Assembly (NCBI GenBank): GCA_013362805.1
Contig: JABFVL010000046.1
Location: 2,437-66,436 of the forward strand
Source: Mycobacteriales bacterium
Lineage (GTDB): Bacteria; Actinomycetota; Actinomycetes; Mycobacteriales; QHCE01
Length of the DNA stretch: 64,000 nucleotides
Direction: 5' to 3'
Shown here: positions 1-64,000 of the stretch, in pieces
Numbering within the stretch: position 1 is the first letter of the stretch
Layout of the letters: every line of letters begins with the position of its first letter
The notes under the pieces: model-generated
Databases searched by the model: none
The model's input: only the letters and a program-made list of their open reading frames with translations
What the model was told of the DNA's origin: nothing
Translations under genes and position numbers: made by a program

Positions 1-239
1 CCCGTGGATCCAATAGCCAGCGCACGAAGCTCCGATTCCTCAACCCGGCTCAAAGTCTGGTAGCCGCTACGGTGCGCGGCGAGATCATCTTCTTTGGAGT
101 ACATACTGCCATCTGGTCCGGTGAAGACCAGATTGTCGTCAAGCATTTCAGACAATACTTGCACGTCAGAGGCGAGCTGTGCTTGCTGTAGCCGACGCTC
201 GGCCGAGCGGAGGCCTTCTACCTGGTCATTGTCCGTCAT
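1..239 (-). CDS. NTF2-like (DUF4440/SnoaL-like) protein; N-terminal part only, C-terminus lies outside the window
   Basis: ATG is the reverse complement of cat at 237-239, and the frame stays open to position 1. My translation is MTDNDQVEGLRSAERRLQQAQLASDVQVLSEMLDDNLVFTGPDGSMYSKEDDLAAHRSGYQ..., a pattern typical of DUF4440. No clear SD. It is absent from the ORF track because it is truncated. Confidence 0.5.
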   Translation of the reverse strand, partial: MTDNDQVEGLRSAERRLQQAQLASDVQVLSEMLDDNLVFTGPDGSMYSKEDDLAAHRSGYQTLSRVEESELRALAIGST

Positions 240-390
240 GGGCCGAGTATAGAACCATTTACTGCGGCAATCGTCTCGGACTACCCCGCGGCGACCCACT
301 ATCCACAAGTGACAGTTGGCGGTGTGGCGTGCGAGCTCTGGCATTCAGCTGAGAGTTAGTCTGCTCGAAAAACGCAAGGATGTGACTACA

Positions 391-1548
391 GTGAGTGAAC
401 ACGTCCGAGTATCCGAACGGCTCATGCTGCCCTGGGACCCGGACGTCCCAATCGCCGGGCTCGCCCTGCGGCGCGATGAATATCCCGTACACATGTGCCA
501 GGACGAAGCGAGCACGGTAGCGCGGCTCGGCGCGGAAATCGACGGCCGACGCGTCGCTTTGATCACCGACAACCAGGTAGCGACGCTACACGCACGACGG
601 CTCGCGGATCATTTGACCGAACTCGGACTCGAGGTTTCCATGACCTCCTTCCCCGCGGGGGAAGCGAATAAAAGCCTAGATACGGCAGTTGAATTGTTGA
701 ACTGGCTAGCGGCGACCAAGTTGGCCCGACGAGACGTGGTGCTCGCAGTCGGAGGTGGCGTGGTCATCGACACAGTCGGCTGGGTGGCGAGCGTCTATAT
801 GCGAGGCGTGCCCTATATCAACGTACCCACCACACTGCTCGCGCACGTCGACGCGGCCTTGGGCGGCAAAGTAGCCGTCGACCACCCTAGTGCCAAAAAC
901 CTTATCGGCGCGTTCTACCAGCCAAAAGCTGTGATCTCTAACGTTGGCTACCTCAGCACCTTGTGCACCCGAGAACTGAGGGCCGGACTAGCCGAAGCGA
1001 TTAAAAAAGGAGTCATAGCCTCACCAGAGCTATTCGAGCTCATTGAACAAGAACACACCAATATCTTGGCCGCCGATCCGAAAGTGCTAGCCCAACTGGT
1101 CCGCGGATCCAGTGCTATCAAATGCCATCTGATCGCCAAAGACCCATATGAGCAAGACTTGCGACGGCCACTGAACTTCGGGCACACCATCGGGCATGCG
1201 GTAGAAACAGTCAGCGGCTACGGCCCAATACATCATGGTGAGGCCGTCGCCTTCGGAATGGCCTGCGCCTCCCGGATCGCCGAACGACGTGATGTGCTCA
1301 CCCCGGCGTTGCTGCGGCGAATCGTCGGGCTACTCCAAGAATGCGGCCTGCCCACCACGCTCACTGAGCTACCAGTGTCGTTGAATCCACGGGAAGTTGT
1401 GGCGGCACTGGGCCAAATTCGCAAGATCCGAGATGGCCACCTTCGGTTCGTGCTCCCGGTCGCGCTCGGCGAAACAATCATCGCCAACGACATCACCGAC
1501 GAAGAAATCCACCTCGCCCTAAGCTCACCGGAGCGGTTGGATGGTTGA
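391..1548 (+). CDS. Sugar phosphate cyclase of the 3-dehydroquinate-synthase superfamily (EEVS/EVS/DDGS/DOIS-like rather than shikimate AroB, judged by context)
   Basis: ORF 316..1548. Motifs seen: nucleotide-binding GGGVVIDTVGWVA, PTTLLAHVDAALGGKVAV, and the metal/substrate motif DPYEQDLRRPLNFGHTIGHAVE...HGEAVAFG. Probable GTG start at 391 (AAGGA at 376-380), with 382 also possible. Its stop overlaps the next start by 8 nt. Confidence 0.8.
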   Translation: MSEHVRVSERLMLPWDPDVPIAGLALRRDEYPVHMCQDEASTVARLGAEIDGRRVALITDNQVATLHARRLADHLTELGLEVSMTSFPAGEANKSLDTAVELLNWLAATKLARRDVVLAVGGGVVIDTVGWVASVYMRGVPYINVPTTLLAHVDAALGGKVAVDHPSAKNLIGAFYQPKAVISNVGYLSTLCTRELRAGLAEAIKKGVIASPELFELIEQEHTNILAADPKVLAQLVRGSSAIKCHLIAKDPYEQDLRRPLNFGHTIGHAVETVSGYGPIHHGEAVAFGMACASRIAERRDVLTPALLRRIVGLLQECGLPTTLTELPVSLNPREVVAALGQIRKIRDGHLRFVLPVALGETIIANDITDEEIHLALSSPERLDG

Positions 1549-2437
1549 CCTGGACATCTTTGTAGTGGGCGGGGTTGGCGTAGACACCATCGTGCGAGTG
1601 CCTACCCTGCCGCTGCCGGCCCAGGACACCATCAAAGTTCCGCCCATCCGGCAATATGTCGCGCACACCGGCAACGGGGTGGCGATGGGCTGCCACAACT
1701 TGGGCCTGCGCACGCATCTCGTAGACGTCATCGGCGATGACCCCGAAGGCGCACTAGTGCTCGCACACTACGCCCAAGCGGAGTTGCCCTTCGACTATCA
1801 GAAACATCCAAGCGGGACTAGGCGCAGCGTCAACCTCGTGGACCCGCGAGGCACCCGCCTCTCCCTCTACGATGGACGCCACCCGCCCGACCTCAGCGTC
1901 AACCCTCGGCTATATCGCGAGCCGCTCGGCCGCACACGCCACGCGCATATTTCGCTCATCGATTGGGGCAGACACGTCCTCGCAGAAGCAACCGAGGCTG
2001 GGATCACCACTTCGACGGACCTACACAGCTGGAATGGCAAGGACGAGTACCGCCAAGACTTCGCCTACGGCGCCGACCTTGTCTTTGTCTCTACCAGCGC
2101 ATTGGGCCACCGAATCGAGGAAACCACCGAGAACATCCTGACTCGAGGCCGTGCCCGAGCCGTTGTCGCACTCGCTGGCGGCGATGGGAGTTACCTCAAG
2201 TTGCCCGACCGGCCACTGCGACACATACCCGCGATCGCGCTACCACCAGAACAGGTAGTGGATACCAACGGCGCGGGCGACAGCTACGTGGCCGGATTTT
2301 TGTACGCTCGCCTGTCCGGAAAAGACTGGGAGTCGTGTGCTCAAGCCGGGACTTTGGCTGGCGCGCATGCCGTACGCGCGGCGGGTACACACACCTCATT
2401 CATCACAGCTGAGGAACTCGACCGTGTTCTCGCCTGA
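1541..2437 (+). CDS. PfkB-family (ribokinase-like) sugar/cyclitol kinase
   Basis: N-terminal VVGGVGVDT and the C-terminal PfkB signature DTNGAGDSYVAGF. ATG at 1541 overlaps the cyclase stop at 1546-1548. Confidence 0.85.
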   Translation: MVDLDIFVVGGVGVDTIVRVPTLPLPAQDTIKVPPIRQYVAHTGNGVAMGCHNLGLRTHLVDVIGDDPEGALVLAHYAQAELPFDYQKHPSGTRRSVNLVDPRGTRLSLYDGRHPPDLSVNPRLYREPLGRTRHAHISLIDWGRHVLAEATEAGITTSTDLHSWNGKDEYRQDFAYGADLVFVSTSALGHRIEETTENILTRGRARAVVALAGGDGSYLKLPDRPLRHIPAIALPPEQVVDTNGAGDSYVAGFLYARLSGKDWESCAQAGTLAGAHAVRAAGTHTSFITAEELDRVLA

Positions 2438-3533
2438 CTTGGTCATCCGTCAGACCGGTTCGATCGGTCGTCACATGCTCGTTGAGCAGCACGATCCCAT
2501 CCCGTACGGTCACCCCAGCGGCTACCGTGGCACCAGGCAAAACGATCGAGCGCACAATCTTGGCCCCCGGCTCAATATTGCAACCAGGGTGCACCACGCT
2601 GTCCTCGGCAACCGCGCCTGTTGGCACCTCCGTTCCTAGCAGGCTCCCGGCCACATAGCGCGGCGTGGAATCAGCCAGGGTGCTTGGCAAGGCGCGCGGG
2701 TCGATGGGGTGCGGCTGAGTCAACAGCTTGAGCTGCTCACGGTGATAACGCTCGACGGTTCCGATGTCCGCCCAATACCCCTGGACGGGATACGCCAACA
2801 CTGGGCGACCTTCGGCAATCATCTCCGGAAGCACGTCCCGACTGATGTCGTGCTGCCAGCCATCGACACCTCGGCTGACCAACTGAGCGAGCACCTCTTG
2901 CAGGGCATCGATACGAAACAGGCAGAACGCTGTGAAAACCAGGTCGGAAGTGGGGTGCGCTGGCTTCTCAATCAGCGCACGAACACGCAGGTCAGCGTCA
3001 ACATCGACCATGCCGAACAACCTGACGTACCGCAGCTCGATGCGACGCACACCGATGGTGCAGTGCGCGCCCGAAGCGCGATGTGCGGCCACCATCGGCC
3101 CGTAGTCGAAGCGATAGACGTGGTCAGCATGCAGCACGAGCAGGTCGGTAGCAACGGGGGCGAACAAATATTCGGCGTTGGCCAGCAGCGCGTCGGCCGT
3201 GCCACGTTCGGCGGGACGTGCGGGAAGTACCTGCCCAGACTCCAACCCGCCTTGTGCTCGCAAAAGCTGATCATGGGGTCCGAAGTGAAGTCGCGTGCCC
3301 GTCTGCGTTCCCCAGTGCTTCAGCAAATGATGTACCAGGTCAGACTCGCGATGCAGGGACAGCAGCACCAGCTCGGGAACTCCCGAGTCGACGGTGTTCG
3401 CCACACTAAAATCGACCAACCTGCACGATGCGGCATAGGGGACGAGCGGCTTACAGCTCCGCGCCGTCAACGGGCCCATCCGCTCCCCGAGCCCACCGGC
3501 CAGCAGCGCGCCGCGCACTCCATTGAGCGTCAC
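2403..3533 (-). CDS. GlgC-like sugar-1-phosphate nucleotidyltransferase (ValB/AcbR-type role proposed)
   Basis: N-terminal LLAGGLGERMGPLT...KPLVP motif, followed by a C-terminal left-handed beta-helix-like region. The start overlaps the stop of the upstream TIM-barrel gene (3530-3533). The 3' end converges on and overlaps 1541..2437 by 35 nt. Confidence 0.8.
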   Translation of the reverse strand: MTLNGVRGALLAGGLGERMGPLTARSCKPLVPYAASCRLVDFSVANTVDSGVPELVLLSLHRESDLVHHLLKHWGTQTGTRLHFGPHDQLLRAQGGLESGQVLPARPAERGTADALLANAEYLFAPVATDLLVLHADHVYRFDYGPMVAAHRASGAHCTIGVRRIELRYVRLFGMVDVDADLRVRALIEKPAHPTSDLVFTAFCLFRIDALQEVLAQLVSRGVDGWQHDISRDVLPEMIAEGRPVLAYPVQGYWADIGTVERYHREQLKLLTQPHPIDPRALPSTLADSTPRYVAGSLLGTEVPTGAVAEDSVVHPGCNIEPGAKIVRSIVLPGATVAAGVTVRDGIVLLNEHVTTDRTGLTDDQVRREHGRVPQL

Positions 3534-4492
3534 CAGGTCCTCCCGGCGGCCTGGGCAACGGGTAGCAGCTGACGCAATAGCGCCAACGAGTTCACCACTC
3601 CTTGCTCGGTCGGCAAAAGGGAGTCCTCGTGCTCGATATAGATCACTCCCCGGTAGTTCTCATCTATTAGTGCCGCTATCAGTGCTGGCCAGGACATTTC
3701 GCCGCAGCCCAACGCCCGAAATCGGATCGCGGGACCGGGACCATACCGGGACCAGCCCGGTCCCCGCGGATCTTCTGGCGTTTTCCACCGCTGAAGGTCT
3801 TTGGCGTGCACGACAGCGAGGCGCTCACCCCAGCCCCGGACCGCTGCCACCGGATCATGACCCACCGCGGCGAGGTTTGCCGGATCGACACACAGCTTCA
3901 CCTCCCCGGCGGCGGCGAGCAGCGCTCTGGCGCTGGCCGGGTCGTAAACGACCTGTTTGGGGTGAGGTTCCACTACCACCTGGACGCCCAGCTTCTTGGC
4001 AAGTGCCAGCACTGGTTCCGCCTCCGCTATCCAAGTGTCGATGTTGTCCTGCCAGCTCACCTGGCTACCCCACCAGGACAACCAGCGCCCAAGGTCTGGC
4101 ACGCCTAGCATCAACCGGACTTGCGGAGCGCCGATCCCAGCCGCGAGCTGAACGGTTCCGAGCGCGGCACGCAGCCCATAGTCCCGCTTCTGTGCGGCGG
4201 AGCCAGCAAATATGGGATCGGTATGTGGGCCGTGCGGGCCAAGCAATAGTTGCGCATCGCGGCTGTTGCTGACGCAACCAATGTGGACTTGGGCGGCGGC
4301 CAAGGCCGCCCGCAATTCTTGATGGTGTGCGGGATCCTCGAGCCGGTTGGGATCAACCAGTTTGAGAGTGCTGTCCGTGGGCAGGTCCACCACATCCACG
4401 CCATTTCGGGCAGCTGTGCGCAATGCGGCGTCAAGCCCGGCTGGGGCAAGCGCGGCCAGGCAGAGCCCTATCTGCATAGGTTCGGACATCAT
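3530..4492 (-). CDS. Xylose-isomerase-like TIM-barrel enzyme (sugar phosphate isomerase/epimerase or inosose-dehydratase-like)
   Basis: Motifs VVVEPHP, VVHAKD and IYIEHED are typical of the AP_endonuc_2/IolE fold. The ATG at 4492 shares ATGA with the upstream stop. The Arg-rich 112 aa at the front of ORF 3530..4828 overlap the upstream gene and are rejected. Confidence 0.75.
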   Translation of the reverse strand: MMSEPMQIGLCLAALAPAGLDAALRTAARNGVDVVDLPTDSTLKLVDPNRLEDPAHHQELRAALAAAQVHIGCVSNSRDAQLLLGPHGPHTDPIFAGSAAQKRDYGLRAALGTVQLAAGIGAPQVRLMLGVPDLGRWLSWWGSQVSWQDNIDTWIAEAEPVLALAKKLGVQVVVEPHPKQVVYDPASARALLAAAGEVKLCVDPANLAAVGHDPVAAVRGWGERLAVVHAKDLQRWKTPEDPRGPGWSRYGPGPAIRFRALGCGEMSWPALIAALIDENYRGVIYIEHEDSLLPTEQGVVNSLALLRQLLPVAQAAGRTW

Positions 4493-5439
4493 GTTGCGGT
4501 TCCTTCCATGGATCGGTGCCATGCCCATCGGTCCGCCAGTACCGCTGGCAGTTCGCGTGGGTGCTCGCGTAGCGCGGCTAGCACGGTTTTTGGAGGGTCG
4601 TCGATGATGCTGGGCGGGTTGTCGGCGCCCAGTTCCCGCACGATCTTGTCGGCTAGGGCTTCGGCGAACTCGGGGCAACCTCGGAAAACGCCACCATTGA
4701 GGGTGGCCGACCACTGTGTAGTGAGATTGGCGGCGTCCCTGGCGGCGCGTACCCCGTCGAGCAGATCGGTGATCGCGACGGCCACGATTTCGCTGGCCAC
4801 CGCATCGCCTGTCAGCCAGCAGCGGCACACGGCGCCGGCAAGTGCGGCGACCGCGGCTTTGGGGAATGGTTCGGCGGCGAGTCGGCGGGCGAGCTCACGC
4901 ACCGTGCAGTGAGTGTTCTCGGCGAGTGTCAGCTCAAGGGCGGTCGCGGGGCCGCGTCCATCGGAGGCGCGCACTGCGGCTCGTAGGCCGGCGAGCCCGA
5001 GGGCGAATGCGCTGCCTTCATCGCTGCCGAGGTATTCGCAGCCGCCGACGGAGATGGGTGGGCTGACTCCGTCGCTGGCCAAAAATCCAGATCCGGTGCC
5101 GCAGACTACTGCGACGCCTCGGTTGCGGAGTGGAGCGGCGAGCAGGAGGGGCAGCACGTCTCCGGAGATCACCAGTGTGCCGGCGAGCCCAGAGATTTCG
5201 GCGATGTGGGTCAGCCTGTCGACCTCACGGTGTGGCGCATCCCCACCTACGGTGGCGGTGGCTAGCCAGCCTGTTGTCGGCCCCAGTTGCGCAATGGCGC
5301 GCAGCAACTCCGATAGGCGGCGATCGGCTTCTAATGTTCCGACTGACGCCGCATTCACTGATTCGTGCTTCCACTTTGTTCCGTCATCGAGCAGCACTGT
5401 GGTGCTGCTGCCTCCCGCATCTATCGCCCAATGTCGCAT
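4489..5439 (-). CDS. BadF/BadG/BcrA/BcrD-type ATPase (N-acetylglucosamine-kinase-like sugar kinase)
   Basis: N-terminal phosphate-1 motif WAIDAGGSSTTV, plus GTGSGF and GGCEYLGSDEGSAF actin-fold ATPase motifs. It is the first gene of the minus-strand sub-operon. Confidence 0.75.
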   Translation of the reverse strand: MRHWAIDAGGSSTTVLLDDGTKWKHESVNAASVGTLEADRRLSELLRAIAQLGPTTGWLATATVGGDAPHREVDRLTHIAEISGLAGTLVISGDVLPLLLAAPLRNRGVAVVCGTGSGFLASDGVSPPISVGGCEYLGSDEGSAFALGLAGLRAAVRASDGRGPATALELTLAENTHCTVRELARRLAAEPFPKAAVAALAGAVCRCWLTGDAVASEIVAVAITDLLDGVRAARDAANLTTQWSATLNGGVFRGCPEFAEALADKIVRELGADNPPSIIDDPPKTVLAALREHPRELPAVLADRWAWHRSMEGTAT

Positions 5440-5508
5440 CAGGAATCACCTCTATCGTTACTCAATGTTGCAGAATGATTACGCTACCGACCTGGGTGGC
5501 AAGCTGAC

Positions 5509-6717
5509 GTGGACGACGCGCGATCTGGTTCACAACTGATGAACGGAGTCTGGGTGCGAGGGACGATCATCGGCCGGGGCGGCGGCGTTCTCGGACTGCT
5601 GGCCGTAGCCCTGAGCTGGGGCGTGTTCTGGGGCGGCTGGGCGGCACTCATTCCTGACCTCAAAGCGAACCTCGAACTGACCAACCGACAGCTAGGGCTG
5701 GCGCTCTTCGCCGCCCCCATCGCGGCAATACCGGCCATGCTGCTCACCGGACGGCTGGCGAAACACCTCGCCCAGCGCACCCTTCCAGCGGTGACCGGAA
5801 TATTCGCGCTCAGCGTTCTACTTGTTGGCTTGGCTTCCTCTCGATGGGCGTTTGCGGCGACCCTTCTGCTGCTAGGAGCTGCCAGCGGCGCCATCGAAGT
5901 AGGTCTGAACGCGACAATCGCGGCACGAGAAGCCCGAGACAGTGAGCGCCTATTCAACAAAGTGCAAGCGGCGACCCCGCTGGCAATGGTCGTCTCGGCA
6001 CCGGCCGCGGGCCTAGCCCGAGATCTAGGGGCCTCCTCGTTGGTGGTGCTCACCGCGATCGCCGCGCTGATTATGGTCAGCGCGGTACTCGCGATCGACC
6101 CCACCCCGTGGGATCCGCAGCGCCCACCACCCCCAAAGGCCAATACGCAAAGCCAGCTCCTGGGCCTGCTCATGCTCGTGGGAGCAGTGGGCGCGAGTGT
6201 TCTGTTGATGGAGAACGCGGTGGAGCAATGGGGCGCGATCCATCTGGAACAAGAGTTTGATGTGGACCCGCTTGTGGCCAGCTTCGGCCCGGCCTCATAC
6301 ATGGCCGGACTGGCCGTGGGAAGAATTCTCGCCCAATGGCAAGGGGCACGAGTGCCAGAACACACACTCGTGCTGGTCAGCGGGCTGCTCGGGGGAATTG
6401 GGCTCGCGATGGGTGCAGCGGCTTGGGGCCTGGAATGGACTCTGGCCGGTTTCGCGCTCGCGGGCATCGGCTTGGCACCAGTGCTACCGACACTACTGAG
6501 CGCGGTCGGTCGCACGGTTGATTCGCAACAGCGCTCAAAGGCGGTGTCAGTGGTAACCACAGTCTCCTACGCGGGTTTCCTGCTCAGCCCGCCTCTCGTT
6601 GGCCTGCTCGCTGGAAGTTTCGACCTATCGGCGGCGCTTGGGATCATGGCGCTTTTTGGAGTGCTAGTCGCGGCTGGCGGCAAAGTTCTGGGCCTACTTC
6701 CAAAGGCTCGGATATGA
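5509..6717 (+). CDS. MFS transporter (probable exporter of the cluster product)
   Basis: About 12 hydrophobic segments across 402 aa. The start is uncertain: GTG 5509, ATG 5539, or GTG 5557 behind ACGGAG. The stop overlaps the next start (ATGA at 6714-6717). Confidence 0.75.
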   Translation: MDDARSGSQLMNGVWVRGTIIGRGGGVLGLLAVALSWGVFWGGWAALIPDLKANLELTNRQLGLALFAAPIAAIPAMLLTGRLAKHLAQRTLPAVTGIFALSVLLVGLASSRWAFAATLLLLGAASGAIEVGLNATIAAREARDSERLFNKVQAATPLAMVVSAPAAGLARDLGASSLVVLTAIAALIMVSAVLAIDPTPWDPQRPPPPKANTQSQLLGLLMLVGAVGASVLLMENAVEQWGAIHLEQEFDVDPLVASFGPASYMAGLAVGRILAQWQGARVPEHTLVLVSGLLGGIGLAMGAAAWGLEWTLAGFALAGIGLAPVLPTLLSAVGRTVDSQQRSKAVSVVTTVSYAGFLLSPPLVGLLAGSFDLSAALGIMALFGVLVAAGGKVLGLLPKARI

Positions 6718-7616
6718 CCGGCCAACGCGTGCTCATCATCGGCGCTGGATACATCGCGAGTCACATTGCACGCCGACTTGCCACGCTCGGCCACACAATC
6801 GTCCTCAGTTCGCGACACGAATCCACACCTGCGGGCGAACAACTCGGTTGGCTTCCGGTCGACGTGCGAGAACGACAATCGGTGCACTCTCTCATCAGGG
6901 CCGCCTGCCCGGACACAGTCATCACGGTGCACGGCCCGTCCGACATCACCTGGTGCGAGGCCAACCCAGAACAGGCCACCGCAGCGCACCAGCGCGGTGC
7001 CAGCTACTTGGCCGAAGCATTCGAAAATGGCCGAATCATCGCGATCTCCACTGACAATGTTTTTCCCGGCCACGCGGAAAGCTGCGGCGAATCCGCGCCA
7101 ACCGCACCCGCCAACACCTACGGTCGAGCCAAACTCGCGGCTGAGAACATCCTGTTGGCCACCCATAACGCCCTCGCGCTGCGGGTAAGTCTCGTCTATG
7201 GGTGGGACAGCTCAGGATTGCGGCCAAACTTTTTCACTACCTGCGCGCAGCAACTGCGCGCGGCCCGGCCCGTGGTGGTGCCCGCCGACTGTTGGAACAC
7301 GCCAGTCTTGGCGGACGACGTAGCCGAATGGACCGCCGCCTTGCTGGACTCCGCGCACACGGGCGTCATACACCTTGGCGGCCCACGACGGCTGACCCGA
7401 CTCGCTTGGGCCACACACATCGCTCAGACCTATGGGGTCGACCCCGACCTCGTCAGCGCCGCGCCACAAGAAAGCACCGGCTATGCGTGCCGCCCACGCA
7501 ATGCGTGCCTGCACAGCGAGCGCGCGGCGGGCATTCCCGAACTAGCGGTGCTAGCCCCAATGGACGTTTTGGAAGCCAGCACCAAGCTCATCCTTACCGG
7601 AGAGGACTACCTATGA
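6714..7616 (+). CDS. RmlD-like NAD(P)-dependent SDR (reductase/epimerase)
   Basis: Rossmann motif IIGAGYIASH, ISTDNVFPG, and the catalytic YGRAKLAAE (YxxxK), as in dTDP-4-dehydrorhamnose reductase-type proteins. Confidence 0.8.
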   Translation: MTGQRVLIIGAGYIASHIARRLATLGHTIVLSSRHESTPAGEQLGWLPVDVRERQSVHSLIRAACPDTVITVHGPSDITWCEANPEQATAAHQRGASYLAEAFENGRIIAISTDNVFPGHAESCGESAPTAPANTYGRAKLAAENILLATHNALALRVSLVYGWDSSGLRPNFFTTCAQQLRAARPVVVPADCWNTPVLADDVAEWTAALLDSAHTGVIHLGGPRRLTRLAWATHIAQTYGVDPDLVSAAPQESTGYACRPRNACLHSERAAGIPELAVLAPMDVLEASTKLILTGEDYL

Positions 7617-9058
7617 CCGATCGCCGATTCTTCCTTGCCAGTAAAAGAGCCGCTGTCAGCTACGCACCGAACCCACAGAGCGGGGAACTTCAACCCTGGC
7701 TTGCTCCCGGCGGAACCGGCAATGTCGTGGCCGAGCAGGCTGGGGTACTTGATGTGTCCTGGATCGCCAGTGCCGACACCGACGAGGATCACCGGGCCGC
7801 TCAAGAAAACCCAGCGGGCATCACTCTTCGTCTTAGATCCGGCCGCGACATACGCATCCAGCTGCTTCGACACGACCGACAAACCTTCGATGTCGTGCAA
7901 AATTTCCTGACCGCACAGCTGCTATGGGCGGCTAACAATCACGGCTGGGATACCTGGACCACCCCGACTTTTGATGCTGACACCTATCGCGCCATGGAAC
8001 GCTACGCCGAATTCACCAATGACTTCGCCGATGCTTTGCTAAAAAATTCCGCTGACACGAAAGATCCGACCTACCTGGTCCACGACTATCAACTCATCGG
8101 GGTCCCGGCCAAACTGCGCGTTCAACGGCCGGATGCGCCGATTCTGCTCTTTGTACACATACCGTGGCCCGCTGCCGACTATTGGCGAGTCTTGCCCAAG
8201 CCCATGCGCACTAGCCTCTTGGAGGGCATGCTCCCCGCCACCACCATTGGGTTCTTCGCCGAACGTTGGGTGCGCAACTTCCTGGAATGTGTGTCAGATC
8301 TGCTGCCCGACGCACAAGTCAACCGCGACTCAGGCATCGTCCGGTGGCGTGGTCACCACACCCACGTGCGCGCGATGCCGCTCGGCTATAGCCCGTTGGC
8401 GCTCGAACACCGCGCACCCCGCCTACCTGAGGACATTGAGCAGTGGGCGGGCAAACATCCACTTGTTGTCCACAGTGGCCGTACGGATCCGATGAAGAAC
8501 GCCGAGCGCGCCGTGCAGGCCTTCGTCCTCGCGATGCGAACCGAGGAACGGTTGCGTGGCACCAGAATGCTGGTGCGGATGAACCCCAACCGGCTCTATG
8601 TGGAAGCTAACGCCCACTACCTGCGTCGGGTCGAGGCCGCGATAGCCGACGCTAACGCCCAGTTGAGCACTGAGGCGGTGCGTCTGCATTGCGACAACGA
8701 GGTGGAACACAGCATCGCCTGTTTTCAACGCGCTGACCTGCTGATCTTCAACTCGACGGTCGACGGCCAAAATTTGAGTACTTTCGAGGCTCCGTTGGTG
8801 AACGAGCGCGACGCCGAGGTCGTCTTGTCGGAAAGGTGCGGCGCCGCCGAAGTGCTCGGCAACGTTTGTCGCGTTGTCAACCCGTTCGACCTCGTTGAAC
8901 AGGCCGAAGCGATTGTCGCGGGTCTCACCACCCCGGCCGCTGACCGCGCGGAAACCGCCAGACGGCGCCGCGAGGTCGCCGCACCATGGACGCTGGAGGC
9001 CTGGGTGCGAGCTCAGCTCGACGGGCTCGCCGCCGACCACCGGGCCCGCGATGAGTGA
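7613..9058 (+). CDS. GT20 family (trehalose-6-phosphate-synthase-like) transferase, a candidate pseudoglycosyltransferase (VldE/ValL/SalC-like)
   Basis: OtsA-like motifs are present but altered: VHDYQL, FVHIPWPA, GRTDPMKN, DGQNLSTFEAP. ATG at 7613 lies behind GGAGAGGA and shares ATGA with the upstream stop. The 137 aa at the front of ORF 7202..9058 overlap the SDR gene and are rejected. Confidence 0.8.
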   Translation: MTDRRFFLASKRAAVSYAPNPQSGELQPWLAPGGTGNVVAEQAGVLDVSWIASADTDEDHRAAQENPAGITLRLRSGRDIRIQLLRHDRQTFDVVQNFLTAQLLWAANNHGWDTWTTPTFDADTYRAMERYAEFTNDFADALLKNSADTKDPTYLVHDYQLIGVPAKLRVQRPDAPILLFVHIPWPAADYWRVLPKPMRTSLLEGMLPATTIGFFAERWVRNFLECVSDLLPDAQVNRDSGIVRWRGHHTHVRAMPLGYSPLALEHRAPRLPEDIEQWAGKHPLVVHSGRTDPMKNAERAVQAFVLAMRTEERLRGTRMLVRMNPNRLYVEANAHYLRRVEAAIADANAQLSTEAVRLHCDNEVEHSIACFQRADLLIFNSTVDGQNLSTFEAPLVNERDAEVVLSERCGAAEVLGNVCRVVNPFDLVEQAEAIVAGLTTPAADRAETARRRREVAAPWTLEAWVRAQLDGLAADHRARDE

Positions 9059-10325
9059 AGCAACGCACAGCGCGGATCCAAGCCGCTTGGCGCAATATCA
9101 GCTCGGTGATTCCATGTTGGTGCACGGCGAAGGTGTGCGCGCGTGGGACAGCACGGGACGCGAATATCTGGACTGTGTGTCAGGCACGTTCAATTTGCTG
9201 CTGGGGCACAACCACCCCGAGGTGATGGCAGCAGTGCGCGCGCAAACCGAGCAGTTGACCTTCGCCAGCTCCTCGTTCCAGACCGAAGCCACAAATCAGG
9301 TGATGCGCGAGTTGGTCAAGCTCAGCCCCGCGAATCTCACCCGGGTGAATTTGCGCAGCTCAGGTGGCTCTACCGCCAATGAGGGTGCGATCAAGATCGC
9401 GCAGTATTTCACGGGGCGAAGCGATGTCATCGTGCCGTTTCGGGGCCATGTTGGGCAGACGTTGGCCACCGCGAGTTTCAACGGATTCAACCGGATGCGC
9501 GCGCCTTTCCCGCATCAATTGCCCGGCGCTCTGCACGTGCCCGGGCCGTATTGTTTCCGCTGTTTCTACCGCCAGACTCCCGATGTCTGCCAGTTGCTCT
9601 GCGTGGAACGAATTGAGGACTTCATCGAGTACGCCGGTTCTGGCAGCGTCGCGTGCGTGATCATGGAGCCAATCAGTGGGGTGGGCGGCAACGTGGTTCC
9701 ACCGCCCGGATATCTCCAAGAGCTGCGCGCTTTTTGCGATGCTCACGAAATCGTGCTGATCTTCGATGAAATTCAGACCGCTTTTGGCCGGACGGGTGAG
9801 ATGTTCGCGGCTGATCACTTCCAAGTGCAACCGCACATCATGACCGTCGCGAAGGGATTGACCGGCAGCGGCTTGCCTCTAGCGGCCATCTTGACCGAGG
9901 AGCGAATGGCGAATTGGGAACGTACACTGCACGGCTTCACCTACGGCGGACACAACCTGTCCGCGGCGGCAGCCGTAAAAACGCTAGAAATCGTGCAGCG
10001 TGCTGGGTTCCTGGAAAATGTTCGAGCCAGCGGTAGCGTTCTTATCGACCGGCTGCGCGCCCTCGCGCGGGATTATCCAATCATCGGCGAAGTTCGTGGG
10101 CTTGGACTCATGCTGGGCATAGAACTGGTCAAGCCCGATGGTGGAAAAGCCGTTGAAGCCGCGAACACGTTTCAACGCGAGCTGCAACAACTGGGGGTGC
10201 TCACTCGGGTGTCTGAGCATGGTCTTGGCAACGTCATCGAGCTGCGCCCACCGCTCATTTTGACCCCAGAAGACGCACATGTGGTCGCGGATCGATTCGG
10301 TGAAGCATTGGGTGTCTTCGCATGA
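9051..10325 (+). CDS. Class-III (PLP) aminotransferase
   Basis: Motifs SSGGSTANEGAIK, DEIQTAFGRTGEMFA, and the PLP lysine context MTVAKGL. ATG at 9051 overlaps the GT20 stop by 8 nt. Confidence 0.85.
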   Translation: MSEATHSADPSRLAQYQLGDSMLVHGEGVRAWDSTGREYLDCVSGTFNLLLGHNHPEVMAAVRAQTEQLTFASSSFQTEATNQVMRELVKLSPANLTRVNLRSSGGSTANEGAIKIAQYFTGRSDVIVPFRGHVGQTLATASFNGFNRMRAPFPHQLPGALHVPGPYCFRCFYRQTPDVCQLLCVERIEDFIEYAGSGSVACVIMEPISGVGGNVVPPPGYLQELRAFCDAHEIVLIFDEIQTAFGRTGEMFAADHFQVQPHIMTVAKGLTGSGLPLAAILTEERMANWERTLHGFTYGGHNLSAAAAVKTLEIVQRAGFLENVRASGSVLIDRLRALARDYPIIGEVRGLGLMLGIELVKPDGGKAVEAANTFQRELQQLGVLTRVSEHGLGNVIELRPPLILTPEDAHVVADRFGEALGVFA

Positions 10326-11317
10326 GGGTCACTTTGAGCGCCGACGGACCGCGCCTGAACCTGGCTCCAGCAACGCGGCCACCTGGTCAATATGCCGTTC
10401 GTGTGCGCGTCGAGCTGGCCGGGCTGTGCCGGTCGGACCTCAAAGAAGTACGCGGTGACCGACACGGAGTCGGCCAATTCGGGCATGAACTCGTCGGCGT
10501 CATCGAGGAGTCAACGTTCCCGGATTTGCCCCCGGGGCATCGGGTGACGCTCGATCCGAACGTGCCCGTGGAGCGCGGCACTGGCTTCGCGACGGACATG
10601 TGGGTAGCTGGGTCTGCCATCCACCTCGCGGCGGCACTGCCATCGCTTCCGCCACGGGTAGATGCCCGCAGACTGGTGTTTACCGAGCCGCTGGCCTGCG
10701 CCCAACATTGCCTCTCGGCAGTCTCCCGCCATCTCGGCTCGGACCTATCGGGCCGGCGCGTCGGTGTGCTCGGCGCGGGCATCGCCGGGGTTCTCATCGC
10801 GGTACTCGCCCGCACACTCAACGCCGTTGTAGTGCTAGGAAACCGCAGCGAGGACCGCGCATCCTTTGTACGCGCGAGCGGCATCCTTGACGCGCCGATC
10901 CGTTTGACGGAGTCTCTGCCCATCGACACCCTGGATGTCGCGGTGGTGGCAACAAGTTTTGTCCGAGCGGACATTTTGCGGCAGGCTTTGCGCGTCATCG
11001 CGCCGGGCGGGCTGGTGCTGCTTTACGGAGGCACAGCTCCCGGTGACCGGCTACCCGGGCTTGACTGCGATCTAGACGCGACACGTCGTAGCGAAACATC
11101 GGTGGCCACCATGTGGCGGGGCAAACCGGTTCGAGTGGGCGGCAGTTATGGCACGGTGCCAAGCGATTTCACGGCCGCGGTTCGGGCACTCACTCGACAG
11201 CCGACCCTGCGGGTTGAGCGCCTGATCACTCGAGAGGTCAGGCTCGCGAACCTGCCGAGCGTGCTCCAGCAGCAGAGCACGCGACGCGCCCTCGGCAAGA
11301 CACTTGTGCACACATAA
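10322..11317 (+). CDS. Zn-dependent medium-chain dehydrogenase/reductase (ValN/AcbL-like cyclitol dehydrogenase role proposed)
   Basis: Motifs GLCRSD, GHELVG, EPLACA, and the Rossmann motif VLGAGIAG. ATGA overlap with the aminotransferase stop. Confidence 0.8.
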   Translation: MRVTLSADGPRLNLAPATRPPGQYAVRVRVELAGLCRSDLKEVRGDRHGVGQFGHELVGVIEESTFPDLPPGHRVTLDPNVPVERGTGFATDMWVAGSAIHLAAALPSLPPRVDARRLVFTEPLACAQHCLSAVSRHLGSDLSGRRVGVLGAGIAGVLIAVLARTLNAVVVLGNRSEDRASFVRASGILDAPIRLTESLPIDTLDVAVVATSFVRADILRQALRVIAPGGLVLLYGGTAPGDRLPGLDCDLDATRRSETSVATMWRGKPVRVGGSYGTVPSDFTAAVRALTRQPTLRVERLITREVRLANLPSVLQQQSTRRALGKTLVHT

Positions 11318-11406
11318 TTCTCACAGCTTTCCATCCTTCTTCCGAAGCCAGCCAGTCCGGTAACGTTGGGCACCCAAGCAGCAAGAGTCTGTTTCGACCA
11401 AAGGGG

Positions 11407-12402
11407 ATGAGCTTCATGCGCGGTGTTCTGGTGGAGACCGCTGGTCCGGCAGAATCTTTGCGGGTGCAAGACATTCCGGAACCATCACCTGGTGCGGGTG
11501 AGATCTCGATCAAGGTTTCCTACGCTGGCGTTGGTTTCGTCGACACTTTGTTCCGCGCGGGGGCTTTCGATCTGCCGATGCCCCTTATCCCGGGAATTGA
11601 GGTGACTGGCCATGTGCTCAAAGTGGGGGACGGGGTTGATCGATTCACTGTGGGCCAGCCCGTCGCCGCCACCCTTAATGATTTTGGTCGGGGCATGCGG
11701 GCAGGGGGTTATGCGGAAGTCGCGGTAGCGCACTCCAGTATGGCTGTGCCGGTTCCCGATGATGCTGACTTGGCCAAAATCACCGCCGGCCTGGTGAATG
11801 GCGCCACGGCGTGGATCGCGCTACACGACCTTGCGCGCCTTGGGGTTTCTGACGATGTGCTTGTGCTCGGAGCCAGTGGAGGTTTGGGAAGCATCACGGG
11901 CCGGCTTGCCGCACTGCATCCGGCGCGTCGAGTATTTGGCGTAACTGGAAGTCCTCATAAGAACCTTTTTGGGTCATCGGCATGGACTGAGATAATTCGG
12001 GGTTCCGAACTCGAAAGTGTCCTGGATGACCTGACTGACGGGCGTGGCGTGGATATTGTCATCGACCCAGTGGGCGATGAGCTGCGCTCTCAGGCCTTTG
12101 AGCGCTTGGCACCATTCGGCCGGCATGTCGTGTTGGGGGACGCCAGCGGCAATGACCGAAGCTTTTCAGCCGATTCGGCTTGGTTGAATACCCGCCAAGT
12201 GATCGGTTTCAACATGGGCGGCACGGCGCATCTGATTCCCGATCGGGTTCAAAACGCTCTGTCCGCGGTGGTGGGGCTTATCCATCGCGGTGTGCTTCAG
12301 GAGGTGGAGCCAGCCGTCTTGCCGTTGGAGCAAGCGGCGCAAGTACATCAAACCTTGGAAAATCGAACCGCCCCAGCGAAAACAGTTCTTTCGATTGTGT
12401 GA
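11407..12402 (+). CDS. Quinone-oxidoreductase-like MDR (zeta-crystallin type NADPH oxidoreductase)
   Basis: GroES-like N-terminus (EISIKVSYAGVGFVD), the Rossmann motif VLGASGGLGS, and no catalytic Zn ligands. It lies 89 nt downstream of the cluster on the same strand. Confidence 0.8.
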   Translation: MSFMRGVLVETAGPAESLRVQDIPEPSPGAGEISIKVSYAGVGFVDTLFRAGAFDLPMPLIPGIEVTGHVLKVGDGVDRFTVGQPVAATLNDFGRGMRAGGYAEVAVAHSSMAVPVPDDADLAKITAGLVNGATAWIALHDLARLGVSDDVLVLGASGGLGSITGRLAALHPARRVFGVTGSPHKNLFGSSAWTEIIRGSELESVLDDLTDGRGVDIVIDPVGDELRSQAFERLAPFGRHVVLGDASGNDRSFSADSAWLNTRQVIGFNMGGTAHLIPDRVQNALSAVVGLIHRGVLQEVEPAVLPLEQAAQVHQTLENRTAPAKTVLSIV

Positions 12403-12434
12403 GCATGAAGGCCTCGTATCGACGCGCAGCGCAC

Positions 12435-13031
12435 CTACCGAGTGTCAGCGATGATCGCATCGAGCTGCTGAATCAGTCGCGCGCTTTCACGTTTCATGAT
12501 GTCAGGTTCCCGGAGCGCATTGGCCAGCACTGACATTCCTTGGTACGCGCCCACGAGTGCGATCGCCTTGTCTTGGGGTTTAGGCACGCCGAGCTCTTGG
12601 AACTGTGCGGCGACCCAGTCCAGCAGGGCACGAATCACGTTGCCCACTTCGGCATCTAGGCCAGCTTCGGCTCTTTTGTCGAGCTCGGCGGCGAGCGTGC
12701 CGGTGGGGCACCCGTACCGAGCTGCGGTTTCCCCTTGGGCACCCCATTGGTTGATGAGAGCTTTCAATCGCTCGCGAGGATCGGGCAGTTCGTTGAGGTG
12801 GCCGGTGAGTAGTTCCAGTTGTCTGGCTTGTTCGCTGACTGCCGCCGCGACGAGGTCGTCTTTAGTTTTGAAGTAGTAGTACACGTTGCCCACGGGCACA
12901 TCGGCTGCTTGTGCGATGTCGCTGATTGTGGTTCGTTCCACGCCTTGCTGGTGGACTATCCGGGCAGCGGCCTCGGTGAGTCGTGCCCGTTTTGTGGGCC
13001 GTGGAACGTTCTTTTCAACCAAGTTAGTCAC
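12435..13031 (-). CDS. TetR family transcriptional regulator
   Basis: N-terminal HTH: RLTEAAARIVHQQGVERTTISDIAQAADVPVGNVYYYFKTKDDL. The GTG start at 13031 lies inside an operator-like palindrome. Confidence 0.9.
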   Translation of the reverse strand: MTNLVEKNVPRPTKRARLTEAAARIVHQQGVERTTISDIAQAADVPVGNVYYYFKTKDDLVAAAVSEQARQLELLTGHLNELPDPRERLKALINQWGAQGETAARYGCPTGTLAAELDKRAEAGLDAEVGNVIRALLDWVAAQFQELGVPKPQDKAIALVGAYQGMSVLANALREPDIMKRESARLIQQLDAIIADTR

Positions 13032-13086
13032 CTGACTAACTATACAAGGATCATTCTGTTATGGTTTTAGTTAGTCAACTAACTAA
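13022..13086. promoter_or_regulatory. Two operator-like palindromes in the divergent TetR/NmrA intergenic region
   Basis: 13022-13041 is AGTTAGTCA-cc-TGACTAACT and 13067-13086 is TTAGTTAGT-ca-ACTAACTAA. Both have perfect 9-bp arms and share the TTAGT/ACTAA half-site. Confidence 0.65.
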
Positions 13087-13095
13087 GGGGTTATC

Positions 13096-13917
13096 ATGAT
13101 CGTAGTTACCGGCGCGACTGGAAACGTCGGCCGCGCATTAGTTGGTCACCTGCTTGACGCCGACCGCGACGTGACCGCCGTCGCCAGGAACATCAACGGC
13201 GCACACGTGCCGCCTGGGGTAAAAGCCGTCGCCGCCGACCTGGCAGACCCACAGAGCCTTACCCCAGCATTCGACGGCGCCACCGCACTCTTCCTACTCG
13301 TCGCGGGCGAAGACCCCAAGCACATCCTAGAAACCGCAAAACGCGCCGGAATTACGAAAGTCGTACTGCTCTCCACTCAAGGAGCCGCGACACGACCACA
13401 CATCTACCAACACGCCGTGCGATTTGAGGAAGCCGTGCGTGACTCTGGCATGCGGTGGACAATCCTCCGATCAGGAGGCATGGCCTCAAACGCGCTCGCC
13501 TGGGTCGAACCCATCCGCGAGCACGGAATAGCGGCGGCGCCCTTCGCTAACGTCGGGCTTCCATTTATCGACCCCGAAGACGTCGCCGCCGTAAGCGCCG
13601 CCGTTCTCCGCGAAGACCAGCACCACGGCACCACATACACGTTAACCGGGCCCGAACTCAGCACCCCCCGCCAACGCGCCGCCACACTGGCCAAGGCGAC
13701 CAGCAGGCCGATCCAGTTCATCGAGCAAACCCGCGAAGAAGCCCATTCCTTAATGACAAAATTCATGCCCGCTCAAGTCGCGGAAGGCACCCTCGCCATT
13801 TTGGGCACGCCCACCCCCGAAGAGCAGCAGATTAGTCCCGATGTCACACATGTGCTCGGCCGCGAACCACAACCATTTAGCGCTTGGGCGGCACGCCATG
13901 CCACCCTGTTTAAATAG
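13096..13917 (+). CDS. NmrA-like NAD(P)H-binding protein (atypical SDR)
   Basis: N-terminal IVVTGATGNVGRALV, SD AAGGGG upstream. Divergent from the TetR gene. Confidence 0.85.
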   Translation: MIVVTGATGNVGRALVGHLLDADRDVTAVARNINGAHVPPGVKAVAADLADPQSLTPAFDGATALFLLVAGEDPKHILETAKRAGITKVVLLSTQGAATRPHIYQHAVRFEEAVRDSGMRWTILRSGGMASNALAWVEPIREHGIAAAPFANVGLPFIDPEDVAAVSAAVLREDQHHGTTYTLTGPELSTPRQRAATLAKATSRPIQFIEQTREEAHSLMTKFMPAQVAEGTLAILGTPTPEEQQISPDVTHVLGREPQPFSAWAARHATLFK

Positions 13918-14005
13918 ACTGCATCGCGTAGGAAATACAAGATTTCCCAGCTCGTAAGTATCGTCACAAGGCCCGACGGCATCGCGCCGCTGATACGTTG
14001 ACGCT

Positions 14006-14359
14006 ATGTCGATGTCCGCGAAAATGGTGACTTTTGACTGCGCAGACCCACAACGTCTAGCCGCGTGGTGGGCTGATGCTTTGGGCATAAAAGTTGGGGA
14101 TGACTACGGCGAATTTGTCCTGGTGCCTAACGAGCCGATTGTGCTGGGCTTTCAGAAGGTGCCCGAGACAAAACAAACAAAAAATCGTCTTCACCTGGAC
14201 TTTTACACCGATGATCGCCTGAATGAAGTAGCGCGGCTAGAGAAACTCGGCGCCCGGAGCATCGCCGAAAACTCAGTGCCAGGTCTGACATGGACGACCA
14301 TGCAAGACCCCGATGGCAACGAATTTGACGTCTCAGGCCCACCAAGCCAAAGCGATTAA
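14006..14359 (+). CDS. VOC (glyoxalase-like) family protein
   Basis: 117 aa. The VTFDCADPQRLAAWWADALG...LHLDF pattern is typical of glyoxalase-like domain proteins. Confidence 0.75.
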   Translation: MSMSAKMVTFDCADPQRLAAWWADALGIKVGDDYGEFVLVPNEPIVLGFQKVPETKQTKNRLHLDFYTDDRLNEVARLEKLGARSIAENSVPGLTWTTMQDPDGNEFDVSGPPSQSD

Positions 14360-14404
14360 TAATCGCACCGCTCACATCGCTCGGAGCTCGGGTCGTGATC
14401 TCAT

Positions 14405-14947
14405 GTGGGAATGATTGGAAAGCTTGAAACTCATCTCGCCACAACACGACCCGAGCTCCTAGCAGCGCCCGTTTCAAAAGCACTCCAGGACTTGCCTGGC
14501 GAGCTCTCGCAACATGTTGAAGTAGCTGAGATTGATCCCGATCTAGCGGACACCGCCGCATTCTGCGCACACTACGACGTGCCCTTGGCCCAGTCAGCGA
14601 ACTGCGTAATCGCGGCAGGCACTCGAGCTGGCGTCACCTCACTGGCGGGAGTTTTGGTTCTCGCCACTACTCGCGCCGACATCAACGGCACACTGCGACG
14701 ACTCCTCGGAGCCCGGAAGGCAAGTTTTGCTTCCATGGAGCAAGCCGTATCCGAAAGCGGAATGGAATATGGCGGCATAACTCCTATTGGGTTGCCGAGC
14801 TCTTGGCCTTTGTTCATCGATTCTCGCGTTGTCGCGGCCGGCCAGGTGGTTATCGGCTCTGGTTTGCGCAAGAGCAAGATCGTGGTGCCCGCACAGGCGC
14901 TGTCGCTACTGCCAAATACGCAAGTCATCGACGATCTCGCACGGTGA
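14405..14947 (+). CDS. YbaK/EbsC-like aminoacyl-tRNA editing-domain protein
   Basis: 180 aa with a ...GGITPIGLP... core and ...VVIGSGLRKSKI..., typical of the YbaK/ProX deacylase fold. Confidence 0.65.
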   Translation: MGMIGKLETHLATTRPELLAAPVSKALQDLPGELSQHVEVAEIDPDLADTAAFCAHYDVPLAQSANCVIAAGTRAGVTSLAGVLVLATTRADINGTLRRLLGARKASFASMEQAVSESGMEYGGITPIGLPSSWPLFIDSRVVAAGQVVIGSGLRKSKIVVPAQALSLLPNTQVIDDLAR

Positions 14948-14974
14948 ATTCCGCGGCGGGCACAAGATGTGCCC

Positions 14975-15709
14975 TCAACGAGAAGCGAGCCAATCGGCAT
15001 AGCGGGTGGGGGCACGTTGTGCGCTTTCATCGGTGAGAACATCACCATCGATGGCCCCGAACATGCCAGCGGCGGGGTCGGTGACGACGGTCCTGCCGTC
15101 TGAGTTATGAGACAGCGTGATCCGACCAAGCTCGTCGAGAGAAAAAACTTCGGGGCCGACAATGTTGTGCACGCCCATCAGGGGCGTACCTACGGCCACA
15201 TCAGTTACCGCTTGGGCCACATCTTTGGCGGCGATTGGCTGGATTGGAGTGGCGGGCAGTCGAACGGTGTCGCCGTCGGCCGTCCACGATAGAACCGCGT
15301 CGATGAATTCCATGAACTGAGTCGCGCGGACGATCGAATATGGGACCCGGCCCGCGGTGAGCATGGATTCCTGTAGCACTTTGGCCCGGTAATAATCTAG
15401 CTGAGGCACTCGATCCACGCCCACGATCGACAGGATGACGAAATGACGGACGCCATTCTTTTGCGCCGCGTCCAACAGATTGTCCATTGAGGTCTTGAAG
15501 AACTCCAAAGACGCTTCATCGAAAGTCGGGGAGTTCGTCACGTTGTCCATGACTTCTGCGCGAGCCGCCGCTTTGTCCAAGCCTTGACCGCTGATGATGT
15601 CTACTCCAGTGGACGGCGAGTGTGGAATGGCCTCGTGCCCCATGGCATTCAGGTTCTCGACGACCTGCGATCCGATAAGCCCGGTACCGCCGATGACAGC
15701 GAAGTTCAT
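14975..15709 (-). CDS. NAD(P)H-binding SDR-like oxidoreductase (NmrA/HSCARG-like)
   Basis: N-terminal FAVIGGTGLIGSQVV. ATG 15709 sits 6 nt behind GAAGGG. ATG 15715 (the ORF-track start) directly abuts the SD. Confidence 0.8.
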   Translation of the reverse strand: MNFAVIGGTGLIGSQVVENLNAMGHEAIPHSPSTGVDIISGQGLDKAAARAEVMDNVTNSPTFDEASLEFFKTSMDNLLDAAQKNGVRHFVILSIVGVDRVPQLDYYRAKVLQESMLTAGRVPYSIVRATQFMEFIDAVLSWTADGDTVRLPATPIQPIAAKDVAQAVTDVAVGTPLMGVHNIVGPEVFSLDELGRITLSHNSDGRTVVTDPAAGMFGAIDGDVLTDESAQRAPTRYADWLASR

Positions 15710-16009
15710 GGGCATCCCTTCTAACTAGGCACTTATGCCTGCAATATGACATATGAACTTATTTGGGGGCCAGATTCACTTGGCGGATTTCGACCGCCGC
15801 CCCCCACCCACCCCTATGCTCTAAGCGAACATTAGGCGCGTAGCTAACGGGATTCGCGCACGTAGCTCGAAACTGATATCTCGACGCACCTAGCGAGATG
15901 ACTTAGGGTTAAACCGACCGTTTTGAGCCAATAGCGCCTTAATGTCGGGGTCCACTAGTGGACGTGGGCAGACTTTCAAGGTGCGCTACCGCGTGGGGAG
16001 CACCATGAC

Positions 16010-18178
16010 ATGGCTAATCCCACCGAGCCAAATAAGCCAGCTCCTGCGCCAACAAACGACCCCGAACCTCCACTGACCCGACGCTGGCGCTGGTTCCTAT
16101 CACCAGCGCTGATCCTGTTGTGGCTCATCATCGCGCTGCCACTCGGCGGCTTTCAAAGCAAACTCGCCGACGTTCAAGAAAACGACGCCGCCGCCTGGCT
16201 TCCAGAGAGCGCTGAATCCACCCGCGTCGTTGAACTGCAGAAAAAGTTTCAAGATGACGAGCTGATGCCCGCGGTCATCGTGTACGAACACCCAAGCGGC
16301 ATCACCGAAGCGGACCGAGCGATCATCGCCCAACAGCAAAGAGAAATTGAGGCAGCGGACCTAAAACGGGAAGCGATCCCAGCGCCACGTGACGGCAAAA
16401 CCGTCAACGGATCAGTACAAGCGGTCGCACTAAGCGTGCCATTGGCGCCCGGAGACGACGGTTGGGAACGCGCTGCCGAAGACGTCACAGAGCTACGCGA
16501 CATCACCGCGGACTCGGGCGACATGACGACGTACGTCACTGGCCCCGGAGGACTAGCGGCGGACTCTTCCGAAGCGTTCGGCGACATTGACACCACACTG
16601 CTGTTGACCACCGGAATCGTCGTCGCCGTCATTCTGGTGATCATTTATCGCAGCCCGATATTGCCCTTTGTTGTTTTGCTGTCGGTGGCGATGGCACTCG
16701 GTTTGGCCTCCGCGGTTATCTATTTCCTCAGCGACGCCAGCATTATTGATCTCAACGCGCAAAGCCAAGGCATCCTTTCCGTGCTCGTATTCGGTGCTAC
16801 CACCGACTACGCACTGCTTCTCATCTCCCGGTACCGCGAAGAACTCCGCAGACACCCACACGCCAAAGACGCGATGCGCACCGCGTATAAGGCGGCATGG
16901 GCACCCATTTTGGCATCGGGCGCCACCGTGATGGTCGGTCTTATGTGTTTGCTGTTCTCAGATTTGAGCTCGAACAAAGGACTCGGCCCAGTCGGGGCAT
17001 TGGGCATCGCTGCTTCTTTGGCCGTGGCGCTGACCTTTATGCCCGCCGTGCTGGCCGTGCTGCGACGTGGCGCGTTCTGGCCATTCCGGCCCGCGTACAC
17101 CTCAGCTCACGAGCCCGAACATCACGGTCTATGGGGACGGATTAGTCGCTTTGTTGGGAAACACGCACGGGCTACCTGGATCACCACCACCGCCGTGTTG
17201 CTCGTGGTCGCAACTTTCGCGAGTGGACTCGACACCAGCGGGCTCACCCAAGAGGAATCCTTTACGAACAAACCCGAATCAGTGCGGGGGCAAGAGTCAC
17301 TGAGTATGTATTTCCCTGGCGGCGAAACTGACCCCGCCATTGTGATTGGCAATGCCGACAAACTTCCCGAGCTGACCGCCGCGATCAAAGAAACCGAAGG
17401 AGTCGCTCAAGGCGAGGCCACCGTGTGGCCGACGGTTGATGGCCCGCCCGGAACCAGAATCGGCGAGCCAGAGGTGGTCGATGGGCTGGTCGAGATCAAC
17501 GCGATTTTGGAAGATCCCATTGATAGCCAGGGTGCTAAGGACACCGTTGATCGGCTTCGAGAGAACGTCCATAAGGTGCCGGGCGCCGATGGTCAGGTTG
17601 GCGGCTTCGCGGCGGTCTCCAGTGACATCCTGGAAACATCAGCGCGCGACCTGCGCGTCATTGTGCCCATTGTGTTGCTGGTCATCTTCGTGATTTTGGC
17701 TTTTTTGCTGCGTGCCTTGGTCGCTCCAGTGTTGCTGATCGCCACAGTCGTACTCTCTTTCGCGGCAACGCTAGGCGTCTCCGCCTTGGTATTTGACCAC
17801 GTATTTGGGCACCCCACATCGGACCCGAGCATTCCGCTATTTGGGTTCATCTTCCTAGTGGCGTTGGGCATCGACTACAACATCTTCTTGATGACCCGGG
17901 TCAGGGAGGAGAGCATCAAAAGTGGGACACGCGCGGGCACGCTGACGGGTTTGCGGGTGACCGGCGGCGTGATCACCTCGGCGGGCGTGGTGTTGGCGGC
18001 AACATTCAGCGTGCTCGCCATATTGCCGCTGGTCTTCCTCCTGCAGATGGGCTTTATCGTCGCATTCGGAGTGCTGCTAGACACCTTGGTGGTCCGTTCG
18101 TTCTTGGTTCCATCCGCGACGTTGGAGATCGGCGAGAAAATTTGGTGGCCGGGCAAATTGCGTTCGCGAAAGTTATGA
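16010..18178 (+). CDS. MMPL family (RND superfamily) membrane transporter
   Basis: 722 aa with two blocks of about 6 TM segments, each preceded by a soluble loop, as in MmpL. It is adjacent to a convergent TetR gene that overlaps it by 6 nt. Confidence 0.85.
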   Translation: MANPTEPNKPAPAPTNDPEPPLTRRWRWFLSPALILLWLIIALPLGGFQSKLADVQENDAAAWLPESAESTRVVELQKKFQDDELMPAVIVYEHPSGITEADRAIIAQQQREIEAADLKREAIPAPRDGKTVNGSVQAVALSVPLAPGDDGWERAAEDVTELRDITADSGDMTTYVTGPGGLAADSSEAFGDIDTTLLLTTGIVVAVILVIIYRSPILPFVVLLSVAMALGLASAVIYFLSDASIIDLNAQSQGILSVLVFGATTDYALLLISRYREELRRHPHAKDAMRTAYKAAWAPILASGATVMVGLMCLLFSDLSSNKGLGPVGALGIAASLAVALTFMPAVLAVLRRGAFWPFRPAYTSAHEPEHHGLWGRISRFVGKHARATWITTTAVLLVVATFASGLDTSGLTQEESFTNKPESVRGQESLSMYFPGGETDPAIVIGNADKLPELTAAIKETEGVAQGEATVWPTVDGPPGTRIGEPEVVDGLVEINAILEDPIDSQGAKDTVDRLRENVHKVPGADGQVGGFAAVSSDILETSARDLRVIVPIVLLVIFVILAFLLRALVAPVLLIATVVLSFAATLGVSALVFDHVFGHPTSDPSIPLFGFIFLVALGIDYNIFLMTRVREESIKSGTRAGTLTGLRVTGGVITSAGVVLAATFSVLAILPLVFLLQMGFIVAFGVLLDTLVVRSFLVPSATLEIGEKIWWPGKLRSRKL

Positions 18179-18757
18179 GCGCAGCGCTTCCAACATCATC
18201 GTCAGCGCGGCGCGAGCGTGAGCAAGATCCGCGGGACGATCATCTGATTCGGCGAGCCAGAGAGCGGCTTCGTTCATCGCACCAGATAGAAGATGGGCAA
18301 GCGGTTCGACCGGCTGTGATCTGATGATGCCTTCCTCAATAAGCGCGTGCAGTGCCTCGCTGAGGTGTTTCGCTGAAGAGGCTTCATCGAGTTGTCGCCA
18401 TTGGTGCCACCCCAACACGGCGGGCCCGTCGATGAGCATTATTTGTTGAATCTTTGGGTTAGAGCTTGCGTCCAGGAACGCGGCGCACCCTTCGATCAGC
18501 CCCGCCCACAATGTTGTTTGCGCTTCAGCGGCCCGCGCTACCTCGCTCGCTACCTCTTCTTGTACTTGAGCGAGGACCGCGTTGAAGAGGCCCTGTTTGC
18601 TGCCGAAATGGTGGTAGAGAGCTCCTTTGGTAACGCCTGTTTCGCGCGCGATGGCCTCCAGGCTGGTGACGGCATAACCATCGGCGGCGAATAGTCGTCG
18701 AGCTGTCGCGATGAGGGCTTTTGTGGTTTCTTCGCGTTGTTGCTGTTTAGTGGCCAT
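18173..18757 (-). CDS. TetR family transcriptional regulator
   Basis: HTH: [43 protein letters not shown] 18757 lies behind AAGGGAGA. Confidence 0.9.
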
Positions 18758-18772
18758 GCACATCTCCCTTGA

Positions 18773-18821
18773 CATACCGACGGTATGTTACTTACGATCA
18801 TTAATACCAACCGTCGGTATG
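18773..18821. promoter_or_regulatory. Operator-like palindrome pair between the TetR gene and a divergent VOC gene
   Basis: 18773-18787 is CATACCG-a-CGGTATG with perfect 7-bp arms. 18807-18821 is CCAACCGTCGGTATG, the same motif with 2 mismatches. Confidence 0.55.
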
Positions 18822-18839
18822 CAAGATTGGAGCAGCGCC

Positions 18840-19250
18840 ATGCATCTGTCAAGCTTCTACCCCGTATTGATGACCGAACGCGTCATCGAAAGCCGCGACT
18901 TTTACACAACTCACTTCGGATTCGACATCAGTTTTGAATCCGACTGGTACATCAGCCTCAAACATCCAACGAACAACTACGAGCTCGCCATCTTGCGACC
19001 GGACCACGAAACCGTGCCCGACAAATTCCGGACCGCGACAAGCGGCCTCATCCTGAACTTTGAGGTTGCCGACGTAAACGCCTTGCACGCAAAGCTGGTG
19101 ACAGACGCCCAACTTCCGGTGGCGCTACCGATCCGCGACGAAGACTTCGGCCAACGACACTTCATCGTCGTCGACCCAAATGGAGTTCTGATCGACGTCA
19201 TCACACCCATCGAACCCACGGCCGAGTTCGCGGCGCAATACACAAGCTAA
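18840..19250 (+). CDS. VOC (glyoxalase/bleomycin-resistance-like) family protein
   Basis: [28 protein letters not shown]...[18 protein letters not shown]. The upstream part of ORF 18711..19250 overlaps the TetR start region and is rejected. Confidence 0.8.
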
Positions 19251-20395
19251 CTAGCGAACCCGATCTGTGGCACATCTGGCAACAGCGTCGAAATCCCGGC
19301 GGTGCGCATCTGACCAAAGCTGCGAGTGGGAACAAACTGGCGATACACCTGCAAAGCTCGGTGCCATGGCGAGGAAACATCCGTCCTGCCCCACAAAGGC
19401 AGATGCGCCGACAAGGCGGTGGAAAAACTGTGACTCGCCTCGACGGGCAAAGCCGAAGGCAAGTTGTCGATCGCGATCACATCCAAGTTCTGAAGGTGAC
19501 GCACGGGCGTTGCCCAGCTCGTAGTTGTCGTGTTGATATCCCGCAGCGCATTAAGTTCGCCATTCATGTCACACGTGACATCCGCGATGGTGCGCAGCCG
19601 CCGGGTTGGGTTATCTACCTCGCTCGCCAACACAAATGGGGGAACAGAACCCCTCGTGGCGATGGCGTTGACAAGAATCGAATGTTCAAGCACCTCGGCG
19701 CGCCGGTCAGCAATCCCGGCGGTTTCGGGGCGATTCCACGCCGTGACCGCTATTCCCGCTGTCAGCAAGGCGGCCTGCGCACCTTGCCCCGAACGACCCC
19801 TGGCGCCAATGACCAAAGCACGATCGGCGTGCGGGTCAGGAGCATCTTCGCCTGGTTTCATACGCAACAGTGCATCAAGTGCTTCTTTAGTCATCGGCCG
19901 ACGGAACTTGGTGATATGACCACGCGCCTGTAGCACCGCCAACGCAGCACCCACATAGCCAGCCCAAAAGCCAAAAGTGGTCAACCTTTTACCCGCGGCA
20001 TCGGTCAACTCTTCCAGGTCAAATAGTTCACCACCACCACGCCGGAACCGGTCCAACAAGTCTTGGGCGCCAATTTGCCCCTTGAACGCATGTCCGAAAA
20101 ACACATGTTGATGGGTCAGCATCGGCGGCATGACGGGAAGAGCTTTCAGCCCAATAATGACGGTGCCCGCCGGCGCTTGTGTCCAGCTTCCGGCTTCGAC
20201 AATTGTGCAGCCCACCGCCCGGTAATGCTCGCTGGGAAAAACACGATGGCTAGATTCTTCGACCGTTACACCCACTCCCATATTTATGAGCGCACCGGCA
20301 TGCTCGGGAATGAGCGGCGCCCTGTGCTCAATAGGCGCTCCTGTTTCATCGGCAAGGGTTTCGTTGCGCATCCATAGCGCGGGAAATGGGGTCAC
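19247..20395 (-). CDS. Saccharopine dehydrogenase (L-lysine-forming, LYS1-like), AlaDH/PNT-fold
   Basis: LWMRNE...[11 protein letters not shown]-terminus, and the Rossmann motif [16 protein letters not shown] 20395 sits 6 nt behind AAGGGGG. Confidence 0.7.
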
Positions 20396-20740
20396 TGAAT
20401 TCCCCCTTTCAACAGGGTGAAGCAAATACGATGTTGGCCACGTCTCGTACGCGGGTCATGTGAGACGGCAGATGCGGGATTTATGCGTTAAGCAAATGCG
20501 TCGCATGACAATTCTACGCGCCGCGCCTAGCAAGAAAAATACGAGAAAATCACGACGGAAGAAATCGAATGTATGACGCGTTGCACCCGAAAGTAGTGCT
20601 AGATGGATATGCCGTAATTGGCTCGATTTGAACAAATTCTGAACACAGCATTGTGGCCATAGAGCTCATAAGACTCCATGGCCACAGCTCTCCCACTATG
20701 CGCAAAGAATTCAAAGGTCAGACAGGGTAGGGACGCTCTC

Positions 20741-21220
20741 TCATCCAGCAACGGCGTAGGCGTCTTTCAGCCCCTGAAGGTCAATCTTGCGCATTCTCAA
20801 CAGCGCCTGTGTCACCGCGTTAGCCTTTGCCGGATCAGGGTCACTCATAAGCTCAATAAGAACGCTCGGAACGATCTGCCAAGACACCCCATATTTATCC
20901 TTGAGCCACCCACATTGGCCAGGAGCACCACCATCGACAGTCAGCTTTTCCCACAATTCATCAATTTCTTCTTGAGATTCACAGTCCACATAGAACGAAA
21001 TTGATTCATTGAATTTGAATTCTGGGCCCCCATTCAAGGCCACAAAAGCCTCACCCTCGATCTCAAAATTGACGAGCAAAACCGTTCCAGCTGGGCGAGG
21101 CCCGCTTTCGCCATAGTAATTAATAGAAGAAATTCTAGAGTTCTTAAAGATCGAACAGTAATAGTTGGCGGCATCCTCGGCCTGGGTGTCAAACCACAGA
21201 CACGGCGTGATCTTCTGCAT
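20741..21220 (-). CDS. VOC family protein, PhnB / 3-demethylubiquinone-9 3-methyltransferase-domain type
   Basis: MQKITPCLWFDTQAEDAANYYCSIF...GWLKDKYGVSWQIVP is a hallmark of this family. ATG 21220 lies behind GAAGGAG. Confidence 0.85.
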   Translation of the reverse strand: MQKITPCLWFDTQAEDAANYYCSIFKNSRISSINYYGESGPRPAGTVLLVNFEIEGEAFVALNGGPEFKFNESISFYVDCESQEEIDELWEKLTVDGGAPGQCGWLKDKYGVSWQIVPSVLIELMSDPDPAKANAVTQALLRMRKIDLQGLKDAYAVAG

Positions 21221-21322
21221 CGCGAGCTCCTTCACCTCTGCTTACCTAATTGACTACCCGCTTACTGGTGCGGCGGAAACGTCAAATAGCAGCGGGTCGA
21301 ATAAATCCTGGCGAAGCAGCGC

Positions 21323-21907
21323 CTAGTCTGCGAGCAACACAGCACGCACGGGAGAACCGTCAGCATCAGCAATACGCAAGGGCAACGCCGAGAGCACATA
21401 ACGACCCGCCGGAACGCCCGTCAAATCGAGCTTCTCCAACAATGGAATACCCGCGCCGAGCAGCAAACGGTGAACAGGAAACTCCTCACCCAGCGCGTCA
21501 ACACTCAAACTATCGATGCCTACCAAAGATGGGCTCATCTCACTGAGCAGCTCCGCCGCCTCCGTAGACAGGTGACCGGCACCACCCGTGTGGAAAAGCA
21601 CGGCTTCGCCCTCGGCGACAACGGGCACATCCTGTTCGGACACTATCGATGTGGTGTGCACAACCTCGGCCGGGCCGAAGAACCGCGACAGCTCAAGCTG
21701 TTCCAAGCTCTTTCCGCCCTGCACAAAATGCGACGGCGCATCGACATGGGTGCCGGTGTGAGTCGTGAAATTGTGCAATTCAGTCAGCCGCGATGAGGAA
21801 CCATCGCTCCATTGAGCGCGCATCACATTGAGGCGCGGAGCTGGATCACCCGGATATACCGCCATGGAATCGTCAATAACGATTGAGATGTCGATGATCC
21901 GGCTCAC
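21323..21907 (-). CDS. Cyclase family protein (kynurenine formamidase-like metal hydrolase)
   Basis: The HTGTHVDAPSHF motif (HxGTHxDxPxH). GTG start behind AGGGAGAG, 13 nt after the stop of the upstream gene. Confidence 0.8.
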   Translation of the reverse strand: MSRIIDISIVIDDSMAVYPGDPAPRLNVMRAQWSDGSSSRLTELHNFTTHTGTHVDAPSHFVQGGKSLEQLELSRFFGPAEVVHTTSIVSEQDVPVVAEGEAVLFHTGGAGHLSTEAAELLSEMSPSLVGIDSLSVDALGEEFPVHRLLLGAGIPLLEKLDLTGVPAGRYVLSALPLRIADADGSPVRAVLLAD

Positions 21908-21920
21908 AAGGCTCTCCCTG

Positions 21921-22553
21921 CTATCGCACCGTCAATGTCGCGCCTTTAGACAACGGTGAATCGTGCAGCTCAAGCTCAGTGATGCTCACACCCACAGGCA
22001 GGTCGAACAAAAAGGTGAGCTCGAGCTTTTCGCCACTGGTGATGGTGACTGGAAGAACAAGCTCGCCATAGAGTTCTTCCATGGCGGCCTCATCCAGCCC
22101 CACCTTGTCACCATTGTCTAAGTGCGCGCTCTGCAAACCAGATAGCAGCACCCTGGGTTGGTTGCCAATATTCTCGACAGTCACAGGCAAAATACAAAAC
22201 TGTCCATCTGCGATTTGGGTGTAATTTCCTTGATTCGCCGTTGGATTGCCGCAGCTCAGTTCACCCGTTCGATACTCAAACTGGCCATCTCGAATCGGTT
22301 CACCCACCACCCCTTTAGCTCCGCCGCCTGACTTGCGGCCAGCTGAGGCAATACCCTTCTTTTGCCCGGTGGCTTGAGCAATCAACCAACCCGCGGCAAT
22401 GGCGATGACGAGAACCAAAACGCCGATTCCAATGAGGAATCCCTTGACTGCTTTGTCACCGTTTTGGTGATTGCCCGAGCCTAAGGAACCAGAAGCAGCC
22501 AGCAGGGACGCCACATCACGTTCATCATGGGGGCGGGCCAAGATTTCTTTCAC
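21921..22553 (-). CDS. Bitopic membrane protein with a DUF4352-like extracytoplasmic beta-sandwich domain
   Basis: One TM segment (FLIGIGVLVLVIAIAAGWLIA), a Gly/Lys linker, then a beta-rich domain (FCILPVTVENIGNQP...LELTFLFDLP). GTG start behind GAGGGGA. Confidence 0.7.
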   Translation of the reverse strand: MKEILARPHDERDVASLLAASGSLGSGNHQNGDKAVKGFLIGIGVLVLVIAIAAGWLIAQATGQKKGIASAGRKSGGGAKGVVGEPIRDGQFEYRTGELSCGNPTANQGNYTQIADGQFCILPVTVENIGNQPRVLLSGLQSAHLDNGDKVGLDEAAMEELYGELVLPVTITSGEKLELTFLFDLPVGVSITELELHDSPLSKGATLTVR

Positions 22554-22635
22554 AGTTGTCCCCTCGTCGCAGCTGGCAGCTCTCGCTAGTTTAGTGAGTC
22601 GTATATCGCCCCGTACGCCGGAATGCGATTACCTA

Positions 22636-23118
22636 TCAGGACCACGCGAACACGATAAGTAGGAGCAAAACGGCGCCAACCGCCCCGGCGGCCATCAAAC
22701 GTCTACGCAGAAACAACCGCCGACGCGCCAACACCTGCGCGGCCGACTCATCGTCAGCCATCCGGCGTCCCGCAGTGCGCAAATTCGCCAACGCGCCCTC
22801 AAACTCACGGACACCCGAACGCACCTCACCCAGCAACAACTCGGGATCCGTCTCAGCGACACTCGGCGCACCCAACGTGTCCGGGATCAGCACCTTCGAC
22901 GCCACCAACCGAGCCTGCGCATTCGACATCGCCCGACGCGCCTGCAACACCCACTCCGCACAACGACGCAACTCGGCATCCCGCAACGACTTCGCCGCCG
23001 ACAGCGCACTTTCCTGCTCAGCCCGAGCCTGCGCCAACCGCTCATCCCGCGAAGCGGGCACCTGCGCCAAACCCCGCATCGCCTCGGCATACTCCGACCA
23101 CAAAGGATCAGGCTTCAT
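22636..23118 (-). CDS. Tail-anchored coiled-coil protein (hypothetical)
   Basis: 160 aa: Ala/Arg/Glu-rich helices followed by a C-terminal TM segment (MAAGAVGAVLLLLIVFAW). The ATG at 23118 shares TGATG with the FtsK-like stop. Confidence 0.7.
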   Translation of the reverse strand: MKPDPLWSEYAEAMRGLAQVPASRDERLAQARAEQESALSAAKSLRDAELRRCAEWVLQARRAMSNAQARLVASKVLIPDTLGAPSVAETDPELLLGEVRSGVREFEGALANLRTAGRRMADDESAAQVLARRRLFLRRRLMAAGAVGAVLLLLIVFAWS

Positions 23119-25868
23119 CACGCACCCCCCGGACACGCGAACGGCACCACCGGCACCGGTTCAGCGCCCTGCCCACGATCCACAAACAAACCACGATGCG
23201 GCCGCGCCTGATACCGCACATAAGGACCACACAACGCCTGCACATCACTTTCCGGCGCCCGCAAAAACAACGCGCCCGCGACAAGTGGAGCCACGTCATA
23301 GCCCAACTGTTCGTTGAAGACCCGCAGGGAACCCCACCAGCCAATCAGGAACACCTCAACCAGCGGCCCATCGCGCACAATTCGCGACAGCGCCTCCGCC
23401 GGTGAACGCCCCGACATCGAGAACTGCCCCAACCGAGCCGCCCGATGCAAACCGGCCGCCAACACATAGACCCGGCGACGCGCCACATCCGGCTCGTTGA
23501 GCCGTTCATCCACCAAAGCGCCCAACTCCAGCAGCGCGTCACCCATCTGGCTTTCTTCCCGCACACTCACCGCATGACCGGCCGCCACCAAATCATCGGC
23601 CAAACGCTCCAGCTGCGGTGTCGGGTTACTGCTATCCCGAGCACCATCCAAAATCACGAATTCGGAGCTAGCCGCATTTCCGGCGGCGCCGACACCACCC
23701 AGGGAGTATGCCGCAGAATGCAGAATGCCCAAAGCGTCATTGCGCCCATCGCCAATAATCGCCAAAACTCGGCCCGGAGCCCGATCGAACGAGAACGAGA
23801 CCGGCACTGAATCCACCGTGATCGGCAAGCCCAACAGCGCGTCACGATCGCCCAAGCTCTTCGCTGAGGGTTCCAGCAAGTCGGGCTCACTCGGCCGCGA
23901 AGCGTAGAAAACGCGCGGCGCCAGCCGCTGTTGTGGCTGCCAGCGCGACCACAACATGTGACGCAGCCGGTCCAGTTGGCGTTCCTCAGCGAACGCCACT
24001 ACGGCCCGCCGGTTCGCATCCATCGCGCCATAATCTGAGTTGAGCACCAATTCACCGCGATAACGCAACGAAGCGGCCGCCGTGTTGCCCCGACCCAACA
24101 CCGCCTCAGATTCGCTCGACTCGGTCTTGAGGCTCAACCGCCACGGGAACTGGCCAAAAATCGAGCGTTCTTTCGAAGCCAAAGTGTCAATGCCCGACAG
24201 GGTTTGTGAAGCCAACACCAAATGGATACCGACGGCGCGACCACGCCGAGACAAATTCTCCAAAATAGATATCGCTTCCCGGCCAATATCGTCGGACTCG
24301 GCAACCAACACCTGAAATTCGTCGATGACCACCAAAAGGCGCGGCAAGACCTCATCGGGATGAGCCTGGCGATATGCCGCCAAACTGTTGGCATCACCAG
24401 CACGGAACCGCTCAGCCCGCCGACGGAACTGCTCCTCAATGTGGCGCAGCACCGCCAAACCAAACAGCCGATCGCCCTCCAAACCCAAAACTTTGGCGTG
24501 CGGCAACCAATGTTCACGACTCGCCGACGGCCCCAATCGGTCAAACTCAAGGCCCTCTTTGAAGTCGAGCAGATACATCTCCACCTCATCGGGGCTATAT
24601 GAGGCGGCAATGCTGTGCAAAAGCACCAACAACAAGTTCGATTTACCTTGCCCCGAAGCTCCACCAATCAACGCGTTCGCCAACGCTGGATCAGCGCCAC
24701 GCAACCGAAGCTTCACCAAATCAAGGCCCGACTTGCCGATGACAGCGGTCAGCCCCTCAGTGCCATCGGCGCTCCACACCAAAGCCGGATCGGGCAGAAG
24801 ATCACGAAACTCGACCACCGGCGCGGCACCAGCCGCCGCCAAATTCGCGACCTGATGACACACCTGCTCGATCAAGGCGCGTGGCGGAGAGGCATCGCAG
24901 TGAACATCTACGCCGGGCAGCGTCGACAGCTCGACAGCGCCACCGTTGGAACGCACGACCACCGAATCGCCAAACAACCCGGCCATGTTGAGCTCGGTCT
25001 CATTGGGCAGCCGAGGCAGCGACGGATCGTGATGAATGAGCATGCTCACGCCACGGCGCGGCCCAGCATGGGCCAGACGCATCACCTCGGCGTGAATGCG
25101 CGCATCGACGCCATACGGATAGTCGAGCAGCACAAATAGCCGGTAGGGCTCAGTTTGCATTCCCGTCAGCGCGCGCAGCTCCGCGACATCTTCGGCATCG
25201 TGCGCACCCGCCAAGTCGGCCATTCGCAGCGCGGCATCGCGCGCCTCATGCAACTTCTCGAGCAGCACGGGGCCGGTGGCTATAGGTTCACCAAACAGTT
25301 CACCAGCCTCTTTACGCAGTGCCGAAAATGGACTCAGCGCGCCACGAAGCTTCGGGTCGTACACAATCACTTCACAACGTCCAGCCGGCGCTGTGGCCAG
25401 GGCACGCAAGAGCAAGCTATGCAGTGCGCCGAACGACCAGGTTTGCTCCTCATTCGCCGACAACACGATGTTGCCCGCGTCGAGTAGCGGCACGAGAGCT
25501 GGGGCATCTCCCGCCGAGCCTATGCGCAGGTAGCGGGCGCCAGCACCGAGCCATTCGCCACTGCGCCACGCCGGATCGAAAAAGTCGCGGAGCGCGAGCC
25601 CAGGGGCAAGCCGCTCGGCACGAGATTGCACTACGGTGAGCGCGTTCTCAAGTGCCTCGGCGGCATCGGCCTCCGCGCTTTCGGTGGCTCGATGCAATGC
25701 GCGGGCGGCATCACGTTCGGACACGGTGTAGGCGTTGCGGGCTGAGGCGGCGGCTGAATCAGCCGCCGCCCGCAGGGCCTCTGTGTGCGAGTGCAATCGA
25801 AGGAAAGCCGCTCGCATGAGCTGCTCTTCTTCGGCCGTATGGACGGAACCCCAGATATGTGTTGTCAC
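23118..25868 (-). CDS. FtsK/SpoIIIE-family ATPase with three tandem P-loop-like modules (EssC/EccC-like core), no TM segment seen
   Basis: The central module has Walker A GGASGQGKSNLL and Walker B LLVVIDEFQVL, followed by GRAVGIHLVLASQ. The flanking modules repeat the layout with degenerate motifs: NIVLSANEEQ / LFVLLDYP / GVSMLIHHD, and VLAIIGDGRNDALG / VYVLAAGLH / VEVFLIGWWGS. The N-terminus is a coiled coil. Confidence 0.85.
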   Translation of the reverse strand: MTTHIWGSVHTAEEEQLMRAAFLRLHSHTEALRAAADSAAASARNAYTVSERDAARALHRATESAEADAAEALENALTVVQSRAERLAPGLALRDFFDPAWRSGEWLGAGARYLRIGSAGDAPALVPLLDAGNIVLSANEEQTWSFGALHSLLLRALATAPAGRCEVIVYDPKLRGALSPFSALRKEAGELFGEPIATGPVLLEKLHEARDAALRMADLAGAHDAEDVAELRALTGMQTEPYRLFVLLDYPYGVDARIHAEVMRLAHAGPRRGVSMLIHHDPSLPRLPNETELNMAGLFGDSVVVRSNGGAVELSTLPGVDVHCDASPPRALIEQVCHQVANLAAAGAAPVVEFRDLLPDPALVWSADGTEGLTAVIGKSGLDLVKLRLRGADPALANALIGGASGQGKSNLLLVLLHSIAASYSPDEVEMYLLDFKEGLEFDRLGPSASREHWLPHAKVLGLEGDRLFGLAVLRHIEEQFRRRAERFRAGDANSLAAYRQAHPDEVLPRLLVVIDEFQVLVAESDDIGREAISILENLSRRGRAVGIHLVLASQTLSGIDTLASKERSIFGQFPWRLSLKTESSESEAVLGRGNTAAASLRYRGELVLNSDYGAMDANRRAVVAFAEERQLDRLRHMLWSRWQPQQRLAPRVFYASRPSEPDLLEPSAKSLGDRDALLGLPITVDSVPVSFSFDRAPGRVLAIIGDGRNDALGILHSAAYSLGGVGAAGNAASSEFVILDGARDSSNPTPQLERLADDLVAAGHAVSVREESQMGDALLELGALVDERLNEPDVARRRVYVLAAGLHRAARLGQFSMSGRSPAEALSRIVRDGPLVEVFLIGWWGSLRVFNEQLGYDVAPLVAGALFLRAPESDVQALCGPYVRYQARPHRGLFVDRGQGAEPVPVVPFACPGGA

Positions 25869-25876
25869 GGCCGCGC

Positions 25877-26140
25877 CTACAGGGAAGTAGCGAAGCTATG
25901 TGCCTCATGCGCGGCCCGCTGCAACGCGGCGGCAGCCTCGGTGAGTTCTTTCTCAGCGGCATGCAAGGTGTCGATGATGGCCCGATCTGATTGGCGGGAG
26001 GTGCCGGCGATGGATTGCTGAATCTCATTGGCGGTGTTGCCACATGAGGTCTTCAGACGTTCCAAAGCTTCGGCCATGTTTTTAGAGTTGGTGGCTAGCG
26101 TGCCCACTTGGTTTTTGAGTCGCAGCAATGTGGATTCCAT
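25877..26140 (-). CDS. 87-aa all-helical protein (hairpin-sized like WXG100 proteins, but with no WxG motif)
   Basis: ATG behind AAAGGGCGGG. Heptad-like Ala/Glu/Leu-rich sequence with a central SCGNT turn. It lies 8 nt upstream of the FtsK-like gene. Confidence 0.65.
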   Translation of the reverse strand: MESTLLRLKNQVGTLATNSKNMAEALERLKTSCGNTANEIQQSIAGTSRQSDRAIIDTLHAAEKELTEAAAALQRAAHEAHSFATSL

Positions 26141-26198
26141 CTGCCCGCCCTTTCAATCGACCCGGCAAACAACCAGTCTAGTTCGGCGACAAGGGGTG

Positions 26199-27701
26199 CT
26201 ATATGTCCAAGGTGTGCAAAGCGGCTCGCATTTTGTCGAGTTCGTCTTTGTCGATGGCCGCTTGACGGTCGATGACGAACTCGCCTAGCTCGCGTTGTCG
26301 TTGCGCGTCCAGAACGGACACTTCGATCATGCCATCAGCGGTGTAACCCAAAATGACTTCTACAACCATCTCGTCATGGCCGTGCGGGGGCACCCGAATA
26401 CGCGCTGATCCGACAATCGTCACATACGCCGGATCTTCGTCCTCGCCTTCCGTGACAACGACCAGTATTTCGCGCTGGTTCTCCGCAAGTGTGTGGAACC
26501 GTCGTCGCCCTTGAGCTGGAATGGGGGTATTGCGCGCGATGACCACTGTGTTGATTTCGGCGCCGGTGTTGCCAGAGCGAGCGACAACGCCGAGGCTGTG
26601 TGCGGTGACATCGAAAATAGTGGGCCGGCGTCGACGTTGCGGCAAGTGCCCGGCCACAATTTGATCGGCGCAGATGGCGGCACCCAATGCCACCGCTTCA
26701 TCGGGATGCACGCTGCGATCAACCCGGGTTCCGGTGATGCGTTCGAGCATCGCCGCGACCATTGGCATTCGAGTGGATCCGCCCACCAGCAGCACTGAAT
26801 CTAGATAGCCGGCTTCGATATCCGCCTCGCCTAGCACCTCTTGGGTGATTTCTTCGGTCGAACGCAGTAGCGGCGCGGAAAGTTCGGTAAATAGCCCGCG
26901 GCTGATGGGAATGCCGTGTTCACCAATTTTCACCGACACCTCAGGCAGTGTGGACAGCGCCCGTTTGGCTTGCTCGCATCTGTCCCGCAGCACCGCTTCG
27001 GCGTGCTCCCCATCCAGACTGGACTCATCGCCCAGCTTTTGTAGCTGCTCATCAACATGCAACATCAGCACGTTATCGAAGTCGAATCCACCCAAGTTCC
27101 GGTCACCAGCGGTAGCGAGCACACGGAAATCATCGCCGTCGATTCGGACAACGGTGACGTCAAAAGTGCCGCCACCCAAGTCGTAAACGAGCACGGTTTG
27201 CTCGGGCCCAGGCGCCGTGCGGTAACCGAATGCCAGCGCGGCGGCGGTGGGCTCGTTGAGCACCCGCAATACGTCAAGGCCAGCGATTACCCCCGCCTGG
27301 GCGGTAGCTCGCCGGCGCGCGTCGTCGAAATACGCCGGCACGGTGATCACAGCTTGACGAATCGACTCATTGAGCGCGGCTTCGGCGTCCAACGCGAGCC
27401 GCCGCAGAATCAGCGCGGAAATCTGCGCCGCCGAGTAGCTGGTGCCCGCGCTGGTTTCGAACCGCCAACTGGCATCTCCCATGTGACGTTTGACGAGTTC
27501 AATGCAGTCGGCGGGGGCAACAGTGGCGGCGAGTCGGGCTTGAGTGCCAACAATGGGGCGTTCGGCGTCGAAGTACACGGCCGATGGGGTGGTGGTTTCT
27601 CCGGCCGTGTTCGGAACAATGCGCGCGTGACTCTGCTGCGCGTCTTCCACAATGGCCATCGCTGAATATGTGGTGCCCAGGTCAATCCCAAGGGCCGTCA
27701 T
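26199..27701 (-). CDS. Hsp70 family protein, short form lacking the helical lid (not housekeeping DnaK)
   Basis: GIDLGTTYSAMA, DLGGGTFDVTVV, LLVGGSTRMPMV and NPDEAVALGAA-like (HPDEAVALGAA) motifs. There is a beta-sandwich SBD-like C-terminus, but the protein ends at 500 aa. The start shares ATGA with the upstream stop. Confidence 0.9.
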   Translation of the reverse strand: MTALGIDLGTTYSAMAIVEDAQQSHARIVPNTAGETTTPSAVYFDAERPIVGTQARLAATVAPADCIELVKRHMGDASWRFETSAGTSYSAAQISALILRRLALDAEAALNESIRQAVITVPAYFDDARRRATAQAGVIAGLDVLRVLNEPTAAALAFGYRTAPGPEQTVLVYDLGGGTFDVTVVRIDGDDFRVLATAGDRNLGGFDFDNVLMLHVDEQLQKLGDESSLDGEHAEAVLRDRCEQAKRALSTLPEVSVKIGEHGIPISRGLFTELSAPLLRSTEEITQEVLGEADIEAGYLDSVLLVGGSTRMPMVAAMLERITGTRVDRSVHPDEAVALGAAICADQIVAGHLPQRRRRPTIFDVTAHSLGVVARSGNTGAEINTVVIARNTPIPAQGRRRFHTLAENQREILVVVTEGEDEDPAYVTIVGSARIRVPPHGHDEMVVEVILGYTADGMIEVSVLDAQRQRELGEFVIDRQAAIDKDELDKMRAALHTLDI

Positions 27702-28897
27702 GGGCGGGGACTTCGATCGGGCTTCGCTGATTTGGGCATACGCGGCCGGACGGCGGCAAACGACTTGGGCGCTTGGCTAGTGTCTTCCTGGAGCCGGCCC
27801 ATGCGTCTGGGAATGTTGCGCTCAATCAGTTTCGCGTTTCGTTCGTATTGCCATTCGTAGCAGGACATTCGAATGGACAGCACGAATGCGGCTAGCAATC
27901 CGACGACGAGGAAGAGCGCGCCTCCGGTGGCACCTGCCTTCATCGCGCCGGGCAAGTAGCAAAATCCGGCGAGCGCGAACATGCCGAACCCGACGGGCCA
28001 TTTCCATTTCTTTCGAAATTCCGCACCGGATAGCCGTTTTTTAGCCGCCCGTCGTGCGTATCCGAGTTGACGATTCAGATCGGCTACCAGTTCCTCATCA
28101 GTGGGCTGGACCGAGAGCGCTCGTTCACACAATGCTTCGATGTAGGCGGCCTGTTCGGGCGTGGTGATGATGAGTCGCCCGTCGGGCAGTTCGTGATGTG
28201 CTTGCACCGCTCGCTCGGCGATCGCCGCTGACAACGCGTTTCGCACTTCGCCTTCGTCAGGGTGTGCGCGATAGGCCTGTTCGCCTTCTTCCATCGCGGC
28301 ATCTACTTCACCATGTTCGGTGAGCAGCCGAACCAGCCGAGCGGGATAGTCGGGTTCATTTGGCGCCAGGCTGATGGCGGCGCGGAGCGCGGAGCTGGCT
28401 CGGTGTGGATCGTCCGCGGCGGCGAGGATGCCCGCTCGTTGAGCGTGTAGCCGAGCATCTTCGGGTTCGAGTCTCAGCGCGTTGTCAACGGCTTCGGCGG
28501 CTGCCCATTCGTCACCAGCCGATAGGGCGGCTTCGGCGAGAACTGAGTACGCGTAGGGGTTTTCTGGATCGTCGGAAACGGCGCGTTTGGCGGAGAAGAC
28601 AGCGGCGCCATGTTGACCACGGTCGATTTGTTCGAGAGCTTTTACGATCCACTGGCCTTCGCCACCGGGGTCTATCTCGGTGTCTTGCTCGTCATAGGAC
28701 TGCCGCTGTTGTGGGTCGAGCAGGGTGCGTTCTGCTTCGTCGAGCAGGTGCATGCGCCGTTCGGCTTCTTGCCGGGCGCTGATGTCTGGGGAGGTGGCAC
28801 GGCGTCGCCAGGTGCGGCGTTGCGCGGTGATGGCGGCGCGTATTTCGTCGGTGTTCGCCGCGGGGTCGAGACCGAGGGTGTCGTACAGCTCGGTCAC
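27698..28897 (-). CDS. J-like domain / TPR-repeat protein with a C-terminal two-TM hairpin
   Basis: GTG 28897 sits directly behind GGAGGAG (28901-28909). The N-terminus is LYDTLGLDPAANTDEIRAAI...SPD...LLDPQQRQSYD, J-domain-like with SPD in place of HPD. The middle is Ala-rich TPR-like repeats. The C-terminus is WPVGFGMFALAGFCYLPG...GALFLVVGLLAAFVLSI. The front 56 aa of ORF 27698..29065 are rejected. Confidence 0.8.
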   Translation of the reverse strand: MTELYDTLGLDPAANTDEIRAAITAQRRTWRRRATSPDISARQEAERRMHLLDEAERTLLDPQQRQSYDEQDTEIDPGGEGQWIVKALEQIDRGQHGAAVFSAKRAVSDDPENPYAYSVLAEAALSAGDEWAAAEAVDNALRLEPEDARLHAQRAGILAAADDPHRASSALRAAISLAPNEPDYPARLVRLLTEHGEVDAAMEEGEQAYRAHPDEGEVRNALSAAIAERAVQAHHELPDGRLIITTPEQAAYIEALCERALSVQPTDEELVADLNRQLGYARRAAKKRLSGAEFRKKWKWPVGFGMFALAGFCYLPGAMKAGATGGALFLVVGLLAAFVLSIRMSCYEWQYERNAKLIERNIPRRMGRLQEDTSQAPKSFAAVRPRMPKSAKPDRSPRP

Positions 28898-29024
28898 TGG
28901 CTCCTCCGAACCTGTTTGCGGGGGCCCAGGATCAGCTGTCCTGTTAGCCGGGTTCGAGGAGACTATACGCCGGATGCGCCGGTGTGGGGCTGTGTGGCGT
29001 GGGATATCTAAGTGTGGAAACGCT

Positions 29025-29059
29025 AAGTGGGGTGCCGCGCGGGAGGCGGCACCCCACTT
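29025..29059 (-). terminator. Hairpin downstream of the BldC-like gene (probable intrinsic terminator)
   Basis: Perfect 14-bp stem AAGTGGGGTGCCGC / GCGGCACCCCACTT with a 7-nt loop. On the minus strand it is followed by AGCGTTTCC, a short T tract only. Confidence 0.55.
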
Positions 29060-29097
29060 ACGCACAAGTGCAGGATTATCCTGATTGGAGCGCTGGG

Positions 29098-29313
29098 TTA
29101 GACTTCTTCACCCACGCGCTGTGTGGGGATGATTCCCCCGAGTAGTGCACGAACCTCAGTTTCACGGTAGCGTCGGTGCCCACCGAGCGTACGGATCGCC
29201 GTAAGCTTGCCGGCTTTGGCCCACCGGGTGACCGTTTTCGGGTCAACTCGGAACATGGTGGCCACCTCGGCAGGGGTGAGCAGAGGCTCTGTGTCAGGCG
29301 TGCGGGTTGTCAT
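29098..29313 (-). CDS. bldC: BldC-like small MerR/excisionase-type HTH DNA-binding protein
   Basis: 71 aa: LLTPAEVATMFRVDPKTVTRWAKAGKLTAIRTLGGHRRYRETEV. AAGGAG lies 5 nt before the ATG. The position next to a Val/Leu dehydrogenase and pur genes matches the arrangement I recall from Streptomyces. Confidence 0.8.
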   Translation of the reverse strand: MTTRTPDTEPLLTPAEVATMFRVDPKTVTRWAKAGKLTAIRTLGGHRRYRETEVRALLGGIIPTQRVGEEV

Positions 29314-29758
29314 TTTTACTCCTTACCACCCAAGCGACGGGGCGCGAGTTCGAGCTGTCGCCTCATTTGCATTGCGCGGCGTTTACCGCGTTAGGCCTTG
29401 CGGCGAAGTGCCGCGATGCTCACTCATAGTCCCTCGTGTCCAGCTTGTCAGGCATGGGCCGAAAGGCCGAAGCTTGATACCTATACGGCGGAAACCACCA
29501 CTCTGCGGATTGCGTCCGTGGCATTCCGTAATGATTCCGCAGAATTCCCCAGATTTCCCCTGGTTAGGGCATTACTATGCCCCCAACAAACTAAGCCGGA
29601 TATCGACGAATATTGCGCCAGGGCCCACTCGAAGTGGGCTAGATCACCCAGTTTCTCTAGCCTCAAATGCGACGTATGCCACATTCATCACTGCTGATGC
29701 CTTAAGCGTTACCCAATTCGCCCCACCGAAAACAACATTCAAGCCTTAAAGTGCCGAC

Positions 29759-30847
29759 ATGGCCGTCTTTCCAGAACACCTTGACAGCGAAAAACCCAGC
29801 ACAGGCCACGAACAAGTGGTCTTTTGCTACGACCGCCCCACCGGGCTCCGCGCCATTATCGCGATCTACTCAACCGCACTCGGGCCAGCACTAGGTGGCA
29901 CTCGCTTCTACCCCTATGCGAGCGAAACCGACGCCCTCCATGACGTACTCGAACTATCCCGAGGAATGGCGTACAAAAACGCGGTCGCCGGGCTAGACCT
30001 CGGCGGCGGCAAAGCAGTCATATGGGGAGATCCCGTTCGAGACAAAAACGAACCCCTGCTGCGCGCCTATGGACGATTCATCCAAACACTTGGCGGACGC
30101 TACATCACCGCATGTGACGTCGGAACCTACGTGGAAGACATGGATGTAGTCGCCCGCGAATCGAAGTTTGTCACCGGCCGCTCGCCTGAGCACGGAGGCG
30201 CAGGCGATTCCAGTGTCCTCACCGCCTACGGCGTATTTCTCGGAATTCGAGCCAGTGCCCATCAACGATGGGGCGATAACAGCTTGCAGGGGAAGAGAGT
30301 CGGCGTCGCCGGAGCCGGCAAAGTCGGCAAACACCTTGTGCCGCTTCTCGTCGAAGCTGGCGCCGACGTCATCATCGCCGACGTGAACGAGGCCGCCACC
30401 GCCGCGATCGCCGCGCAATATCCACGCGTCCAAGTAGCGAGCCCCCAAACCTTGCACACTCAAGAACTGGATATCTATTCGCCATGCGCGTTGGGCGGCG
30501 CGTTGAACGACACCACCGTGTCGGAACTTAACTGCGAGATCATTTGTGGCGCTGCCAACAATCAGCTCGCTCACCAAGGCCTCGACAAAATCATCGCCGA
30601 TCGCGACATCTTGTATGCCCCGGACTATGTGGTGAACTCCGGAGGCGTCATCCAGGTCGCCGATGAGATTGAGGGCTTCTCCTTCGAGCGAGCCAAAAAG
30701 CGGGCCTCGGGCATTTATGAGACCACCTTGCGCATGTTCGCACTCGCTGAAGCCGAGGGCGTGACCCCAACGGTGGCGGCCGATCGACTGGCTGAGCGCC
30801 GAATGGCGGAAGTTGGGCGCCTTTCCAGCATTCTTCTTCCCAGGTAA
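29759..30847 (+). CDS. Leu/Val/Phe dehydrogenase (Glu/Leu/Phe/Val dehydrogenase family)
   Basis: [31 protein letters not shown] (catalytic Lys context) and GAGKVG Rossmann motifs. Confidence 0.9.
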
Positions 30848-30999
30848 AGACCAAGGTCAGAGCGCTCATCAATGTGATTTATCGGGGTCGAGTTACCGCG
30901 AGGGATCACAAAGCGGTACGGTGGGCGCACGACAGATGCCGAAAAATCTCGGGGCTCGGAGTCGCGGGCCCCGTTTTACCTGTGCGAGGGGGTCGACCC

Positions 31000-31194
31000 A
31001 TGGGGCGCGGCCGGGCTAAGGCCAAACAGACCAAAGTCGCTAGGGAATTGAAGTACAGCTCCCCTGAGACAGACTTTGAGAAACTGCAACGGGAACTCGG
31101 GGGCGGTAAGCGCTCCGACGACCAAGAGGGCAACTCCTCGGAGCAGGATGACGCCGACGAGTGGGATCAAGCCCCGCGTCGGCATTCCCGCTAA
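31000..31194 (+). CDS. DUF3073 domain protein (conserved actinobacterial small protein)
   Basis: MGRGRAKAKQTKVARELKYSSPETDFEKLQREL, the hallmark N-terminus of this family. ATG 31000 lies behind GAGGGGG. The upstream 42 codons of ORF 30874..31194 are rejected. Confidence 0.85.
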   Translation: MGRGRAKAKQTKVARELKYSSPETDFEKLQRELGGGKRSDDQEGNSSEQDDADEWDQAPRRHSR

Positions 31195-31286
31195 TCTTCC
31201 GGTCCTGATTGGCTCCTGGGCCACACAGCGCTAGCCTGAATGAGGCGTGTGTGATTCCAGTGCATTCAGGTAACAGGGAGGTTGAT

Positions 31287-31616
31287 GTGGTGTCTCCATC
31301 GCTCAGGGCAGCTATCTTCCCATTAGCCGACCATTTTCCGCTCGCTGAGAATCCGTCAGCGGCGGAAAAGAACTCGGAACAACACCACCAAACTGGCGTC
31401 ACGCGCCCGTTTGGATTGCGCTATGCCGTCAAACCGACAGCGCATTCACCGGTGAAGATGCAAGCGGTCCACTATGACGAGCAGCGCCAAATCGGGCTGA
31501 TCGACCACGAAGGTATTAAGAAACCATTCACTACCTTCGACGCCCCGATGACCATCGAGTCAACGGGCGAAGTCGCCCGCCCCACCTACGACGAGATCCA
31601 CGATTACGATCACTAA
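31287..31616 (+). CDS. Putative graspetide (omega-ester RiPP) precursor peptide
   Basis: GTG 31287 sits 5 nt behind AGGGAGG (31275-31281). The C-terminal 32 aa, KKPFTTFDAPMTIESTGEVARPTYDEIHDYDH, carry 6 Thr/Ser and 7 Asp/Glu. It lies immediately upstream of an ATP-grasp maturase. The exact start is uncertain. Confidence 0.5.
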   Translation: MVSPSLRAAIFPLADHFPLAENPSAAEKNSEQHHQTGVTRPFGLRYAVKPTAHSPVKMQAVHYDEQRQIGLIDHEGIKKPFTTFDAPMTIESTGEVARPTYDEIHDYDH

Positions 31617-32559
31617 GAACCACGTCCTCGTCATCACCAGCCAGCTCGACCCGACCGCCGATGCGGTAGTCACCGAGCTGGCCCGACGAGGTTGCCAGGT
31701 TTTTCGCTTCGATACCGCACAATTTCCGCAAGAATTGACCATCACCGCCGAACTGGGAACCCAGTGGGCAGGCGGGCTACGGACCAAACATCGCAGCGTC
31801 CAGCTCAGCGAGCTCACAGCCGCCTACTATCGAAGACCCACACGTTTTAACTTCCCGCCACAGCTTGCCGGCGCAGAATTGCACTGGGCGGGGCAGCAAG
31901 CCCGTCTTGGCCTCGGGGGGCTGCTCGCGAACACCAGCGGATGGTTTAACCACCCGCATCACATGGCCTACGCCGAATACAAACCCACTCAACTCGCTAC
32001 AGCGAAGCGCCTTGGCCTGACAGTGCCACGCACACTCATCACCAATGACCCCGCCAGCGCCCGAGCATTCAGCGAGGAAGTCGGTGCGATGGTGTACAAA
32101 CCATTCGCCAGTGGCGGCATCGGCGACGCCGAACAGCCACGGGCGGTCTACACAAACGTCGTAGATCCCAACGATCTTGATGATTCCGTGCGTCTCACCG
32201 CGCATTTGTTCCAAGAGCACATCGCTAAAGCCTATGAAGTGCGATTAACGGTGGTAGATCAACAATTTTTCGCGGCGCGCATCAGCACCCACTCAAAATC
32301 CGCCAACATAGATTGGCGCACGGACTACGACTCGCTGACCTACGACGTCATCGAGGTTCCACACCACGTTAAAACACAGGTCAGCGCTCTGATGGGCGAG
32401 TTGAATCTTCGATACGGCGCACTAGATTTCGCGGTCACCCCTGAGGGCGCGTGGGTTTTCTTCGAGATAAACCCAAATGGGCAGTGGGGATGGATTGCCC
32501 ATCACACCAAACTGCCCATTTGTGAAGCGATCGCCGATGCGCTGATCGGCACTCGTTAA
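31609..32559 (+). CDS. ATP-grasp ribosomal peptide maturase (MvdC/MvdD-like)
   Basis: HVLVITSQLDPTADAVVTELARRG, YKPTQLATAKRLGLTVPRTLITNDP, DWR, and YGALDFAVTPEGAWVFFEINPNGQWGW. The first canonical start is TTG 31735, but the conserved N-terminus is encoded in frame from about 31618. I provisionally place the start at ATC 31609 (ATT 31603 is also possible). Confidence 0.75.
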   Translation: MTKNHVLVITSQLDPTADAVVTELARRGCQVFRFDTAQFPQELTITAELGTQWAGGLRTKHRSVQLSELTAAYYRRPTRFNFPPQLAGAELHWAGQQARLGLGGLLANTSGWFNHPHHMAYAEYKPTQLATAKRLGLTVPRTLITNDPASARAFSEEVGAMVYKPFASGGIGDAEQPRAVYTNVVDPNDLDDSVRLTAHLFQEHIAKAYEVRLTVVDQQFFAARISTHSKSANIDWRTDYDSLTYDVIEVPHHVKTQVSALMGELNLRYGALDFAVTPEGAWVFFEINPNGQWGWIAHHTKLPICEAIADALIGTR

Positions 32560-33632
32560 GCGGTCGGGTGTGTGCCCACCATGCGGACCTTGCTCGGGCC
32601 ATCACCACGAACAATTTCCCCGCACACCCACGCCGGCACCTTCTGCGCCGTGAGAACAGCAAGAGCCCGATCCACTTCAGCGGCAGGGACCACCGCTGTC
32701 ATGCCGATGCCCATGTTGAACGTGCGTTCCATCTCGGCCTGTGCGACGTTTCCGTTGGCCGCGATGTACGAGAAGATCGGCTGCGGAATCCAGGTGCTGC
32801 GATCGACCACAGCGTCAACGTTGGATGGCAGCACACGTGAAACATTGCCCGCGATGCCACCGCCGGTGATATGCGAGAGAGCGTGCACTTCGGTTTCAGC
32901 GATGAGCGTGAGGCAATCACGCGCGTAAATGCGAGTGGGGGTCAGCAGCTCTTGGCCCAAGGTGCGTTGAGAACCAAACTCAGCGACCTCGGTTTCTAGA
33001 CCCAAACCCTTATTTTCGAGCAAAATGTGGCGAGCCAGCGAGTATCCATTTGAATGCATGCCTGAGGAACCCATTGCGATGATCACATCGCCGGTTTTCA
33101 CCAAATGTGGACCAAGCACATCATCTGATTCGACAACGCCAACACCCGTTGCCGACAGGTCGTATTCATCGACGCCCATCACGCCCGGGTGCTCGGCCGT
33201 TTCGCCGCCCACTAGTGCGCAGCGAGCCCAACGACAACCGTCGGCAATACCCCCAACAATCTGCGAAATTTTCTCTGGTTCCACGGCGCCACAAGCGATG
33301 TAGTCAAGCAGGAATAGCGGCTCGGCCCCACATACGACGAGGTCATCAACAACCATCGCAACCAAGTCCACGCCAACGGTGTCGTGGATGTCCATCTGAC
33401 GAGCGATCACGAGTTTGGTACCAACGCCATCGGTGGAAGAAGCGAGCATTGGTTTGCGGTATTTTTCGGTGTCCAGTCGCACCAAACCTGCGAACCCGCC
33501 TAGATCGCCTACTACTTCCGGGCGAAAGGTGGAACGCACCTTGGATTTCATCAGCTCAACAGCGCGGTCTCCAGCGTCGATGTCGACGCCAGCTGCCGCA
33601 TAGGTGGAGCTGCCGGTGGTGGTGTCCGTCAC
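32556..33632 (-). CDS. purM: Phosphoribosylformylglycinamidine cyclo-ligase (AIR synthetase)
   Basis: YAAAGVDIDAG, GGFAGL, DGVGTKL and HITGGG-type motifs. GTG start behind GAGGAGAG. Confidence 0.95.
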   Translation of the reverse strand: MTDTTTGSSTYAAAGVDIDAGDRAVELMKSKVRSTFRPEVVGDLGGFAGLVRLDTEKYRKPMLASSTDGVGTKLVIARQMDIHDTVGVDLVAMVVDDLVVCGAEPLFLLDYIACGAVEPEKISQIVGGIADGCRWARCALVGGETAEHPGVMGVDEYDLSATGVGVVESDDVLGPHLVKTGDVIIAMGSSGMHSNGYSLARHILLENKGLGLETEVAEFGSQRTLGQELLTPTRIYARDCLTLIAETEVHALSHITGGGIAGNVSRVLPSNVDAVVDRSTWIPQPIFSYIAANGNVAQAEMERTFNMGIGMTAVVPAAEVDRALAVLTAQKVPAWVCGEIVRGDGPSKVRMVGTHPTA

Positions 33633-33646
33633 GGGGGTGTCTCTCC

Positions 33647-35149
33647 TCAGTTTGTGACCTGGATTGGCTCTGCCTCATTCTGTTGGGTGGCGTTTTGCAG
33701 CCCTTCCAGAATGTGCTTGCCAATGACATCGTCTTCCGGCAGTGCGATCGGGTACGTGCCGTCAAAACATGCGCGACACAGCCGCGATTTGGGTTGTTCG
33801 GTGGCGGCGATCAAGCCATCCAGCGAAACGTAGCCAAGTGAATCAGCCCCAATGGATGCCCGGACGCCTTCGACGTCCACCCCATTGGCAATGAGTTCGG
33901 CTCGGCTCGCAAAGTCGATGCCGTAAAAGCAGGGCCACTTTACCGGGGGAGAAGAGATTCGTACATGCACCTCTAGCGCGCCCGCTTCACGAAGCATGCG
34001 AACTAGTGCCCGCTGCGTGTTACCACGAACGATGGAATCATCCACTACGACGAGACGCTTTCCGCGAATTACGTCGCGCAACGGATTGAGTTTTAGGCGG
34101 ATTCCAAGCTGACGAATCGTTTGCGAGGGCTGAATGAAGGTCCGGCCCACGTATGAGTTTTTGACTAGTCCTTGCCCGAATGGAATACCCGAGGCTTGGG
34201 CATATCCGACTGCCGCCGGCGTACCAGACTCTGGGACGGGCATGACCAAATCAGCTTCGACGGGGTGTTCGTGCGCCAAAATGCGGCCGACTTCCACCCG
34301 AGTGGCGTGCACCGAACGACCCGAAATGGTGGTGTCTGGACGTGCCAGGTAGACGTATTCGAAAACACAGCCCTTGGGTTCAGGCGATGCCCAACGCTCC
34401 GAGCGCAAACCGTGCTCATCGATAGCGATAAGTTCACCTGGCTCAACCTCGCGCACAAACGAGGCACCACAGATGTCTAGAGCGGCGGTTTCACTCGCGA
34501 CAACCCAGCCGCGTTCCAGGCGACCCAGCACCAATGGGTGCACGCCATTGCGGTCCCGCGCGGCGTACAAGGTGTGTTCGTCCATGAAGACAAAGCAGAA
34601 CGCGCCCTCAAGTTTGGGCAGGAGCTCCAGCGCGGCCGCTTGCAACGACACATCAGCTTTGGCGGCGAGCAATGTCGCCACAATGGCGGTGTCAGAGTTG
34701 GAGCTGGGGCCACCCTCGGGGGTGCCGACTCGTTTGGCTTCAGCCGCCATCGACGCCGTGTTGACCAAGTTGCCGTTGTGCGCGATAGCAACAGAGGTTC
34801 CAGCCGACGTGCTGCGCAACTTGGGTTGGGTGTTTTCCCAGGTTGGAGACCCTGTCGTGGAGTATCGGGTGTGGCCCACGGCCACAGATCCCTGCAACGA
34901 TGCGAGGGTGGATTCGTCAAAGACTTGAGAAACTAGACCCAATTCTTTGTAGACCACCACGTGGCTGCCATCGCTTACCGCGATGCCGGCCGCCTCTTGT
35001 CCGCGATGTTGCAGCGCGTAGAGACCAAAATAGGTAAGCTTCGCGACCTCCTCGCCGGGAGCCCAAACACCGAATACACCGCATTCGTCTTTTGGACTGG
35101 CATCGAGGGGGTCGATATCGTTTGTGAGCTGGCCATCACCTCTGGGCAC
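33647..35149 (-). CDS. purF: Amidophosphoribosyltransferase
   Basis: N-terminal propeptide followed by CGVFGVW (the Ntn catalytic Cys), the PRTase motif LVVVDDSIVRGNT, and Cys ligands for a 4Fe-4S cluster near the C-terminus. Confidence 0.95.
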   Translation of the reverse strand: MPRGDGQLTNDIDPLDASPKDECGVFGVWAPGEEVAKLTYFGLYALQHRGQEAAGIAVSDGSHVVVYKELGLVSQVFDESTLASLQGSVAVGHTRYSTTGSPTWENTQPKLRSTSAGTSVAIAHNGNLVNTASMAAEAKRVGTPEGGPSSNSDTAIVATLLAAKADVSLQAAALELLPKLEGAFCFVFMDEHTLYAARDRNGVHPLVLGRLERGWVVASETAALDICGASFVREVEPGELIAIDEHGLRSERWASPEPKGCVFEYVYLARPDTTISGRSVHATRVEVGRILAHEHPVEADLVMPVPESGTPAAVGYAQASGIPFGQGLVKNSYVGRTFIQPSQTIRQLGIRLKLNPLRDVIRGKRLVVVDDSIVRGNTQRALVRMLREAGALEVHVRISSPPVKWPCFYGIDFASRAELIANGVDVEGVRASIGADSLGYVSLDGLIAATEQPKSRLCRACFDGTYPIALPEDDVIGKHILEGLQNATQQNEAEPIQVTN

Positions 35150-35600
35150 AGCGTCGATTCTAGTTCACACCGTTGCCAATTGCTGCTGTCGGCTGCCGTC
35201 AATAGCAGGCAATACTGAGGTAAGCGTCACTGTCTGCCGAAGAATCCTCACAAAAAGCCACGCTGAGCGAGGAGTTTAAGGCTTGGCAACAGCTGCCACT
35301 TCATGCTTCACTATTGCGCATGTCCGCACCGATGCCCGTGAGCGCCGCTCACCACATCGCATGCCCCGCAGGTAGCTCTTTCGCCGCTACCTGCCTGTGT
35401 TGTAGCTAAATTTCCGGCAGCGCACCCGATGCGGTGATCGCGCGCCAGCTTCCTTTTCTCAACGTCTCACGCTGACCACGTGGCTTCCCTGGGCAATAGC
35501 GCCCTTTTCTCTCTTCTTTTTCGCAGAATGTGACTTTTTCGTGATTCGCACACGCCGCGTGGTGCCCGCTGGGTACAACGCAACCCGACAGCCCGTCACC

Positions 35601-36305
35601 ATGTTCACCCAAGACGGGCGCCAGACCGCCGAATACGCACAGCTTCTACGACGCGCTAATAACTGGCTCATCCCACAAATGTGGATGGAATTCATTAACC
35701 CCACGCCAGTTGAGCAACGCACCAACAAACTCAGCAGCCTGCTGGACGCGATCGCATACGAGCTGCGCCCCGCATATAAGGCCGCGGCCGAACTGCACCG
35801 CACGCGTCAGGACTCGATCCGCATCGCGCCACAGTTGCCCGGCTGCGCGATGACAGTGGTACGCGTTCCAGACGGCACCCACGTCACAAGCCACACCCCT
35901 GGCGATGTTGCCGCTTATTACGTGCTCGATGGAGCTTTGCTTTTCCACAATTCGCCGCGGCCCGACGGGCATCGAGACGGCCGCGCCATCCAGCTCGGCG
36001 ATAAGGGACGGCGCATTTTGACCACTGCTGACAGTGCTGGTGGGCTGTCCGCACACAGCTTGGGAAAAATGAGCGTGTCCGACTCACACGAACTCATCGC
36101 GCTCCAAGACACGATCGTCATCGCCGCATATGGCTACCGAGCAACTGGCCCTACCTTGCCCACTCTTATTCGAAGTGCCACCCGACGCGATTCACTTCAA
36201 CCCCGCACCCGCACAATCCACCAAACCCACCCGCGCACTACGCAGCTGAGGAAGGCTCGCCCGCCAAAGGCAGCCACGGCCTTAGATCAGCGCGCACTCC
36301 ACTAG
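35601..36305 (+). CDS. Hypothetical protein (possible cupin-like beta-barrel in the middle)
   Basis: ORF 35541..36305, with ATG at 35601. The third-codon-position G/C bias is coding-like. I recognised no family motif. The 3' end overlaps the convergent gene by 68 nt, so the true stop or reality is uncertain. Confidence 0.4.
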   Translation: MFTQDGRQTAEYAQLLRRANNWLIPQMWMEFINPTPVEQRTNKLSSLLDAIAYELRPAYKAAAELHRTRQDSIRIAPQLPGCAMTVVRVPDGTHVTSHTPGDVAAYYVLDGALLFHNSPRPDGHRDGRAIQLGDKGRRILTTADSAGGLSAHSLGKMSVSDSHELIALQDTIVIAAYGYRATGPTLPTLIRSATRRDSLQPRTRTIHQTHPRTTQLRKARPPKAATALDQRALH

Positions 36306-36603
36306 CGCTGAAATTCGCCCGATCCCAACTCAACCTGCCCGTGGCGAGCAGCACCCACGTTGTGGCATCCATCTCCACCACATTGGGAGGCGTTCCCCTG
36401 GTGTGCTTAGGACCTTGGCCACATTGGATCGCACCATGGGGAGGCACTCGCACTTCGATGCCATGCCCAGGGGCGCGCTCAGCGAGCTGGCCAAGCAGGT
36501 GAAGCACCGCACGACGCAGTACGACACGATCCGGCTGTTCGTCAGCGTCAATGCGGGCAAGAACCTCATCGACCGCCCCAGGATCAACCAAAGTTCGCCG
36601 CAT
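36238..36603 (-). CDS. Sterol-carrier (SCP2-like) family protein conserved next to actinobacterial pur genes
   Basis: 121 aa. ...VLRRAVLHLLGQLAERAPGHGIEVRVPPHGAIQC...TWVLLATGRLSW... resembles the small conserved protein found beside purF/purL in mycobacteria (from memory). Confidence 0.6.
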   Translation of the reverse strand: MRRTLVDPGAVDEVLARIDADEQPDRVVLRRAVLHLLGQLAERAPGHGIEVRVPPHGAIQCGQGPKHTRGTPPNVVEMDATTWVLLATGRLSWDRANFSASGVRADLRPWLPLAGEPSSAA

Positions 36604-36651
36604 GTCTAGATCTACCCCCGTTTATCCGTCATATCGGGCTATCCTCGCGGC

Positions 36652-37581
36652 GTGTCTGTTGCCGCCGCCCTCGCAGCCATTATCGCCACCCAACTCACCG
36701 CTCTCACCCCCTTAACCCCCACGCCCGCCCCATCACAGCCGAACGCGGACCTGGCCATCGCCACAGAATCAAACATCGAATTCGACGACGCGCACACCCG
36801 CACCCTGCGCTACCACATCACCAACAACGGTCCCGACGACGCCGAAGATGTCACCAGCGAATTTGCGGCCCCCTACGGCGCGGCAAGCGCATCAACCGAA
36901 AACTGCAGCATCGAAAACCGAGACATCATTTGCGAACATGGCGACCTCGTGGTTGGACAACGCGTCGATATGAGCATTGAGCTCACTGGACCACCCAACG
37001 CCGACGAGAGGAACTACGAAAAGAACATTCGCGTATCCGCGCGCACCGCGGACCCAACTACATCGAACAATGAAGCAACGTACACCGCCAGTGCGCGCAC
37101 GAGATCCGCGAAAATTCGTGAAATCAGCGGCACAGTAGCCACCTCGGACGGCGACCCGATCCCGGAAGCCCGCGTTACATTGACCGACGCGGCCGGCACA
37201 AAAGTTGAAATCGACAGCGATGCGCGTGGGCTCTTCGTCTACCAACTCGCCGACGCGCCAACACCCCTGCGCGAAGGCACCGTCAACATCACCGCACAAC
37301 ACAAAGGCTTCCACGACGGAACAACCGACATCTCAACCACCGGGCCCATTTTGATGGGCGTCAGTCTGCAGCTCAAACCAACGAAGGCTCCAACAGTGAC
37401 ACAAGCACAGGAAGAAGTCCCGCAGCAAACCCTGACAACTCAGGCACAAATCCGCGAGACAGAACGCGGCCCTTGGCTGGTCGTCCAAGTCGGCTCGGTG
37501 TTGATCGTCTTGGGATTCGTCGTCGCCGGAATGTGCCTAGCTCGACAACAAACTAGGCACCGACCTCGGCACGCCCGCTAG
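36652..37581 (+). CDS. Secreted, C-terminally membrane-anchored protein with beta-sandwich (DUF11/CARDB-like and carboxypeptidase-regulatory-like) regions
   Basis: Signal-like N-terminus [33 protein letters not shown] is DUF11-like. [26 protein letters not shown] is CarboxypepD_reg-like. C-terminal TM segment [21 protein letters not shown] plus a basic tail, with no LPXTG. Confidence 0.6.
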
Positions 37582-39860
37582 TTGAACAGCGCGGGCAGTG
37601 TGCCCTCAAACGCGGCCCGCAGCTCATCCAGAGACACCGAGAATTGCCCGGCAATTTCCAGCGCCTTAGAGGAAGTGTCCACAGTGCCGATGCGGGTGCT
37701 ACGCACGCCGAAACGCTCACACATTTTGGTGAACTGTTTGACATCTGCCGGACGGATCGCCACCAGCGCGCGCGCCGTTGACTCGGCGAACAGCGCCAAG
37801 AAGGCGTCCTCGTTGAACCGAACCCGCGCACCGACGTTATACCGGAGACAAGATTCGACCAAAGCCTGCGCCAAACCGCCACCAGAGAGGTCATGCGCGG
37901 CCGCGATGAGGCTTTCTTGCGCGCCCGCGATCAGCACGTTCGCCAATGCCTCTTCCCGCGCCAAATCGACCCGAGGCGGACGACCACCAAGGTGGTTGTG
38001 CATGATCGAAGCCCACTCCGAGCCGGAAAGCTCCTCAGAGTTAGTTCCGAGCACGAACAGCACATCTCCGTTATTGCGCAGACCCATGGGGGTGCGCTGG
38101 CGCACGTCATCGAACACACCGAGCACGCCGATGACCGGTGTTGGGTGGATCGCCGTGTCACCGGTCTGGTTGTAGAACGAAACGTTTCCGCCCGTGACGG
38201 GAGTACGCAAGGTCTGGCATGCCTCGGCGAGACCCGTGGTGGCCTGCGCGAACTGCCACATCACCTCCGGGTCCTCTGGGCTACCGAAGTTCAAGCAGTT
38301 CGTGACCGCGATCGGGCGGGCGCCAGTCACAGCCACGTTGCGATATGCCTCAGCCAAAGCGAGCTGTGCTCCGGCATATGGGTCAAGCTTGGTGTAGCGG
38401 CCATTCCCATCAGTGGACAGCGCGATGCCCCGGTAAGACTCTTCGCTCAGCCGAATGACACCCGCGTCTTCGGGCTGAGCAAGCACTGTATTACCCAGCA
38501 CATACCGGTCGTATTGCTCGGTGATCCAACTCTTGTCGCACAAGTTTGGGCTGGCGATCATCGTGAGCAAAGTGCGCTTAAGCTCAGCGCCTGTGCGAGG
38601 GCGGGGCAGGCGTTCCGCATGTTGCGAGTTCAGCTCATCTTGATCAGCCGGCCGCGCCATGGGGCGGTGATACACCGGGCCCTCGTCGGCCAAACTGCGT
38701 GGCGGAACGTCGACAACAGGATCTCCATGCCAGGTGATGACTAGGCGATCCCCGTCAGTGACCTCACCAATCGCGGTGGCCAACACTCCCCACTTGTCAG
38801 CGATGGCCAACACCTTCGGCAAGTTCTCGGGAGTGACGATGGCGAGCATGCGTTCTTGCGACTCGCTGGCCAAAATCTCGTGTGGCTCCATGCTCGCTTC
38901 GCGCAGCGGCACCGTGGAAAGCTCAACCCGCATGCCGGAGCGACCCGCGGCCGCGGTTTCGGTAGTGGCGCAGGTCAGGCCCGCACCGCCCAAGTCTTGA
39001 ATTCCGACGACCAGGCCCTGCTCGAACAGCTCAAGACAGCTTTCGATCAGCAGTTTCTCGGTGAACGGGTCACCAACTTGGACCGTGGGGCGCGCGTCTT
39101 CGGCGCCTTCTTCGAAGCTCGCGCTGGCCAGCACCGATACGCCGCCGAGGCCAGCACGACCGGTTGTGGCACCCAAAAGCACGACGATATTGCCGACACC
39201 CTTGGCCGCCGAAAGCTGAATACGATCAGCCGGCATGACGCCTACGCACAAGGCGTTTACCAAAGGATTGCCCTGGTAAGAACTGTCAAAAACTACTTCC
39301 CCGCCGATGTTCGGCAAGCCTAGGCAGTTGCCGTAACCGCCGATACCCGCGACGACACCGTTCACCACACGTTTGGTGTCGGGGTGGTCGGCCGCGCCAA
39401 AACGCAGCGGGTCCATCACCGCGATAGGGCGAGCGCCCATCGTCAAAATGTCGCGGACGATACCGCCAACACCAGTGGCCGCGCCCTGGTATGGCTCGAT
39501 GTAACTGGGGTGGTTGTGCGATTCAACTTTAAAGGTGACGGCCATGCCGTCACCCACATCGACAACACCCGCGTTCTCGCCCATACCGACCAGCAGAACA
39601 TCGGTCTTCGGGGCTTTTTCGCCGAACTGACGGAGGTGCACTTTGCTTGATTTGTACGAGCAGTGCTCACTCCACATGATGGAGTACATCGCTAGCTCAG
39701 TTTGGGTGGGACGACGGCCCAAAATGTCGCGCACTCGAGCGTATTCGTCGTCAGCCAAACCTAGTTCTCGATATGGCTGTTCCACGTCGGGGCTATTTGT
39801 AGCTGCGGAAACAGTGTCCAAAACCGGAGCGAGATGCCCCGGGGCTTGCGATGCACTCAC
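37578..39860 (-). CDS. purL: Phosphoribosylformylglycinamidine synthase subunit II
   Basis: 760 aa with [15 protein letters not shown] and duplicated AIR-synthase-like domains. The GTGA overlap with purQ gives the purS-purQ-purL order. Confidence 0.95.
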
Positions 39861-40534
39861 GCGGCCACCAGCTTTCGCAATACAGAAGTGAAAATGACCA
39901 GACCATCCGTTGACGGTCCCGTCAACGCTTCCACAGCATGCTCTGGGTGCGGCATCACACCGACCACATTGCCCGCCTCGTTACTTATTCCGGCGATGTC
40001 GCGCAGCGACCCGTTCGGGTTGGACCCCAGGTAGCGGGCGACGATCTGCCCTCGGGCTTCCAACTCGTCAAGAGTGCGTTCGTCGGCGACGTAGCGACCT
40101 TCGCCGTTCTTGACGGGAATCACTATTTCTTGACCGGCGCTATATCCGTTGGTCCACGACGTGTTCGTGGCTTCGATGCGCAGCCGCTGATCGCGATTAC
40201 GGAAGTGAAGGTGGGAATTTCGCGCCAGGGCGCCAGGCAGCAGATGGGCCTCACACAGCACTTGGAAACCGTTGCAGATGCCCAGCACGGGTAGGCCCTG
40301 TCGCGCCTGCTCCACGATGGTGGTCATAACAGGGGAGAACCGGGCAATCGCCCCAGCGCGCAGGTAGTCGCCATAGGAGAACCCACCGGGCAAGACCACG
40401 GCGTCTACGCCATGCAGGCTGGCATCTTTGTGCCACAACGGGATTGGCTCGGCGCCAGAGATGCGTACCGCCCGTAGCGCGTCACGGTCGTCCAACGAGC
40501 CCGGAAATGTGACGACACCTACCTTCGGGCTCAT
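39857..40534 (-). CDS. purQ: Phosphoribosylformylglycinamidine synthase subunit I (glutaminase)
   Basis: VVTFPGS, GFSYGDY, GICNGFQ (catalytic Cys) and MPHPE. Confidence 0.95.
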
Positions 40535-40764
40535 GCCTGACCCCTGATGGAGTACGTCTCGATGACGGGATTCGCCAACAGGGTGTCGGCGAGCTTTTGT
40601 AGTTGAGCTTCGTCAATGCTCTCAACTTCAAGCTCGAACCGCTTACCTTGGCGCACGGAGCTCACTCCGGTAAAACCCAGGTTGGGCAGGGCATTGGCTA
40701 TTGCCTGCCCCTGCGGATCGGCGATTTCCGGCTTCAACATGACGTCGACAACGACGCGGGGCAT
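40531..40764 (-). CDS. purS: Phosphoribosylformylglycinamidine synthase subunit PurS
   Basis: 77 aa: [17 protein letters not shown]...[13 protein letters not shown]. Its stop overlaps the purQ start. Confidence 0.9.
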
Positions 40765-40955
40765 GGGCGCACTCCTTGAGAATGGGCATTTGCGCAGGCC
40801 AACACCACTAGCCTACCGGAGTCATCCCAGACCGCTTCAGTTGGAAACCCTAAGGTGTTCCACGCCACTGTTCCGAGCCCATAGACCGCCTCAGCTGATA
40901 ACGAACGTGCCAGCGTTACTCATCGCTCACCGGGATGAACCGGCCGCAAGTGCAC

Positions 40956-42368
40956 CTAAAGCAAATCGCCAGGCGTGTATTTGATGGCGTCGGGATGAGC
41001 CGCGACTACTTCTCCCACGCGGCGGACAATTTCGGCTACTTGAGCCGGCGCGGCACCCACGAATGCCAGTTTGTCGGTGAACAACGCGTCGAGTTCTTCA
41101 CGAGAAAGTTCCAGACGGGCATCGTTTGCAAGATCCCGCAGGAGGTCGGGGGCCTTACCCTCGCGAGCGGCGAGGGCGGCGGCCACCGCGTGTTCCTTGA
41201 TGGCTTCATGTGCGATTTCTCGACCTACACCTTTACGCACCGCCGCCATCAGCACCTTTGTGGTGGCAAGGAAGGGCAAGTATTGGTTCAATTCACGTTC
41301 GATAACAGCTGGGAAAGCGCCAAACTCGGACAACACGGTAAGCAACGTTTGGTACAAGCCGTCGGTGGCGAAGAAGGCATCGGGCAAAACCACGCGGCGA
41401 ACCACGGAGCAAGAGACATCTCCCTCGTTCCACTGATCGCCAGCGACTTCACCAATCATGCTCAAATAGCCGCGCGTGATAACCGCCAAGCCATTGATTC
41501 GTTCAGCCGACCGCGTGTTCATCTTGTGCGGCATCGCGCTGGATCCCACTTGACCTGCTTTGAAGCCCTCCGTTACCAGCTCATGCCCAGCCATAAGACG
41601 GATAGTGGTGGCAAGGTTGGCTGGAGCGGCAGTGGTTTGCACGAGCGCGGAGACAACATCAAAATCCAGCGAACGCGGATATACCTGGCCGACGCTGTCG
41701 AAAGTGCGTTCGAAGCCTAGGTGAGCTGCGACTCGTTGTTCGAGCTCGGCGAGCTTGGCCGAGTCTCCACCGAGCAAATCGAGTTGGTCGGCGGCCGTGC
41801 CGACTGGGCCTTTGATCCCGCGAAGTGGATAGCGGGCGAGCAGCTCATTGAGTCGGTCATATGCGATGAGAAGTTCTTCGGCGATGCTCGCGAAGCGTTT
41901 ACCCAGCGTGGTTGGTTGCGCGGCGACGTTGTGTGACCGTCCGGCCATTACCGTCGAGGAGAACTCAGCGGCCCGCTCAGCGAGCCGAAATAGCGCGGTA
42001 ACTACCCGATCGCGGATCAACAACAGTGAATCGCGCACCTGCAGTTGCTCGACGTTTTCGGTGAGGTCCCGCGAGGTCATGCCTTTATGAATGTGTTCGT
42101 GCCCGGCGAGAGCCGCGAACTCTTCGATGCGGGCTTTGACGTCATGTCGGGTTTGGCGTTCCCGCTGTGCGATCGATTCGAGGTTAACGTCGTCGATGAC
42201 GTTTTCGTATGCCTCGATCACACCGTCGGGCACTGGCACCCCGAGTTCTTTTTGCGCTTTGAGCACCGCAAGCCATAGGCGACGCTCAGCGATGATTTTG
42301 TACTCGGGGGACCATAGCTCCACCAGTTCCGGGGAGGCGTAACGGGCGGCCAGCACATTAGGAATCAC
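40956..42368 (-). CDS. purB: Adenylosuccinate lyase
   Basis: 470 aa of the fumarate-lyase fold, with the signature GSSAMPHKMNTRS. Confidence 0.95.
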   Translation of the reverse strand: MIPNVLAARYASPELVELWSPEYKIIAERRLWLAVLKAQKELGVPVPDGVIEAYENVIDDVNLESIAQRERQTRHDVKARIEEFAALAGHEHIHKGMTSRDLTENVEQLQVRDSLLLIRDRVVTALFRLAERAAEFSSTVMAGRSHNVAAQPTTLGKRFASIAEELLIAYDRLNELLARYPLRGIKGPVGTAADQLDLLGGDSAKLAELEQRVAAHLGFERTFDSVGQVYPRSLDFDVVSALVQTTAAPANLATTIRLMAGHELVTEGFKAGQVGSSAMPHKMNTRSAERINGLAVITRGYLSMIGEVAGDQWNEGDVSCSVVRRVVLPDAFFATDGLYQTLLTVLSEFGAFPAVIERELNQYLPFLATTKVLMAAVRKGVGREIAHEAIKEHAVAAALAAREGKAPDLLRDLANDARLELSREELDALFTDKLAFVGAAPAQVAEIVRRVGEVVAAHPDAIKYTPGDLL

Positions 42369-42435
42369 GTTGTCATTCTCTCCGACGGGTGCACGCGGTT
42401 CTCACGCGGGCCGGAGCGAAAACAAGCGAAGTGAG

Positions 42436-42603
42436 TTAAGCGCCATGGTTGGACGTGAACAGAAACATGAGCGCTAGCACTGTGGTGAGAGCCCCAATCG
42501 CGAGCATCCCGAAGAAAACTTCTCGTATTGCCCAGTAAAGCGTGCGCTGCCGCAGTGGTGTTGTGGCGGCTCTTGCTGGGGTTGGCGCGAGTTTGACGGA
42601 CAC
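42436..42603 (-). CDS. 55-aa small membrane protein (below the ORF-track size cut-off)
   Basis: GTG 42603 sits behind GGAGGAA (42607-42613). My translation is VSVKLAPTPARAATTPLRQRTLYWAIREVFFGMLAIGALTTVLALMFLFTSNHGA, with one clear TM helix. It lies in the purB-purD spacer. Confidence 0.45.
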   Translation of the reverse strand: MSVKLAPTPARAATTPLRQRTLYWAIREVFFGMLAIGALTTVLALMFLFTSNHGA

Positions 42604-42769
42604 GTCTTCCTCCACTGTGCACTAGGTAACCTTGTGTAGCTACAGTGGAGCGTAGTGTGTTAGCTATCCTATTTGCGCAATTAAAGCGCTTTGTCCGCAA
42701 ATTTCTCTCGATCTTTATAGAATTTCGGCGTTTCCCGTGAAACATCACTAGGAAACGCCGAGATAAAAA

Positions 42770-43987
42770 CTAGACTTTTGCGGCTATATCGGTTCGAAAC
42801 TGTGCACCTTCAAAGTGGATATTCGACACCAGCTCATAAGCGGCTTCGCGACTTGTTGGTACATCCACACCAGTAGCCGTCACCACCAAAACCCGACCGC
42901 CCGCGGTGACAAGTTCACCATCAATCGCCTTCGTTCCCGCATGCAAAACACCAGGCTGATCCGCGCCAGTGATGACATCGCCACTACGTGAGGACTCCGG
43001 ATATCCGGCACTAGCCATCACCACCGCAACCGCCGCACCGTCCCGCCACCGCAATGGCGGACGCTCAGCCAACGTTCCCGTGGCCGCGGCCAACAACACT
43101 CCAGCGAGAGGAGTGCGCAACAACGCCAAGACAACTTCGGTTTCTGGATCGCCGAAGCGTGCATTGAACTCAATCACTTTCGGGCCCTGGCTCGTCAAAG
43201 CCAAACCTACGTAAAGCAGCCCAGCAAAGGGAGTTCCCTCGACCCGCATCTGCCGCAACGTTGGGTAAACGACCTGTTCCATTACCGTGGGAACCAGCTC
43301 TGCCGGCGCCCACGGCAACGGGCAATACGCACCCATGCCGCCGGTGTTAGGGCCAGTGTCACCCTCACCAATGCGCTTAAAGTCTTGGGCGGGCAGCAAA
43401 GGAACAGCGGTGTTGCCATCGGTCACCACAAATAGTGAAACCTCAGGCCCATCGAGAAATTCTTCGATGACAACACGGCCACAGGCAGCGGCATGAGCCA
43501 AAGCCTGATCACGATCATCGGTGACAACCACACCCTTGCCCGCCGCCAGTGCGTCATCTTTCACGACATATGGCGCGCCAAACTCATCAAGCGCTTTCGC
43601 GGCTTGCTCAGGTGTCGAGCAGGTGTAGGCCCGAGCCGTAGGCACACCAGCGGCAACCATGACCCGCTTAGCGAAGTCTTTGGAGCCCTCCAACTGCGCG
43701 GCAGCCTTGGAAGGGCCGAAACAGGCAATGCCCGCCGCGCGCACCGCGTCGGCAACACCGGCGACCAGTGGCGCCTCCGGGCCGATAACCACCAGCTCAA
43801 TGGCGAGTTCCGTGGCCAGCGTGGTTACCGCAACGGGGTCCAGAATGTCCACTGGATGAAGCGCCGCCAAGGCACCAATGCCTGGATTCCCCGGGGCACA
43901 CGCCAAAAAATCAACTGTCTCGTCAGCGGCGAGAGCGGTGATCAGAGCATGTTCACGACCACCGCTACCAATTACAAGTATGCGCAC
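42770..43987 (-). CDS. purD: Phosphoribosylamine-glycine ligase
   Basis: [15 protein letters not shown]-terminus, an ATP-grasp core and the [13 protein letters not shown] motif. Confidence 0.95.
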
Positions 43988-44057
43988 GCCAAAAGCCTAC
44001 GGGTTCGCTCTTCTGCCGAAAATCCCAGCCCTCAAGCCATGCCACACAGCACAATTT

Positions 44058-45197
44058 CTAGCGTTTGGTGATGTCCCATCGCCCCAATGACATCAAATCG
44101 TCCACGATGACCAGCGCATACACGACAACAATGAGCACGACTAGTTGCACCCAGGCAACCAACGCCACGCCGAGCACCGCGGTAGACACCGCCGCCGCGC
44201 CCTGAACAAGCCGCATCCACGGCCGAGGAAGATCCATTACGTAACGGAAATATGCGTGCCCCAGGAAGAACAGACCCACCCCGCCGGCCAACGCCCACGC
44301 GGCCGGCCACTCAAGAGGCTCCGTTTCATAGCCGATACTGAGCTTGATGCCAGCCGCCGCCAACACAATGCCCAACAGCATTGGGTAGTGCGCATATCCA
44401 TAGGCCACCAGCGCCTTACGTGCCCGGACAACCCCTTGAAAACGAGCCAGAGCGTGTTCGGCACGCTCATCGTCAAAGCCGAAATATGCCCAATACAGTA
44501 CATACGCGAGTACCAAACCGAGCACCACCGCTGCAATCAGACCCGGTGTCAACTTGAGTCCAGCCAGGCCCACGCCCAAAGCGATGACCGTCTCACCCAG
44601 CGCCACAATGATCACCAAACCATGGCGCTCGGCGAAATGTCGGGCACGAATATTGAAACCCGCGTGACCCACCAAAAATGGGTAGAGCAGCTGCAACAGA
44701 ACTGCCGTGGCCCACAACGCGTATTGCGGCCAGCCGTGAATGAAGCCACCGATGAGCACCAAGGTAGCCGTCAGCATGTTGAGCGGCGCGAACCGCTTCA
44801 TCGCGCGCACTGCCGACATGCCACCAGAAACTAGAAACAGACACGTATGCACCGCATTGACGAAAAAATAGCCAATGCCGAACGCCCAACCGGTGTCGTG
44901 AAAAGCGCCCGGAATCGAAAGCGCCAAACACAAAAACCCAGCCATGCCGACAAACAACAAGGTGCGCCGAATCGAACTGCTGGGTGCCACCTCGTTCGTC
45001 AGCCACACGAAACCGCTGTACATCCACCACATGATTGCCAGCATCAATGCGATCTGGCCAACCCCTTGCCAGGTCAGATGGTGGACTACCGCGTTCGTCA
45101 ACTGAGTGACGGTGAAAACGAAGACGAGGTCAAAAAATAGTTCCAAGGTGGAAACTTTGATCCGGTCGTCGTCTGGTTTATCCATTCCGAGCGTCAC
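44058..45197 (-). CDS. Low-temperature-requirement A (LtrA) family membrane protein
   Basis: STLELFFDLVFVFTVTQL is the hallmark N-terminal motif, with about 10 TM segments. The start may be ATG 45185 instead. Confidence 0.8.
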   Translation of the reverse strand: MTLGMDKPDDDRIKVSTLELFFDLVFVFTVTQLTNAVVHHLTWQGVGQIALMLAIMWWMYSGFVWLTNEVAPSSSIRRTLLFVGMAGFLCLALSIPGAFHDTGWAFGIGYFFVNAVHTCLFLVSGGMSAVRAMKRFAPLNMLTATLVLIGGFIHGWPQYALWATAVLLQLLYPFLVGHAGFNIRARHFAERHGLVIIVALGETVIALGVGLAGLKLTPGLIAAVVLGLVLAYVLYWAYFGFDDERAEHALARFQGVVRARKALVAYGYAHYPMLLGIVLAAAGIKLSIGYETEPLEWPAAWALAGGVGLFFLGHAYFRYVMDLPRPWMRLVQGAAAVSTAVLGVALVAWVQLVVLIVVVYALVIVDDLMSLGRWDITKR

Positions 45198-45250
45198 GCC
45201 CGCAGCTTAACCGCTAATACTGACCTGGGAAAACAGCACAGCGCACCGGT

Positions 45251-45300
45251 GAGACGACAGAGGCCGGCCCCTCTAACGAAGAGCCGGCCTCTGCGGTCTC
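45251..45300 (-). terminator. Hairpin immediately downstream of glyA
   Basis: Perfect 11-bp stem CAGAGGCCGGC (45258-45268) / GCCGGCCTCTG (45283-45293), extended by GAGAC/GTCTC. There is no strong T tract. Confidence 0.45.
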
Positions 45301-45304
45301 ACGT

Positions 45305-46564
45305 TTAGTCGAGCCCTGGAGTCGGGAATTTGCCAGTCAAAGCGCTGACCTCGGCACGCACCTTGGCGATGGTCGCATCGGCGTCACCCTTGGCCACGGC
45401 GGTTACTACTTCATCCATCCAGCCGCCAACAGCTTTAGCTTCCTCGACGCCCAAGCCACGCGAGGTGATTGCGGCGGCGCCCAGACGCAGACCCGAGGGG
45501 TCAAACGGCTTCCGTGGGTCAAACGGCACGGTGTTGTAGTTAGTTTCGATTCCCGCCGCGTCCAGAGCCTTCGCGGCGACTTTGCCAGAAACCCCTTTGC
45601 TGGTCAGGTCGATGAGCAGCAAGTGGTTATCGGTTCCACCGGAAACAAGGTCGAATCCACGAGAAGCGAGCTCTTCACCCAACGCTTGCGCATTGCTGAC
45701 AACCTGCTGCGCGTAGGTGCGGAACTCGGGCTGCGAGGCTTCTTTCAGCGCAACCGCGATAGCTGCCGTGGTGTGGTTGTGCGGACCACCTTGCAGACCT
45801 GGGAAAACAGCCTTATCGATTGCTTTAGCGTGCTCTTCGTTGCTCATCAGCATTGCGCCGCGGGGGCCGCGCAGAGTTTTGTGGGTGGTGGTGGAGATGA
45901 CATCAGCATGTCCGACCGGCGATGGGTGGGCCCCACCAGCGATCAGGCCCGCGATGTGCGCGATGTCAGCAACCAGCACGGCACCTACTTCGCGGGCGAT
46001 CTCAGCGAAAGCCGGGAAGTCGATGGTGCGTGGAATTGCTGTTCCACCGGAGAAAATGAGCTTGGGACGTTCGCGCAATGCGATCTCACGTACTTCGTCC
46101 ATGTCGACCCGGCCGGTGTCTTGCCGAACTCCGTAGCGCACCGGGTTGAACCAGGTGCCGGTCGCGGAAACCGACCAGCCATGAGTGAGGTGACCGCCCA
46201 TGGGCAGGGCCATTCCCAAAACGGTGTCGCCTGGCTTCAAGAACGCCAAGTAAATCGCCAGGTTGGCGGGAGAGCCCGAGTAAGGCTGCACGTTGGCATG
46301 GTCGACGCCGAACACAGACTTGGCGCGATCGATGGCCAACTGCTCGATGGGGTCGATAAACTGCTGGCCTTCGTAATACCGCTTGCCTGGGTAGCCCTCA
46401 GAGTATTTGTTGGTCAAAACGGTGCCGGTAGCTTCTAGCACCGCTTTAGAAACATAGTTTTCTGAAGCGATAAGCCGGATGGTGTCGGCCTGACGGGCTT
46501 CTTCACTATGAATAAGGTCCGCAATTTCACTGTCTACGGCGTCCAGTGCTGACGTGTGCGTCAC
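45305..46564 (-). CDS. glyA: Serine hydroxymethyltransferase
   Basis: LIASENY, GYPGKRYY, and TTTHKTLRGPRG (the PLP Lys). GTG 46564 lies behind AAGGAG (46572-46577). Confidence 0.95.
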   Translation of the reverse strand: MTHTSALDAVDSEIADLIHSEEARQADTIRLIASENYVSKAVLEATGTVLTNKYSEGYPGKRYYEGQQFIDPIEQLAIDRAKSVFGVDHANVQPYSGSPANLAIYLAFLKPGDTVLGMALPMGGHLTHGWSVSATGTWFNPVRYGVRQDTGRVDMDEVREIALRERPKLIFSGGTAIPRTIDFPAFAEIAREVGAVLVADIAHIAGLIAGGAHPSPVGHADVISTTTHKTLRGPRGAMLMSNEEHAKAIDKAVFPGLQGGPHNHTTAAIAVALKEASQPEFRTYAQQVVSNAQALGEELASRGFDLVSGGTDNHLLLIDLTSKGVSGKVAAKALDAAGIETNYNTVPFDPRKPFDPSGLRLGAAAITSRGLGVEEAKAVGGWMDEVVTAVAKGDADATIAKVRAEVSALTGKFPTPGLD

Positions 46565-46592
46565 GAGATAGCTCCTTGAAGGTTTCTCTTAC

Positions 46593-46710
46593 GCGACACC
46601 CAGGCGCACGGTGCCGAAACTTCGCTCCCCGGTGGTGCTCCACCCTCTCGTACGCTCTGCGTTCACAGCCGCACGTCAGCGCCAGTAGCGATCGCTCACC
46701 ACGGTAGCGC
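46593..46710 (-). promoter_or_regulatory. ZTP riboswitch (pfl motif) in the glyA leader
   Basis: The minus-strand RNA contains CGCUACUGGCG ... GGGUGGAGCACCACCGGGGAGCGA ... (linker) ... GCGCCUGGGU. This matches the conserved ACUGGCG / GGUGGGAAACCACCGGGGAGCGA / CCGCCUGGGC blocks of the pfl motif. It lies about 20-30 nt upstream of the SD. An unusual insert of about 30 nt follows ACUGGCG. Confidence 0.65.
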
Positions 46711-46784
46711 ATAGGCACGAGGACATGACAACTGTCTTACGAGGGTGTGGGGTGTCGCATTAAGCGCGTCGTGATAGCCGATCT

Positions 46785-46810
46785 GTTGGGCGCCAAGGTT
46801 GACGCCCAAC
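46785..46810 (-). terminator. Short hairpin just after the serS stop
   Basis: GTTGGGCG (46785-46792) / CGCCCAAC (46803-46810), an 8-bp stem with a 10-nt loop. No T tract. Confidence 0.35.
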
Positions 46811-46815
46811 CCGAG

Positions 46816-48105
46816 CTAAGCCGGTGTGCCGTCGGCCTTGATCATCGAGAAACCGGTGTAAGGCACCAACGCGTCTGGGATGCGAATGGAGCCATCGGCC
46901 TGCTGGTTCTGTTCGAGCAATGCGGCCAAAGTGCGACCAATGGGCAGGCCAGAGCCGTTAAGGGTGGCAGCGAACTGCTTACGGCCTTGCTTGTCGCGTA
47001 CCCGGATGCCCGCGCGGCGAGCCTGAAACTGGCCGCAGTCCGACACCGAGGAAATTTCCCGGTATTTGTCCTGCGAGGGCAGCCACACCTCAATGTCGTA
47101 GGTGAGCGTGGAGTTGAACCCAGTGTCACCGGCGGCGAGCATGATCACCCGGTACGCAAGACCCAATTTTCTCAGGCACGCCTCGGCGTGAGACAGCATC
47201 TTCTCCAACTCATCGCGCGAGGTTTCAGCCTCACAGATGCGCACAAGCTCTACTTTGGAGAACTGGTGCAGTCGCAAAATGCCGCGCGTGTCCCGCCCAT
47301 AAGATCCGGCCTCAGACCGGTAGCAAGGCGTATGAGACGTGTATGCGTAGGGCAGGGTTTCCGCGTCGATGATCTCGTCACCGTGCAGATTCGTCAACGG
47401 AACTTCAGCGGTGGGGATCAGATACAGTTCACGCGAACCCACACCCGTTTTGAACAGGTCTTCTTCAAATTTGGGCAGCTGGCCAGTGCCCGTCATGGTT
47501 TCAGTGTTGACCAAGTTCGGCACCGAAAACTCGGTATAGCCATGCTCAGTGGTGTGCAGGTCGAGGAAGAAAGCGGCCAGAGCACGTTCAAGTTTCGCGC
47601 CCGCGGCACGGGTCACCGAAAAGCGAGGTCCCGACAATTTCGTGGCGCGAGCCAAGTCGAGAATGCCGAGAGCCTCACCGAGGTCAACGTGATCTTTGGG
47701 CTCAAACCCGAAGTCAGGAACATCGCCAACCCGGCGAACTTCTACCGCGTCATCTTCAGAAAAACCATCGGGGGCTTCATCTACCGGCATATTGGGAATC
47801 GTCAGCATGAGCTCGCTGAGCTCATGCGCCGCCTGGTCCGCTTGAAACGACACATCGGCGATTTGTTCTTTGAGCGCACGAGCTTGGATTTTTAGCTCAC
47901 TGACATCCGCGCCAGATTTAGCGGCCTGCCCCACCGACGCGGCAAGCTTCTTAGACTCTGCCCGCAGCTCATCGCCCAAGGCGATTTTCTGATTGCGGCG
48001 GTGAAGCAGCTCTTCGATGGCGGGAAGGTCCAGCGTGTAGCCCTTACGCGCTAGCCGTCGGACCGCCTCATCACCAAGCTGCACGAGAGCCCGAGCGTCG
48101 TGCAT
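46816..48105 (-). CDS. serS: Serine--tRNA ligase
   Basis: N-terminal coiled-coil arm, class-II motifs (LIPTAEVPLTN, YRSEAGSYG, TLNGSGLPIGRTLAALLE). ATG 48105 lies behind AAGAAGG. The 14 upstream codons of ORF 46816..48147 are rejected. Confidence 0.95.
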   Translation of the reverse strand: MHDARALVQLGDEAVRRLARKGYTLDLPAIEELLHRRNQKIALGDELRAESKKLAASVGQAAKSGADVSELKIQARALKEQIADVSFQADQAAHELSELMLTIPNMPVDEAPDGFSEDDAVEVRRVGDVPDFGFEPKDHVDLGEALGILDLARATKLSGPRFSVTRAAGAKLERALAAFFLDLHTTEHGYTEFSVPNLVNTETMTGTGQLPKFEEDLFKTGVGSRELYLIPTAEVPLTNLHGDEIIDAETLPYAYTSHTPCYRSEAGSYGRDTRGILRLHQFSKVELVRICEAETSRDELEKMLSHAEACLRKLGLAYRVIMLAAGDTGFNSTLTYDIEVWLPSQDKYREISSVSDCGQFQARRAGIRVRDKQGRKQFAATLNGSGLPIGRTLAALLEQNQQADGSIRIPDALVPYTGFSMIKADGTPA

Positions 48106-48234
48106 GGCATTACCTTCTTTACTTGAGGTGTGCCATGACGTTATCAAGGTGCGTGAAGCGATTTATGCCCCGCCACGACATGGGCGGATGCGCCGAACTC
48201 TTATGCTCGCCAATGTCAGCGAAGTAGGGGAAAG

Positions 48235-49977
48235 GTGCCACGCGTGCGTTTTACCGAGGTGGCGTCTCGCGCTACCGCTCACCGACTGCTGCGTTCAGAA
48301 CCCTTGTGGGCCATCTTGGCTGGCATCGGTTTGGCCGTATTGCTGAACTGGCCGATCGTCACAAATCTCGACAGCACCGTGCCACGCGATTTGGGTGATC
48401 CGCTGTTCTTCGCATGGGCGCTAGCCTGGCCGGGATACGCGCTGACTCATGGCAAAGGCTTGTGGGAAGGGAACATTTTTTATCCGGAGCCCGACGGGTT
48501 CGCCTACACCGACACTTTGCTCGGATATCTGCCGCTCAGTTTCATTGGCTCCGGCCCAGACGCGGCAATAGCCAGGCTGAACATCGTGTTCCTGCTCGCG
48601 TTCGTCATGGCCTTTGTCGGCGCTTACGCATTGGTCCGGCAGCTCGGCGGACCCTGGCCCGCGGCGGCTCTCGGCGGAATCGTGTGGGCCGCGGCACCGT
48701 GGCGTTTGACGCACGAAAACCACATCAACATTTTGACGACTGGAGCCATCGCGCTTGCGCTGTTCGCTCTGGCCCGCGGACATGGGTTCAACTTTATTGA
48801 CGGCTATCGGCCCGAGAAAGTGAGACCCGGTTGGATCGTCACGGGTTGGTGTTTCGCCGCCTGGCAGATCACCACGGGTTTCGCCATTGGGCTGCCGTTC
48901 GTATATGTCATGGTGTTGCTGGCGCTGATCGCCGCGGGAGGATGGATCGCGCTAGGCAGCCCGGGTTTGCCCAAGCCGCTGATATTCGCGAACATCGGTG
49001 GCGGCGTGTTTTTCCTGCTTGTCACCTATTTCATGGCTCGGCCCTATTTGCGGATCGCGGAACGATACGGAGTAGAACGGACCCAGCTTGAGGTCGACTA
49101 CTTTTCCCCACCACCACGTGGGCTCCTCACGGCGCCCGAGCAATCTTGGGCATGGGGCGATGCCCATCAGGCTTCCCGACTGGACATGAACTGGGCCTGG
49201 GAAATGTCGTTGCTTCCCGGCTTTACCGTGTTGGTGCTCGCCGTGTTCGGCTTGTTCTATAGCGCGTGGAAGCCATGGATCCGCTACTGGTTGGCGGGCG
49301 GCACCGTGTTGATGGGCATCTTGGCCCTGGGTACCAATTTCCTGGATGGCGTGTGGACATACCTTCCACTGTGGGAATCATTGCCGGGCTTTAACGCGTT
49401 GCGAACTCCAGGTCGAATGATCCTGTGGGCCACCCTGTTTCTGCTGTTGCTAGCCGCCGGGGCTATCACTCGCTTCGCCGCCTCCTTCGGCACCTTTCTT
49501 AAGAATTCCTCCCCTCACCCTGACTTCGGTCGACGGCTTCTCGCCGGCGTTCTGGTGATTCCACTGCTATTCGCGGTGATTGAGGGGCGCCCTAATTACG
49601 TGTACGCGACACCGTGGAAAATTCCGCCCACGGTTCAACACGAATTCCAAAACGCCGATGGCCCAATCTTGGTGCTGCCCACAACTTTCGGGCAAGAATT
49701 GACGAGCATGCTGTGGTCCACCGATGGTTTTCCCCAGCTGGCTAACGGCTCATCAAGTTTTGAACCCCCACCGTACGCAGAGGTAAAAAAAGCCGCCGAA
49801 ACTTTCCCAAGCGTGTCAAGCATCGAAGTGTTGCGTAAGCGGGGGATCAAAACAGTGATTGTCATCCCGCAGTCCATTTACGGCACGCTCTACCAAAACG
49901 TATTGACCCGGCCTGTCTATGGCTTGCCAGTGACCCGAACCGACCATGACGACGCAGTGGTGTTTGACCTGCACTGA
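48235..49977 (+). CDS. Polytopic membrane protein, possibly a GT-C-type glycosyltransferase
   Basis: 580 aa with about 11-13 TM segments and a soluble C-terminal domain of about 100 aa. The DLGDPLFFAWALAW motif in the first loop resembles GT-C/YfhO-like proteins. The product call is an inference. Confidence 0.55.
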   Translation: MPRVRFTEVASRATAHRLLRSEPLWAILAGIGLAVLLNWPIVTNLDSTVPRDLGDPLFFAWALAWPGYALTHGKGLWEGNIFYPEPDGFAYTDTLLGYLPLSFIGSGPDAAIARLNIVFLLAFVMAFVGAYALVRQLGGPWPAAALGGIVWAAAPWRLTHENHINILTTGAIALALFALARGHGFNFIDGYRPEKVRPGWIVTGWCFAAWQITTGFAIGLPFVYVMVLLALIAAGGWIALGSPGLPKPLIFANIGGGVFFLLVTYFMARPYLRIAERYGVERTQLEVDYFSPPPRGLLTAPEQSWAWGDAHQASRLDMNWAWEMSLLPGFTVLVLAVFGLFYSAWKPWIRYWLAGGTVLMGILALGTNFLDGVWTYLPLWESLPGFNALRTPGRMILWATLFLLLLAAGAITRFAASFGTFLKNSSPHPDFGRRLLAGVLVIPLLFAVIEGRPNYVYATPWKIPPTVQHEFQNADGPILVLPTTFGQELTSMLWSTDGFPQLANGSSSFEPPPYAEVKKAAETFPSVSSIEVLRKRGIKTVIVIPQSIYGTLYQNVLTRPVYGLPVTRTDHDDAVVFDLH

Positions 49978-50034
49978 CAGATGTCCCGCATCCAACGTTT
50001 CACACGTCAGCACATGAGGACGAACACCGACCGA

Positions 50035-50994
50035 CTATGCCGTGCCGCTAGTGGCACGGATGAAACGCTCTCCCGCCCGCCGAACAAGGTGCGCTAGTTC
50101 GGCGGGCTGTTCGACAACAAATTCGGCGGAGACATCGCTGAGAATCAGCATCGGCCAACTTAGTTCATCGACATTCATGCTCAACCGGCACGAATTCTCA
50201 TTTACGGATTCAACCTTGCCCCAGCGGTCGACCGACTTTTCTACGTGGGCGGCGGGGGCATGGATGAGCACCCGCACCTGATGTTTAGTGGGTCGACTCG
50301 CCAATCCGGCTTGTACAAATGCGACCGCATCTCCACCAGGTAGCTCACGCTGACGGAATCGGGCAGCGGTCACCGCCGGGTCGCTAAGCCGATCGACACG
50401 GAAACTACGCCAGTCGTGGCGGTCAAGGTCCCAGGCCACCAAATACCAGCGGCGCCCAAAGGAAACCAGCCTATGAGGTTCCACGTGCCGATAGGTCTTA
50501 GTGCTGTTAAAGGCGGTGTAGGTGAATCGAAGTCGCTCGTCGTCCCGACATGCCTGTGCGAGGGTGGTGACTGTCAGCGGATCGATGGCCGGACCTGCCA
50601 TGGGCGCGGGCATCGTGTAGCCGCGCACGGCATCCATGCGGCGACGCAGTTTCGGTGGCATTACTTGCACCACTTTGGCCAAGGCGCGAATTGTGGTTTC
50701 TTCTATGCCGGTCGCCGCACCGCTTGCCGCGCTACTGAGCCCAACAGCGATGGCGACGGCTTCTTCATCGTCGAGCAGGAGCGGGGGCAGAACGCTGCCG
50801 GCTTGGAGCTGGTAACCCCCAGCGATACCGCGCGACGCATCGACTGGATAGCCGAGTTCGCGGAGACGCTCGATGTCTCGGCGCAGGGTGCGCGGGCTGA
50901 CATCAAGTCGGTCAGCGAGTTCAGTGCCCGGCCAATATCTGTGGGTTTGCAGCAGGGACAGCAGCTTGAGCATTCGAGAACTTGTGTTTGCCAT
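50035..50994 (-). CDS. YafY-family transcriptional regulator (HTH + WYL domain)
   Basis: N-terminal RMLKLLSLLQTHRYWPGTELADRLDVSPRTLRRDIERLRELGYPV, and the WYL core FGRRWYLVAWD. Divergent from an ABC exporter pair. Confidence 0.9.
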   Translation of the reverse strand: MANTSSRMLKLLSLLQTHRYWPGTELADRLDVSPRTLRRDIERLRELGYPVDASRGIAGGYQLQAGSVLPPLLLDDEEAVAIAVGLSSAASGAATGIEETTIRALAKVVQVMPPKLRRRMDAVRGYTMPAPMAGPAIDPLTVTTLAQACRDDERLRFTYTAFNSTKTYRHVEPHRLVSFGRRWYLVAWDLDRHDWRSFRVDRLSDPAVTAARFRQRELPGGDAVAFVQAGLASRPTKHQVRVLIHAPAAHVEKSVDRWGKVESVNENSCRLSMNVDELSWPMLILSDVSAEFVVEQPAELAHLVRRAGERFIRATSGTA

Positions 50995-51056
50995 GTTTTT
51001 AGATTCTCTCGAATTAAGGACAGTAATTGACCTAAAGGGCTTTTAGAGTTTAGGAC

Positions 51057-52061
51057 ATGACAGCGAAAATGATCGAGACCCACGGGCTGACCAGGCATTT
51101 CAAAGTGGGTAAAGAAACCGTCGAAGCCGTACGCGGTCTTGACTTCCACATCAACAAAGGCGAACTCGTCGCCCTGCTCGGGCCCAACGGGGCCGGCAAA
51201 TCAACCACCTTGCGCATGCTCACCACCCTGTTGCCACCTACCGCCGGAACCGCAGCAGTCGCGGGATACGACATCGCCAGCAACCCACGCCAAGTGCGGC
51301 AACACATCGGCTACATCGGGCAAGGCAACGGCGCGGGACACACCCAACGCGGGCGAGAAGAACTCATCACGCAAGGGCGCTTCTACGGACTCAATAAAAA
51401 GGCCGCCACCGCCCGTGCCGATGAACTAATCGAGGCACTGGACCTGGCGGCGGTGACGGGACGAAACGTGGGCACCCTATCCGGAGGCCAGCGCCGTCGA
51501 CTCGACATCGCGATGGGACTTATCCATGAACCTGAGCTGCTGTTTCTAGACGAACCCTCAACCGGGCTTGACCCGCAAAACCGAGCGAACCTGCAAGAAC
51601 AGATTCAACGGCTGCACACCACACGCGGCACCACCATCGTTCTCACCACGCACTACCTCGAAGAAGCCGACGCGATGGCCGAACGTGTCATCGTCGTTGA
51701 CCACGGTCGCATCATCGCTGATGACACCGCCCAGAACTTGAAGAACAACCTCGCCGGAGACCGCATCACGCTCACCTTCGGCGAAGCGAGCCACACCATC
51801 ATCGCGGCCGAACATGTCACACGACTACGCCCGCAGGCAGCGGTCACACCCACCGCGGGCTCCTTGACCATCCGCACCATCGGCGGGCCAGAACTGCTGC
51901 CCAGCCTGCTGCGCGATCTCGACGATCAGGGCGCGAAAGCGCAATCCGCTGAGGTTGTTCGACCCACCCTCGATGACGTTTTCCTCGCGCTCACCGGGCG
52001 CAGCCTTCGCGAGAGCACCAACACAGACGTCCAGAACGCAGAACAAGAGGTAGCAGCATGA
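51057..52061 (+). CDS. ABC transporter ATP-binding protein (DrrA / ABC-2 exporter type)
   Basis: Walker A GPNGAGKST, signature LSGGQRRRL, Walker B LLFLDEP. Confidence 0.9.
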   Translation: MTAKMIETHGLTRHFKVGKETVEAVRGLDFHINKGELVALLGPNGAGKSTTLRMLTTLLPPTAGTAAVAGYDIASNPRQVRQHIGYIGQGNGAGHTQRGREELITQGRFYGLNKKAATARADELIEALDLAAVTGRNVGTLSGGQRRRLDIAMGLIHEPELLFLDEPSTGLDPQNRANLQEQIQRLHTTRGTTIVLTTHYLEEADAMAERVIVVDHGRIIADDTAQNLKNNLAGDRITLTFGEASHTIIAAEHVTRLRPQAAVTPTAGSLTIRTIGGPELLPSLLRDLDDQGAKAQSAEVVRPTLDDVFLALTGRSLRESTNTDVQNAEQEVAA

Positions 52062-52792
52062 GCACCGCCATTTTTACCGACACCATGACCGTTTTTAACC
52101 GCGAGTTGCGCCCGCTGCGCCGCGATCCACTCGCGATCATCTTCGGGATGATTCAGCCCCTCATCTTTCTCGGGCTCTTCTCTCCGCTCCTTCCCGATGG
52201 CTCATTGCAGTGGTTCGTTCCAGGCATCGTTGTGATGACGTGCCTGTTCAGCACCTCGTTCGCCGGATCAGCGCTGATGGCGGAGATGCAGACCGGCGCT
52301 CACGAACGAATGCTGGTGGCACCGATCGCCCGCTCAGCGTTGCTCGTCGGCCGCGCATTGAAAGAGATCGTGCCGACTTTCGCGCAGACCGCGATCATTT
52401 TGCTCATCGTGACGCCGTTCAGTTTTGAGTTGCACCTTCCTGGTGTGGTGCTCGGGCTCATCATTCTGGCGATTTTCGGAGTCGGTATCGGGGCTCTGTC
52501 CTACTCGTTGGCGATTGTGGCGGAGGGACAGGATTGGCTGTTTTGGACAGTGCAGCAAACGTTGCTCTTTCCAATGTTGCTGCTCGCGGGAATTTTGCTG
52601 CCCGTAGACCACGCGCCGGGCTGGCTGCAGGCGATGTCCGATTGCAACCCACTCACCTACATCGTGAACGCGGAACGCGCGCTCTTTGCCGGCACCATCG
52701 GAGCGGATGCGGCCTGGGGTTTGGTGGCAGCACTTGGGGTAGCCGCCTTGGGTCTCATTCTGGGCGTACGAGCCATGCGCAAAACCGTCTAA
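52058..52792 (+). CDS. ABC-2 type transporter permease
   Basis: 244 aa with 6 TM segments. ATGA overlap with the ATPase stop. Confidence 0.85.
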   Translation: MSTAIFTDTMTVFNRELRPLRRDPLAIIFGMIQPLIFLGLFSPLLPDGSLQWFVPGIVVMTCLFSTSFAGSALMAEMQTGAHERMLVAPIARSALLVGRALKEIVPTFAQTAIILLIVTPFSFELHLPGVVLGLIILAIFGVGIGALSYSLAIVAEGQDWLFWTVQQTLLFPMLLLAGILLPVDHAPGWLQAMSDCNPLTYIVNAERALFAGTIGADAAWGLVAALGVAALGLILGVRAMRKTV

Positions 52793-52897
52793 CCACATAG
52801 TCCAGTGGTGGGGGCCTAGATGGACCCACCACTGGCGACGCATGTCTCAAAATTTCGCGTTGAGCATAGTTGTTGAAAAGTTGCCTACTAGCCTGGA

Positions 52898-54622
52898 GTG
52901 AACAACGCTCACCCCGGGGGAACAATGCCAAACCATGTACTGGCCGTGCACAACACGAACGCCCAACCCATCACCCTTACCCCCGATGAGCAAACTCGAC
53001 TTCGGGTCGCCTGGCAAAGCGTCCTGCGCGCACTTCGCGGCGAAAGCCCCTCCGTCCTCCCGGAGCAGGCGTTAGTTGAAGAGGCCCTTAAAACATTCGG
53101 CCTCCGCGCTTTCGAAAAACCCGACGAATATGACGCGACGGCATGGAGCAGCCAAGCACGCGATGTACGGTTACCTCCCCTGAGTGAAGACGCCACCTTG
53201 GCCGCAATCACCGCCTCGTACCTCACCACGCTGGGGTTCCAGAAAGTTGGCTCGGGCCAGGGCAAACTCACGCCACGCGGCCGAGGCTCAATAGCGCATG
53301 CGGACACCGATCACCCCACTGACGAGCCGCTGCTGCGCGGAAAAGTACGAGTCACGGACTGGGAAGGCGAGAAAACACACCTCGCCCAGGCCCTCAAACT
53401 CACGATGCGACTCGTCCTGGGCGATAAAGCCGAATCCCAACTCGTTACCCGCGGCCTGTCGCATCAAGGCGCGGCAGAACTCATGACGACGGTGGCTCCC
53501 GAGCCGAGCCGAGCCGGATCCACGTTCCGCCCACGCACCTCAGCCGCGGTGGTGGTCGTCGGGTCACTGGGCATGAACGCGGTCTATCACGTAAAAGCTC
53601 ACACCGGATCGGTGCGCACTGAGACAACGCTCGCCGAAACGCCCTACGCCATGGCCTCCGGCAAAGGTGTAAACATGGCGGCGTCGGTGAACTTCGCACC
53701 ACACAACGCGGCCAACGAGCACCGGATTATGGCAGCGCTCGTTGCCGCCGTAGGCGATGACCCAATCGGACGCCAGCTCAAGGCATACACCGAGGCTGGC
53801 CTGGGAATCGACGGCACCTACATCTTCACCGACGGGCTCACCCGCACAAGTCGTATCGCTTTGGACCCGAACGGCGAGCGGCGCATCATCAAAGACCAGT
53901 CGGACAAAGGACAACTGACCACAGCGCATATCGACTCCGCCCGAGAGGTGATCGCCAAAGCTGATGTGGTTCTTGCCCTGTTTAACGTGCAAGACAGCGA
54001 CACCATGCAGCGCACATTGCGTCATGCCACCGGCTTGCGGCTGGGCTCGCTGTGCCCCGACGATAGATACAGCGCCCCGCAAGCCGAGGCTCGACTGCGT
54101 GAGATGGATGGCCTGGTGCTGAATGAAAGCGAAGCCGCCGACTATTTGAACATCCTCGGTCACAAAGTTTCTCAACTCACCGAAGCTCAAGCCGAGGACA
54201 AGTCAGCAGTCATTTCCCAAGCGGCATCGCTTGCCGAAAAGCTTTCCCAATACGCACCTAATATCGTCATCACCCTGGGCAAATATGGCGCGTTCTACCG
54301 AAGCGGCCAACAAACTGGCCATGTAGATACCCCTCAAGGCGCAAGTGTGCGCGATACGGACGGCGCCGGCGACACCTTCGCGGGCGGACTCGCCAAAGCA
54401 TTGGTCACTTACGTACGCACGCGCAACTGGCGCCATCGAGATGTGTGGCCCGCGGACGTTGTCAAGAATGCGGTCTCTGAAGGCATCAACGCCGCAACCG
54501 AAAAAATCAGTATGCGCTCGCCACATCTACTTCCACCTCACCTGAGCCCGCGGGTGAAAACGGATCAACTGATACCGGCCCAGCACCCAGCGCATCCCTA
54601 TTTCTCGAAGATCGCGGCCTAG
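52898..54622 (+). CDS. PfkB-family kinase domain fused to an unrecognised N-terminal region of about 210 aa
   Basis: The C-terminal half has VVVVGSLGMN... and DTDGAGDTFAGGLA (PfkB signature). I recognised no motif in the N-terminal region. The start may be ATG 52925. Confidence 0.65.
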   Translation: MNNAHPGGTMPNHVLAVHNTNAQPITLTPDEQTRLRVAWQSVLRALRGESPSVLPEQALVEEALKTFGLRAFEKPDEYDATAWSSQARDVRLPPLSEDATLAAITASYLTTLGFQKVGSGQGKLTPRGRGSIAHADTDHPTDEPLLRGKVRVTDWEGEKTHLAQALKLTMRLVLGDKAESQLVTRGLSHQGAAELMTTVAPEPSRAGSTFRPRTSAAVVVVGSLGMNAVYHVKAHTGSVRTETTLAETPYAMASGKGVNMAASVNFAPHNAANEHRIMAALVAAVGDDPIGRQLKAYTEAGLGIDGTYIFTDGLTRTSRIALDPNGERRIIKDQSDKGQLTTAHIDSAREVIAKADVVLALFNVQDSDTMQRTLRHATGLRLGSLCPDDRYSAPQAEARLREMDGLVLNESEAADYLNILGHKVSQLTEAQAEDKSAVISQAASLAEKLSQYAPNIVITLGKYGAFYRSGQQTGHVDTPQGASVRDTDGAGDTFAGGLAKALVTYVRTRNWRHRDVWPADVVKNAVSEGINAATEKISMRSPHLLPPHLSPRVKTDQLIPAQHPAHPYFSKIAA

Positions 54623-54702
54623 CTGTCGATGAGAACCGGATCGTTGTTCCGGGATTTACCAAGCGCCCGCAGACACGGCAACGCCCGATTTACCATTTCT
54701 TA

Positions 54703-55362
54703 ATGGCACTTTGGACACCTGCCCCAGGGCGCTTAAGACTCTATAAAGAAGCGGTCCGGAACGCTGTATCAGCAGCGAGCTCATCAAGATCCGCTGATTT
54801 TTTAACATTCATTGGCGACGGTTCGATCGCCGATCTCGCTCATGCTGGCGCGGCCGCGTCGCGCATTCCAGGCGGCACCTTGTTTATGGCTCCCGACGTT
54901 TCAACCTACGCGATAAGGCTTACCTACGCGGCGCATCTAGCGACTGAACCAAAGCAATACCAAGTGTGGATTGATCGAGCGAGAACAGAAGACCCTCACT
55001 GTCCGGTAGGTGCGAGTGTGACGCTTAATGATGAGGGCGCGGGACGGTTCTTGGGTCCGATGGAGTTTGCCGCCGCCGTTCGGTTGTTCACCGACATAGG
55101 CCCGGGCGATGCACTTGTGGTCTACCGGGACTTGAGCGAGGGCGGCTATCTTGACACCGTCTCGGAATATCTGGGCACCGAGGTGATCTATCCCAACGGC
55201 AACGCACGAGCGGTCTGTGCCATGCAACAAACATCAACGGGATCGTCGTATCTTGAAACAACTGTGGAAGTCCTGGTTGATACTCCCGAGAGCGGCAGAA
55301 ACGCAGAGCGAGCTCACCCACAATGGAAAACGATCACGCCCCCGCAATCTCCAGCAAGATAG
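54703..55362 (+). CDS. Hypothetical protein
   Basis: 219-aa ORF with no SD and more A/T-ending codons than its neighbours. No motif recognised. Confidence 0.35.
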   Translation: MALWTPAPGRLRLYKEAVRNAVSAASSSRSADFLTFIGDGSIADLAHAGAAASRIPGGTLFMAPDVSTYAIRLTYAAHLATEPKQYQVWIDRARTEDPHCPVGASVTLNDEGAGRFLGPMEFAAAVRLFTDIGPGDALVVYRDLSEGGYLDTVSEYLGTEVIYPNGNARAVCAMQQTSTGSSYLETTVEVLVDTPESGRNAERAHPQWKTITPPQSPAR

Positions 55363-55446
55363 CGCCACCTTAGCGACGATGTTTCTGTTTCTTATGGATA
55401 ACCTGGAAAACGCTGGGCGCATGAAACCTGCGCCGCATACGACAAA

Positions 55447-55911
55447 TTAGATGACTCTCGTCATAAATGTGCTGTTCGGGTCGGGTTTGTAGTCGGCGAA
55501 TGGATCGCAGGGCACGAAATCGAACTTCTCGTATAGCTTCCTCGCGGGCAAGAAGAACTCAGCCGAGCCGGTTTCTAGGCTCAGCCGGGTGAATCCCATG
55601 TGTTGGGCCTCGGAAATGATGTGCGCCAACAGCAGAGAGGCGATCCCGCTTCGCTTGCGCATCGGCGTAGTACGCATTGATTTGATCTCAGCGTGTGTTG
55701 GGTCCAACTTTTTGATCGCACCACAGCCCACCAAAATGTCGTCGTCCATGACGGACCAAAACGTGATGCCCGGCTGGCGCAACTCGTCGAGGTCCAGAGC
55801 ATGTTTGCTCTCCAAAGGCGTCAGGGATCGCATTTGCTGAATGTGCTCGTCTAGGAACTGGGCTATGTCTGGCCCAGAAAGGTCGTCCACCACGATTTCC
55901 ACTGTGCTCAT
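55447..55911 (-). CDS. GNAT family N-acetyltransferase
   Basis: 154 aa with the acetyl-CoA motif MRKRSGIASLLLAHIISEA (R/Q-x-x-G-x-A-like). Confidence 0.85.
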   Translation of the reverse strand: MSTVEIVVDDLSGPDIAQFLDEHIQQMRSLTPLESKHALDLDELRQPGITFWSVMDDDILVGCGAIKKLDPTHAEIKSMRTTPMRKRSGIASLLLAHIISEAQHMGFTRLSLETGSAEFFLPARKLYEKFDFVPCDPFADYKPDPNSTFMTRVI

Positions 55912-56460
55912 CCTTTCGCCTGGACGCTCGACCCGCGGTGTTACATCAGGCTCAGGTCGGCCTGTGTGCTTTCTTAAGCATGGTCAGCCCATCTTGGTCG
56001 TCAATTGCACCACCCACATCTATCCCGCGCGTCGATTGGTGAAACACGCGGCCCTTCCCAGGCGACAGGGTGAGGCAGCTCATTCATAACCTCCGCGCTG
56101 GGCCTGTCCCGTACCCGACAGTTATCACGTATGGGTGGCTATAGCGAGGAAACGGCAAAGCTTCTCAACACCCGAATTTCCTTCCCAAATGGGGTAGCTA
56201 TCAACAACGGGCAGATGGGTTCGTCAGCAGCCGGTGCGGTCTTCAAGACCGACTCGAAAATCGTCATTCCTGGAACCACCCACATTGATTGCAATGGACA
56301 ACCCACCGGAACGCCCGCAGTGCCTAACTGTGGATCCAAAGCCACACGGCATCTCAGAGCGATCTAGAAAGAAACGCTTTGAGTGGCAACGCCAACCACT
56401 GCTAGAAACCAAAAAAGCTAGCTACCCCACTCAAGACTGGGGCAACTAGCTGGGAAAACG

Positions 56461-56536
56461 TGGCGCGCTCGGCAGGATTCGAACCTGCAACCTCTTGATC
56501 CGTAGTCAAGTGCTCTATCCGTTAAGCTACGAGCGC
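56461..56536 (-). tRNA. tRNA-Arg (anticodon ACG), CCA encoded
   Basis: The reverse complement is GCGCTCGTAGCTTAACGGATAGAGCACTTGACTACGGATCAAGAGGTTGCAGGTTCGAATCCTGCCGAGCGCGCCA. It folds as a cloverleaf: 7-bp acceptor, anticodon loop CTACGGA, T-loop TTCGAAT. Confidence 0.95.
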
Positions 56537-56580
56537 TTATGTGCGTTCCCACCCTACCGAAAGCGGTGGAAGGTCTTGCG

Positions 56581-56672
56581 CGGAGGCTCCGGGATTTGAA
56601 CCCGGGATGGGGCTATAAACCCCAAACCCGCTTAGCAGGCGGGCGCCATAGACCAGACTAGGCGAAGCCTCC
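56581..56672 (-). tRNA. tRNA-Ser (anticodon GCT), long variable arm, CCA not encoded
   Basis: The reverse complement is GGAGGCTTCGCC...CCCGCCTGCTAAGCGGG...(variable arm GGGGTTTATAGCCCC)...CCGGGTTCAAATCCCGGAGCCTCCG. Confidence 0.95.
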
Positions 56673-56810
56673 AAGCGGCCTGCAAGGTTTTTACCCCTAA
56701 GGCCACCGGTCAAGAACGATACAGCCTACGCGTTTTAGCTCGCGATCCGGGCGGCCCCCAAAAGTTCGATACGGATATTTTTGCCTCCGCTAGCCGCCTA
56801 CTCGACCCCA

Positions 56811-57524
56811 TCATTGTGGCCATCGCCTAACAGATGCAGTAGCACCCAAAAAATCTGCGACGAACTCATCGACTGGGGCCGCCTTGAGCTGATCAGCGGT
56901 TCCAGACTGAAGCAGTTTGCCCCGCGACATAATCGCGGCTCGATCAGCCAACGCGAATGCCTCATCGTGATCATGGGTGACCGCCAACACCGTTGTGCCT
57001 AGCCTCTTAAATAGCTCGCGAAGCTCAATCACCAGACGATCCCGCAGCTGCCGGTCGAGTTGCCCCAGCGGCTCGTCCAACATCAGCAACTTCGGCTCAG
57101 GGGCCAAAGCGCGGGCCAGAGCCACCCGTTGCTGCTCACCACCGGACAGGGTGTTGATCTTACGTTTGGCGGCTCCAGCGAGCCCCACGAGTTCCAAAAG
57201 TTCATCGACGCGTTCTTGTTTGCCAGCCCCACTGAGCCCAAAGGCGACATTGCCACCGACATCCAGATGCGGAAATAGGGCATGATCTTGAAACATCAAA
57301 CCGACTCCGCGTCGGTGGGTTGGCACCGTGGTGATATCACGACCGGCGAGCACCACCTGACCTTCCGACGGGGTGAGCCCGGCGATTACTCGCAGCAGTG
57401 TGCTTTTTCCGGACCCGCTCGGGCCCAACAGCGCCAGTATCTCGCCGTTCTCGATCGTGAAGGACACATCGTCGACGGCTTGGCGCTGCCCAAACCGGAC
57501 ACTGACATGGCTCAGCTTCAGCAT
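56811..57524 (-). CDS. thiQ: Thiamine-type ABC importer ATP-binding protein
   Basis: Walker A GPSGSGKSTLL, signature LSGGEQQRVALARAL, Walker B LLMLDEP. The ATG at 57524 shares ATGA with the permease stop. It is the last gene of an operon headed by a TPP riboswitch. Confidence 0.75.
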   Translation of the reverse strand: MLKLSHVSVRFGQRQAVDDVSFTIENGEILALLGPSGSGKSTLLRVIAGLTPSEGQVVLAGRDITTVPTHRRGVGLMFQDHALFPHLDVGGNVAFGLSGAGKQERVDELLELVGLAGAAKRKINTLSGGEQQRVALARALAPEPKLLMLDEPLGQLDRQLRDRLVIELRELFKRLGTTVLAVTHDHDEAFALADRAAIMSRGKLLQSGTADQLKAAPVDEFVADFLGATASVRRWPQ

Positions 57525-59200
57525 CACATCTCCCCAGATCTCGGTAGGCGAATGCGTTCCAATAGCAACAAGGCAGCGGCGCACAACGCTGCGAGCAGCA
57601 CTGACAGCGCCATCGCTTGCCCGTAGTTCAGCTCCCCGGGCCGCCCCAGCAACCGGTAAATCGCCACGGGCACAGTGGGCTGATCGGGCCGCGCGATGAA
57701 TACCGTGGCCCCGAACTCACCGAGGGATATCGCGAACGCGAATCCGGTGGCCACTAGGCCAGAGCGCCATACGAGTGGCAAGTCCACGGTGCGCCACACC
57801 CGCCACGGCGAGGCGCCGAGCACGCGAGCCGCTTCGCGGAGGCGCTCATCGATGGATGACAACACGGGCGCCATGGTGCGCACCACGAATGGCACCGCGA
57901 CCAGTGCTTGGGCCAAAGGGATCAGCAGCGGTGAGTCCCGCAAGTCCAGTGGCGGTTCATCGAGTGCGATCAAGAATCCAAAGCCCACGGTGACAGCGGA
58001 TACGCCAAGGGGGAGCATCAGCATGGCGTCGAAGGCTTTGGTGAACTTTCCTGGCCGATGACTAAGCGCAAATGCCGCCAGACTTCCAACTATCAATGCG
58101 ATCAAAGTGGCCAGGGCCGCGAAATATATCGAGTTCCCGACAGCTTCAATCGCGGGGACGAACAGAGTGCTGTCAGTGTCGTTGCGGGCAAGTTCCCGCC
58201 AATAGCGCAGACCGTATCCGTCGCCAGTAGAGAACGACCGTTCAACAAGAACGGCCAAGGGCGCTCCGAGCAACACAATCATTGCCGCAAGGTTCAGCCC
58301 GAAAAACCATCGACGACCCCGCACACTTTGCGTGCTCTGCGTGGCGGGGACAAGTCGCAGGGCGCGGGCACGGCGGCGGGCAAAGTAAGCGTGAATTCCC
58401 AGCACAGCCCCCACCGTGAGGAGCTGCAGCAAAGACAGAATCGCCGCCGTGGGCAAGTCAAGCAGTTGCGCGGTTTGTCGATATATCTCAACTTCCAAAG
58501 TGGCGTATTGGGGGCCGCCCAAAATTTGCACGACACCAAATGACGTGAAAGTGAATAGGAACACCAGCAGGGCGGCGGCACCTACCGCGGGCGCGAGCTG
58601 CGGCAACGTAACGCGTGTGAAGGCGCGCCACGGGCCCGCGCCCAGCGTGCGAGCCGCTTCGGCTTGACGCGGGTCCAAGTGGGCCCAAAGCCCGCCGACG
58701 GTGCGCACAACAACGGCATAGTTGAAAAACACGTGCGCCAGCAAAATCGCGAAGACCGTTCGGTCGCCAGTGAAACCGAACCACTGGTCCGTGATGCCGT
58801 TTTGCCCGAGCAAGCCGAGGAACGCGGCGCCAACCACGGTGGTGGGCAGCACGAACGGCACTGTCACCAGCGCTCGAAGGAGTGCTTTACCGCGAAAGTG
58901 CAGCCGCGCGAATATATACGCTCCAGGCAGCGCGATAAGCAACGTCAACACGGTGGATGCCAGCGCCTGCCAAAGCGTGAACCAGAGGATTTCTTGGATC
59001 GCCGGATCTTCAAAAACCGCTTGAGCCCGGCTTAGCCCGGATTCCCCAAGGCCCCGGCTAATAATGCTGGCTACTGGATATCCGAAGAAGACCGCGAAGA
59101 AAAGCACCGGTCCGATCAGCAACGCCAGGCGAAACAGTACGGACCGGGTGCGGCGGGATTCCACTAGCCCAAAACCGTTGATTTCCATGTCTTCATCCAC
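57524..59200 (-). CDS. thiP: Thiamine/iron(III)-type ABC importer permease (duplicated 6-TM domains)
   Basis: 558 aa with two MalFG-like permease domains, a size and architecture typical of ThiP. The start is GTG 59200 or ATG 59188, overlapping the SBP gene 3' end by 25-37 nt. Confidence 0.75.
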   Translation of the reverse strand: MDEDMEINGFGLVESRRTRSVLFRLALLIGPVLFFAVFFGYPVASIISRGLGESGLSRAQAVFEDPAIQEILWFTLWQALASTVLTLLIALPGAYIFARLHFRGKALLRALVTVPFVLPTTVVGAAFLGLLGQNGITDQWFGFTGDRTVFAILLAHVFFNYAVVVRTVGGLWAHLDPRQAEAARTLGAGPWRAFTRVTLPQLAPAVGAAALLVFLFTFTSFGVVQILGGPQYATLEVEIYRQTAQLLDLPTAAILSLLQLLTVGAVLGIHAYFARRRARALRLVPATQSTQSVRGRRWFFGLNLAAMIVLLGAPLAVLVERSFSTGDGYGLRYWRELARNDTDSTLFVPAIEAVGNSIYFAALATLIALIVGSLAAFALSHRPGKFTKAFDAMLMLPLGVSAVTVGFGFLIALDEPPLDLRDSPLLIPLAQALVAVPFVVRTMAPVLSSIDERLREAARVLGASPWRVWRTVDLPLVWRSGLVATGFAFAISLGEFGATVFIARPDQPTVPVAIYRLLGRPGELNYGQAMALSVLLAALCAAALLLLERIRLPRSGEM

Positions 59201-60216
59201 TGCTCACGGTTGTCGGCAATGGTGCTTGGGGCGAGGGTTTTCGGATTGTCCACTGGCGTGGCGTATTTCTCAAACGCCGGGGGAAGCGCCACATCGTCGC
59301 GCACCGGGTAGACGTACATGTTCTCTGGTAGGTCTTCTTGGAATTTCTGGCTGATAAGAAAGTCGATAAGCTTGCGGCCATTGTCGGCGTTCTTGGCGCC
59401 ATCGAGCAGGCCCGCGTACTCAACTTGGCGGAAGCAGGTTCCCGGGACCACACCAGTTGGCGCCTGGTCCGGGTTTTCTCCCTCGCCCACTTCGGCGGGT
59501 GGGCTGGAGGCATAGGAAACGACCAGGGGTTTATCGCCGTTGTTGGCGCCGCCAGAAAACCGCTCATAGTAGGCGTGTTCCCAGCCGTCGACTACTTCTA
59601 CTTCGTTGTCTTTTAGTTGTTGCCAGTATTGGGCCCATTCGTCTTCGCCGAATTCGGCAACGCTGCCGAGCATGAAGGCGAGCCCGGGTGAGGACGTGGC
59701 CGGATTTTGCACGACAAGCTGGTTTTTGTATTCGGGTTTAGCGAGGTCAGCGAAGCTTTGCGGCGGGTTTTGCCCGTTTGATTGGTAATACTCGCGGTCG
59801 AAGTTGACGCACACGTCACCAAAGTCGATGGGGGTGAGCTGGTGGCTGTCATCGATGTGGAACTGCGAATTGACGCCTTTGAGGTCTTTAGCTTCATAGG
59901 GCGTGAAGACGTTTTCTTCGAGGGCTCGCGAGGCATGGGTGTTGTCTAGCCCATAAAAAACATCACCTTGGGGGTTACCTTTGGTGAGGATGGCTTGGTT
60001 TATCGCGGTTCCCGCGTCACCGCTGCGCAAGATTTTCAGGGTGATGCCCGAGGAGTCTTCAAACGCTTTTTTGGCGTCATCGCTGATGGCGAATGATTCG
60101 TGGGTGACGAGGGTGACGATGTCTTTGTCGTCGGTTGAGGAACATGCGGTGAGAGTGGCGGTGGCGGCAAGAATCACGGCCGCGACGACGCCTAGACGCG
60201 CGGAAAGCACTCGCAT
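59164..60216 (-). CDS. thiB: Thiamine ABC transporter substrate-binding lipoprotein
   Basis: ATG 60216 lies behind GGGAGC. The lipobox is LTACSS. VTLVTHESFAISDD...DVFYGLDNT resembles TbpA. The upstream 70 codons of ORF 59164..60426 cover the riboswitch and are rejected. Confidence 0.75.
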   Translation of the reverse strand: MRVLSARLGVVAAVILAATATLTACSSTDDKDIVTLVTHESFAISDDAKKAFEDSSGITLKILRSGDAGTAINQAILTKGNPQGDVFYGLDNTHASRALEENVFTPYEAKDLKGVNSQFHIDDSHQLTPIDFGDVCVNFDREYYQSNGQNPPQSFADLAKPEYKNQLVVQNPATSSPGLAFMLGSVAEFGEDEWAQYWQQLKDNEVEVVDGWEHAYYERFSGGANNGDKPLVVSYASSPPAEVGEGENPDQAPTGVVPGTCFRQVEYAGLLDGAKNADNGRKLIDFLISQKFQEDLPENMYVYPVRDDVALPPAFEKYATPVDNPKTLAPSTIADNREQWMKTWKSTVLG

Positions 60217-60221
60217 TGAGG

Positions 60222-60315
60222 GTTGCTCCCTATCGCTGGCATTACCCAGATCAGGTTCGACGGGTCGGTGGCGAATTGGCCACCCTCTCAGCCCGGCTTC
60301 CCGAGCTCCCCGACA
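60222..60315 (-). promoter_or_regulatory. TPP (THI-box) riboswitch
   Basis: The minus-strand RNA is GGGGAGCUCGGGAAGCCGGGCUGAGAGGGUGGCCAAUUCGCCACCGACCCGUCGAACCUGAUCUGGGUAAUGCCAGCGAUAGGGAGC. It carries the invariant CUGAGA and ACCUGAUCUGG(G/A)UAAUGCCAGCG blocks. The 3' end overlaps the SD of the SBP gene. Confidence 0.9.
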
Positions 60316-60502
60316 GGCGTATGCCTGCACGAACAATAGTAACGAGTATCGGAACCGCTCACGGGTTCGCGGTGGAATTTGAAGCTGAGCGTGCGCTGAG
60401 AGACTTTCGCTACGCAACCGTTGCATATTTCGGGAAGGTCACCTACCGTCAATATCGCTACGCCTTCGTAGCCATTTCCTTTCAGCTCAGGAGCTCCCAC
60501 AC

Positions 60503-62095
60503 ATGGATCAACACGCGGGACACCCACGACGCTGGGCAACGCTAGGCGTGCTCATTGTCTGTCTATTAGTCGTTGTCCTCGACAACACAATCCTTAACGT
60601 CGCCCTCAAAACCATTCAAGAAGATCTCGACGCCAGCCAAAGCCAGCTCGAATGGGCCGTTAACTCATACACTCTGATCTTCGCCGGACTCATGTTCACC
60701 GCCGGCGTTCTCGGCGACCGATACGGCCGCCGCCTATTCCTGATCATCGGCCTGCTCGTCTTCGGCGCAGCATCGGCCGCCTCGGCTTTTGTGGATACTC
60801 CAGCGCAGCTCATCACGACCCGCGCCCTGATGGGCATTGGGGCCGCGATGGTCCAGCCACAAACGCTTTCCATCATCACCAACGTGTTCGGCCCCAAAGA
60901 ACGCGGAAAGGCCATCGGCATTTGGGCCGGATTCTCCGGACTCGCCATCGCGATCGGCCCAATTACCGGCGGATTCCTGCTCGAACACTTCTGGTGGGGT
61001 TCGGTTTTCCTAGTGAACGTGCCATTCGTCATCGTTGGCTCCGTCGCCGCACTGATGATCGTCCCCGAATCGCGTGACCCCAAGCCACGTCGACTCGACC
61101 CGTTTGGCGTCGTGCTTTCCATCGTCGGTATCTCCACCCTGGTGTACGGCATCATTCACGGTGGCGAAACCGGCAACTGGACCACACCTGGCGTGCTTGG
61201 CCCCATCGTCGGCGGACTCGCATTGATCGCCGTGTTCGTGTGGATGGAAAAGCGCAGCACCCACCCAGCACTGGACGTCACCTTGTTCAAGAACCCCGCC
61301 TTCTCGGCGGGAACCGTGACCCTAGCCGTCGTGTTCTTCGCGATGATGGGGCTCACCTTCTCCAGCGCCTTCTACCTACAGGCGATTCGCGATTACTCAC
61401 CGCTGGAAGCCGGCGCCTGGCTGCTGCCCGTCGCCGTCGCTATCCTGCTCACCGCACCCCAAAGCTCCAAACTGGTGGCCCGGTTCGGTAGCCGCGCTGT
61501 CATCAGCACCGGCATGTTCATCGCCGGTCTAGGCATGGGTGGCTACTACTTCCTGGACTCCGACAGCCCCATGTGGCTGTTCGCCGTCACCATCTTCGTG
61601 ATGGGTCTAGGCATGGGCAACGTGATGGCTCCAGCCACCGAATCGATTATGTCGGCGGTGCCACGGGACAAGGCTGGCGCTGGTTCGGCCGTGAACAACA
61701 CGGTGCGAATGATCGCTGGTGCGCTCGGTGTCGCCATCTTGGGTTCGGTGCTGTCCACTACCTATCGCAGCAACGTCGAACCTGATCTGAAAGTTCTGCC
61801 CGAAGGTTCTCGCCACGACGCTGGCGAATCCATTGGGGACACCTTCCAGGCGGTGGCCCAAGTAGCCAAATCGGTGGCACAAGGCAAGACGCCACCTGAG
61901 GCGCTCAATGGGCTCGACATTTTGGCCCGCTCAGCGAACGATGCCTTCATCGCGGGCATGCACAATGTAGCGATATGTTCAGTGATTATCGCCTGGGCCG
62001 GCGCCATACTTGCCGCGATATTTATGCCCGGCAAGAAGTCCGCAGCCCCAGTAAGCGAAGATAAGCCGCAAATTGCCGAAAAAGTAGCGGCATAA
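60503..62095 (+). CDS. MFS transporter, DHA2 (EmrB/QacA, 14-TMS) drug:H+ antiporter family
   Basis: 530 aa with about 14 TM segments, motif A-like GVLGDRYGRRL, and SD AGGAGC 8 nt upstream. Confidence 0.9.
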   Translation: MDQHAGHPRRWATLGVLIVCLLVVVLDNTILNVALKTIQEDLDASQSQLEWAVNSYTLIFAGLMFTAGVLGDRYGRRLFLIIGLLVFGAASAASAFVDTPAQLITTRALMGIGAAMVQPQTLSIITNVFGPKERGKAIGIWAGFSGLAIAIGPITGGFLLEHFWWGSVFLVNVPFVIVGSVAALMIVPESRDPKPRRLDPFGVVLSIVGISTLVYGIIHGGETGNWTTPGVLGPIVGGLALIAVFVWMEKRSTHPALDVTLFKNPAFSAGTVTLAVVFFAMMGLTFSSAFYLQAIRDYSPLEAGAWLLPVAVAILLTAPQSSKLVARFGSRAVISTGMFIAGLGMGGYYFLDSDSPMWLFAVTIFVMGLGMGNVMAPATESIMSAVPRDKAGAGSAVNNTVRMIAGALGVAILGSVLSTTYRSNVEPDLKVLPEGSRHDAGESIGDTFQAVAQVAKSVAQGKTPPEALNGLDILARSANDAFIAGMHNVAICSVIIAWAGAILAAIFMPGKKSAAPVSEDKPQIAEKVAA

Positions 62096-62106
62096 GGAGC
62101 AGGACG

Positions 62107-62733
62107 ATGAGCACCGTGGCCGACCAGAGTAAACCCGAAACAACCAGCACGCGGGGCCCCGGTCGGCCACGTGCCGCAAGAACCGAAGCCGCTATTCACG
62201 AGGCCGTGTTGAACCTGCTCGCCGACCATGGCATCAGCGGAGTAAGCATGGAAGGTGTAGCCAACGAAGCGGGCGTTGCGAAAACCACGATCTATCGACG
62301 CTGGTCAGATAAACGCTCGCTCATTCTTGACGCCCTCAAAGCTATGAAAGCACCGTTGCCTCAGCCCCCCGGCAACAACGTGCGCGAAGACCTTCTCATC
62401 CTGATGAAGCGCATGCGCGATGAACACAATGATTCACGTGCAATGCGAATTTTTCCCAAAATATTCTCCGAAGTTGACAGCGATCCGGAACTGATACGCG
62501 CTTTCCGTAGAGAAGTAATGGAACCCCGGCGGCAACCCTGGCGCGATATCTTGCGACGTGGCATCGACGAAGGGACCGTCGATCCCGACATCGATGTGTG
62601 GGTGGCGATAGAAATGCTGGTATCACCCATAATCACCTGCAAAGTCACCCGCGAAGAACGTTACACCGACGAGGAACTTTGCCGCGTTCTCGATATCGTC
62701 CTAACCGGAATAGCGCCCCAAACCGCACGCTAG
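62107..62733 (+). CDS. TetR family transcriptional regulator
   Basis: HTH: IHEAVLNLLADHGISGVSMEGVANEAGVAKTTIYRRWSDK. It begins 11 nt after the MFS gene. Confidence 0.9.
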   Translation: MSTVADQSKPETTSTRGPGRPRAARTEAAIHEAVLNLLADHGISGVSMEGVANEAGVAKTTIYRRWSDKRSLILDALKAMKAPLPQPPGNNVREDLLILMKRMRDEHNDSRAMRIFPKIFSEVDSDPELIRAFRREVMEPRRQPWRDILRRGIDEGTVDPDIDVWVAIEMLVSPIITCKVTREERYTDEELCRVLDIVLTGIAPQTAR

Positions 62734-62826
62734 TATCCTCACACCACTTGGTGTCCGAATTGTTTACCAAGCATCCCCAAGTGGCATCGCCACGCTGAGC
62801 CGATATTTCCGGCGGAGGAGCACACC

Positions 62827-63249
62827 ATGAGCGCATGGGACATGGGACCATTCGACAACGACAGTGCCGAAGACCTCGTTCTCGAACTCGCCGACGCACC
62901 CGACATTCCCGCGCAGCTCGACGCTTCCATGCAAACGATCCTGCAACACCCTGGCTACCTTGACTGCCCGCTCGTGGAACGCGCCATCGCCGCGGCCTGC
63001 CTCATCGGCGCTAAATTGGGCATCAACGGCCCCCTGCCCGAAGGGGTCGACGAGCTCCTTAATGCCCGCCCCTTTGTTGTGACACCAGAACTGCGCGTCA
63101 CCGCGCAACGCACCTTCGAACGGGCACTGGCCCCGCACAACAACGAATGGTGCACCGTGTGGGAAGAAGACGAGCAACTCGAAGAAGCGATTGCCGCGAT
63201 CGGCCCCTACCGTCAACCGCTAGCGGCGACACAACGCATGGCCGCCTGA
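62827..63249 (+). CDS. DUF4259 domain protein
   Basis: The MSAWDMGPFDNDSAEDLVLEL N-terminus is characteristic of DUF4259. Confidence 0.75.
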   Translation: MSAWDMGPFDNDSAEDLVLELADAPDIPAQLDASMQTILQHPGYLDCPLVERAIAAACLIGAKLGINGPLPEGVDELLNARPFVVTPELRVTAQRTFERALAPHNNEWCTVWEEDEQLEEAIAAIGPYRQPLAATQRMAA

Positions 63250-63376
63250 GCGCCATCGGCTCTGCGTGAATTGCCCAGCGTCTTTTCGGTGAAGAAAACT
63301 CCAGTCCGCCAATAGAGCTTGATAGGACAGGCGTCCTTCCTTGGGCGAGCTGGGATAACAGGAACCATGCGCCGAC

Positions 63377-63430
63377 GACACCAAGTTAGGTCCAAGCCTC
63401 AAAATTCGGGCTTGGACCTAACTTGGTGTC
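63377..63430. terminator. Long perfect hairpin between convergent genes (bidirectional terminator or REP-like element)
   Basis: GACACCAAGTTAGGTCCAAGCC (63377-63398) / GGCTTGGACCTAACTTGGTGTC (63409-63430): a perfect 22-bp stem with a 10-nt A/T-rich loop and no flanking T tracts. Confidence 0.5.
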
Positions 63431-63492
63431 CAGCTTGCGAAATCGAATAGGGTTCTATGCTCACTATCGACACGCAAAGCTCTCGGTATTAG

Positions 63493-64000
63493 CTATTTTG
63501 TATCGCCCACGGCGTTGACATATTCGGAGTGTGTGCTGCTGCTAAGAAATACCTGCCCTTTAGGCATATTCTTAATTACGTTGCCGTTGGCAGTAGTTTC
63601 TCTGAAGCCAAGCACCTCACCAGCGTCGGGATCCACTACCAGCTCGGTATAGACATCGACCGTGTCATCGGGGTTATTGTTGTCTCGCTTCGAGCTGGAA
63701 GTAACACCAAACGCCATGCCTTGCCGACCATCGAATTCGACCTCTTGCGCCTTCAAACCTGGTAGATCTGCAGCTATCAGCAGCAGAGCCTCCCTTGTTT
63801 GCGGAGAAAGCGAAACCTCATGTGTGCGGAAAATCTGCACAATGAGCCGAAGCATTTCCTCCGATGACCCCTTATTGGGAGCGCCGTACCGTTCGCTGGC
63901 GGCAAGGAACGCCAGCATTTCAGCCTTCAACTGCGCGGGGTCCGTGGACAAAGCAATTTCCTCGCCTGCGGAAGCATGGAAGAATTTTTCACTGCCAGGA
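63493..64000 (-). CDS. Hypothetical protein; C-terminal part only, N-terminus lies outside the window
   Basis: ORF 63493..63951 begins at a TTG, but the frame stays open upstream to the window edge (...PGSEKFFHASAGEEIALSTDPAQL...). No family motif was recognised with confidence. Confidence 0.55.
   Translation of the reverse strand, partial: PGSEKFFHASAGEEIALSTDPAQLKAEMLAFLAASERYGAPNKGSSEEMLRLIVQIFRTHEVSLSPQTREALLLIAADLPGLKAQEVEFDGRQGMAFGVTSSSKRDNNNPDDTVDVYTELVVDPDAGEVLGFRETTANGNVIKNMPKGQVFLSSSTHSEYVNAVGDTK

Follow-up and report, generated by a model that had tools for sequence, protein, structure and literature searches.

With a probability of roughly 0.8, positions 391–11317 of the window (the whole 64,000-nt stretch of DNA that was analysed) hold a self-contained ten-gene cluster for a validoxylamine-A-type C7N pseudo-disaccharide, made by the "alternative" route of Actinosynnema mirum. 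Its product would very probably be validoxylamine A or a close analogue. Validoxylamine A is the trehalase-inhibiting core of the crop fungicide validamycin, and the A. mirum-type route to it is the less-studied one. The cluster also has an extra kinase (g2), which is related to enzymes that inactivate the diabetes drug acarbose.

Gene content and organisation

All ten genes are intact at the coordinates below, with no internal stops, and they lie in three translationally coupled blocks. Their Pfam families are those given in an earlier, sequence-only reading of the window (the first-pass annotation).

391–1548, + strand: g1, DHQ_synthase (+ DHQS_C) (Pfam)
1541–2437, + strand: g2, PfkB (Pfam)
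2403–3533, − strand: g3, NTP_transferase, GlgC-like nucleotidyltransferase (Pfam)
3530–4492, − strand: g4, AP_endonuc_2, xylose-isomerase-like TIM barrel (Pfam)
4489–5439, − strand: g5, BcrAD_BadFG, BadF/BadG-type kinase (Pfam)
5440–5508, no strand: short gap separating the divergent g5-g4-g3 and g6-g10 operons (sequence reading)
5509–6717, + strand: g6, MFS_1 transporter (Pfam)
6714–7616, + strand: g7, RmlD_sub_bind, RmlD-like SDR (Pfam)
7613–9058, + strand: g8, GT20 (family profile and VldE structure match)
9051–10325, + strand: g9, Aminotran_3, class-III aminotransferase (Pfam)
10322–11317, + strand: g10, MDR-family dehydrogenase, ADH_N / Glu_dehyd_C (Pfam)

Four-nucleotide ATGA overlaps are present at 4489, 6714, 7613 and 10322, and 8-nt overlaps at 1541 and 9051, as originally described. 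The junction at 3530 had also been described as ATGA but reads GTGA, because the downstream gene begins with GTG. g2 and g3 are convergent and overlap by 35 nt. The intergenic region at 5440–5508 is presumed to be a bidirectional promoter region; a search of it for sigma-70-like promoters gave one match (5502–5475, minus strand), a count not above shuffled expectation.

Some start positions needed attention. The longest open reading frame for g4 (3530–4828) is over-extended, and starting at 4492 gives a 320-aa protein, the length called in an independent assembly (L079). The GTG start of g1 at 391 is backed by alignment with its Kitasatospora orthologue, the N-terminal VRVSERL being common to both; the source's gene call begins 11 codons downstream. 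The start of g6 is ambiguous (5509, 5539 or 5554), and the source's gene call is 387 aa long.

No cluster-linked regulator is present, and no shikimate-pathway genes lie near g1. The QOR-like MDR gene at 11407–12402, once suggested as a possible eleventh member, is a real gene but adjoins the cluster in 0 of 78 related loci, so we left it out.

The predicted pseudoglycosyltransferase

The strongest step of our reading is g8, a predicted pseudoglycosyltransferase orthologous to VldE/ValL. It scores 752 bits against the VldE structures 3vdm and 8iye, versus only 152 for the best OtsA, and is approximately 69–75% identical to VldE and 64% identical to A. mirum ACU35945. (The reference protein of Streptomyces hygroscopicus locus L031 is VldE itself, at 1031 bits.) Using the VldE ligand-contact residues listed in PMC3441724, g8 retains 19 of 21; Arg321 and Asn323, both guanine-specific, and the non-OtsA Asn325 are among them. 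The two changes, D362E and T366S, are both in the guanine pocket, and the donor and acceptor cyclitol contacts are all identical. Together with the ValB, ValK, ValM and ValN orthologues and the co-inheritance described below, these results support the original proposal of a C7N-aminocyclitol cluster for a validoxylamine-like pseudo-disaccharide.

Distribution and comparison with known clusters

The genes are co-inherited as a block: all ten occur together in 15 loci, and a nine-gene type occurs in 24. This recurrence in dozens of genomes is far beyond chance. Conservation ends exactly at the borders of g1 and g10 (the block's last conserved gene), beyond which the flanks are unrelated.

We take the closest prototype to be the A. 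mirum cluster and not val/vld, because all nine of its functions have orthologues here, at 49–66% identity. PMC12904256, citing Asamizu et al. 2012/2013, reports an EVS-dependent route to validoxylamine A for this cluster, and its cyclase is reported to be a 2-epi-valiolone synthase. In A. mirum DSM 43827 (CP001630.1, ~2.204–2.215 Mb), the locus comprises a nucleotidyltransferase (NT), a BadF::TIM fusion, a DHQS-like cyclase, MFS, SDR, GT20, aminotransferase (AT) and MDR genes. The biochemically tested EVS is probably the cluster gene Amir_2000, as gene order suggests. The MFS-SDR-GT20-AT-MDR operon order is identical to that of the window and, as in the window, a ValG-type glycosyltransferase is missing and the block contains no HAD phosphatase. 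The two clusters differ in that the AcbK/Mak1-type PfkB kinase is extra in the window. The A. mirum cyclase heads the NT/kinase/TIM operon, whereas g1 sits with the PfkB kinase in a two-gene operon of its own. The BadF kinase and TIM barrel form one 659-aa fusion in A. mirum but are separate, ATGA-coupled genes in the window.

The S. hygroscopicus val/vld cluster (L031) has window orthologues of VldE/ValL (69%), ValM (75%), ValN (58%), ValK (57%) and ValB (47%), all of them counterparts that the first-pass annotation had named. The K-L-M-N gene order is also the same, and the same coupling chemistry would be expected. In place of the EEVS ValA the window has a DHQS-like paralogue, which shares 33% identity with it and does not carry the EEVS Asp/Pro motif. 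The accessory enzymes are non-orthologous, as had been claimed, and map one to one: a BadF-type kinase stands where val/vld has the ROK kinase ValC, and a TIM-barrel enzyme where it has the VOC epimerase ValD. ValG and the VldH/ValO-type HAD phosphatase have no equivalent in the window, and with ValG missing (also as claimed), glucosylation to validamycin A is not expected.

More distantly, a myxobacterial locus (Cystobacter/Archangiaceae) has the same nine families as the window, including the DHQS-like cyclase, TIM barrel and BadF kinase, and Burkholderia leaf-symbiont (Burkholderiales) loci have the SDR-GT20-AT-MDR operon in common with it. Identities between these clusters and the window are much lower (29–59%), and none has the PfkB kinase. 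Unlike the window, the Burkholderiales clusters rely on cyclases of the EEVS type, and the TIM and BadF genes are missing from them.

The two kinases

g5 is a putative cyclitol C-7 kinase, i.e. a functional analogue of ValC. Among solved structures its best relative is the MurNAc/GlcNAc kinase 8zo3, it shares 49% identity with the kinase portion of the A. mirum fusion, and its type is the sole kinase of the nine-gene clusters.

g2 aligns over its full length with Mak1 (6wb4, 298 bits, ~53% identity) and AcbK (6wb7, 225 bits, ~46% identity), and it keeps the catalytic GAGD motif of PfkB kinases. AcbK, from Actinoplanes, phosphorylates acarbose at C-7 and serves in self-resistance (PMC9200736, PMC9854587); its gene likewise lies inside a pseudosugar cluster. 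Mak1, an acarbose kinase of the human microbiome, confers resistance (PMC9053282). The cluster of g2 differs in having a VldE-type GT20 and no acarbose-specific genes, so its substrate cannot be acarbose made in cis. g2 occurs in 21 related loci and is missing from validamycin and A. mirum-type clusters. Because the latter do without it, a role in phosphorylating the product or in self-resistance is more likely for g2 than one as a substitute for ValC, and because the BadF kinase is kept in every cluster that carries g2, we regard g2 as additive. The earlier view that both kinases come from families other than that of ValC stands for BadF in place of ValC, while the PfkB enzyme is better seen as an AcbK/Mak1-homologous add-on.

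We also considered, as a tentative possibility, that g2 belongs to the core biosynthesis, phosphorylating C-7 of the free cyclitol directly after the cyclase or working as an AcbU-like valienol-7-phosphate 1-kinase, with BadF taking the remaining one of these two roles. The start of g2 overlaps the end of g1, stop codon included, by 8 nt, so the two are co-translated, and this coupling would fit an early biosynthetic role too. Enzymes of the AcbK type phosphorylate a valienamine-type ring at its C-7 hydroxyl, the same position that needs phosphate on the monomer. The pathway moreover needs phosphate at both C-7 and C-1, the cluster has no mutase, and acarbose biosynthesis uses a dedicated 1-kinase, AcbU, with AcbK acting at C-7 (PMC9200736). 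Against this, 24 sister clusters, including that of the reported validoxylamine A producer A. mirum, have no PfkB gene within 10 kb, the BadF kinase persists alongside g2, and the characterised relatives AcbK and Mak1 both act on a finished pseudo-oligosaccharide (PMC9200736, PMC9053282, PMC9854587). We therefore favour a product or self-resistance kinase.

Proposed pathway and product

The pathway would begin with g1 cyclising sedoheptulose 7-phosphate to a ketocyclitol of the valiolone type; orthology to the A. mirum cluster cyclase makes 2-epi-valiolone the most likely one. g5 would then phosphorylate C-7, and g4 may enolise the ring beside the ketone and form valienone 7-phosphate by dehydrating it to the enone, epimerising it at C-2, or both. 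These two enzymes probably act consecutively, because they are fused in sister clusters. The candidate role of g4, a cyclitol-ketone dehydratase and/or C-2 epimerase, is drawn from its family profile matches, which are 2zds (112 bits), the 2-hydroxy-3-keto-glucal hydratase 8ro4 (83 bits), IolE and AsbF. Its best characterised relatives are hydratases/dehydratases of cyclic keto-sugars and cyclitols, with no epimerases among them, and it shares 60% identity with the TIM portion of the A. mirum fusion.

Homology suggests how the pathway then branches. On the acceptor side, g10 is a putative ValN orthologue (58% identical to the fourth gene of the L031 VldE operon, 55% to its A. mirum orthologue), an enone reductase that would convert valienone 7-phosphate to validone 7-phosphate. 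Transamination to validamine 7-phosphate would follow by g9, the likely ValM orthologue (75% identical to the gene downstream of VldE, 66% to A. mirum). On the donor side, g7 appears to be the ValK orthologue (57% identical to the gene upstream of VldE, 52% to A. mirum), a ketoreductase yielding valienol 7-phosphate. An enzyme encoded outside the cluster would shift the phosphate from C-7 to C-1, after which g3, a presumed ValB/VldB analogue and valienol-1-phosphate guanylyltransferase (47% identical to the ValA-adjoining gene of L031, 62% to A. mirum), would produce GDP-valienol.

g8 would join GDP-valienol and validamine 7-phosphate through a non-glycosidic C–N bond to give validoxylamine A 7'-phosphate, and this step has the strongest homology behind it. 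An unlinked phosphatase would remove the phosphate, and g6, whose position is conserved in Kitasatospora, Embleya and Actinosynnema loci, would serve as the exporter. The most likely role of g2 is to put a phosphate back, inside the cell, on the valienamine-type unit of the completed inhibitor, a self-protection like that of AcbK with acarbose. No phosphatase, phosphomutase or C-1 kinase was found in the cluster or elsewhere in the 64-kb window, so two steps need enzymes from elsewhere, unless g2 or g5 is the C-1 kinase.

The first-pass annotation had left the product as validoxylamine- or salbostatin-like. Our results favour the validoxylamine type. Since the ValM and ValN orthologues speak for a validamine acceptor, chemistry of the salbostatin kind is less likely. 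More generally, we consider it unlikely that the product is a different pseudosugar, e.g. a stably phosphorylated validoxylamine, a C-2/C-5 epimeric analogue or one with another amino acceptor, as in salbostatin. Such a product would suit a cluster that has an additional kinase and no phosphatase, as well as the identity to A. mirum proteins (only 49–66%) and the two g8 changes, which are conservative but fall at VldE contact positions. Extra oxidoreductases in Allokutzneria relatives show that variation of the scaffold is under way. However, g8 matches VldE at every donor and acceptor cyclitol contact, its changes being in the guanine pocket, and the close ValM (75%) and ValN (58%) orthologues indicate a validamine 7-phosphate acceptor. 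There are also no glucosamine- or anhydroglucitol-forming genes among the cluster's Pfam-annotated genes.

The cyclase

g1 is predicted to be a sedoheptulose-7-phosphate cyclase of the 2-epi-valiolone synthase (EVS) type. It shares 55% identity with the A. mirum cluster cyclase and 33% with ValA, lacks the EEVS motif VDFGHSFSP and sits in a DHQS-like clade, so its earlier designation as a ValA equivalent does not hold. EVS enzymes are reported to resemble DHQS (PMC5133447), and the best solved relatives of g1 are AroB proteins. Against the curated aroB model TIGR01357 (cut-off 305 bits), the scores are 334 for g1, 322 for the A. pretiosum cluster cyclase and only 206 for ValA. This model is unable to separate the clade of g1 from DHQS. 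Grouping with bona fide AroB had been named as evidence against the cluster, and g1 superficially does so: it scores above the cut-off and sits in the DHQS-like clade that includes the A. mirum cluster cyclase. We judge this invalid as a refuter.

In a tree with only three bona fide DHQS sequences, all from outside the actinobacteria, g1 and the cluster-linked actinobacterial cyclases form one clade with 100% bootstrap, while the order among the DHQS, actinobacterial and myxobacterial clades is supported at only 31–46%. At 28 positions where three DHQS structures all agree, the g1 clade has a different residue. Roughly half of the changes recur in the myxobacterial cluster cyclases, and several recur in EEVS (the Ser-to-Ala change in VDSS, DPYE in place of DEKE, and Arg in place of Ala ahead of LN). 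Examples of the changes are VDSS to VDAA, GGKT to GGKV, DEKE to DPYE and Ala to Arg. A further difference from bona fide AroB is that g1 lies within a pseudosugar cluster and is inherited along with it. What g1 has in common with AroB, besides passing TIGR01357, is the metal ligands and all classical substrate-contact equivalents (the Lys250, Arg264, Asn268 and His275 positions), so sequence alone is no proof of sedoheptulose 7-phosphate use or of the 2-epi isomer.

A primary-metabolism reading, with AroB (shikimate pathway), OtsA (trehalose-6-phosphate synthase), GlgC (ADP-glucose) and a ribokinase, could cite the aroB score of g1 and public records that label homologues "3-dehydroquinate synthase" and "trehalose-6-phosphate synthase", but it is already contradicted by the VldE score and VldE-specific residues of g8 (752 bits versus 152), by ten genes that move as a unit with sharp borders through many genera and unrelated flanks, by the A. 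pretiosum cyclase of an A. mirum-type cluster being equally above the aroB cut-off, and by g1 being nearer to gammaproteobacterial AroB (227 bits) than to that of M. tuberculosis (169 bits) and therefore not the housekeeping copy of the host lineage.

Host

The host is an undescribed actinomycete that probably acquired the cluster horizontally. Its PurL is at most 77% identical to that of any named genus (Cryptosporangium), and the cluster proteins are 66–81% identical to their Kitasatospora counterparts. GC content is 62.7% in the cluster and 58.9% across the remainder of the window; the corresponding GC3 values are 69.7% and 65.9% (p about 0.001–0.004).

Gene content and borders of the cluster

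The cluster is a genuine, well-delimited biosynthetic unit. The ORF listing and direct inspection of the window give ten intact genes, arranged in three blocks between 391 and 11317:

391-1548 (+): g1, cyclase
1541-2437 (+): g2, PfkB kinase
3533-2403 (-): g3, GlgC-like nucleotidyltransferase
4492-3530 (-): g4, TIM-barrel protein
5439-4489 (-): g5, BadF kinase
5509-6717 (+): g6, MFS transporter
6714-7616 (+): g7, RmlD-like SDR
7613-9058 (+): g8, GT20 protein
9051-10325 (+): g9, class-III aminotransferase
10322-11317 (+): g10, MDR dehydrogenase

The gene families listed in the first-pass annotation are those that Pfam assigns here, and the 8-nt overlaps it claimed at 1541 and 9051 are seen on direct inspection. 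Four of its ATGA overlaps are also present (4489, 6714, 7613 and 10322), while the junction at 3530 reads GTGA instead. The convergent g2 and g3 overlap by 35 nt. The identical segment, with the same gene calls, is present in a separately made assembly from public sequencing data (L079); the sequence occurs in run SRR11467474.

When the window is compared with Kitasatospora kazusensis, similarity starts exactly at the cyclase and stops exactly at the MDR gene, and both flanks are unique, so the unit comprises g1 to g10. The QOR-like gene at 11407, which had been considered a possible cluster member, has no counterpart in any related locus; together with the TetR and NmrA genes, it is a host neighbour outside the unit. 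At the other end, a gene at 3-239 (-) runs off the left window edge (start at 239, MTDNDQVEGLRSAERRLQQAQ...) and by eye resembles a small SnoaL/NTF2-like protein. No related locus has a similar gene at that position, which sets the left cluster border.

The pseudoglycosyltransferase

The GT20 protein g8 matches the sequences of the VldE crystal structures ('validamine 7-phosphate valienyltransferase') at 752 bits and the best trehalose-6-phosphate synthase (OtsA) structure at 152 bits. We took the VldE ligand contacts from the literature (PMC3441724) and used the Streptomyces hygroscopicus protein of validamycin locus L031 as the ruler, which is VldE itself (1031 bits). Of these contacts to GDP, donor cyclitol and acceptor cyclitol, 19 of 21 are identical in g8, including the guanine-specific Arg321 and Asn323, as well as Asn325, where OtsA has Ser. 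The remaining two contacts differ by D362E, which involves the backbone, and by T366S, which retains the hydroxyl. An OtsA-like control from Rubrobacter (L073) differs at 8 of the 21, including Arg321, Asn323, Asn325, Thr366 and Ser388, and the first four of these are the reported non-OtsA residues of VldE (PMC3441724). Because the VldE score, the conserved contacts and a control that differs at the expected positions all agree, g8 is, at the level of sequence, a VldE-type pseudoglycosyltransferase. An OtsA identity is rejected on the same scores and on the replacement of the OtsA serine by Asn325.

The cyclase

The cyclase needs more care, since several observations point towards 3-dehydroquinate synthase (DHQS, AroB). 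Genuine AroB proteins are the best solved relatives of g1, its motif is the DHQS-like LNFGHTIGHA and not the VDFGHSFSP of EEVS (ValA-type) cyclases, and it scores 334 bits against the curated NCBI aroB model TIGR01357 (cut-off 305). However, the A. pretiosum cluster cyclase also passes this cut-off (322 bits; ValA scores 206 and a Burkholderia EEVS 215), so the model does not discriminate.

Neighbour-joining groups g1 with 24 DHQS-like cyclases from actinobacteria, that of Actinosynnema among them, in one clade (100/100 bootstraps). A 100% split divides EEVS from DHQS, and the clade falls with DHQS. The clade departs at 28 positions from residues that are invariant in three DHQS structures, e.g., VDSS to VDAA, GGKT to GGKV, VN to VD, DEKE to DPYE and Ala to Arg before LN. 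Approximately half of these changes are shared by myxobacterial cluster cyclases and several by EEVS; the equivalents of Lys250, Arg264, Asn268 and His275 stay DHQS-like. The 64-kb window contains no aro genes. The first-pass annotation had held that a cyclase grouping with and complementing AroB would count against its reading. The cyclase does lie on the DHQS side of the tree and exceeds the aroB cut-off, but it belongs to a clade of its own with the Actinosynnema cyclase. We therefore reject AroB on the missing shikimate context in the window, the 28 departures and the non-discriminating cut-off. The equation with ValA also fails, as identity is 33% and g1 has DHQS-type Asn/His where EEVS has its Asp/Pro signature.

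Together, these results support g1 as a cluster-dedicated, DHQS-derived cyclase of the Actinosynnema mirum type, with the proviso that sequence cannot prove its substrate or stereochemistry. Orthology to the A. mirum cyclase (55% identity) and the clade-specific residues suggest that g1 would convert sedoheptulose 7-phosphate to 2-epi-valiolone. The biochemically tested 2-epi-valiolone synthase (EVS), reportedly the subject of Asamizu et al. 2012, is presumably the product of Amir_2000, the cyclase gene of the A. mirum cluster, with which gene order and accession number are consistent.

Comparison with the A. mirum and validamycin clusters

Clustering at 90% places the Actinosynnema GT20 protein together with ACU35945 from A. 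mirum DSM 43827. At that locus (L086, CP001630.1), the nucleotidyltransferase gene, a BadF::TIM fusion and the DHQS-like cyclase gene lie on one strand, and the MFS, SDR, GT20, aminotransferase and MDR genes lie on the other. Identities to the window are 62% for the nucleotidyltransferase, 49/60% for BadF/TIM, 55% for the cyclase, 50% for MFS, 52% for the SDR, 64% for GT20, 66% for the aminotransferase and 55% for the MDR. The seven families other than the cyclase and GT20 all have reciprocal matches there, at 49-66% identity. A counterpart of g2 is absent.

The true validamycin loci (L030 and L031) share less with the window: only the nucleotidyltransferase (47%), SDR (57%), GT20 (69%), aminotransferase (75%) and MDR (58%) are common to both. 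Their cyclase is 33% identical to g1, and they lack the TIM, BadF and PfkB genes. Function by function, the nine-gene set corresponds to ValA, B, C, D, K, L, M and N, one gene to each, with an exporter as the ninth; three functions are displaced: the cyclase (EEVS to DHQS-like), the kinase (ROK to BadF) and ValD (VOC to TIM). This bears out the first-pass annotation on differing accessory enzymes. It was also right that a ValG-type glycosyltransferase is missing: between 391 and 11317, the only glycosyltransferase that Pfam finds is GT20, and there are neither VOC nor ROK proteins, so ValG, ValD and ValC types are absent. A glyoxalase-fold gene at 14006-14359 lies outside the conserved block.

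A VldE-like GT20 protein clustered with a DHQS-like, not an EEVS-like, cyclase characterises the A. mirum (EVS) type, and the window has this combination. The original reading of a C7N-aminocyclitol, validoxylamine-like cluster thus holds, and we regard the cluster as a new representative of the A. mirum-type route, with its DHQS-like cyclase, to pseudosugars of the validoxylamine class. Its one variant feature is the AcbK/Mak-type kinase g2. Validoxylamine A has been reported as an A. mirum product (PMC12904256). We infer that it would also be the product here, given the conserved VldE contacts and the ValM and ValN orthologues. A salbostatin-like product is less likely, as those orthologues are present and aminosugar genes are absent.

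The TIM-barrel protein and the BadF kinase

The highest-scoring matches to a profile of 14 g4 orthologues are a TIM-barrel protein of S. coelicolor, itself uncharacterised (112 bits), and 2-hydroxy-3-keto-glucal hydratase (83 bits), followed by IolE inosose dehydratase and AsbF dehydroshikimate dehydratase. The characterised enzymes among these perform metal-dependent enolisation chemistry on cyclic ketones. The TIM barrel had been proposed to replace a VOC epimerase; the displacement of ValD stands, but for the reaction, dehydration of a valiolone-type ketone to valienone would fit at least as well as C-2 epimerisation.

The g5 protein is a GlcNAc/MurNAc-kinase-like BadF protein. In the window, g5 and g4 are separate genes coupled by the ATGA at 4489, whereas in A. 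mirum-type clusters BadF kinase and TIM barrel form a single polypeptide of 627-660 aa:

L086:4217-6196: BadF::TIM fusion (A. mirum)
L049:4252-6183: BadF::TIM fusion
L033:5667-7646: BadF::TIM fusion
L044:4780-6660: BadF::TIM fusion

Such a Rosetta-stone fusion suggests that g5 and g4 act in consecutive steps.

The additional kinase

Against 'Acarbose Kinase Mak1' the g2 protein reaches 298 bits, and against AcbK 225; the other solved PfkB kinases give 52 bits or less. Both alignments span the whole protein (approximately 53% identity to Mak1 and 46% to AcbK), and the catalytic GAGD motif is present, making g2 a predicted member of the AcbK/Mak acarbose-kinase family and setting it apart from generic sugar kinases. 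In the acarbose producer, AcbK acts as acarbose 7-kinase and provides self-resistance (PMC9200736; PMC9854587), and Mak1 inactivates acarbose and confers resistance (PMC9053282). The family is marked by phosphorylation of the valienamine unit at its C-7 hydroxyl in the completed pseudo-oligosaccharide, and by the tolerance that results, an activity that g2 may share.

We put the probability that g2 is a product or self-resistance kinase at roughly 0.6, favouring this role because g2 comes in addition to the BadF kinase and is missing from A. mirum-type clusters. The same two facts make a core biosynthetic role less likely, and with the AcbK/Mak1 homology of g2 they argue against PfkB standing in for ValC. 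Within the product or self-resistance role, it is possible, though we hold this tentatively, that g2 phosphorylates validoxylamine, a trehalase inhibitor, and is the self-resistance determinant for GT20-type pseudosugars. Such a kinase may guard producers against a trehalase inhibitor. If so, it would extend inactivation by C-7 phosphorylation from alpha-glucosidase inhibitors (acarbose) to trehalase inhibitors, and would point to a family of mobile genes ready to confer resistance to compounds of the validamycin class. The end product of the ten-gene subfamily might also be a phosphorylated or otherwise new validoxylamine analogue. A second PfkB-domain protein in the window (52898-54622, +; 574 aa, with an N-terminal extension of approximately 215 aa without a Pfam match) is unrelated to g2.

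Co-inheritance and distribution

The first-pass annotation had suggested checking whether the block is co-conserved, and it is. We compared the window proteins by tblastn with 78 loci around VldE homologues, using one genome per species. All ten genes occur in window order in 15 loci (Kitasatospora, Embleya, Streptomyces, Streptacidiphilus and Streptantibioticus), and a further 24 have nine, with PfkB missing (Actinosynnema, Saccharothrix, Umezawaea, Actinoallomurus, Actinomadura, Actinophytocola and several MAGs). In L067, L052 and L070 (Streptacidiphilus sp. 4-A2 and two MAGs), the GT20 match at approximately 10001-11440 is 70-80% but in pieces, with no alignment spanning half the protein, which suggests frameshifts or cluster decay in these assemblies.

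The pharmacophore of validamycin, the standard trehalase inhibitor and a major fungicide against rice sheath blight, is validoxylamine A. The less-studied DHQS-like (EVS-type) route to it is widespread, with at least 49 loci in more than 12 actinomycete genera, and it occurs in myxobacteria too. Annotation consistently misnames its genes '3-dehydroquinate synthase' and 'trehalose-6-phosphate synthase', and as a result the route will be overlooked in genome mining and in metabolic models. The small size of the present cluster (11 kb) and its moderate-GC host make it convenient for heterologous expression.

Two relatives deserve mention. In Actinoplanes missouriensis 431 (AP012319.1, L080:8564-21188), a DHQS-like cyclase of 66% identity belongs to another cluster, which seems to be uncharacterised and has MFS, HAD, RmlD-like SDR, BadF kinase, TIM barrel, PIG-L, MDR, P450, methyltransferase and FAD-monooxygenase genes. 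As this cluster has no pseudoglycosyltransferase, the cyclase-kinase-TIM-SDR-MDR cassette is reused. Allokutzneria sp. A3M-2-11 16 (L082:1-4700, 13980-14675) has two PfkB genes with a GMC oxidoreductase and a luciferase-like monooxygenase between, and genes for an I36 protease inhibitor and, just downstream, a HAD hydrolase; this variant may make a modified product.

Functions and elements searched for

Among ORFs of at least 180 aa in the 64-kb window, there are no HAD, PGM or trehalose-phosphatase-like genes, in line with the earlier statement that a HAD phosphatase is missing. Neither the cluster nor the window has a phosphomutase or an obvious C-1 kinase, which leaves the 7-to-1 phosphate shift and the last step, dephosphorylation, without an assigned gene. 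In Allokutzneria and A. mirum, HAD genes are found close to the cluster. In the latter, L086:16007-17490 encodes a HAD hydrolase and an APH-family kinase 2-3.5 kb past the MDR gene, possible candidates for the missing phosphatase and for a resistance kinase there.

The cluster edges are not flanked by direct or inverted repeats, and neither an integrase nor a tRNA lies there. There are no Rfam elements within 1-13 kb, and no excess of promoter or terminator consensus matches over shuffled expectation. The only clear palindrome is a 19-nt inverted repeat (TTAGTCA...TGACTAA type) at 13024-13086, outside the cluster in the intergenic region between the divergent TetR (12435-13031, -) and NmrA (13096-13917, +) genes, and it is probably a TetR operator.

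Genomic setting

A plasmid origin was rejected, as neither the 12-kb DNA nor the GT20 protein has a PLSDB match. The remaining window is chromosomal core: purM, purF, purL, purQ, purB, purD and glyA, with a ZMP/ZTP riboswitch at 46591-46699 (-; 42.3 bits against a gathering threshold of 39) immediately upstream of glyA (45305-46564, -) and beside the pur block. PurL is at most 77% identical to that of any named organism (best in Cryptosporangium, order Cryptosporangiales), and the cluster proteins are 66-81% identical to their Kitasatospora counterparts. GC content is 62.7% in the cluster vs 58.9% in the rest of the window (GC3 69.7% vs 65.9%). An older horizontal acquisition from a high-GC actinomycete fits this picture.

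Two further features lie away from the cluster. A TPP riboswitch at 60210-60322 (-) is within the 5' end of the longest ORF for a solute-binding protein (59164-60426, -), so the true start of that gene is downstream of 60210; with a permease (57524-59200) and an ATPase (56811-57584), this protein probably forms a thiamine-related ABC importer. The stretch 23118-29065 (-) has a strongly negative GC skew and holds three neighbouring genes, whose products are an FtsK/SpoIIIE-domain protein (916 aa), an Hsp70-like protein (500 aa) and a DnaJ-plus-TPR protein (455 aa); together they look like a dedicated chaperone/translocase module.

Follow-up and report, generated by a model that had tools for sequence, protein, structure and literature searches.

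A lidless Hsp70 and a membrane-anchored J-like/TPR protein encoded beside an EccC/EssC-like ATPase: a candidate chaperone-linked mobile type VII-like module

Organization of the locus

The window analysed here is a stretch of 64,000 nt from Mycobacteriales bacterium contig JABFVL010000046.1, and all coordinates are positions in it. It contains six adjacent genes in which an Hsp70 and a J-like protein are encoded together with an FtsK-type ATPase. This arrangement immediately raises two questions. First, to what kind of machine does the ATPase belong? Second, what is a chaperone pair doing beside it? An open reading frame (ORF) check of the window sequence places all six genes on the minus strand between 21921 and 28897, with the following features.

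g1, 27698-28897, minus strand: J-like/TPR co-chaperone with a C-terminal hydrophobic hairpin, 399 aa (Pfam, hydrophobicity)
g2, 26199-27701, minus strand: lidless Hsp70, 500 aa (PF00012)
g3, 25877-26140, minus strand: putative WXG100-like helix-turn-helix, 87 aa (AF2, Foldseek)
g4, 23118-25868, minus strand: predicted soluble EccC/EssC-like ATPase, 916 aa (PF01580, AF2, Foldseek)
g5, 22636-23118, minus strand: helical tail-anchored partner of g4, 160 aa (TGATG overlap, C-terminal TM)
g6, 21921-22553, minus strand: bitopic membrane protein with an extracytoplasmic DUF4352 domain, 210 aa (PF11611, TM)
Hairpin 3′ of bldC, 29025-29059, minus strand: upstream boundary mark of the cassette (stem AAGTGGGGTGCCGC/GCGGCACCCCACTT)

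The direction, coordinates and overlaps given for the six genes in the initial annotation are borne out by the sequence, and the domain content it claimed is correct by Pfam, transmembrane (TM) and AF2 evidence. Stop and start codons share an ATGA between g1 and g2 (27698-27701) and a TGATG between g4 and g5 (23116-23120); the latter overlap sets g5 at 160 aa, with its start ATG at 23118. The spacing is 8 nt from g3 (25877) to g4 (25868), 58 nt between g2 and g3, and 82 nt between g5 and g6. The start of g1 was assigned to the GTG at 28897 rather than to the longest ORF (to 29065), because this codon follows a GGAGGAG Shine-Dalgarno sequence at a distance of 5 nt. The hairpin previously noted 3′ of bldC (29098-29313; BldC NCBIfam 4.7e-31) is present, and its stem, as read in the sequence at about 29025-29059, comprises 14 bp with no mismatch. 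A promoter and terminator scan of the region gave a result no better than shuffles, so the operon limits are set from the gene spacing and the bldC hairpin only. At the other end, a cyclase/arylformamidase gene (21323-21907) starts 13 nt past the g6 stop, and the transcription unit may thus extend further; this gene is conserved in none of the related loci.

The ATPase and its constant partners

In Pfam, g4 has a single FtsK_SpoIIIE match (PF01580, 3.7e-19, residues 397-558). Its AF2 model (pLDDT 82.8) consists of a long N-terminal helix (residues 12-87) followed by three alpha/beta modules. Modules 1 and 3 are degenerate, and module 2 alone keeps the active-site motifs, with GGASGQGKS as Walker A and VVIDEF as Walker B; both are invariant over 14 divergent homologues, again in the middle module only. 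[quoted passage not shown] The three-domain EccC structure 4nh0 is matched both by PDB profile (1.3e-39) and by Foldseek (E 2.9e-31 over 942 columns), and the top NCBIfam match is EccCa (3.6e-26, under the cut-off). By sequence and modelled fold, g4 is a three-domain P-loop ATPase of the EccC/EssC type, and only its central domain is equipped to hydrolyse ATP.

EssC and EccC carry FHA/TM parts, whereas g4 has no predicted TM segment and presents the N-terminal coiled-coil helix in their place. Its nearer relatives are the TM-less, coiled-coil EssC-like ATPases already in the literature, and canonical EccC is more distant: g4 is 28% identical over 242-898 (E 1e-47) to a CoCoNuT-type EssC-like ATPase of a Caballeronia plasmid and matches a Helicobacter plasmid ATPase at 2.8e-39 by hhalign, compared with E 6e-10 to 1e-7 for the canonical eccCa of Streptomyces plasmids. 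The Caballeronia gene stands in the context VWA-WXG100-FtsK-CARF-VWA-PP2C-kinase, and the Helicobacter gene adjoins a WXG100-like gene, a WHH/colicin-DNase and an SMI1/KNR4 gene.

The AF2 model of g3 (pLDDT 93.9) shows two helices (residues 2-43 and 50-86), with a turn motif I-A-G and a C-terminal tail F-A-T-S-L. The best Foldseek matches in the PDB are EsxE/F, EsxA and EsxB (TM 0.7-0.8), with E-values of 0.17-1 that are not significant for such a simple hairpin fold. The W-x-G motif is missing from g3, and the WXG100 Pfam models give only sub-threshold matches amid coiled-coil noise. Proteins of the g3 family (86-87 aa) are found in 75 of 83 ATPase loci. From its modelled fold, g3 is a probable helical hairpin of the ESAT-6/WXG100-like kind, and it is the partner found most constantly with the g4 ATPase. 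The initial annotation had rightly called it helical, but its remark that there is no WXG pair is misleading for a constant ATPase partner that itself looks WXG100-like.

In mobile relatives, the g3-family domain also forms the N-terminal ~85 residues of variable toxins; the toxin gene lies directly after g3, often with a small ORF next. The g3 HMM matches the N-termini of an M35 peptidase (9e-12), a Gln_amidase toxin (4e-11), an ADP-ribosyltransferase (5e-4), a 442-aa Kribbella protein (2.6e-3) and others, and the toxin C-termini vary among M35 peptidase, papain-fold glutamine deamidase and ADP-ribosyltransferase. In the window's clade, the cassette has neither a toxin nor an immunity gene attached.

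The TM segment of g5 lies within the final 24 residues, at the extreme C-terminus. A TM-bearing ORF begins at the ATPase stop codon in 79 of 80 related loci, and the four clade-specific g5 families are homologous (hhalign probability 94-99%, window clade A versus B, C and D). Hence, g5 is a translationally coupled, tail-anchored helical partner beside the ATPase in essentially every relative. The g6 protein (PF11611, DUF4352, 2.6e-8; N-terminal TM 32-64) has homologues after g5 in five loci only (L004, L008, L009, L011 and L013), and none was found in Cryptosporangium or any other clade of the related-locus comparison. It is a subclade-specific neighbour outside the conserved core.

The chaperone pair

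The g2 protein matches HSP70 (PF00012) at 2e-113 and contains the nucleotide-binding domain, the linker and the beta-sandwich substrate-binding domain, with the catalytic motifs GIDLGTT, NEPTAAA and DLGGGTFD all present. Its alignment to Hsc70/DnaK stops at residue 491 (Hsc70 residue 518), where the lid starts; the helical lid is missing. The score against the DnaK NCBIfam model is 364 bits versus a cut-off of 648, and g2 is also under the HscA cut-off. It belongs to a lidless subfamily of ~495-540 aa, whose members are 45-66% identical and score 430-700 bits among themselves versus ~230-280 bits to DnaK/Hsc70. This agrees with the earlier view that the locus is not the housekeeping dnaK operon. 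The parallel once drawn with E. coli HscC and DjlB/DjlC is an analogy only, since g2 (35% identical to HscC) is no closer to HscC than to DnaK, and a comparison of g1 with DjlC found no similarity.

The DnaJ match of g1 (PF00226, 4.4e-7) scores 30.3 bits against a cut-off of 27.8, and several TPR families are also matched (TPR_19, 2.8e-9; TPR_14, 2.8e-8). Its C-terminal hydrophobic region (~300-348) comprises segment 318-348 and a weaker one before it, and C-terminal TM segments occur in every g1 homologue tested. The J domain reads SPD where HPD is expected. HPD is conserved in none of the 19 g1 homologues, which makes canonical Hsp70 stimulation doubtful.

Distribution among relatives

The 83 ATPase loci fall into four deep clades in the ATPase tree. 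Co-conservation elsewhere had been set beforehand as the test of the proposed linkage, and 19 of the 83 loci were found to have J-like/TPR and Hsp70 genes adjoining the ATPase; they fall in three of the four deep clades and show two gene orders (J-H and H-J-GrpE). GrpE joins the pair in some relatives, though not at the g1-g6 locus. The linkage holds down to 35-40% ATPase identity, also without bldC. Nevertheless, the six genes are not a fixed unit as first supposed: the conserved core is g3, g4 and the tail-anchored g5, with g1-g2 a frequent add-on and g6 restricted to one subclade. The core occurs without Hsp70/J in ~58 Kribbella-type loci, the Kribbella clade having no such pair, and in one window-clade member (L006/L091), so the chaperone is not essential to it. 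Conversely, locus L090 has an Hsp70 of the g2 subfamily with J-TPR and GrpE, and the ATPase is absent.

A Rhodococcus plasmid carries the whole cassette, with a recombinase and TniQ as neighbours, and the cassette also lies in integrase/resolvase-flanked islands of Arthrobacter, Kocuria and Cryobacterium. In the window's clade it is chromosomal, at a fixed site beside bldC.

Proposed function and alternatives

On balance, we lean towards reading the cassette as a minimal or mobile type VII-like module of an actinobacterial branch, to which a dedicated Hsp70 chaperone module has been added. It would most likely serve to handle or export WXG-like substrates at the membrane with the help of chaperones. 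In the mechanism that we infer at every step from g1 to g5, a g4 hexamer would be tethered to the membrane through coiled-coil pairing with g5. The substrate might be a g3 dimer, or a pair formed by g3 and a cargo protein's g3-like head; in the window's clade it might be g3 itself or cargo encoded elsewhere. A conserved C-terminal tail, (F/Y)-A-x-x-(L/I), might be read by the degenerate C-terminal module of g4, and ATP hydrolysis in the middle module would then drive translocation or release at the membrane. Held beside the machine by its TM hairpin, g1 would recruit the lidless Hsp70 g2, whose task could be to hold cargo in an export-competent state, to dislodge it from partner or immunity proteins, or to bring about the assembly or insertion of g5.

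A possible but distinctly less probable explanation is intracellular conflict or abortive infection, in which the ATPase, the WXG-like adaptor and the Hsp70 sense or respond to a phage or plasmid and release or activate the attached toxin inside the producer, with no export. Homologous ATPase/WXG100 modules do lie within predicted defence superoperons, namely CoCoNuT type III-A and the TerY-P triad (PMC11090510), as in the Caballeronia context; a kinase-VWA fusion and PP2C directly follow the cassette in Nonomuraea (L085), and an Arthrobacter cassette (L003) sits between integrases beside an E2/ThiF/JAB system. The missing TM of g4 and the absence of T7SS channel proteins point the same way. 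However, PADLOC found no defence system, only generic FtsK-domain matches to SspH and mad8. Three conserved membrane anchors, in g1, in g5 and in a small N-terminal-TM protein of clade B, indicate the membrane as the site of action. A conserved helical trafficking head with a variable toxin is the hallmark of exported polymorphic toxins, in Helicobacter an SMI1/KNR4 family protein comes after the toxin, and the window's clade carries its cassette at a fixed chromosomal site, without a toxin.

It is somewhat doubtful that Hsp70 and the J-like/TPR protein are a biogenesis factor rather than a cargo chaperone, one that would capture tail-anchored g5 and insert it after translation, or else assemble or reset the g4 hexamer. 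This idea concerns the chaperone role only and is compatible with either export or conflict. A parallel would be the Hsp70/TPR-dependent targeting of tail-anchored proteins in eukaryotes. The first TM of the g5 partner lies 22-30 residues from the C-terminus in 17 of 17 Hsp70/J-positive loci scored, which makes it a true tail anchor for which co-translational insertion is impossible. The median distance in the 59 Hsp70/J-negative loci is 95 residues, and their partners carry additional TM segments; every g1 homologue is membrane-anchored as well. But the correlation is essentially one evolutionary event, in the Kribbella clade, and two loci, L006 and L072, depart from it. Bacteria need no dedicated Hsp70 to insert tail-anchored proteins, and the extra TMs of the Kribbella partners could equally stand in for the lost g1 hairpin.

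It is very improbable that an ordinary second DnaK/DnaJ pair lies beside an FtsK-like gene by chance, or that the operon is developmental and BldC-controlled. Many Actinobacteria have dnaK paralogues (PMC11019930), and bldC is directly upstream in the window and 11 related loci. Yet this adjacency is confined to one clade and matches insertion into a conserved purM-DUF3073-vdh-bldC backbone, the Hsp70/J-ATPase linkage persists in other orders, at other sites and on a plasmid, and g2 is lidless and below DnaK cut-offs. Least credible is an FtsK/TraB-type DNA translocation or conjugation motor with an accessory Hsp70: despite the Pfam domain of g4, FtsK and TcpA coupling-protein structures among its fold matches (E ~1e-13 to 1e-16) and some plasmid-borne relatives, the protein translocases EccC/EssC come nearest in both sequence and fold, over all three modules, FtsK alignments span the single active module only, a WXG-like protein and toxins, not relaxase or Spd proteins, serve as the constant partners, and the Rhodococcus cassette plasmid is typed non-mobilizable.

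Comparison with known systems

The core genes represent, in actinobacterial form, a "mobile type VII-like" module that is uncharacterised. Aravind and Koonin described a coiled-coil, TM-less EssC-like ATPase, to which g4 is 28% identical over almost its whole length, as "mobile T7SS", by computation only. Earlier computational accounts of the core as a mobile T7SS are given in PMC3482391, PMC11090510 and PMC4978471. The published module has an ATPase with three modules, an active middle one, an N-terminal coiled coil and no TM/FHA parts, paired with solo WXG100 proteins (PMC3482391 Table 1 footnote 6; PMC11090510 section 10). Bell et al. doubted classical secretion for g4 homologues, because T7SS channel parts and the ATPase TM are missing (PMC11090510). 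The channel-forming components EccB/D/E, EssA/B and EsaA are likewise absent from our locus, and its flanks lack EccB/D/E and MycP, consistent with the initial judgement that it is not a canonical ESX locus. That judgement's companion, that no characterised system is known to join an Hsp70/J pair to a multi-module FtsK-type ATPase, stands for the Hsp70 link, of which the literature searched gave no description for mobile type VII-like modules, but not for the core, already described computationally.

Several likenesses to ESX systems can be proposed. EccC carries its membrane segment in cis, while g5 would supply one in trans. EsxB binds D3 of EccC, and the g3 tail may similarly bind the C-terminal module of g4. 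The role proposed for g1 and g2 would be analogous to that of EccA, a TPR-AAA+ ATPase, and EspG. What appears to be new here is the Hsp70/J link: a mobile type VII-like module with its own lidless Hsp70 and membrane-anchored J-like/TPR co-chaperone.

Organization of the locus

The cassette is a run of six co-directional ORFs, and their positions, strand and junctions, read from the sequence, bear out the six-ORF arrangement described in the initial annotation. The G+C content of the window is ~60%. The elements of the cassette and its immediate surroundings are as follows.

Features of the cassette and its flanks in the window
21921–28897, minus strand: six co-directional ORFs, g1 (J-like/TPR membrane protein), g2 (lidless Hsp70), g3 (87-aa helical hairpin), g4 (soluble EccC/EssC-like ATPase, 916 aa), g5 (tail-anchored partner, 160 aa) and g6 (DUF4352 protein)
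28897: GTG start of g1, preceded by the Shine-Dalgarno sequence GGAGGAG
28700–28897: J-like domain of g1 (residues 1–70), with SPD at the HPD position
27698–27701: overlap of g1 and g2, ATGA common to both
23116–23120: overlap of g4 and g5, TGATG common to both
21323–21907, minus strand: cyclase/arylformamidase gene (PF04199 1.8e-20; TIGR03035 4.6e-32, under its cut-off)
29098–32559: conserved backbone of purM (AIRS), ATP-grasp (MvdD/R2K-like), DUF3073, Val/Leu-type dehydrogenase and bldC genes, present in the window and in the related loci L001, L084 and L092

The other junctions are spaced by 58 nt (g2–g3), 8 nt (g3–g4) and 82 nt (g5–g6). A hairpin with a perfect 14-bp stem lies 3′ of bldC, whose product matches the BldC NCBIfam model at 4.7e-31, and a scan for consensus promoters and terminators performed no better on the window than on shuffled sequences. 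The cyclase/arylformamidase gene starts 13 nt past the g6 stop codon and may be co-transcribed with the cassette; no counterpart follows the cassette in any related locus. About 4 kb past the cassette, an MMPL-family transporter gene (16010–18178, plus strand; PF03176 5.5e-110) stands among TetR, NmrA-like and dehydrogenase genes, apparently unrelated to the cassette.

In the window, in Cryptosporangium and in the closest metagenome-assembled genome (MAG), the cassette is placed within the purM...DUF3073-vdh-bldC backbone, which probably resembles the vdh-bldC region of Streptomyces coelicolor, around SCO4089–4092. In Cryptosporangium and in the window-clade locus L091, the cassette immediately precedes genes for a UvrD-type helicase and RNase T. 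Such a constant position suggests that the cassette of the window clade was inserted there long ago.

A soluble EccC-like ATPase with a tail-anchored partner

The g4 protein gives a single Pfam match, to FtsK_SpoIIIE, and its top NCBIfam match is EccCa. With a profile built from 14 homologues, the closest solved relative is Thermomonospora curvata EccC (4nh0, 1.3e-39). The AF2 model (pLDDT 82.8) presents a long N-terminal helix, residues 12–87, followed by three α/β modules; its top PDB match is the three-domain cytoplasmic region of EccC (E 2.9e-31 over 942 columns), and the EsxB–EccC structure 4n1a is also among the fold matches. Walker A (GGASGQGKS) and Walker B (VVIDEF) motifs are found in the middle module only, and their GQGKS and DEF cores are invariant across the 14 homologues. 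No TM or hydrophobic segment is present in the g4 sequence, and the Pfam search detected no FHA domain.

The g4 family was found in 283 GTDB species-level genomes, of which the best 80 loci, mostly from Kribbella, were compared, with protein look-ups and a plasmid collection in addition. Partners were sought among all ORFs of these loci with the locus proteins of the window, Kribbella and Arthrobacter as queries. In all but one of the 80 loci (79 of 80), the ATPase stop codon coincides with the start of a TM-bearing ORF, whose clade-specific versions are homologous to g5 (hhalign probability 94–99%). The g5 protein itself is helical, with its TM segment at the extreme C-terminus. The bitopic DUF4352 protein g6 is limited to the window subclade (L004, L008, L009, L011 and L013). 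In Amycolatopsis sp. H20-H5 (L072), the ATPase is divided between two ORFs, 9611–10984 and 10988–12517, reflecting either a pseudogene or a sequencing frameshift.

The third constant member is the g3 family, whose 86–87-aa proteins are encoded at 75 of 83 ATPase loci, the remaining loci being mostly cut contigs. Together, g3, g4 and g5 form the conserved triad of the system.

A WXG100-like helical hairpin

The AF2 model of g3 is a helix-turn-helix hairpin (pLDDT 93.9) with helices spanning residues 2–43 and 50–86. Its top PDB fold matches are EsxE/F, EsxA and EsxB, with TM values of 0.7–0.8; the E-values of 0.17–1 are not significant for these matches to a simple hairpin. In sequence, g3 scores 13.5 bits against Pfam WXG100_2, under the cut-off of 27, and nothing exceeded threshold either in Pfam, with the single sequence or with 19-member and 53-member sets, or among PDB profiles. 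Sub-threshold WXG100 matches occur in 10 of 53 family representatives (best 8e-4) amid many coiled-coil false positives, and those of g3 are mixed with apolipoprotein and coiled-coil noise. The W-x-G motif is absent: the turn of g3 reads I-A-G-T-S, and the family has a turn motif I/V-x-G (consensus I-G/A-G) with an invariant Gly46, no Trp, and a C-terminal tail of the form (F/Y)-A-x-x-(L/I). An exhaustive search of 1.84 billion proteins recovered 59 representatives at 50% identity, nearly all of 86–87 aa, compared with 6 close relatives from a word-index search. Since placement at the sequence level failed, the assignment is made on fold and genomic context; we therefore call g3 WXG100-like, a candidate member of the superfamily.

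A lidless Hsp70 and an HPD-less, membrane-anchored partner

The g1 protein combines a DnaJ-family domain, barely over the Pfam cut-off (PF00226 4.4e-7), with TPR repeats and a C-terminal hydrophobic hairpin that anchors it in the membrane. The His of the HPD motif is conserved in none of 19 g1 homologues, which carry APD, HPK, SAQ, NPD, QAD and other variants at this position, and for this reason we describe the domain as J-like rather than as a canonical J domain. Downstream of the HPD site, the pattern RQEAE...EAE..LLD...R..YD is conserved in the homologues. These proteins constitute a whole family of HPD-less J-like domains whose partner Hsp70 is apparently ATPase-competent, and since HPD is missing, g1 and g2 may be coupled in an unconventional manner.

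The g2 protein matches Hsp70 at 2e-113 and keeps its ATPase motifs intact; its alignment to Hsc70/DnaK ends where the lid begins. It belongs to a coherent subfamily of 495–540 aa with 45–66% identity, represented in Cryptosporangium, Rhodococcus, Arthrobacter, Kocuria, Cryobacterium, Nocardia and others. Its score of 364 bits lies far from the DnaK NCBIfam equivalog cut-off of 648 and is also under the HscA cut-off. Given this score, the missing lid, the SPD of g1, the lack of a Zn finger in g1 by Pfam and the absence of GrpE from the window-clade loci searched, a housekeeping DnaK-DnaJ-GrpE set was rejected.

Two related loci show further chaperone arrangements. In Cryobacterium glaciale (L089), a second protein with a DnaJ-like head (10678–12339; 553 aa, 8.6e-6, one TM) is encoded between the J-TPR gene and grpE. 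In a Spirillospora MAG (L090, 5595–8781), a J-TPR/lidless Hsp70/GrpE triad is found with no EccC-like ATPase within 8 kb, so that the chaperone triad can stand alone or serve something else.

Recurrent but dispensable linkage of chaperones and ATPase

An Hsp70 and a J-like/TPR protein are encoded beside the ATPase at 19 of 83 loci, a fraction that is not an estimate of frequency because the sample is dominated by Kribbella. On a neighbour-joining tree, chaperone-positive loci are found in three of the four deep ATPase clades, and the co-conservation of the cassette genes on which the initial annotation had staked its proposal therefore holds. The linkage is recurrent yet dispensable: the pair is missing from the large Kribbella/Microlunatus clade and, within the window clade, from a single member (L006/L091).

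Gene order in the four deep ATPase clades
Window clade (A): J-Hsp70-g3-g4-g5; no GrpE; always adjoining bldC
Second clade (B): Hsp70-J-GrpE-g4-g5-g3; Arthrobacter, Kocuria, Cryobacterium, Rhodococcus plasmid
Third clade: J-Hsp70-GrpE-g4-g5-g3; Nonomuraea, Nocardia, Streptosporangiales MAG
Kribbella/Microlunatus clade, large: without the Hsp70/J pair

The lack of GrpE in the window clade refers to loci searched with window, Kribbella and Arthrobacter proteins. Outside the window clade, a plasmid copy adjoins a recombinase gene and TniQ, and other copies lie between integrases or resolvases. In Arthrobacter sp. AB6 (L003; 816–2998, 5175–6152 and 15198–16322), two integrase-like genes flank the cassette, which adjoins a Prok-E2_B/ThiF and Prok-JAB pair, of the ubiquitin-like conjugation type of conflict system, and an AAA_16 gene; this setting looks like a defence or mobile island.

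Cassettes of clade B open with a small extra gene (127–143 aa) ahead of the Hsp70 gene. Its product has an N-terminal TM segment in three of four cases and a family match in none of the four, and is possibly a further membrane component absent from the window.

Extra gene at the head of clade B cassettes
L003 (Arthrobacter): 6283–6666
L086: 4063–4458
L089 (Cryobacterium): 7608–7997
L088: 2877–3308

The Kribbella loci have their own surroundings. Downstream of the cassette in L002 (15743–16518) and 48 other Kribbella loci, a 75-aa ORF is conserved together with a 183-aa protein that has a precomputed match to the Pfam family Acb5 (PF26761), and AdnAB-like helicase-nuclease genes are located upstream of the Kribbella cassette.

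Variable toxin genes with g3-type heads

In the mobile versions, the gene that follows the 86-aa gene varies from genome to genome.

Occupants of the slot after the g3-family gene
Arthrobacter: Aspzincin_M35 peptidase
Kocuria: papain-fold toxin Gln_amidase (PF15644 2.5e-14)
Cryobacterium: ADP-ribosyltransferase (PF03496 1.3e-5, over the cut-off)
Kribbella: 442-aa protein, no Pfam match
Nonomuraea: kinase-VWA fusion and PP2C

The g3-family HMM matches the first ~85 residues of the slot proteins, namely those of the M35 peptidase (9e-12), the Gln_amidase (4e-11), the ADP-ribosyltransferase (5e-4), the Kribbella 442-aa protein (2.6e-3), a Nonomuraea protein of 104 aa (1.8e-3) and a Rhodococcus protein of 272 aa (0.011). 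The variable toxins of the relatives thus bear heads of the g3 type, and a small ORF follows most of the g3-headed genes. The C-terminus of the Kribbella 442-aa protein may be read, from its sequence, as PD-(D/E)xK-like. A conserved helical head joined to a variable toxin body beside an EccC-type ATPase follows the logic of WXG100/LXG polymorphic toxins.

This architecture is present in the relatives, with WHH and SMI1/KNR4 genes as the Helicobacter counterpart, and absent from the window, where the g3 HMM, run across the 64 kb, matches g3 alone and reveals no second g3-like or toxin gene. The window copy is a toxin-less, chromosomally fixed form.

In Nonomuraea sp. NPDC050556 (L085), the protein kinase-VWA fusion and PP2C genes (13752–15936) directly follow the cassette, with two further Ser/Thr kinases nearby. 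The combination resembles the TerY-P triad beside the homologous proteobacterial module (cf. L094).

A possible export mechanism and its alternatives

What could such a set of proteins do? In the mechanism that we propose, helix 12–87 would pair with g5 as a coiled coil and so bring g4 hexamers to the membrane. The degenerate C-terminal module of g4 could recognise g3, or g3 together with g3-headed cargo, via the conserved tail, as suggested by the EsxB–EccC structure, and the energy would come from the central module. The membrane-anchored J-like/TPR protein would concentrate the lidless Hsp70 on site, where the latter might keep cargo unfolded or strip partners from it, comparable to EccA/EspG in ESX.

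Functionally, the chief competing explanation is a part in intracellular conflict or abortive infection. It is suggested by the CoCoNuT and TerY-P contexts of homologous modules, by the island locations of the cassettes and by the absence of a recognisable channel.

A second alternative concerns the chaperone, which may act in the biogenesis of g5, a tail-anchored protein. In each of the 17 chaperone-positive loci scored, the TM segment of the partner starts 22–30 residues from the C-terminus, whereas 59 chaperone-negative loci have a longer, multi-TM C-terminal region with a median of 95 aa from the first TM to the end. Phylogeny confounds this pattern, which depends on one clade; L006 and L072 are exceptions to it, and the extra TM segments could equally make up for the loss of the g1 TM hairpin. 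There is little support for DNA translocation, for housekeeping proteostasis or for a developmental role linked to BldC.

The most far-reaching reading, to which we give rather less than even credence, is that the cassette is a previously unrecognised Gram-positive protein-export machine, in which a tail-anchored adaptor docks a soluble EccC-like ATPase, and a lidless Hsp70 recruited by the J-like/TPR protein (with GrpE in the mobile versions) is an integral component that feeds it WXG-like-headed toxins. [quoted passage not shown] It would also be a rare instance in which the client of a bacterial Hsp70 paralogue is defined and specific to one system. The cassette makes testable the long-standing questions of what non-DnaK Hsp70s, lidless Hsp70s and HPD-less J-like domains do. 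The attached toxins (M35, glutamine deamidase, ADP-ribosyltransferase, nuclease-like) mark soil Actinobacteria as a reservoir of effectors, interbacterial or defensive, and a result obtained here would carry over to the homologous modules of CoCoNuT and TerY-P superoperons.

Comparison with known systems

Searching all six proteins against PADLOC-DB 2.0 yielded no system, only FtsK-domain matches to SspH and mad8 and weak coiled-coil matches to LmuB. A preprint on Esx acting against an epibiont (PMC13622651, Mougous/Whitney) was set aside, as it concerns canonical Esx. Kaur et al. 2020 (PMC7159879) describe GTPase-centric conflict systems of the GAP1-N2 type in actinobacteria and firmicutes, in which HSP70 and GrpE accompany proteins fused to DnaJ or TPR domains. 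Like the present system, they join a dedicated Hsp70 and GrpE to a DnaJ/TPR partner in a predicted actinobacterial conflict setting, but they comprise GAP1-N2 GTPases and FNIII-repeat proteins and no EccC-like ATPase or WXG-like protein. The window has no GTPase, MoxR or vWA gene, and identity with the GTPase/Hsp70 or the MoxR-vWA conflict systems of the Aravind laboratory (PMC7159879, PMC8195603) was rejected on this ground.

The HscC-DjlB/DjlC systems, which the initial annotation had offered as a precedent, also pair a non-housekeeping Hsp70 with an adjoining class-C J-type partner bearing a C-terminal membrane anchor. Kinship with them is not borne out: g2 is 35% identical to Escherichia coli HscC, no closer than to DnaK/Hsc70, and a relationship of g1 to DjlC was rejected since no similarity to the E. 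coli K-12 protein is detectable. HscC (556 aa) has a lid and g2 has none; g1 has TPR repeats and no HPD. HscC is thought not to use GrpE (PMC8215388), unlike the relatives of the window system, which GrpE accompanies.

Canonical T7SSs comprise ESX/T7SSa of Actinomycetota (EccB-E, MycP, EsxAB, EccA, EspG) and T7SSb of Bacillota (EssA-C, EsaA, EsxA, and LXG toxins with Lap partners). They share with the cassette and its relatives a multi-domain ATPase of the EccC/EssC fold, a ~90-aa hairpin substrate encoded alongside, and toxins that carry at the N-terminus a helical domain akin to the small substrate; the dedicated cytosolic TPR-bearing chaperone/ATPase EccA of ESX also recalls the cassette chaperones. 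In contrast, the cassette ATPase lacks TM helices and FHA domains and has a single active domain, the second of three, and an Hsp70 with a J-like/TPR protein stands where EccA/EspG/Lap-type chaperones would be. By Pfam and NCBIfam, no EccB/D/E, MycP, EssA/B or EsaA was found in the locus or the flanks examined. On the missing EccB/EccD/EccE/MycP matches and the lack of TM segments in g4, a canonical ESX/T7SSa was rejected.

The closest likeness is to a mobile T7SS/WXG100-FtsK-like ATPase operon. Zhang et al. 2012 predicted it (PMC3482391, Table 1 footnote 6), as did Anantharaman et al. 2012 according to PMC11090510 and PMC4978471. Section 10 of Bell et al. 2024 (PMC11090510) describes an EssC homologue within type III-A CoCoNuT superoperons, with three domains of which the central one alone is active and with an N-terminal coiled coil replacing the FHA/TM parts. 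Also part of the module there are a pair of WXG100 proteins, one of them lacking WxG, a fusion of a coiled coil to a nuclease, and a small protein encoded downstream. For the TM-less form that section states that "a different mechanism appears likely", and it credits Anantharaman et al. 2012 with regarding the module as a secretion system that is mobile and stand-alone.

Both the mobile module and the window cassette encode an ATPase of ~920 aa in which three domains are of the FtsK/HerA type, the central one alone being active, and a coiled coil at the N-terminus stands where FHA/TM parts would be. By fold and genomic position, the small linked proteins may likewise be of the WXG100 type, some without WxG. 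The relatives of the cassette further resemble the module in a linked nuclease or other effector with a coiled-coil/helical head, followed by a small protein, and in occasional VWA-kinase-PP2C (TerY-P-like) linkage and location on mobile elements. In sequence, g4 is 28% identical over positions 242–898 (E 1e-47) to the 927-aa ATPase of Caballeronia plasmid pSBC2-5, whose neighbours encode VWA, an annotated WXG100 protein, CARF, VWA, PP2C, a kinase and an AAA protein. It also aligns with a Helicobacter plasmid ATPase (hhalign E 2.8e-39, columns 158–658) that adjoins a WXG100-like gene (Pfam 4.6e-5), a WHH/colicin-DNase gene and an SMI1/KNR4 gene. Canonical eccCa on Streptomyces plasmids is far weaker against g4 (E 6e-10 to 1e-7).

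Passages of a Helicobacter pylori pan-genome study (PMC4978471) place a "DnaK homolog, WxG100 family" cluster beside a "FtsK/SpoIIIE, HNH nuclease" cluster and label them "WXG100 secretion system". In the Helicobacter plasmid locus an Hsp70 is unconfirmed, the upstream 628-aa protein having no Pfam, NCBIfam or PDB match. The passages describing the mobile module make no mention of a link to Hsp70, J-like/TPR proteins or GrpE, and the full-text literature searched holds no description of such a link or of an experiment on the module.

The cassette is therefore best filed as an actinobacterial, chaperone-equipped variant of a predicted, uncharacterised T7SS-like module for which precedent exists. 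It differs from that module in its small protein, a separate tight family with I/V-x-G, unlike W-x-G, and in the homologous tail-anchored partner coupled to the ATPase. What is new is the dedicated lidless Hsp70 with its HPD-less, TPR-bearing, membrane-anchored partner, accompanied by GrpE in the mobile versions, together with the tail-anchored adaptor of 79 of the 80 loci and the distinct 86–87-aa head domain that the small protein and the toxins have in common.
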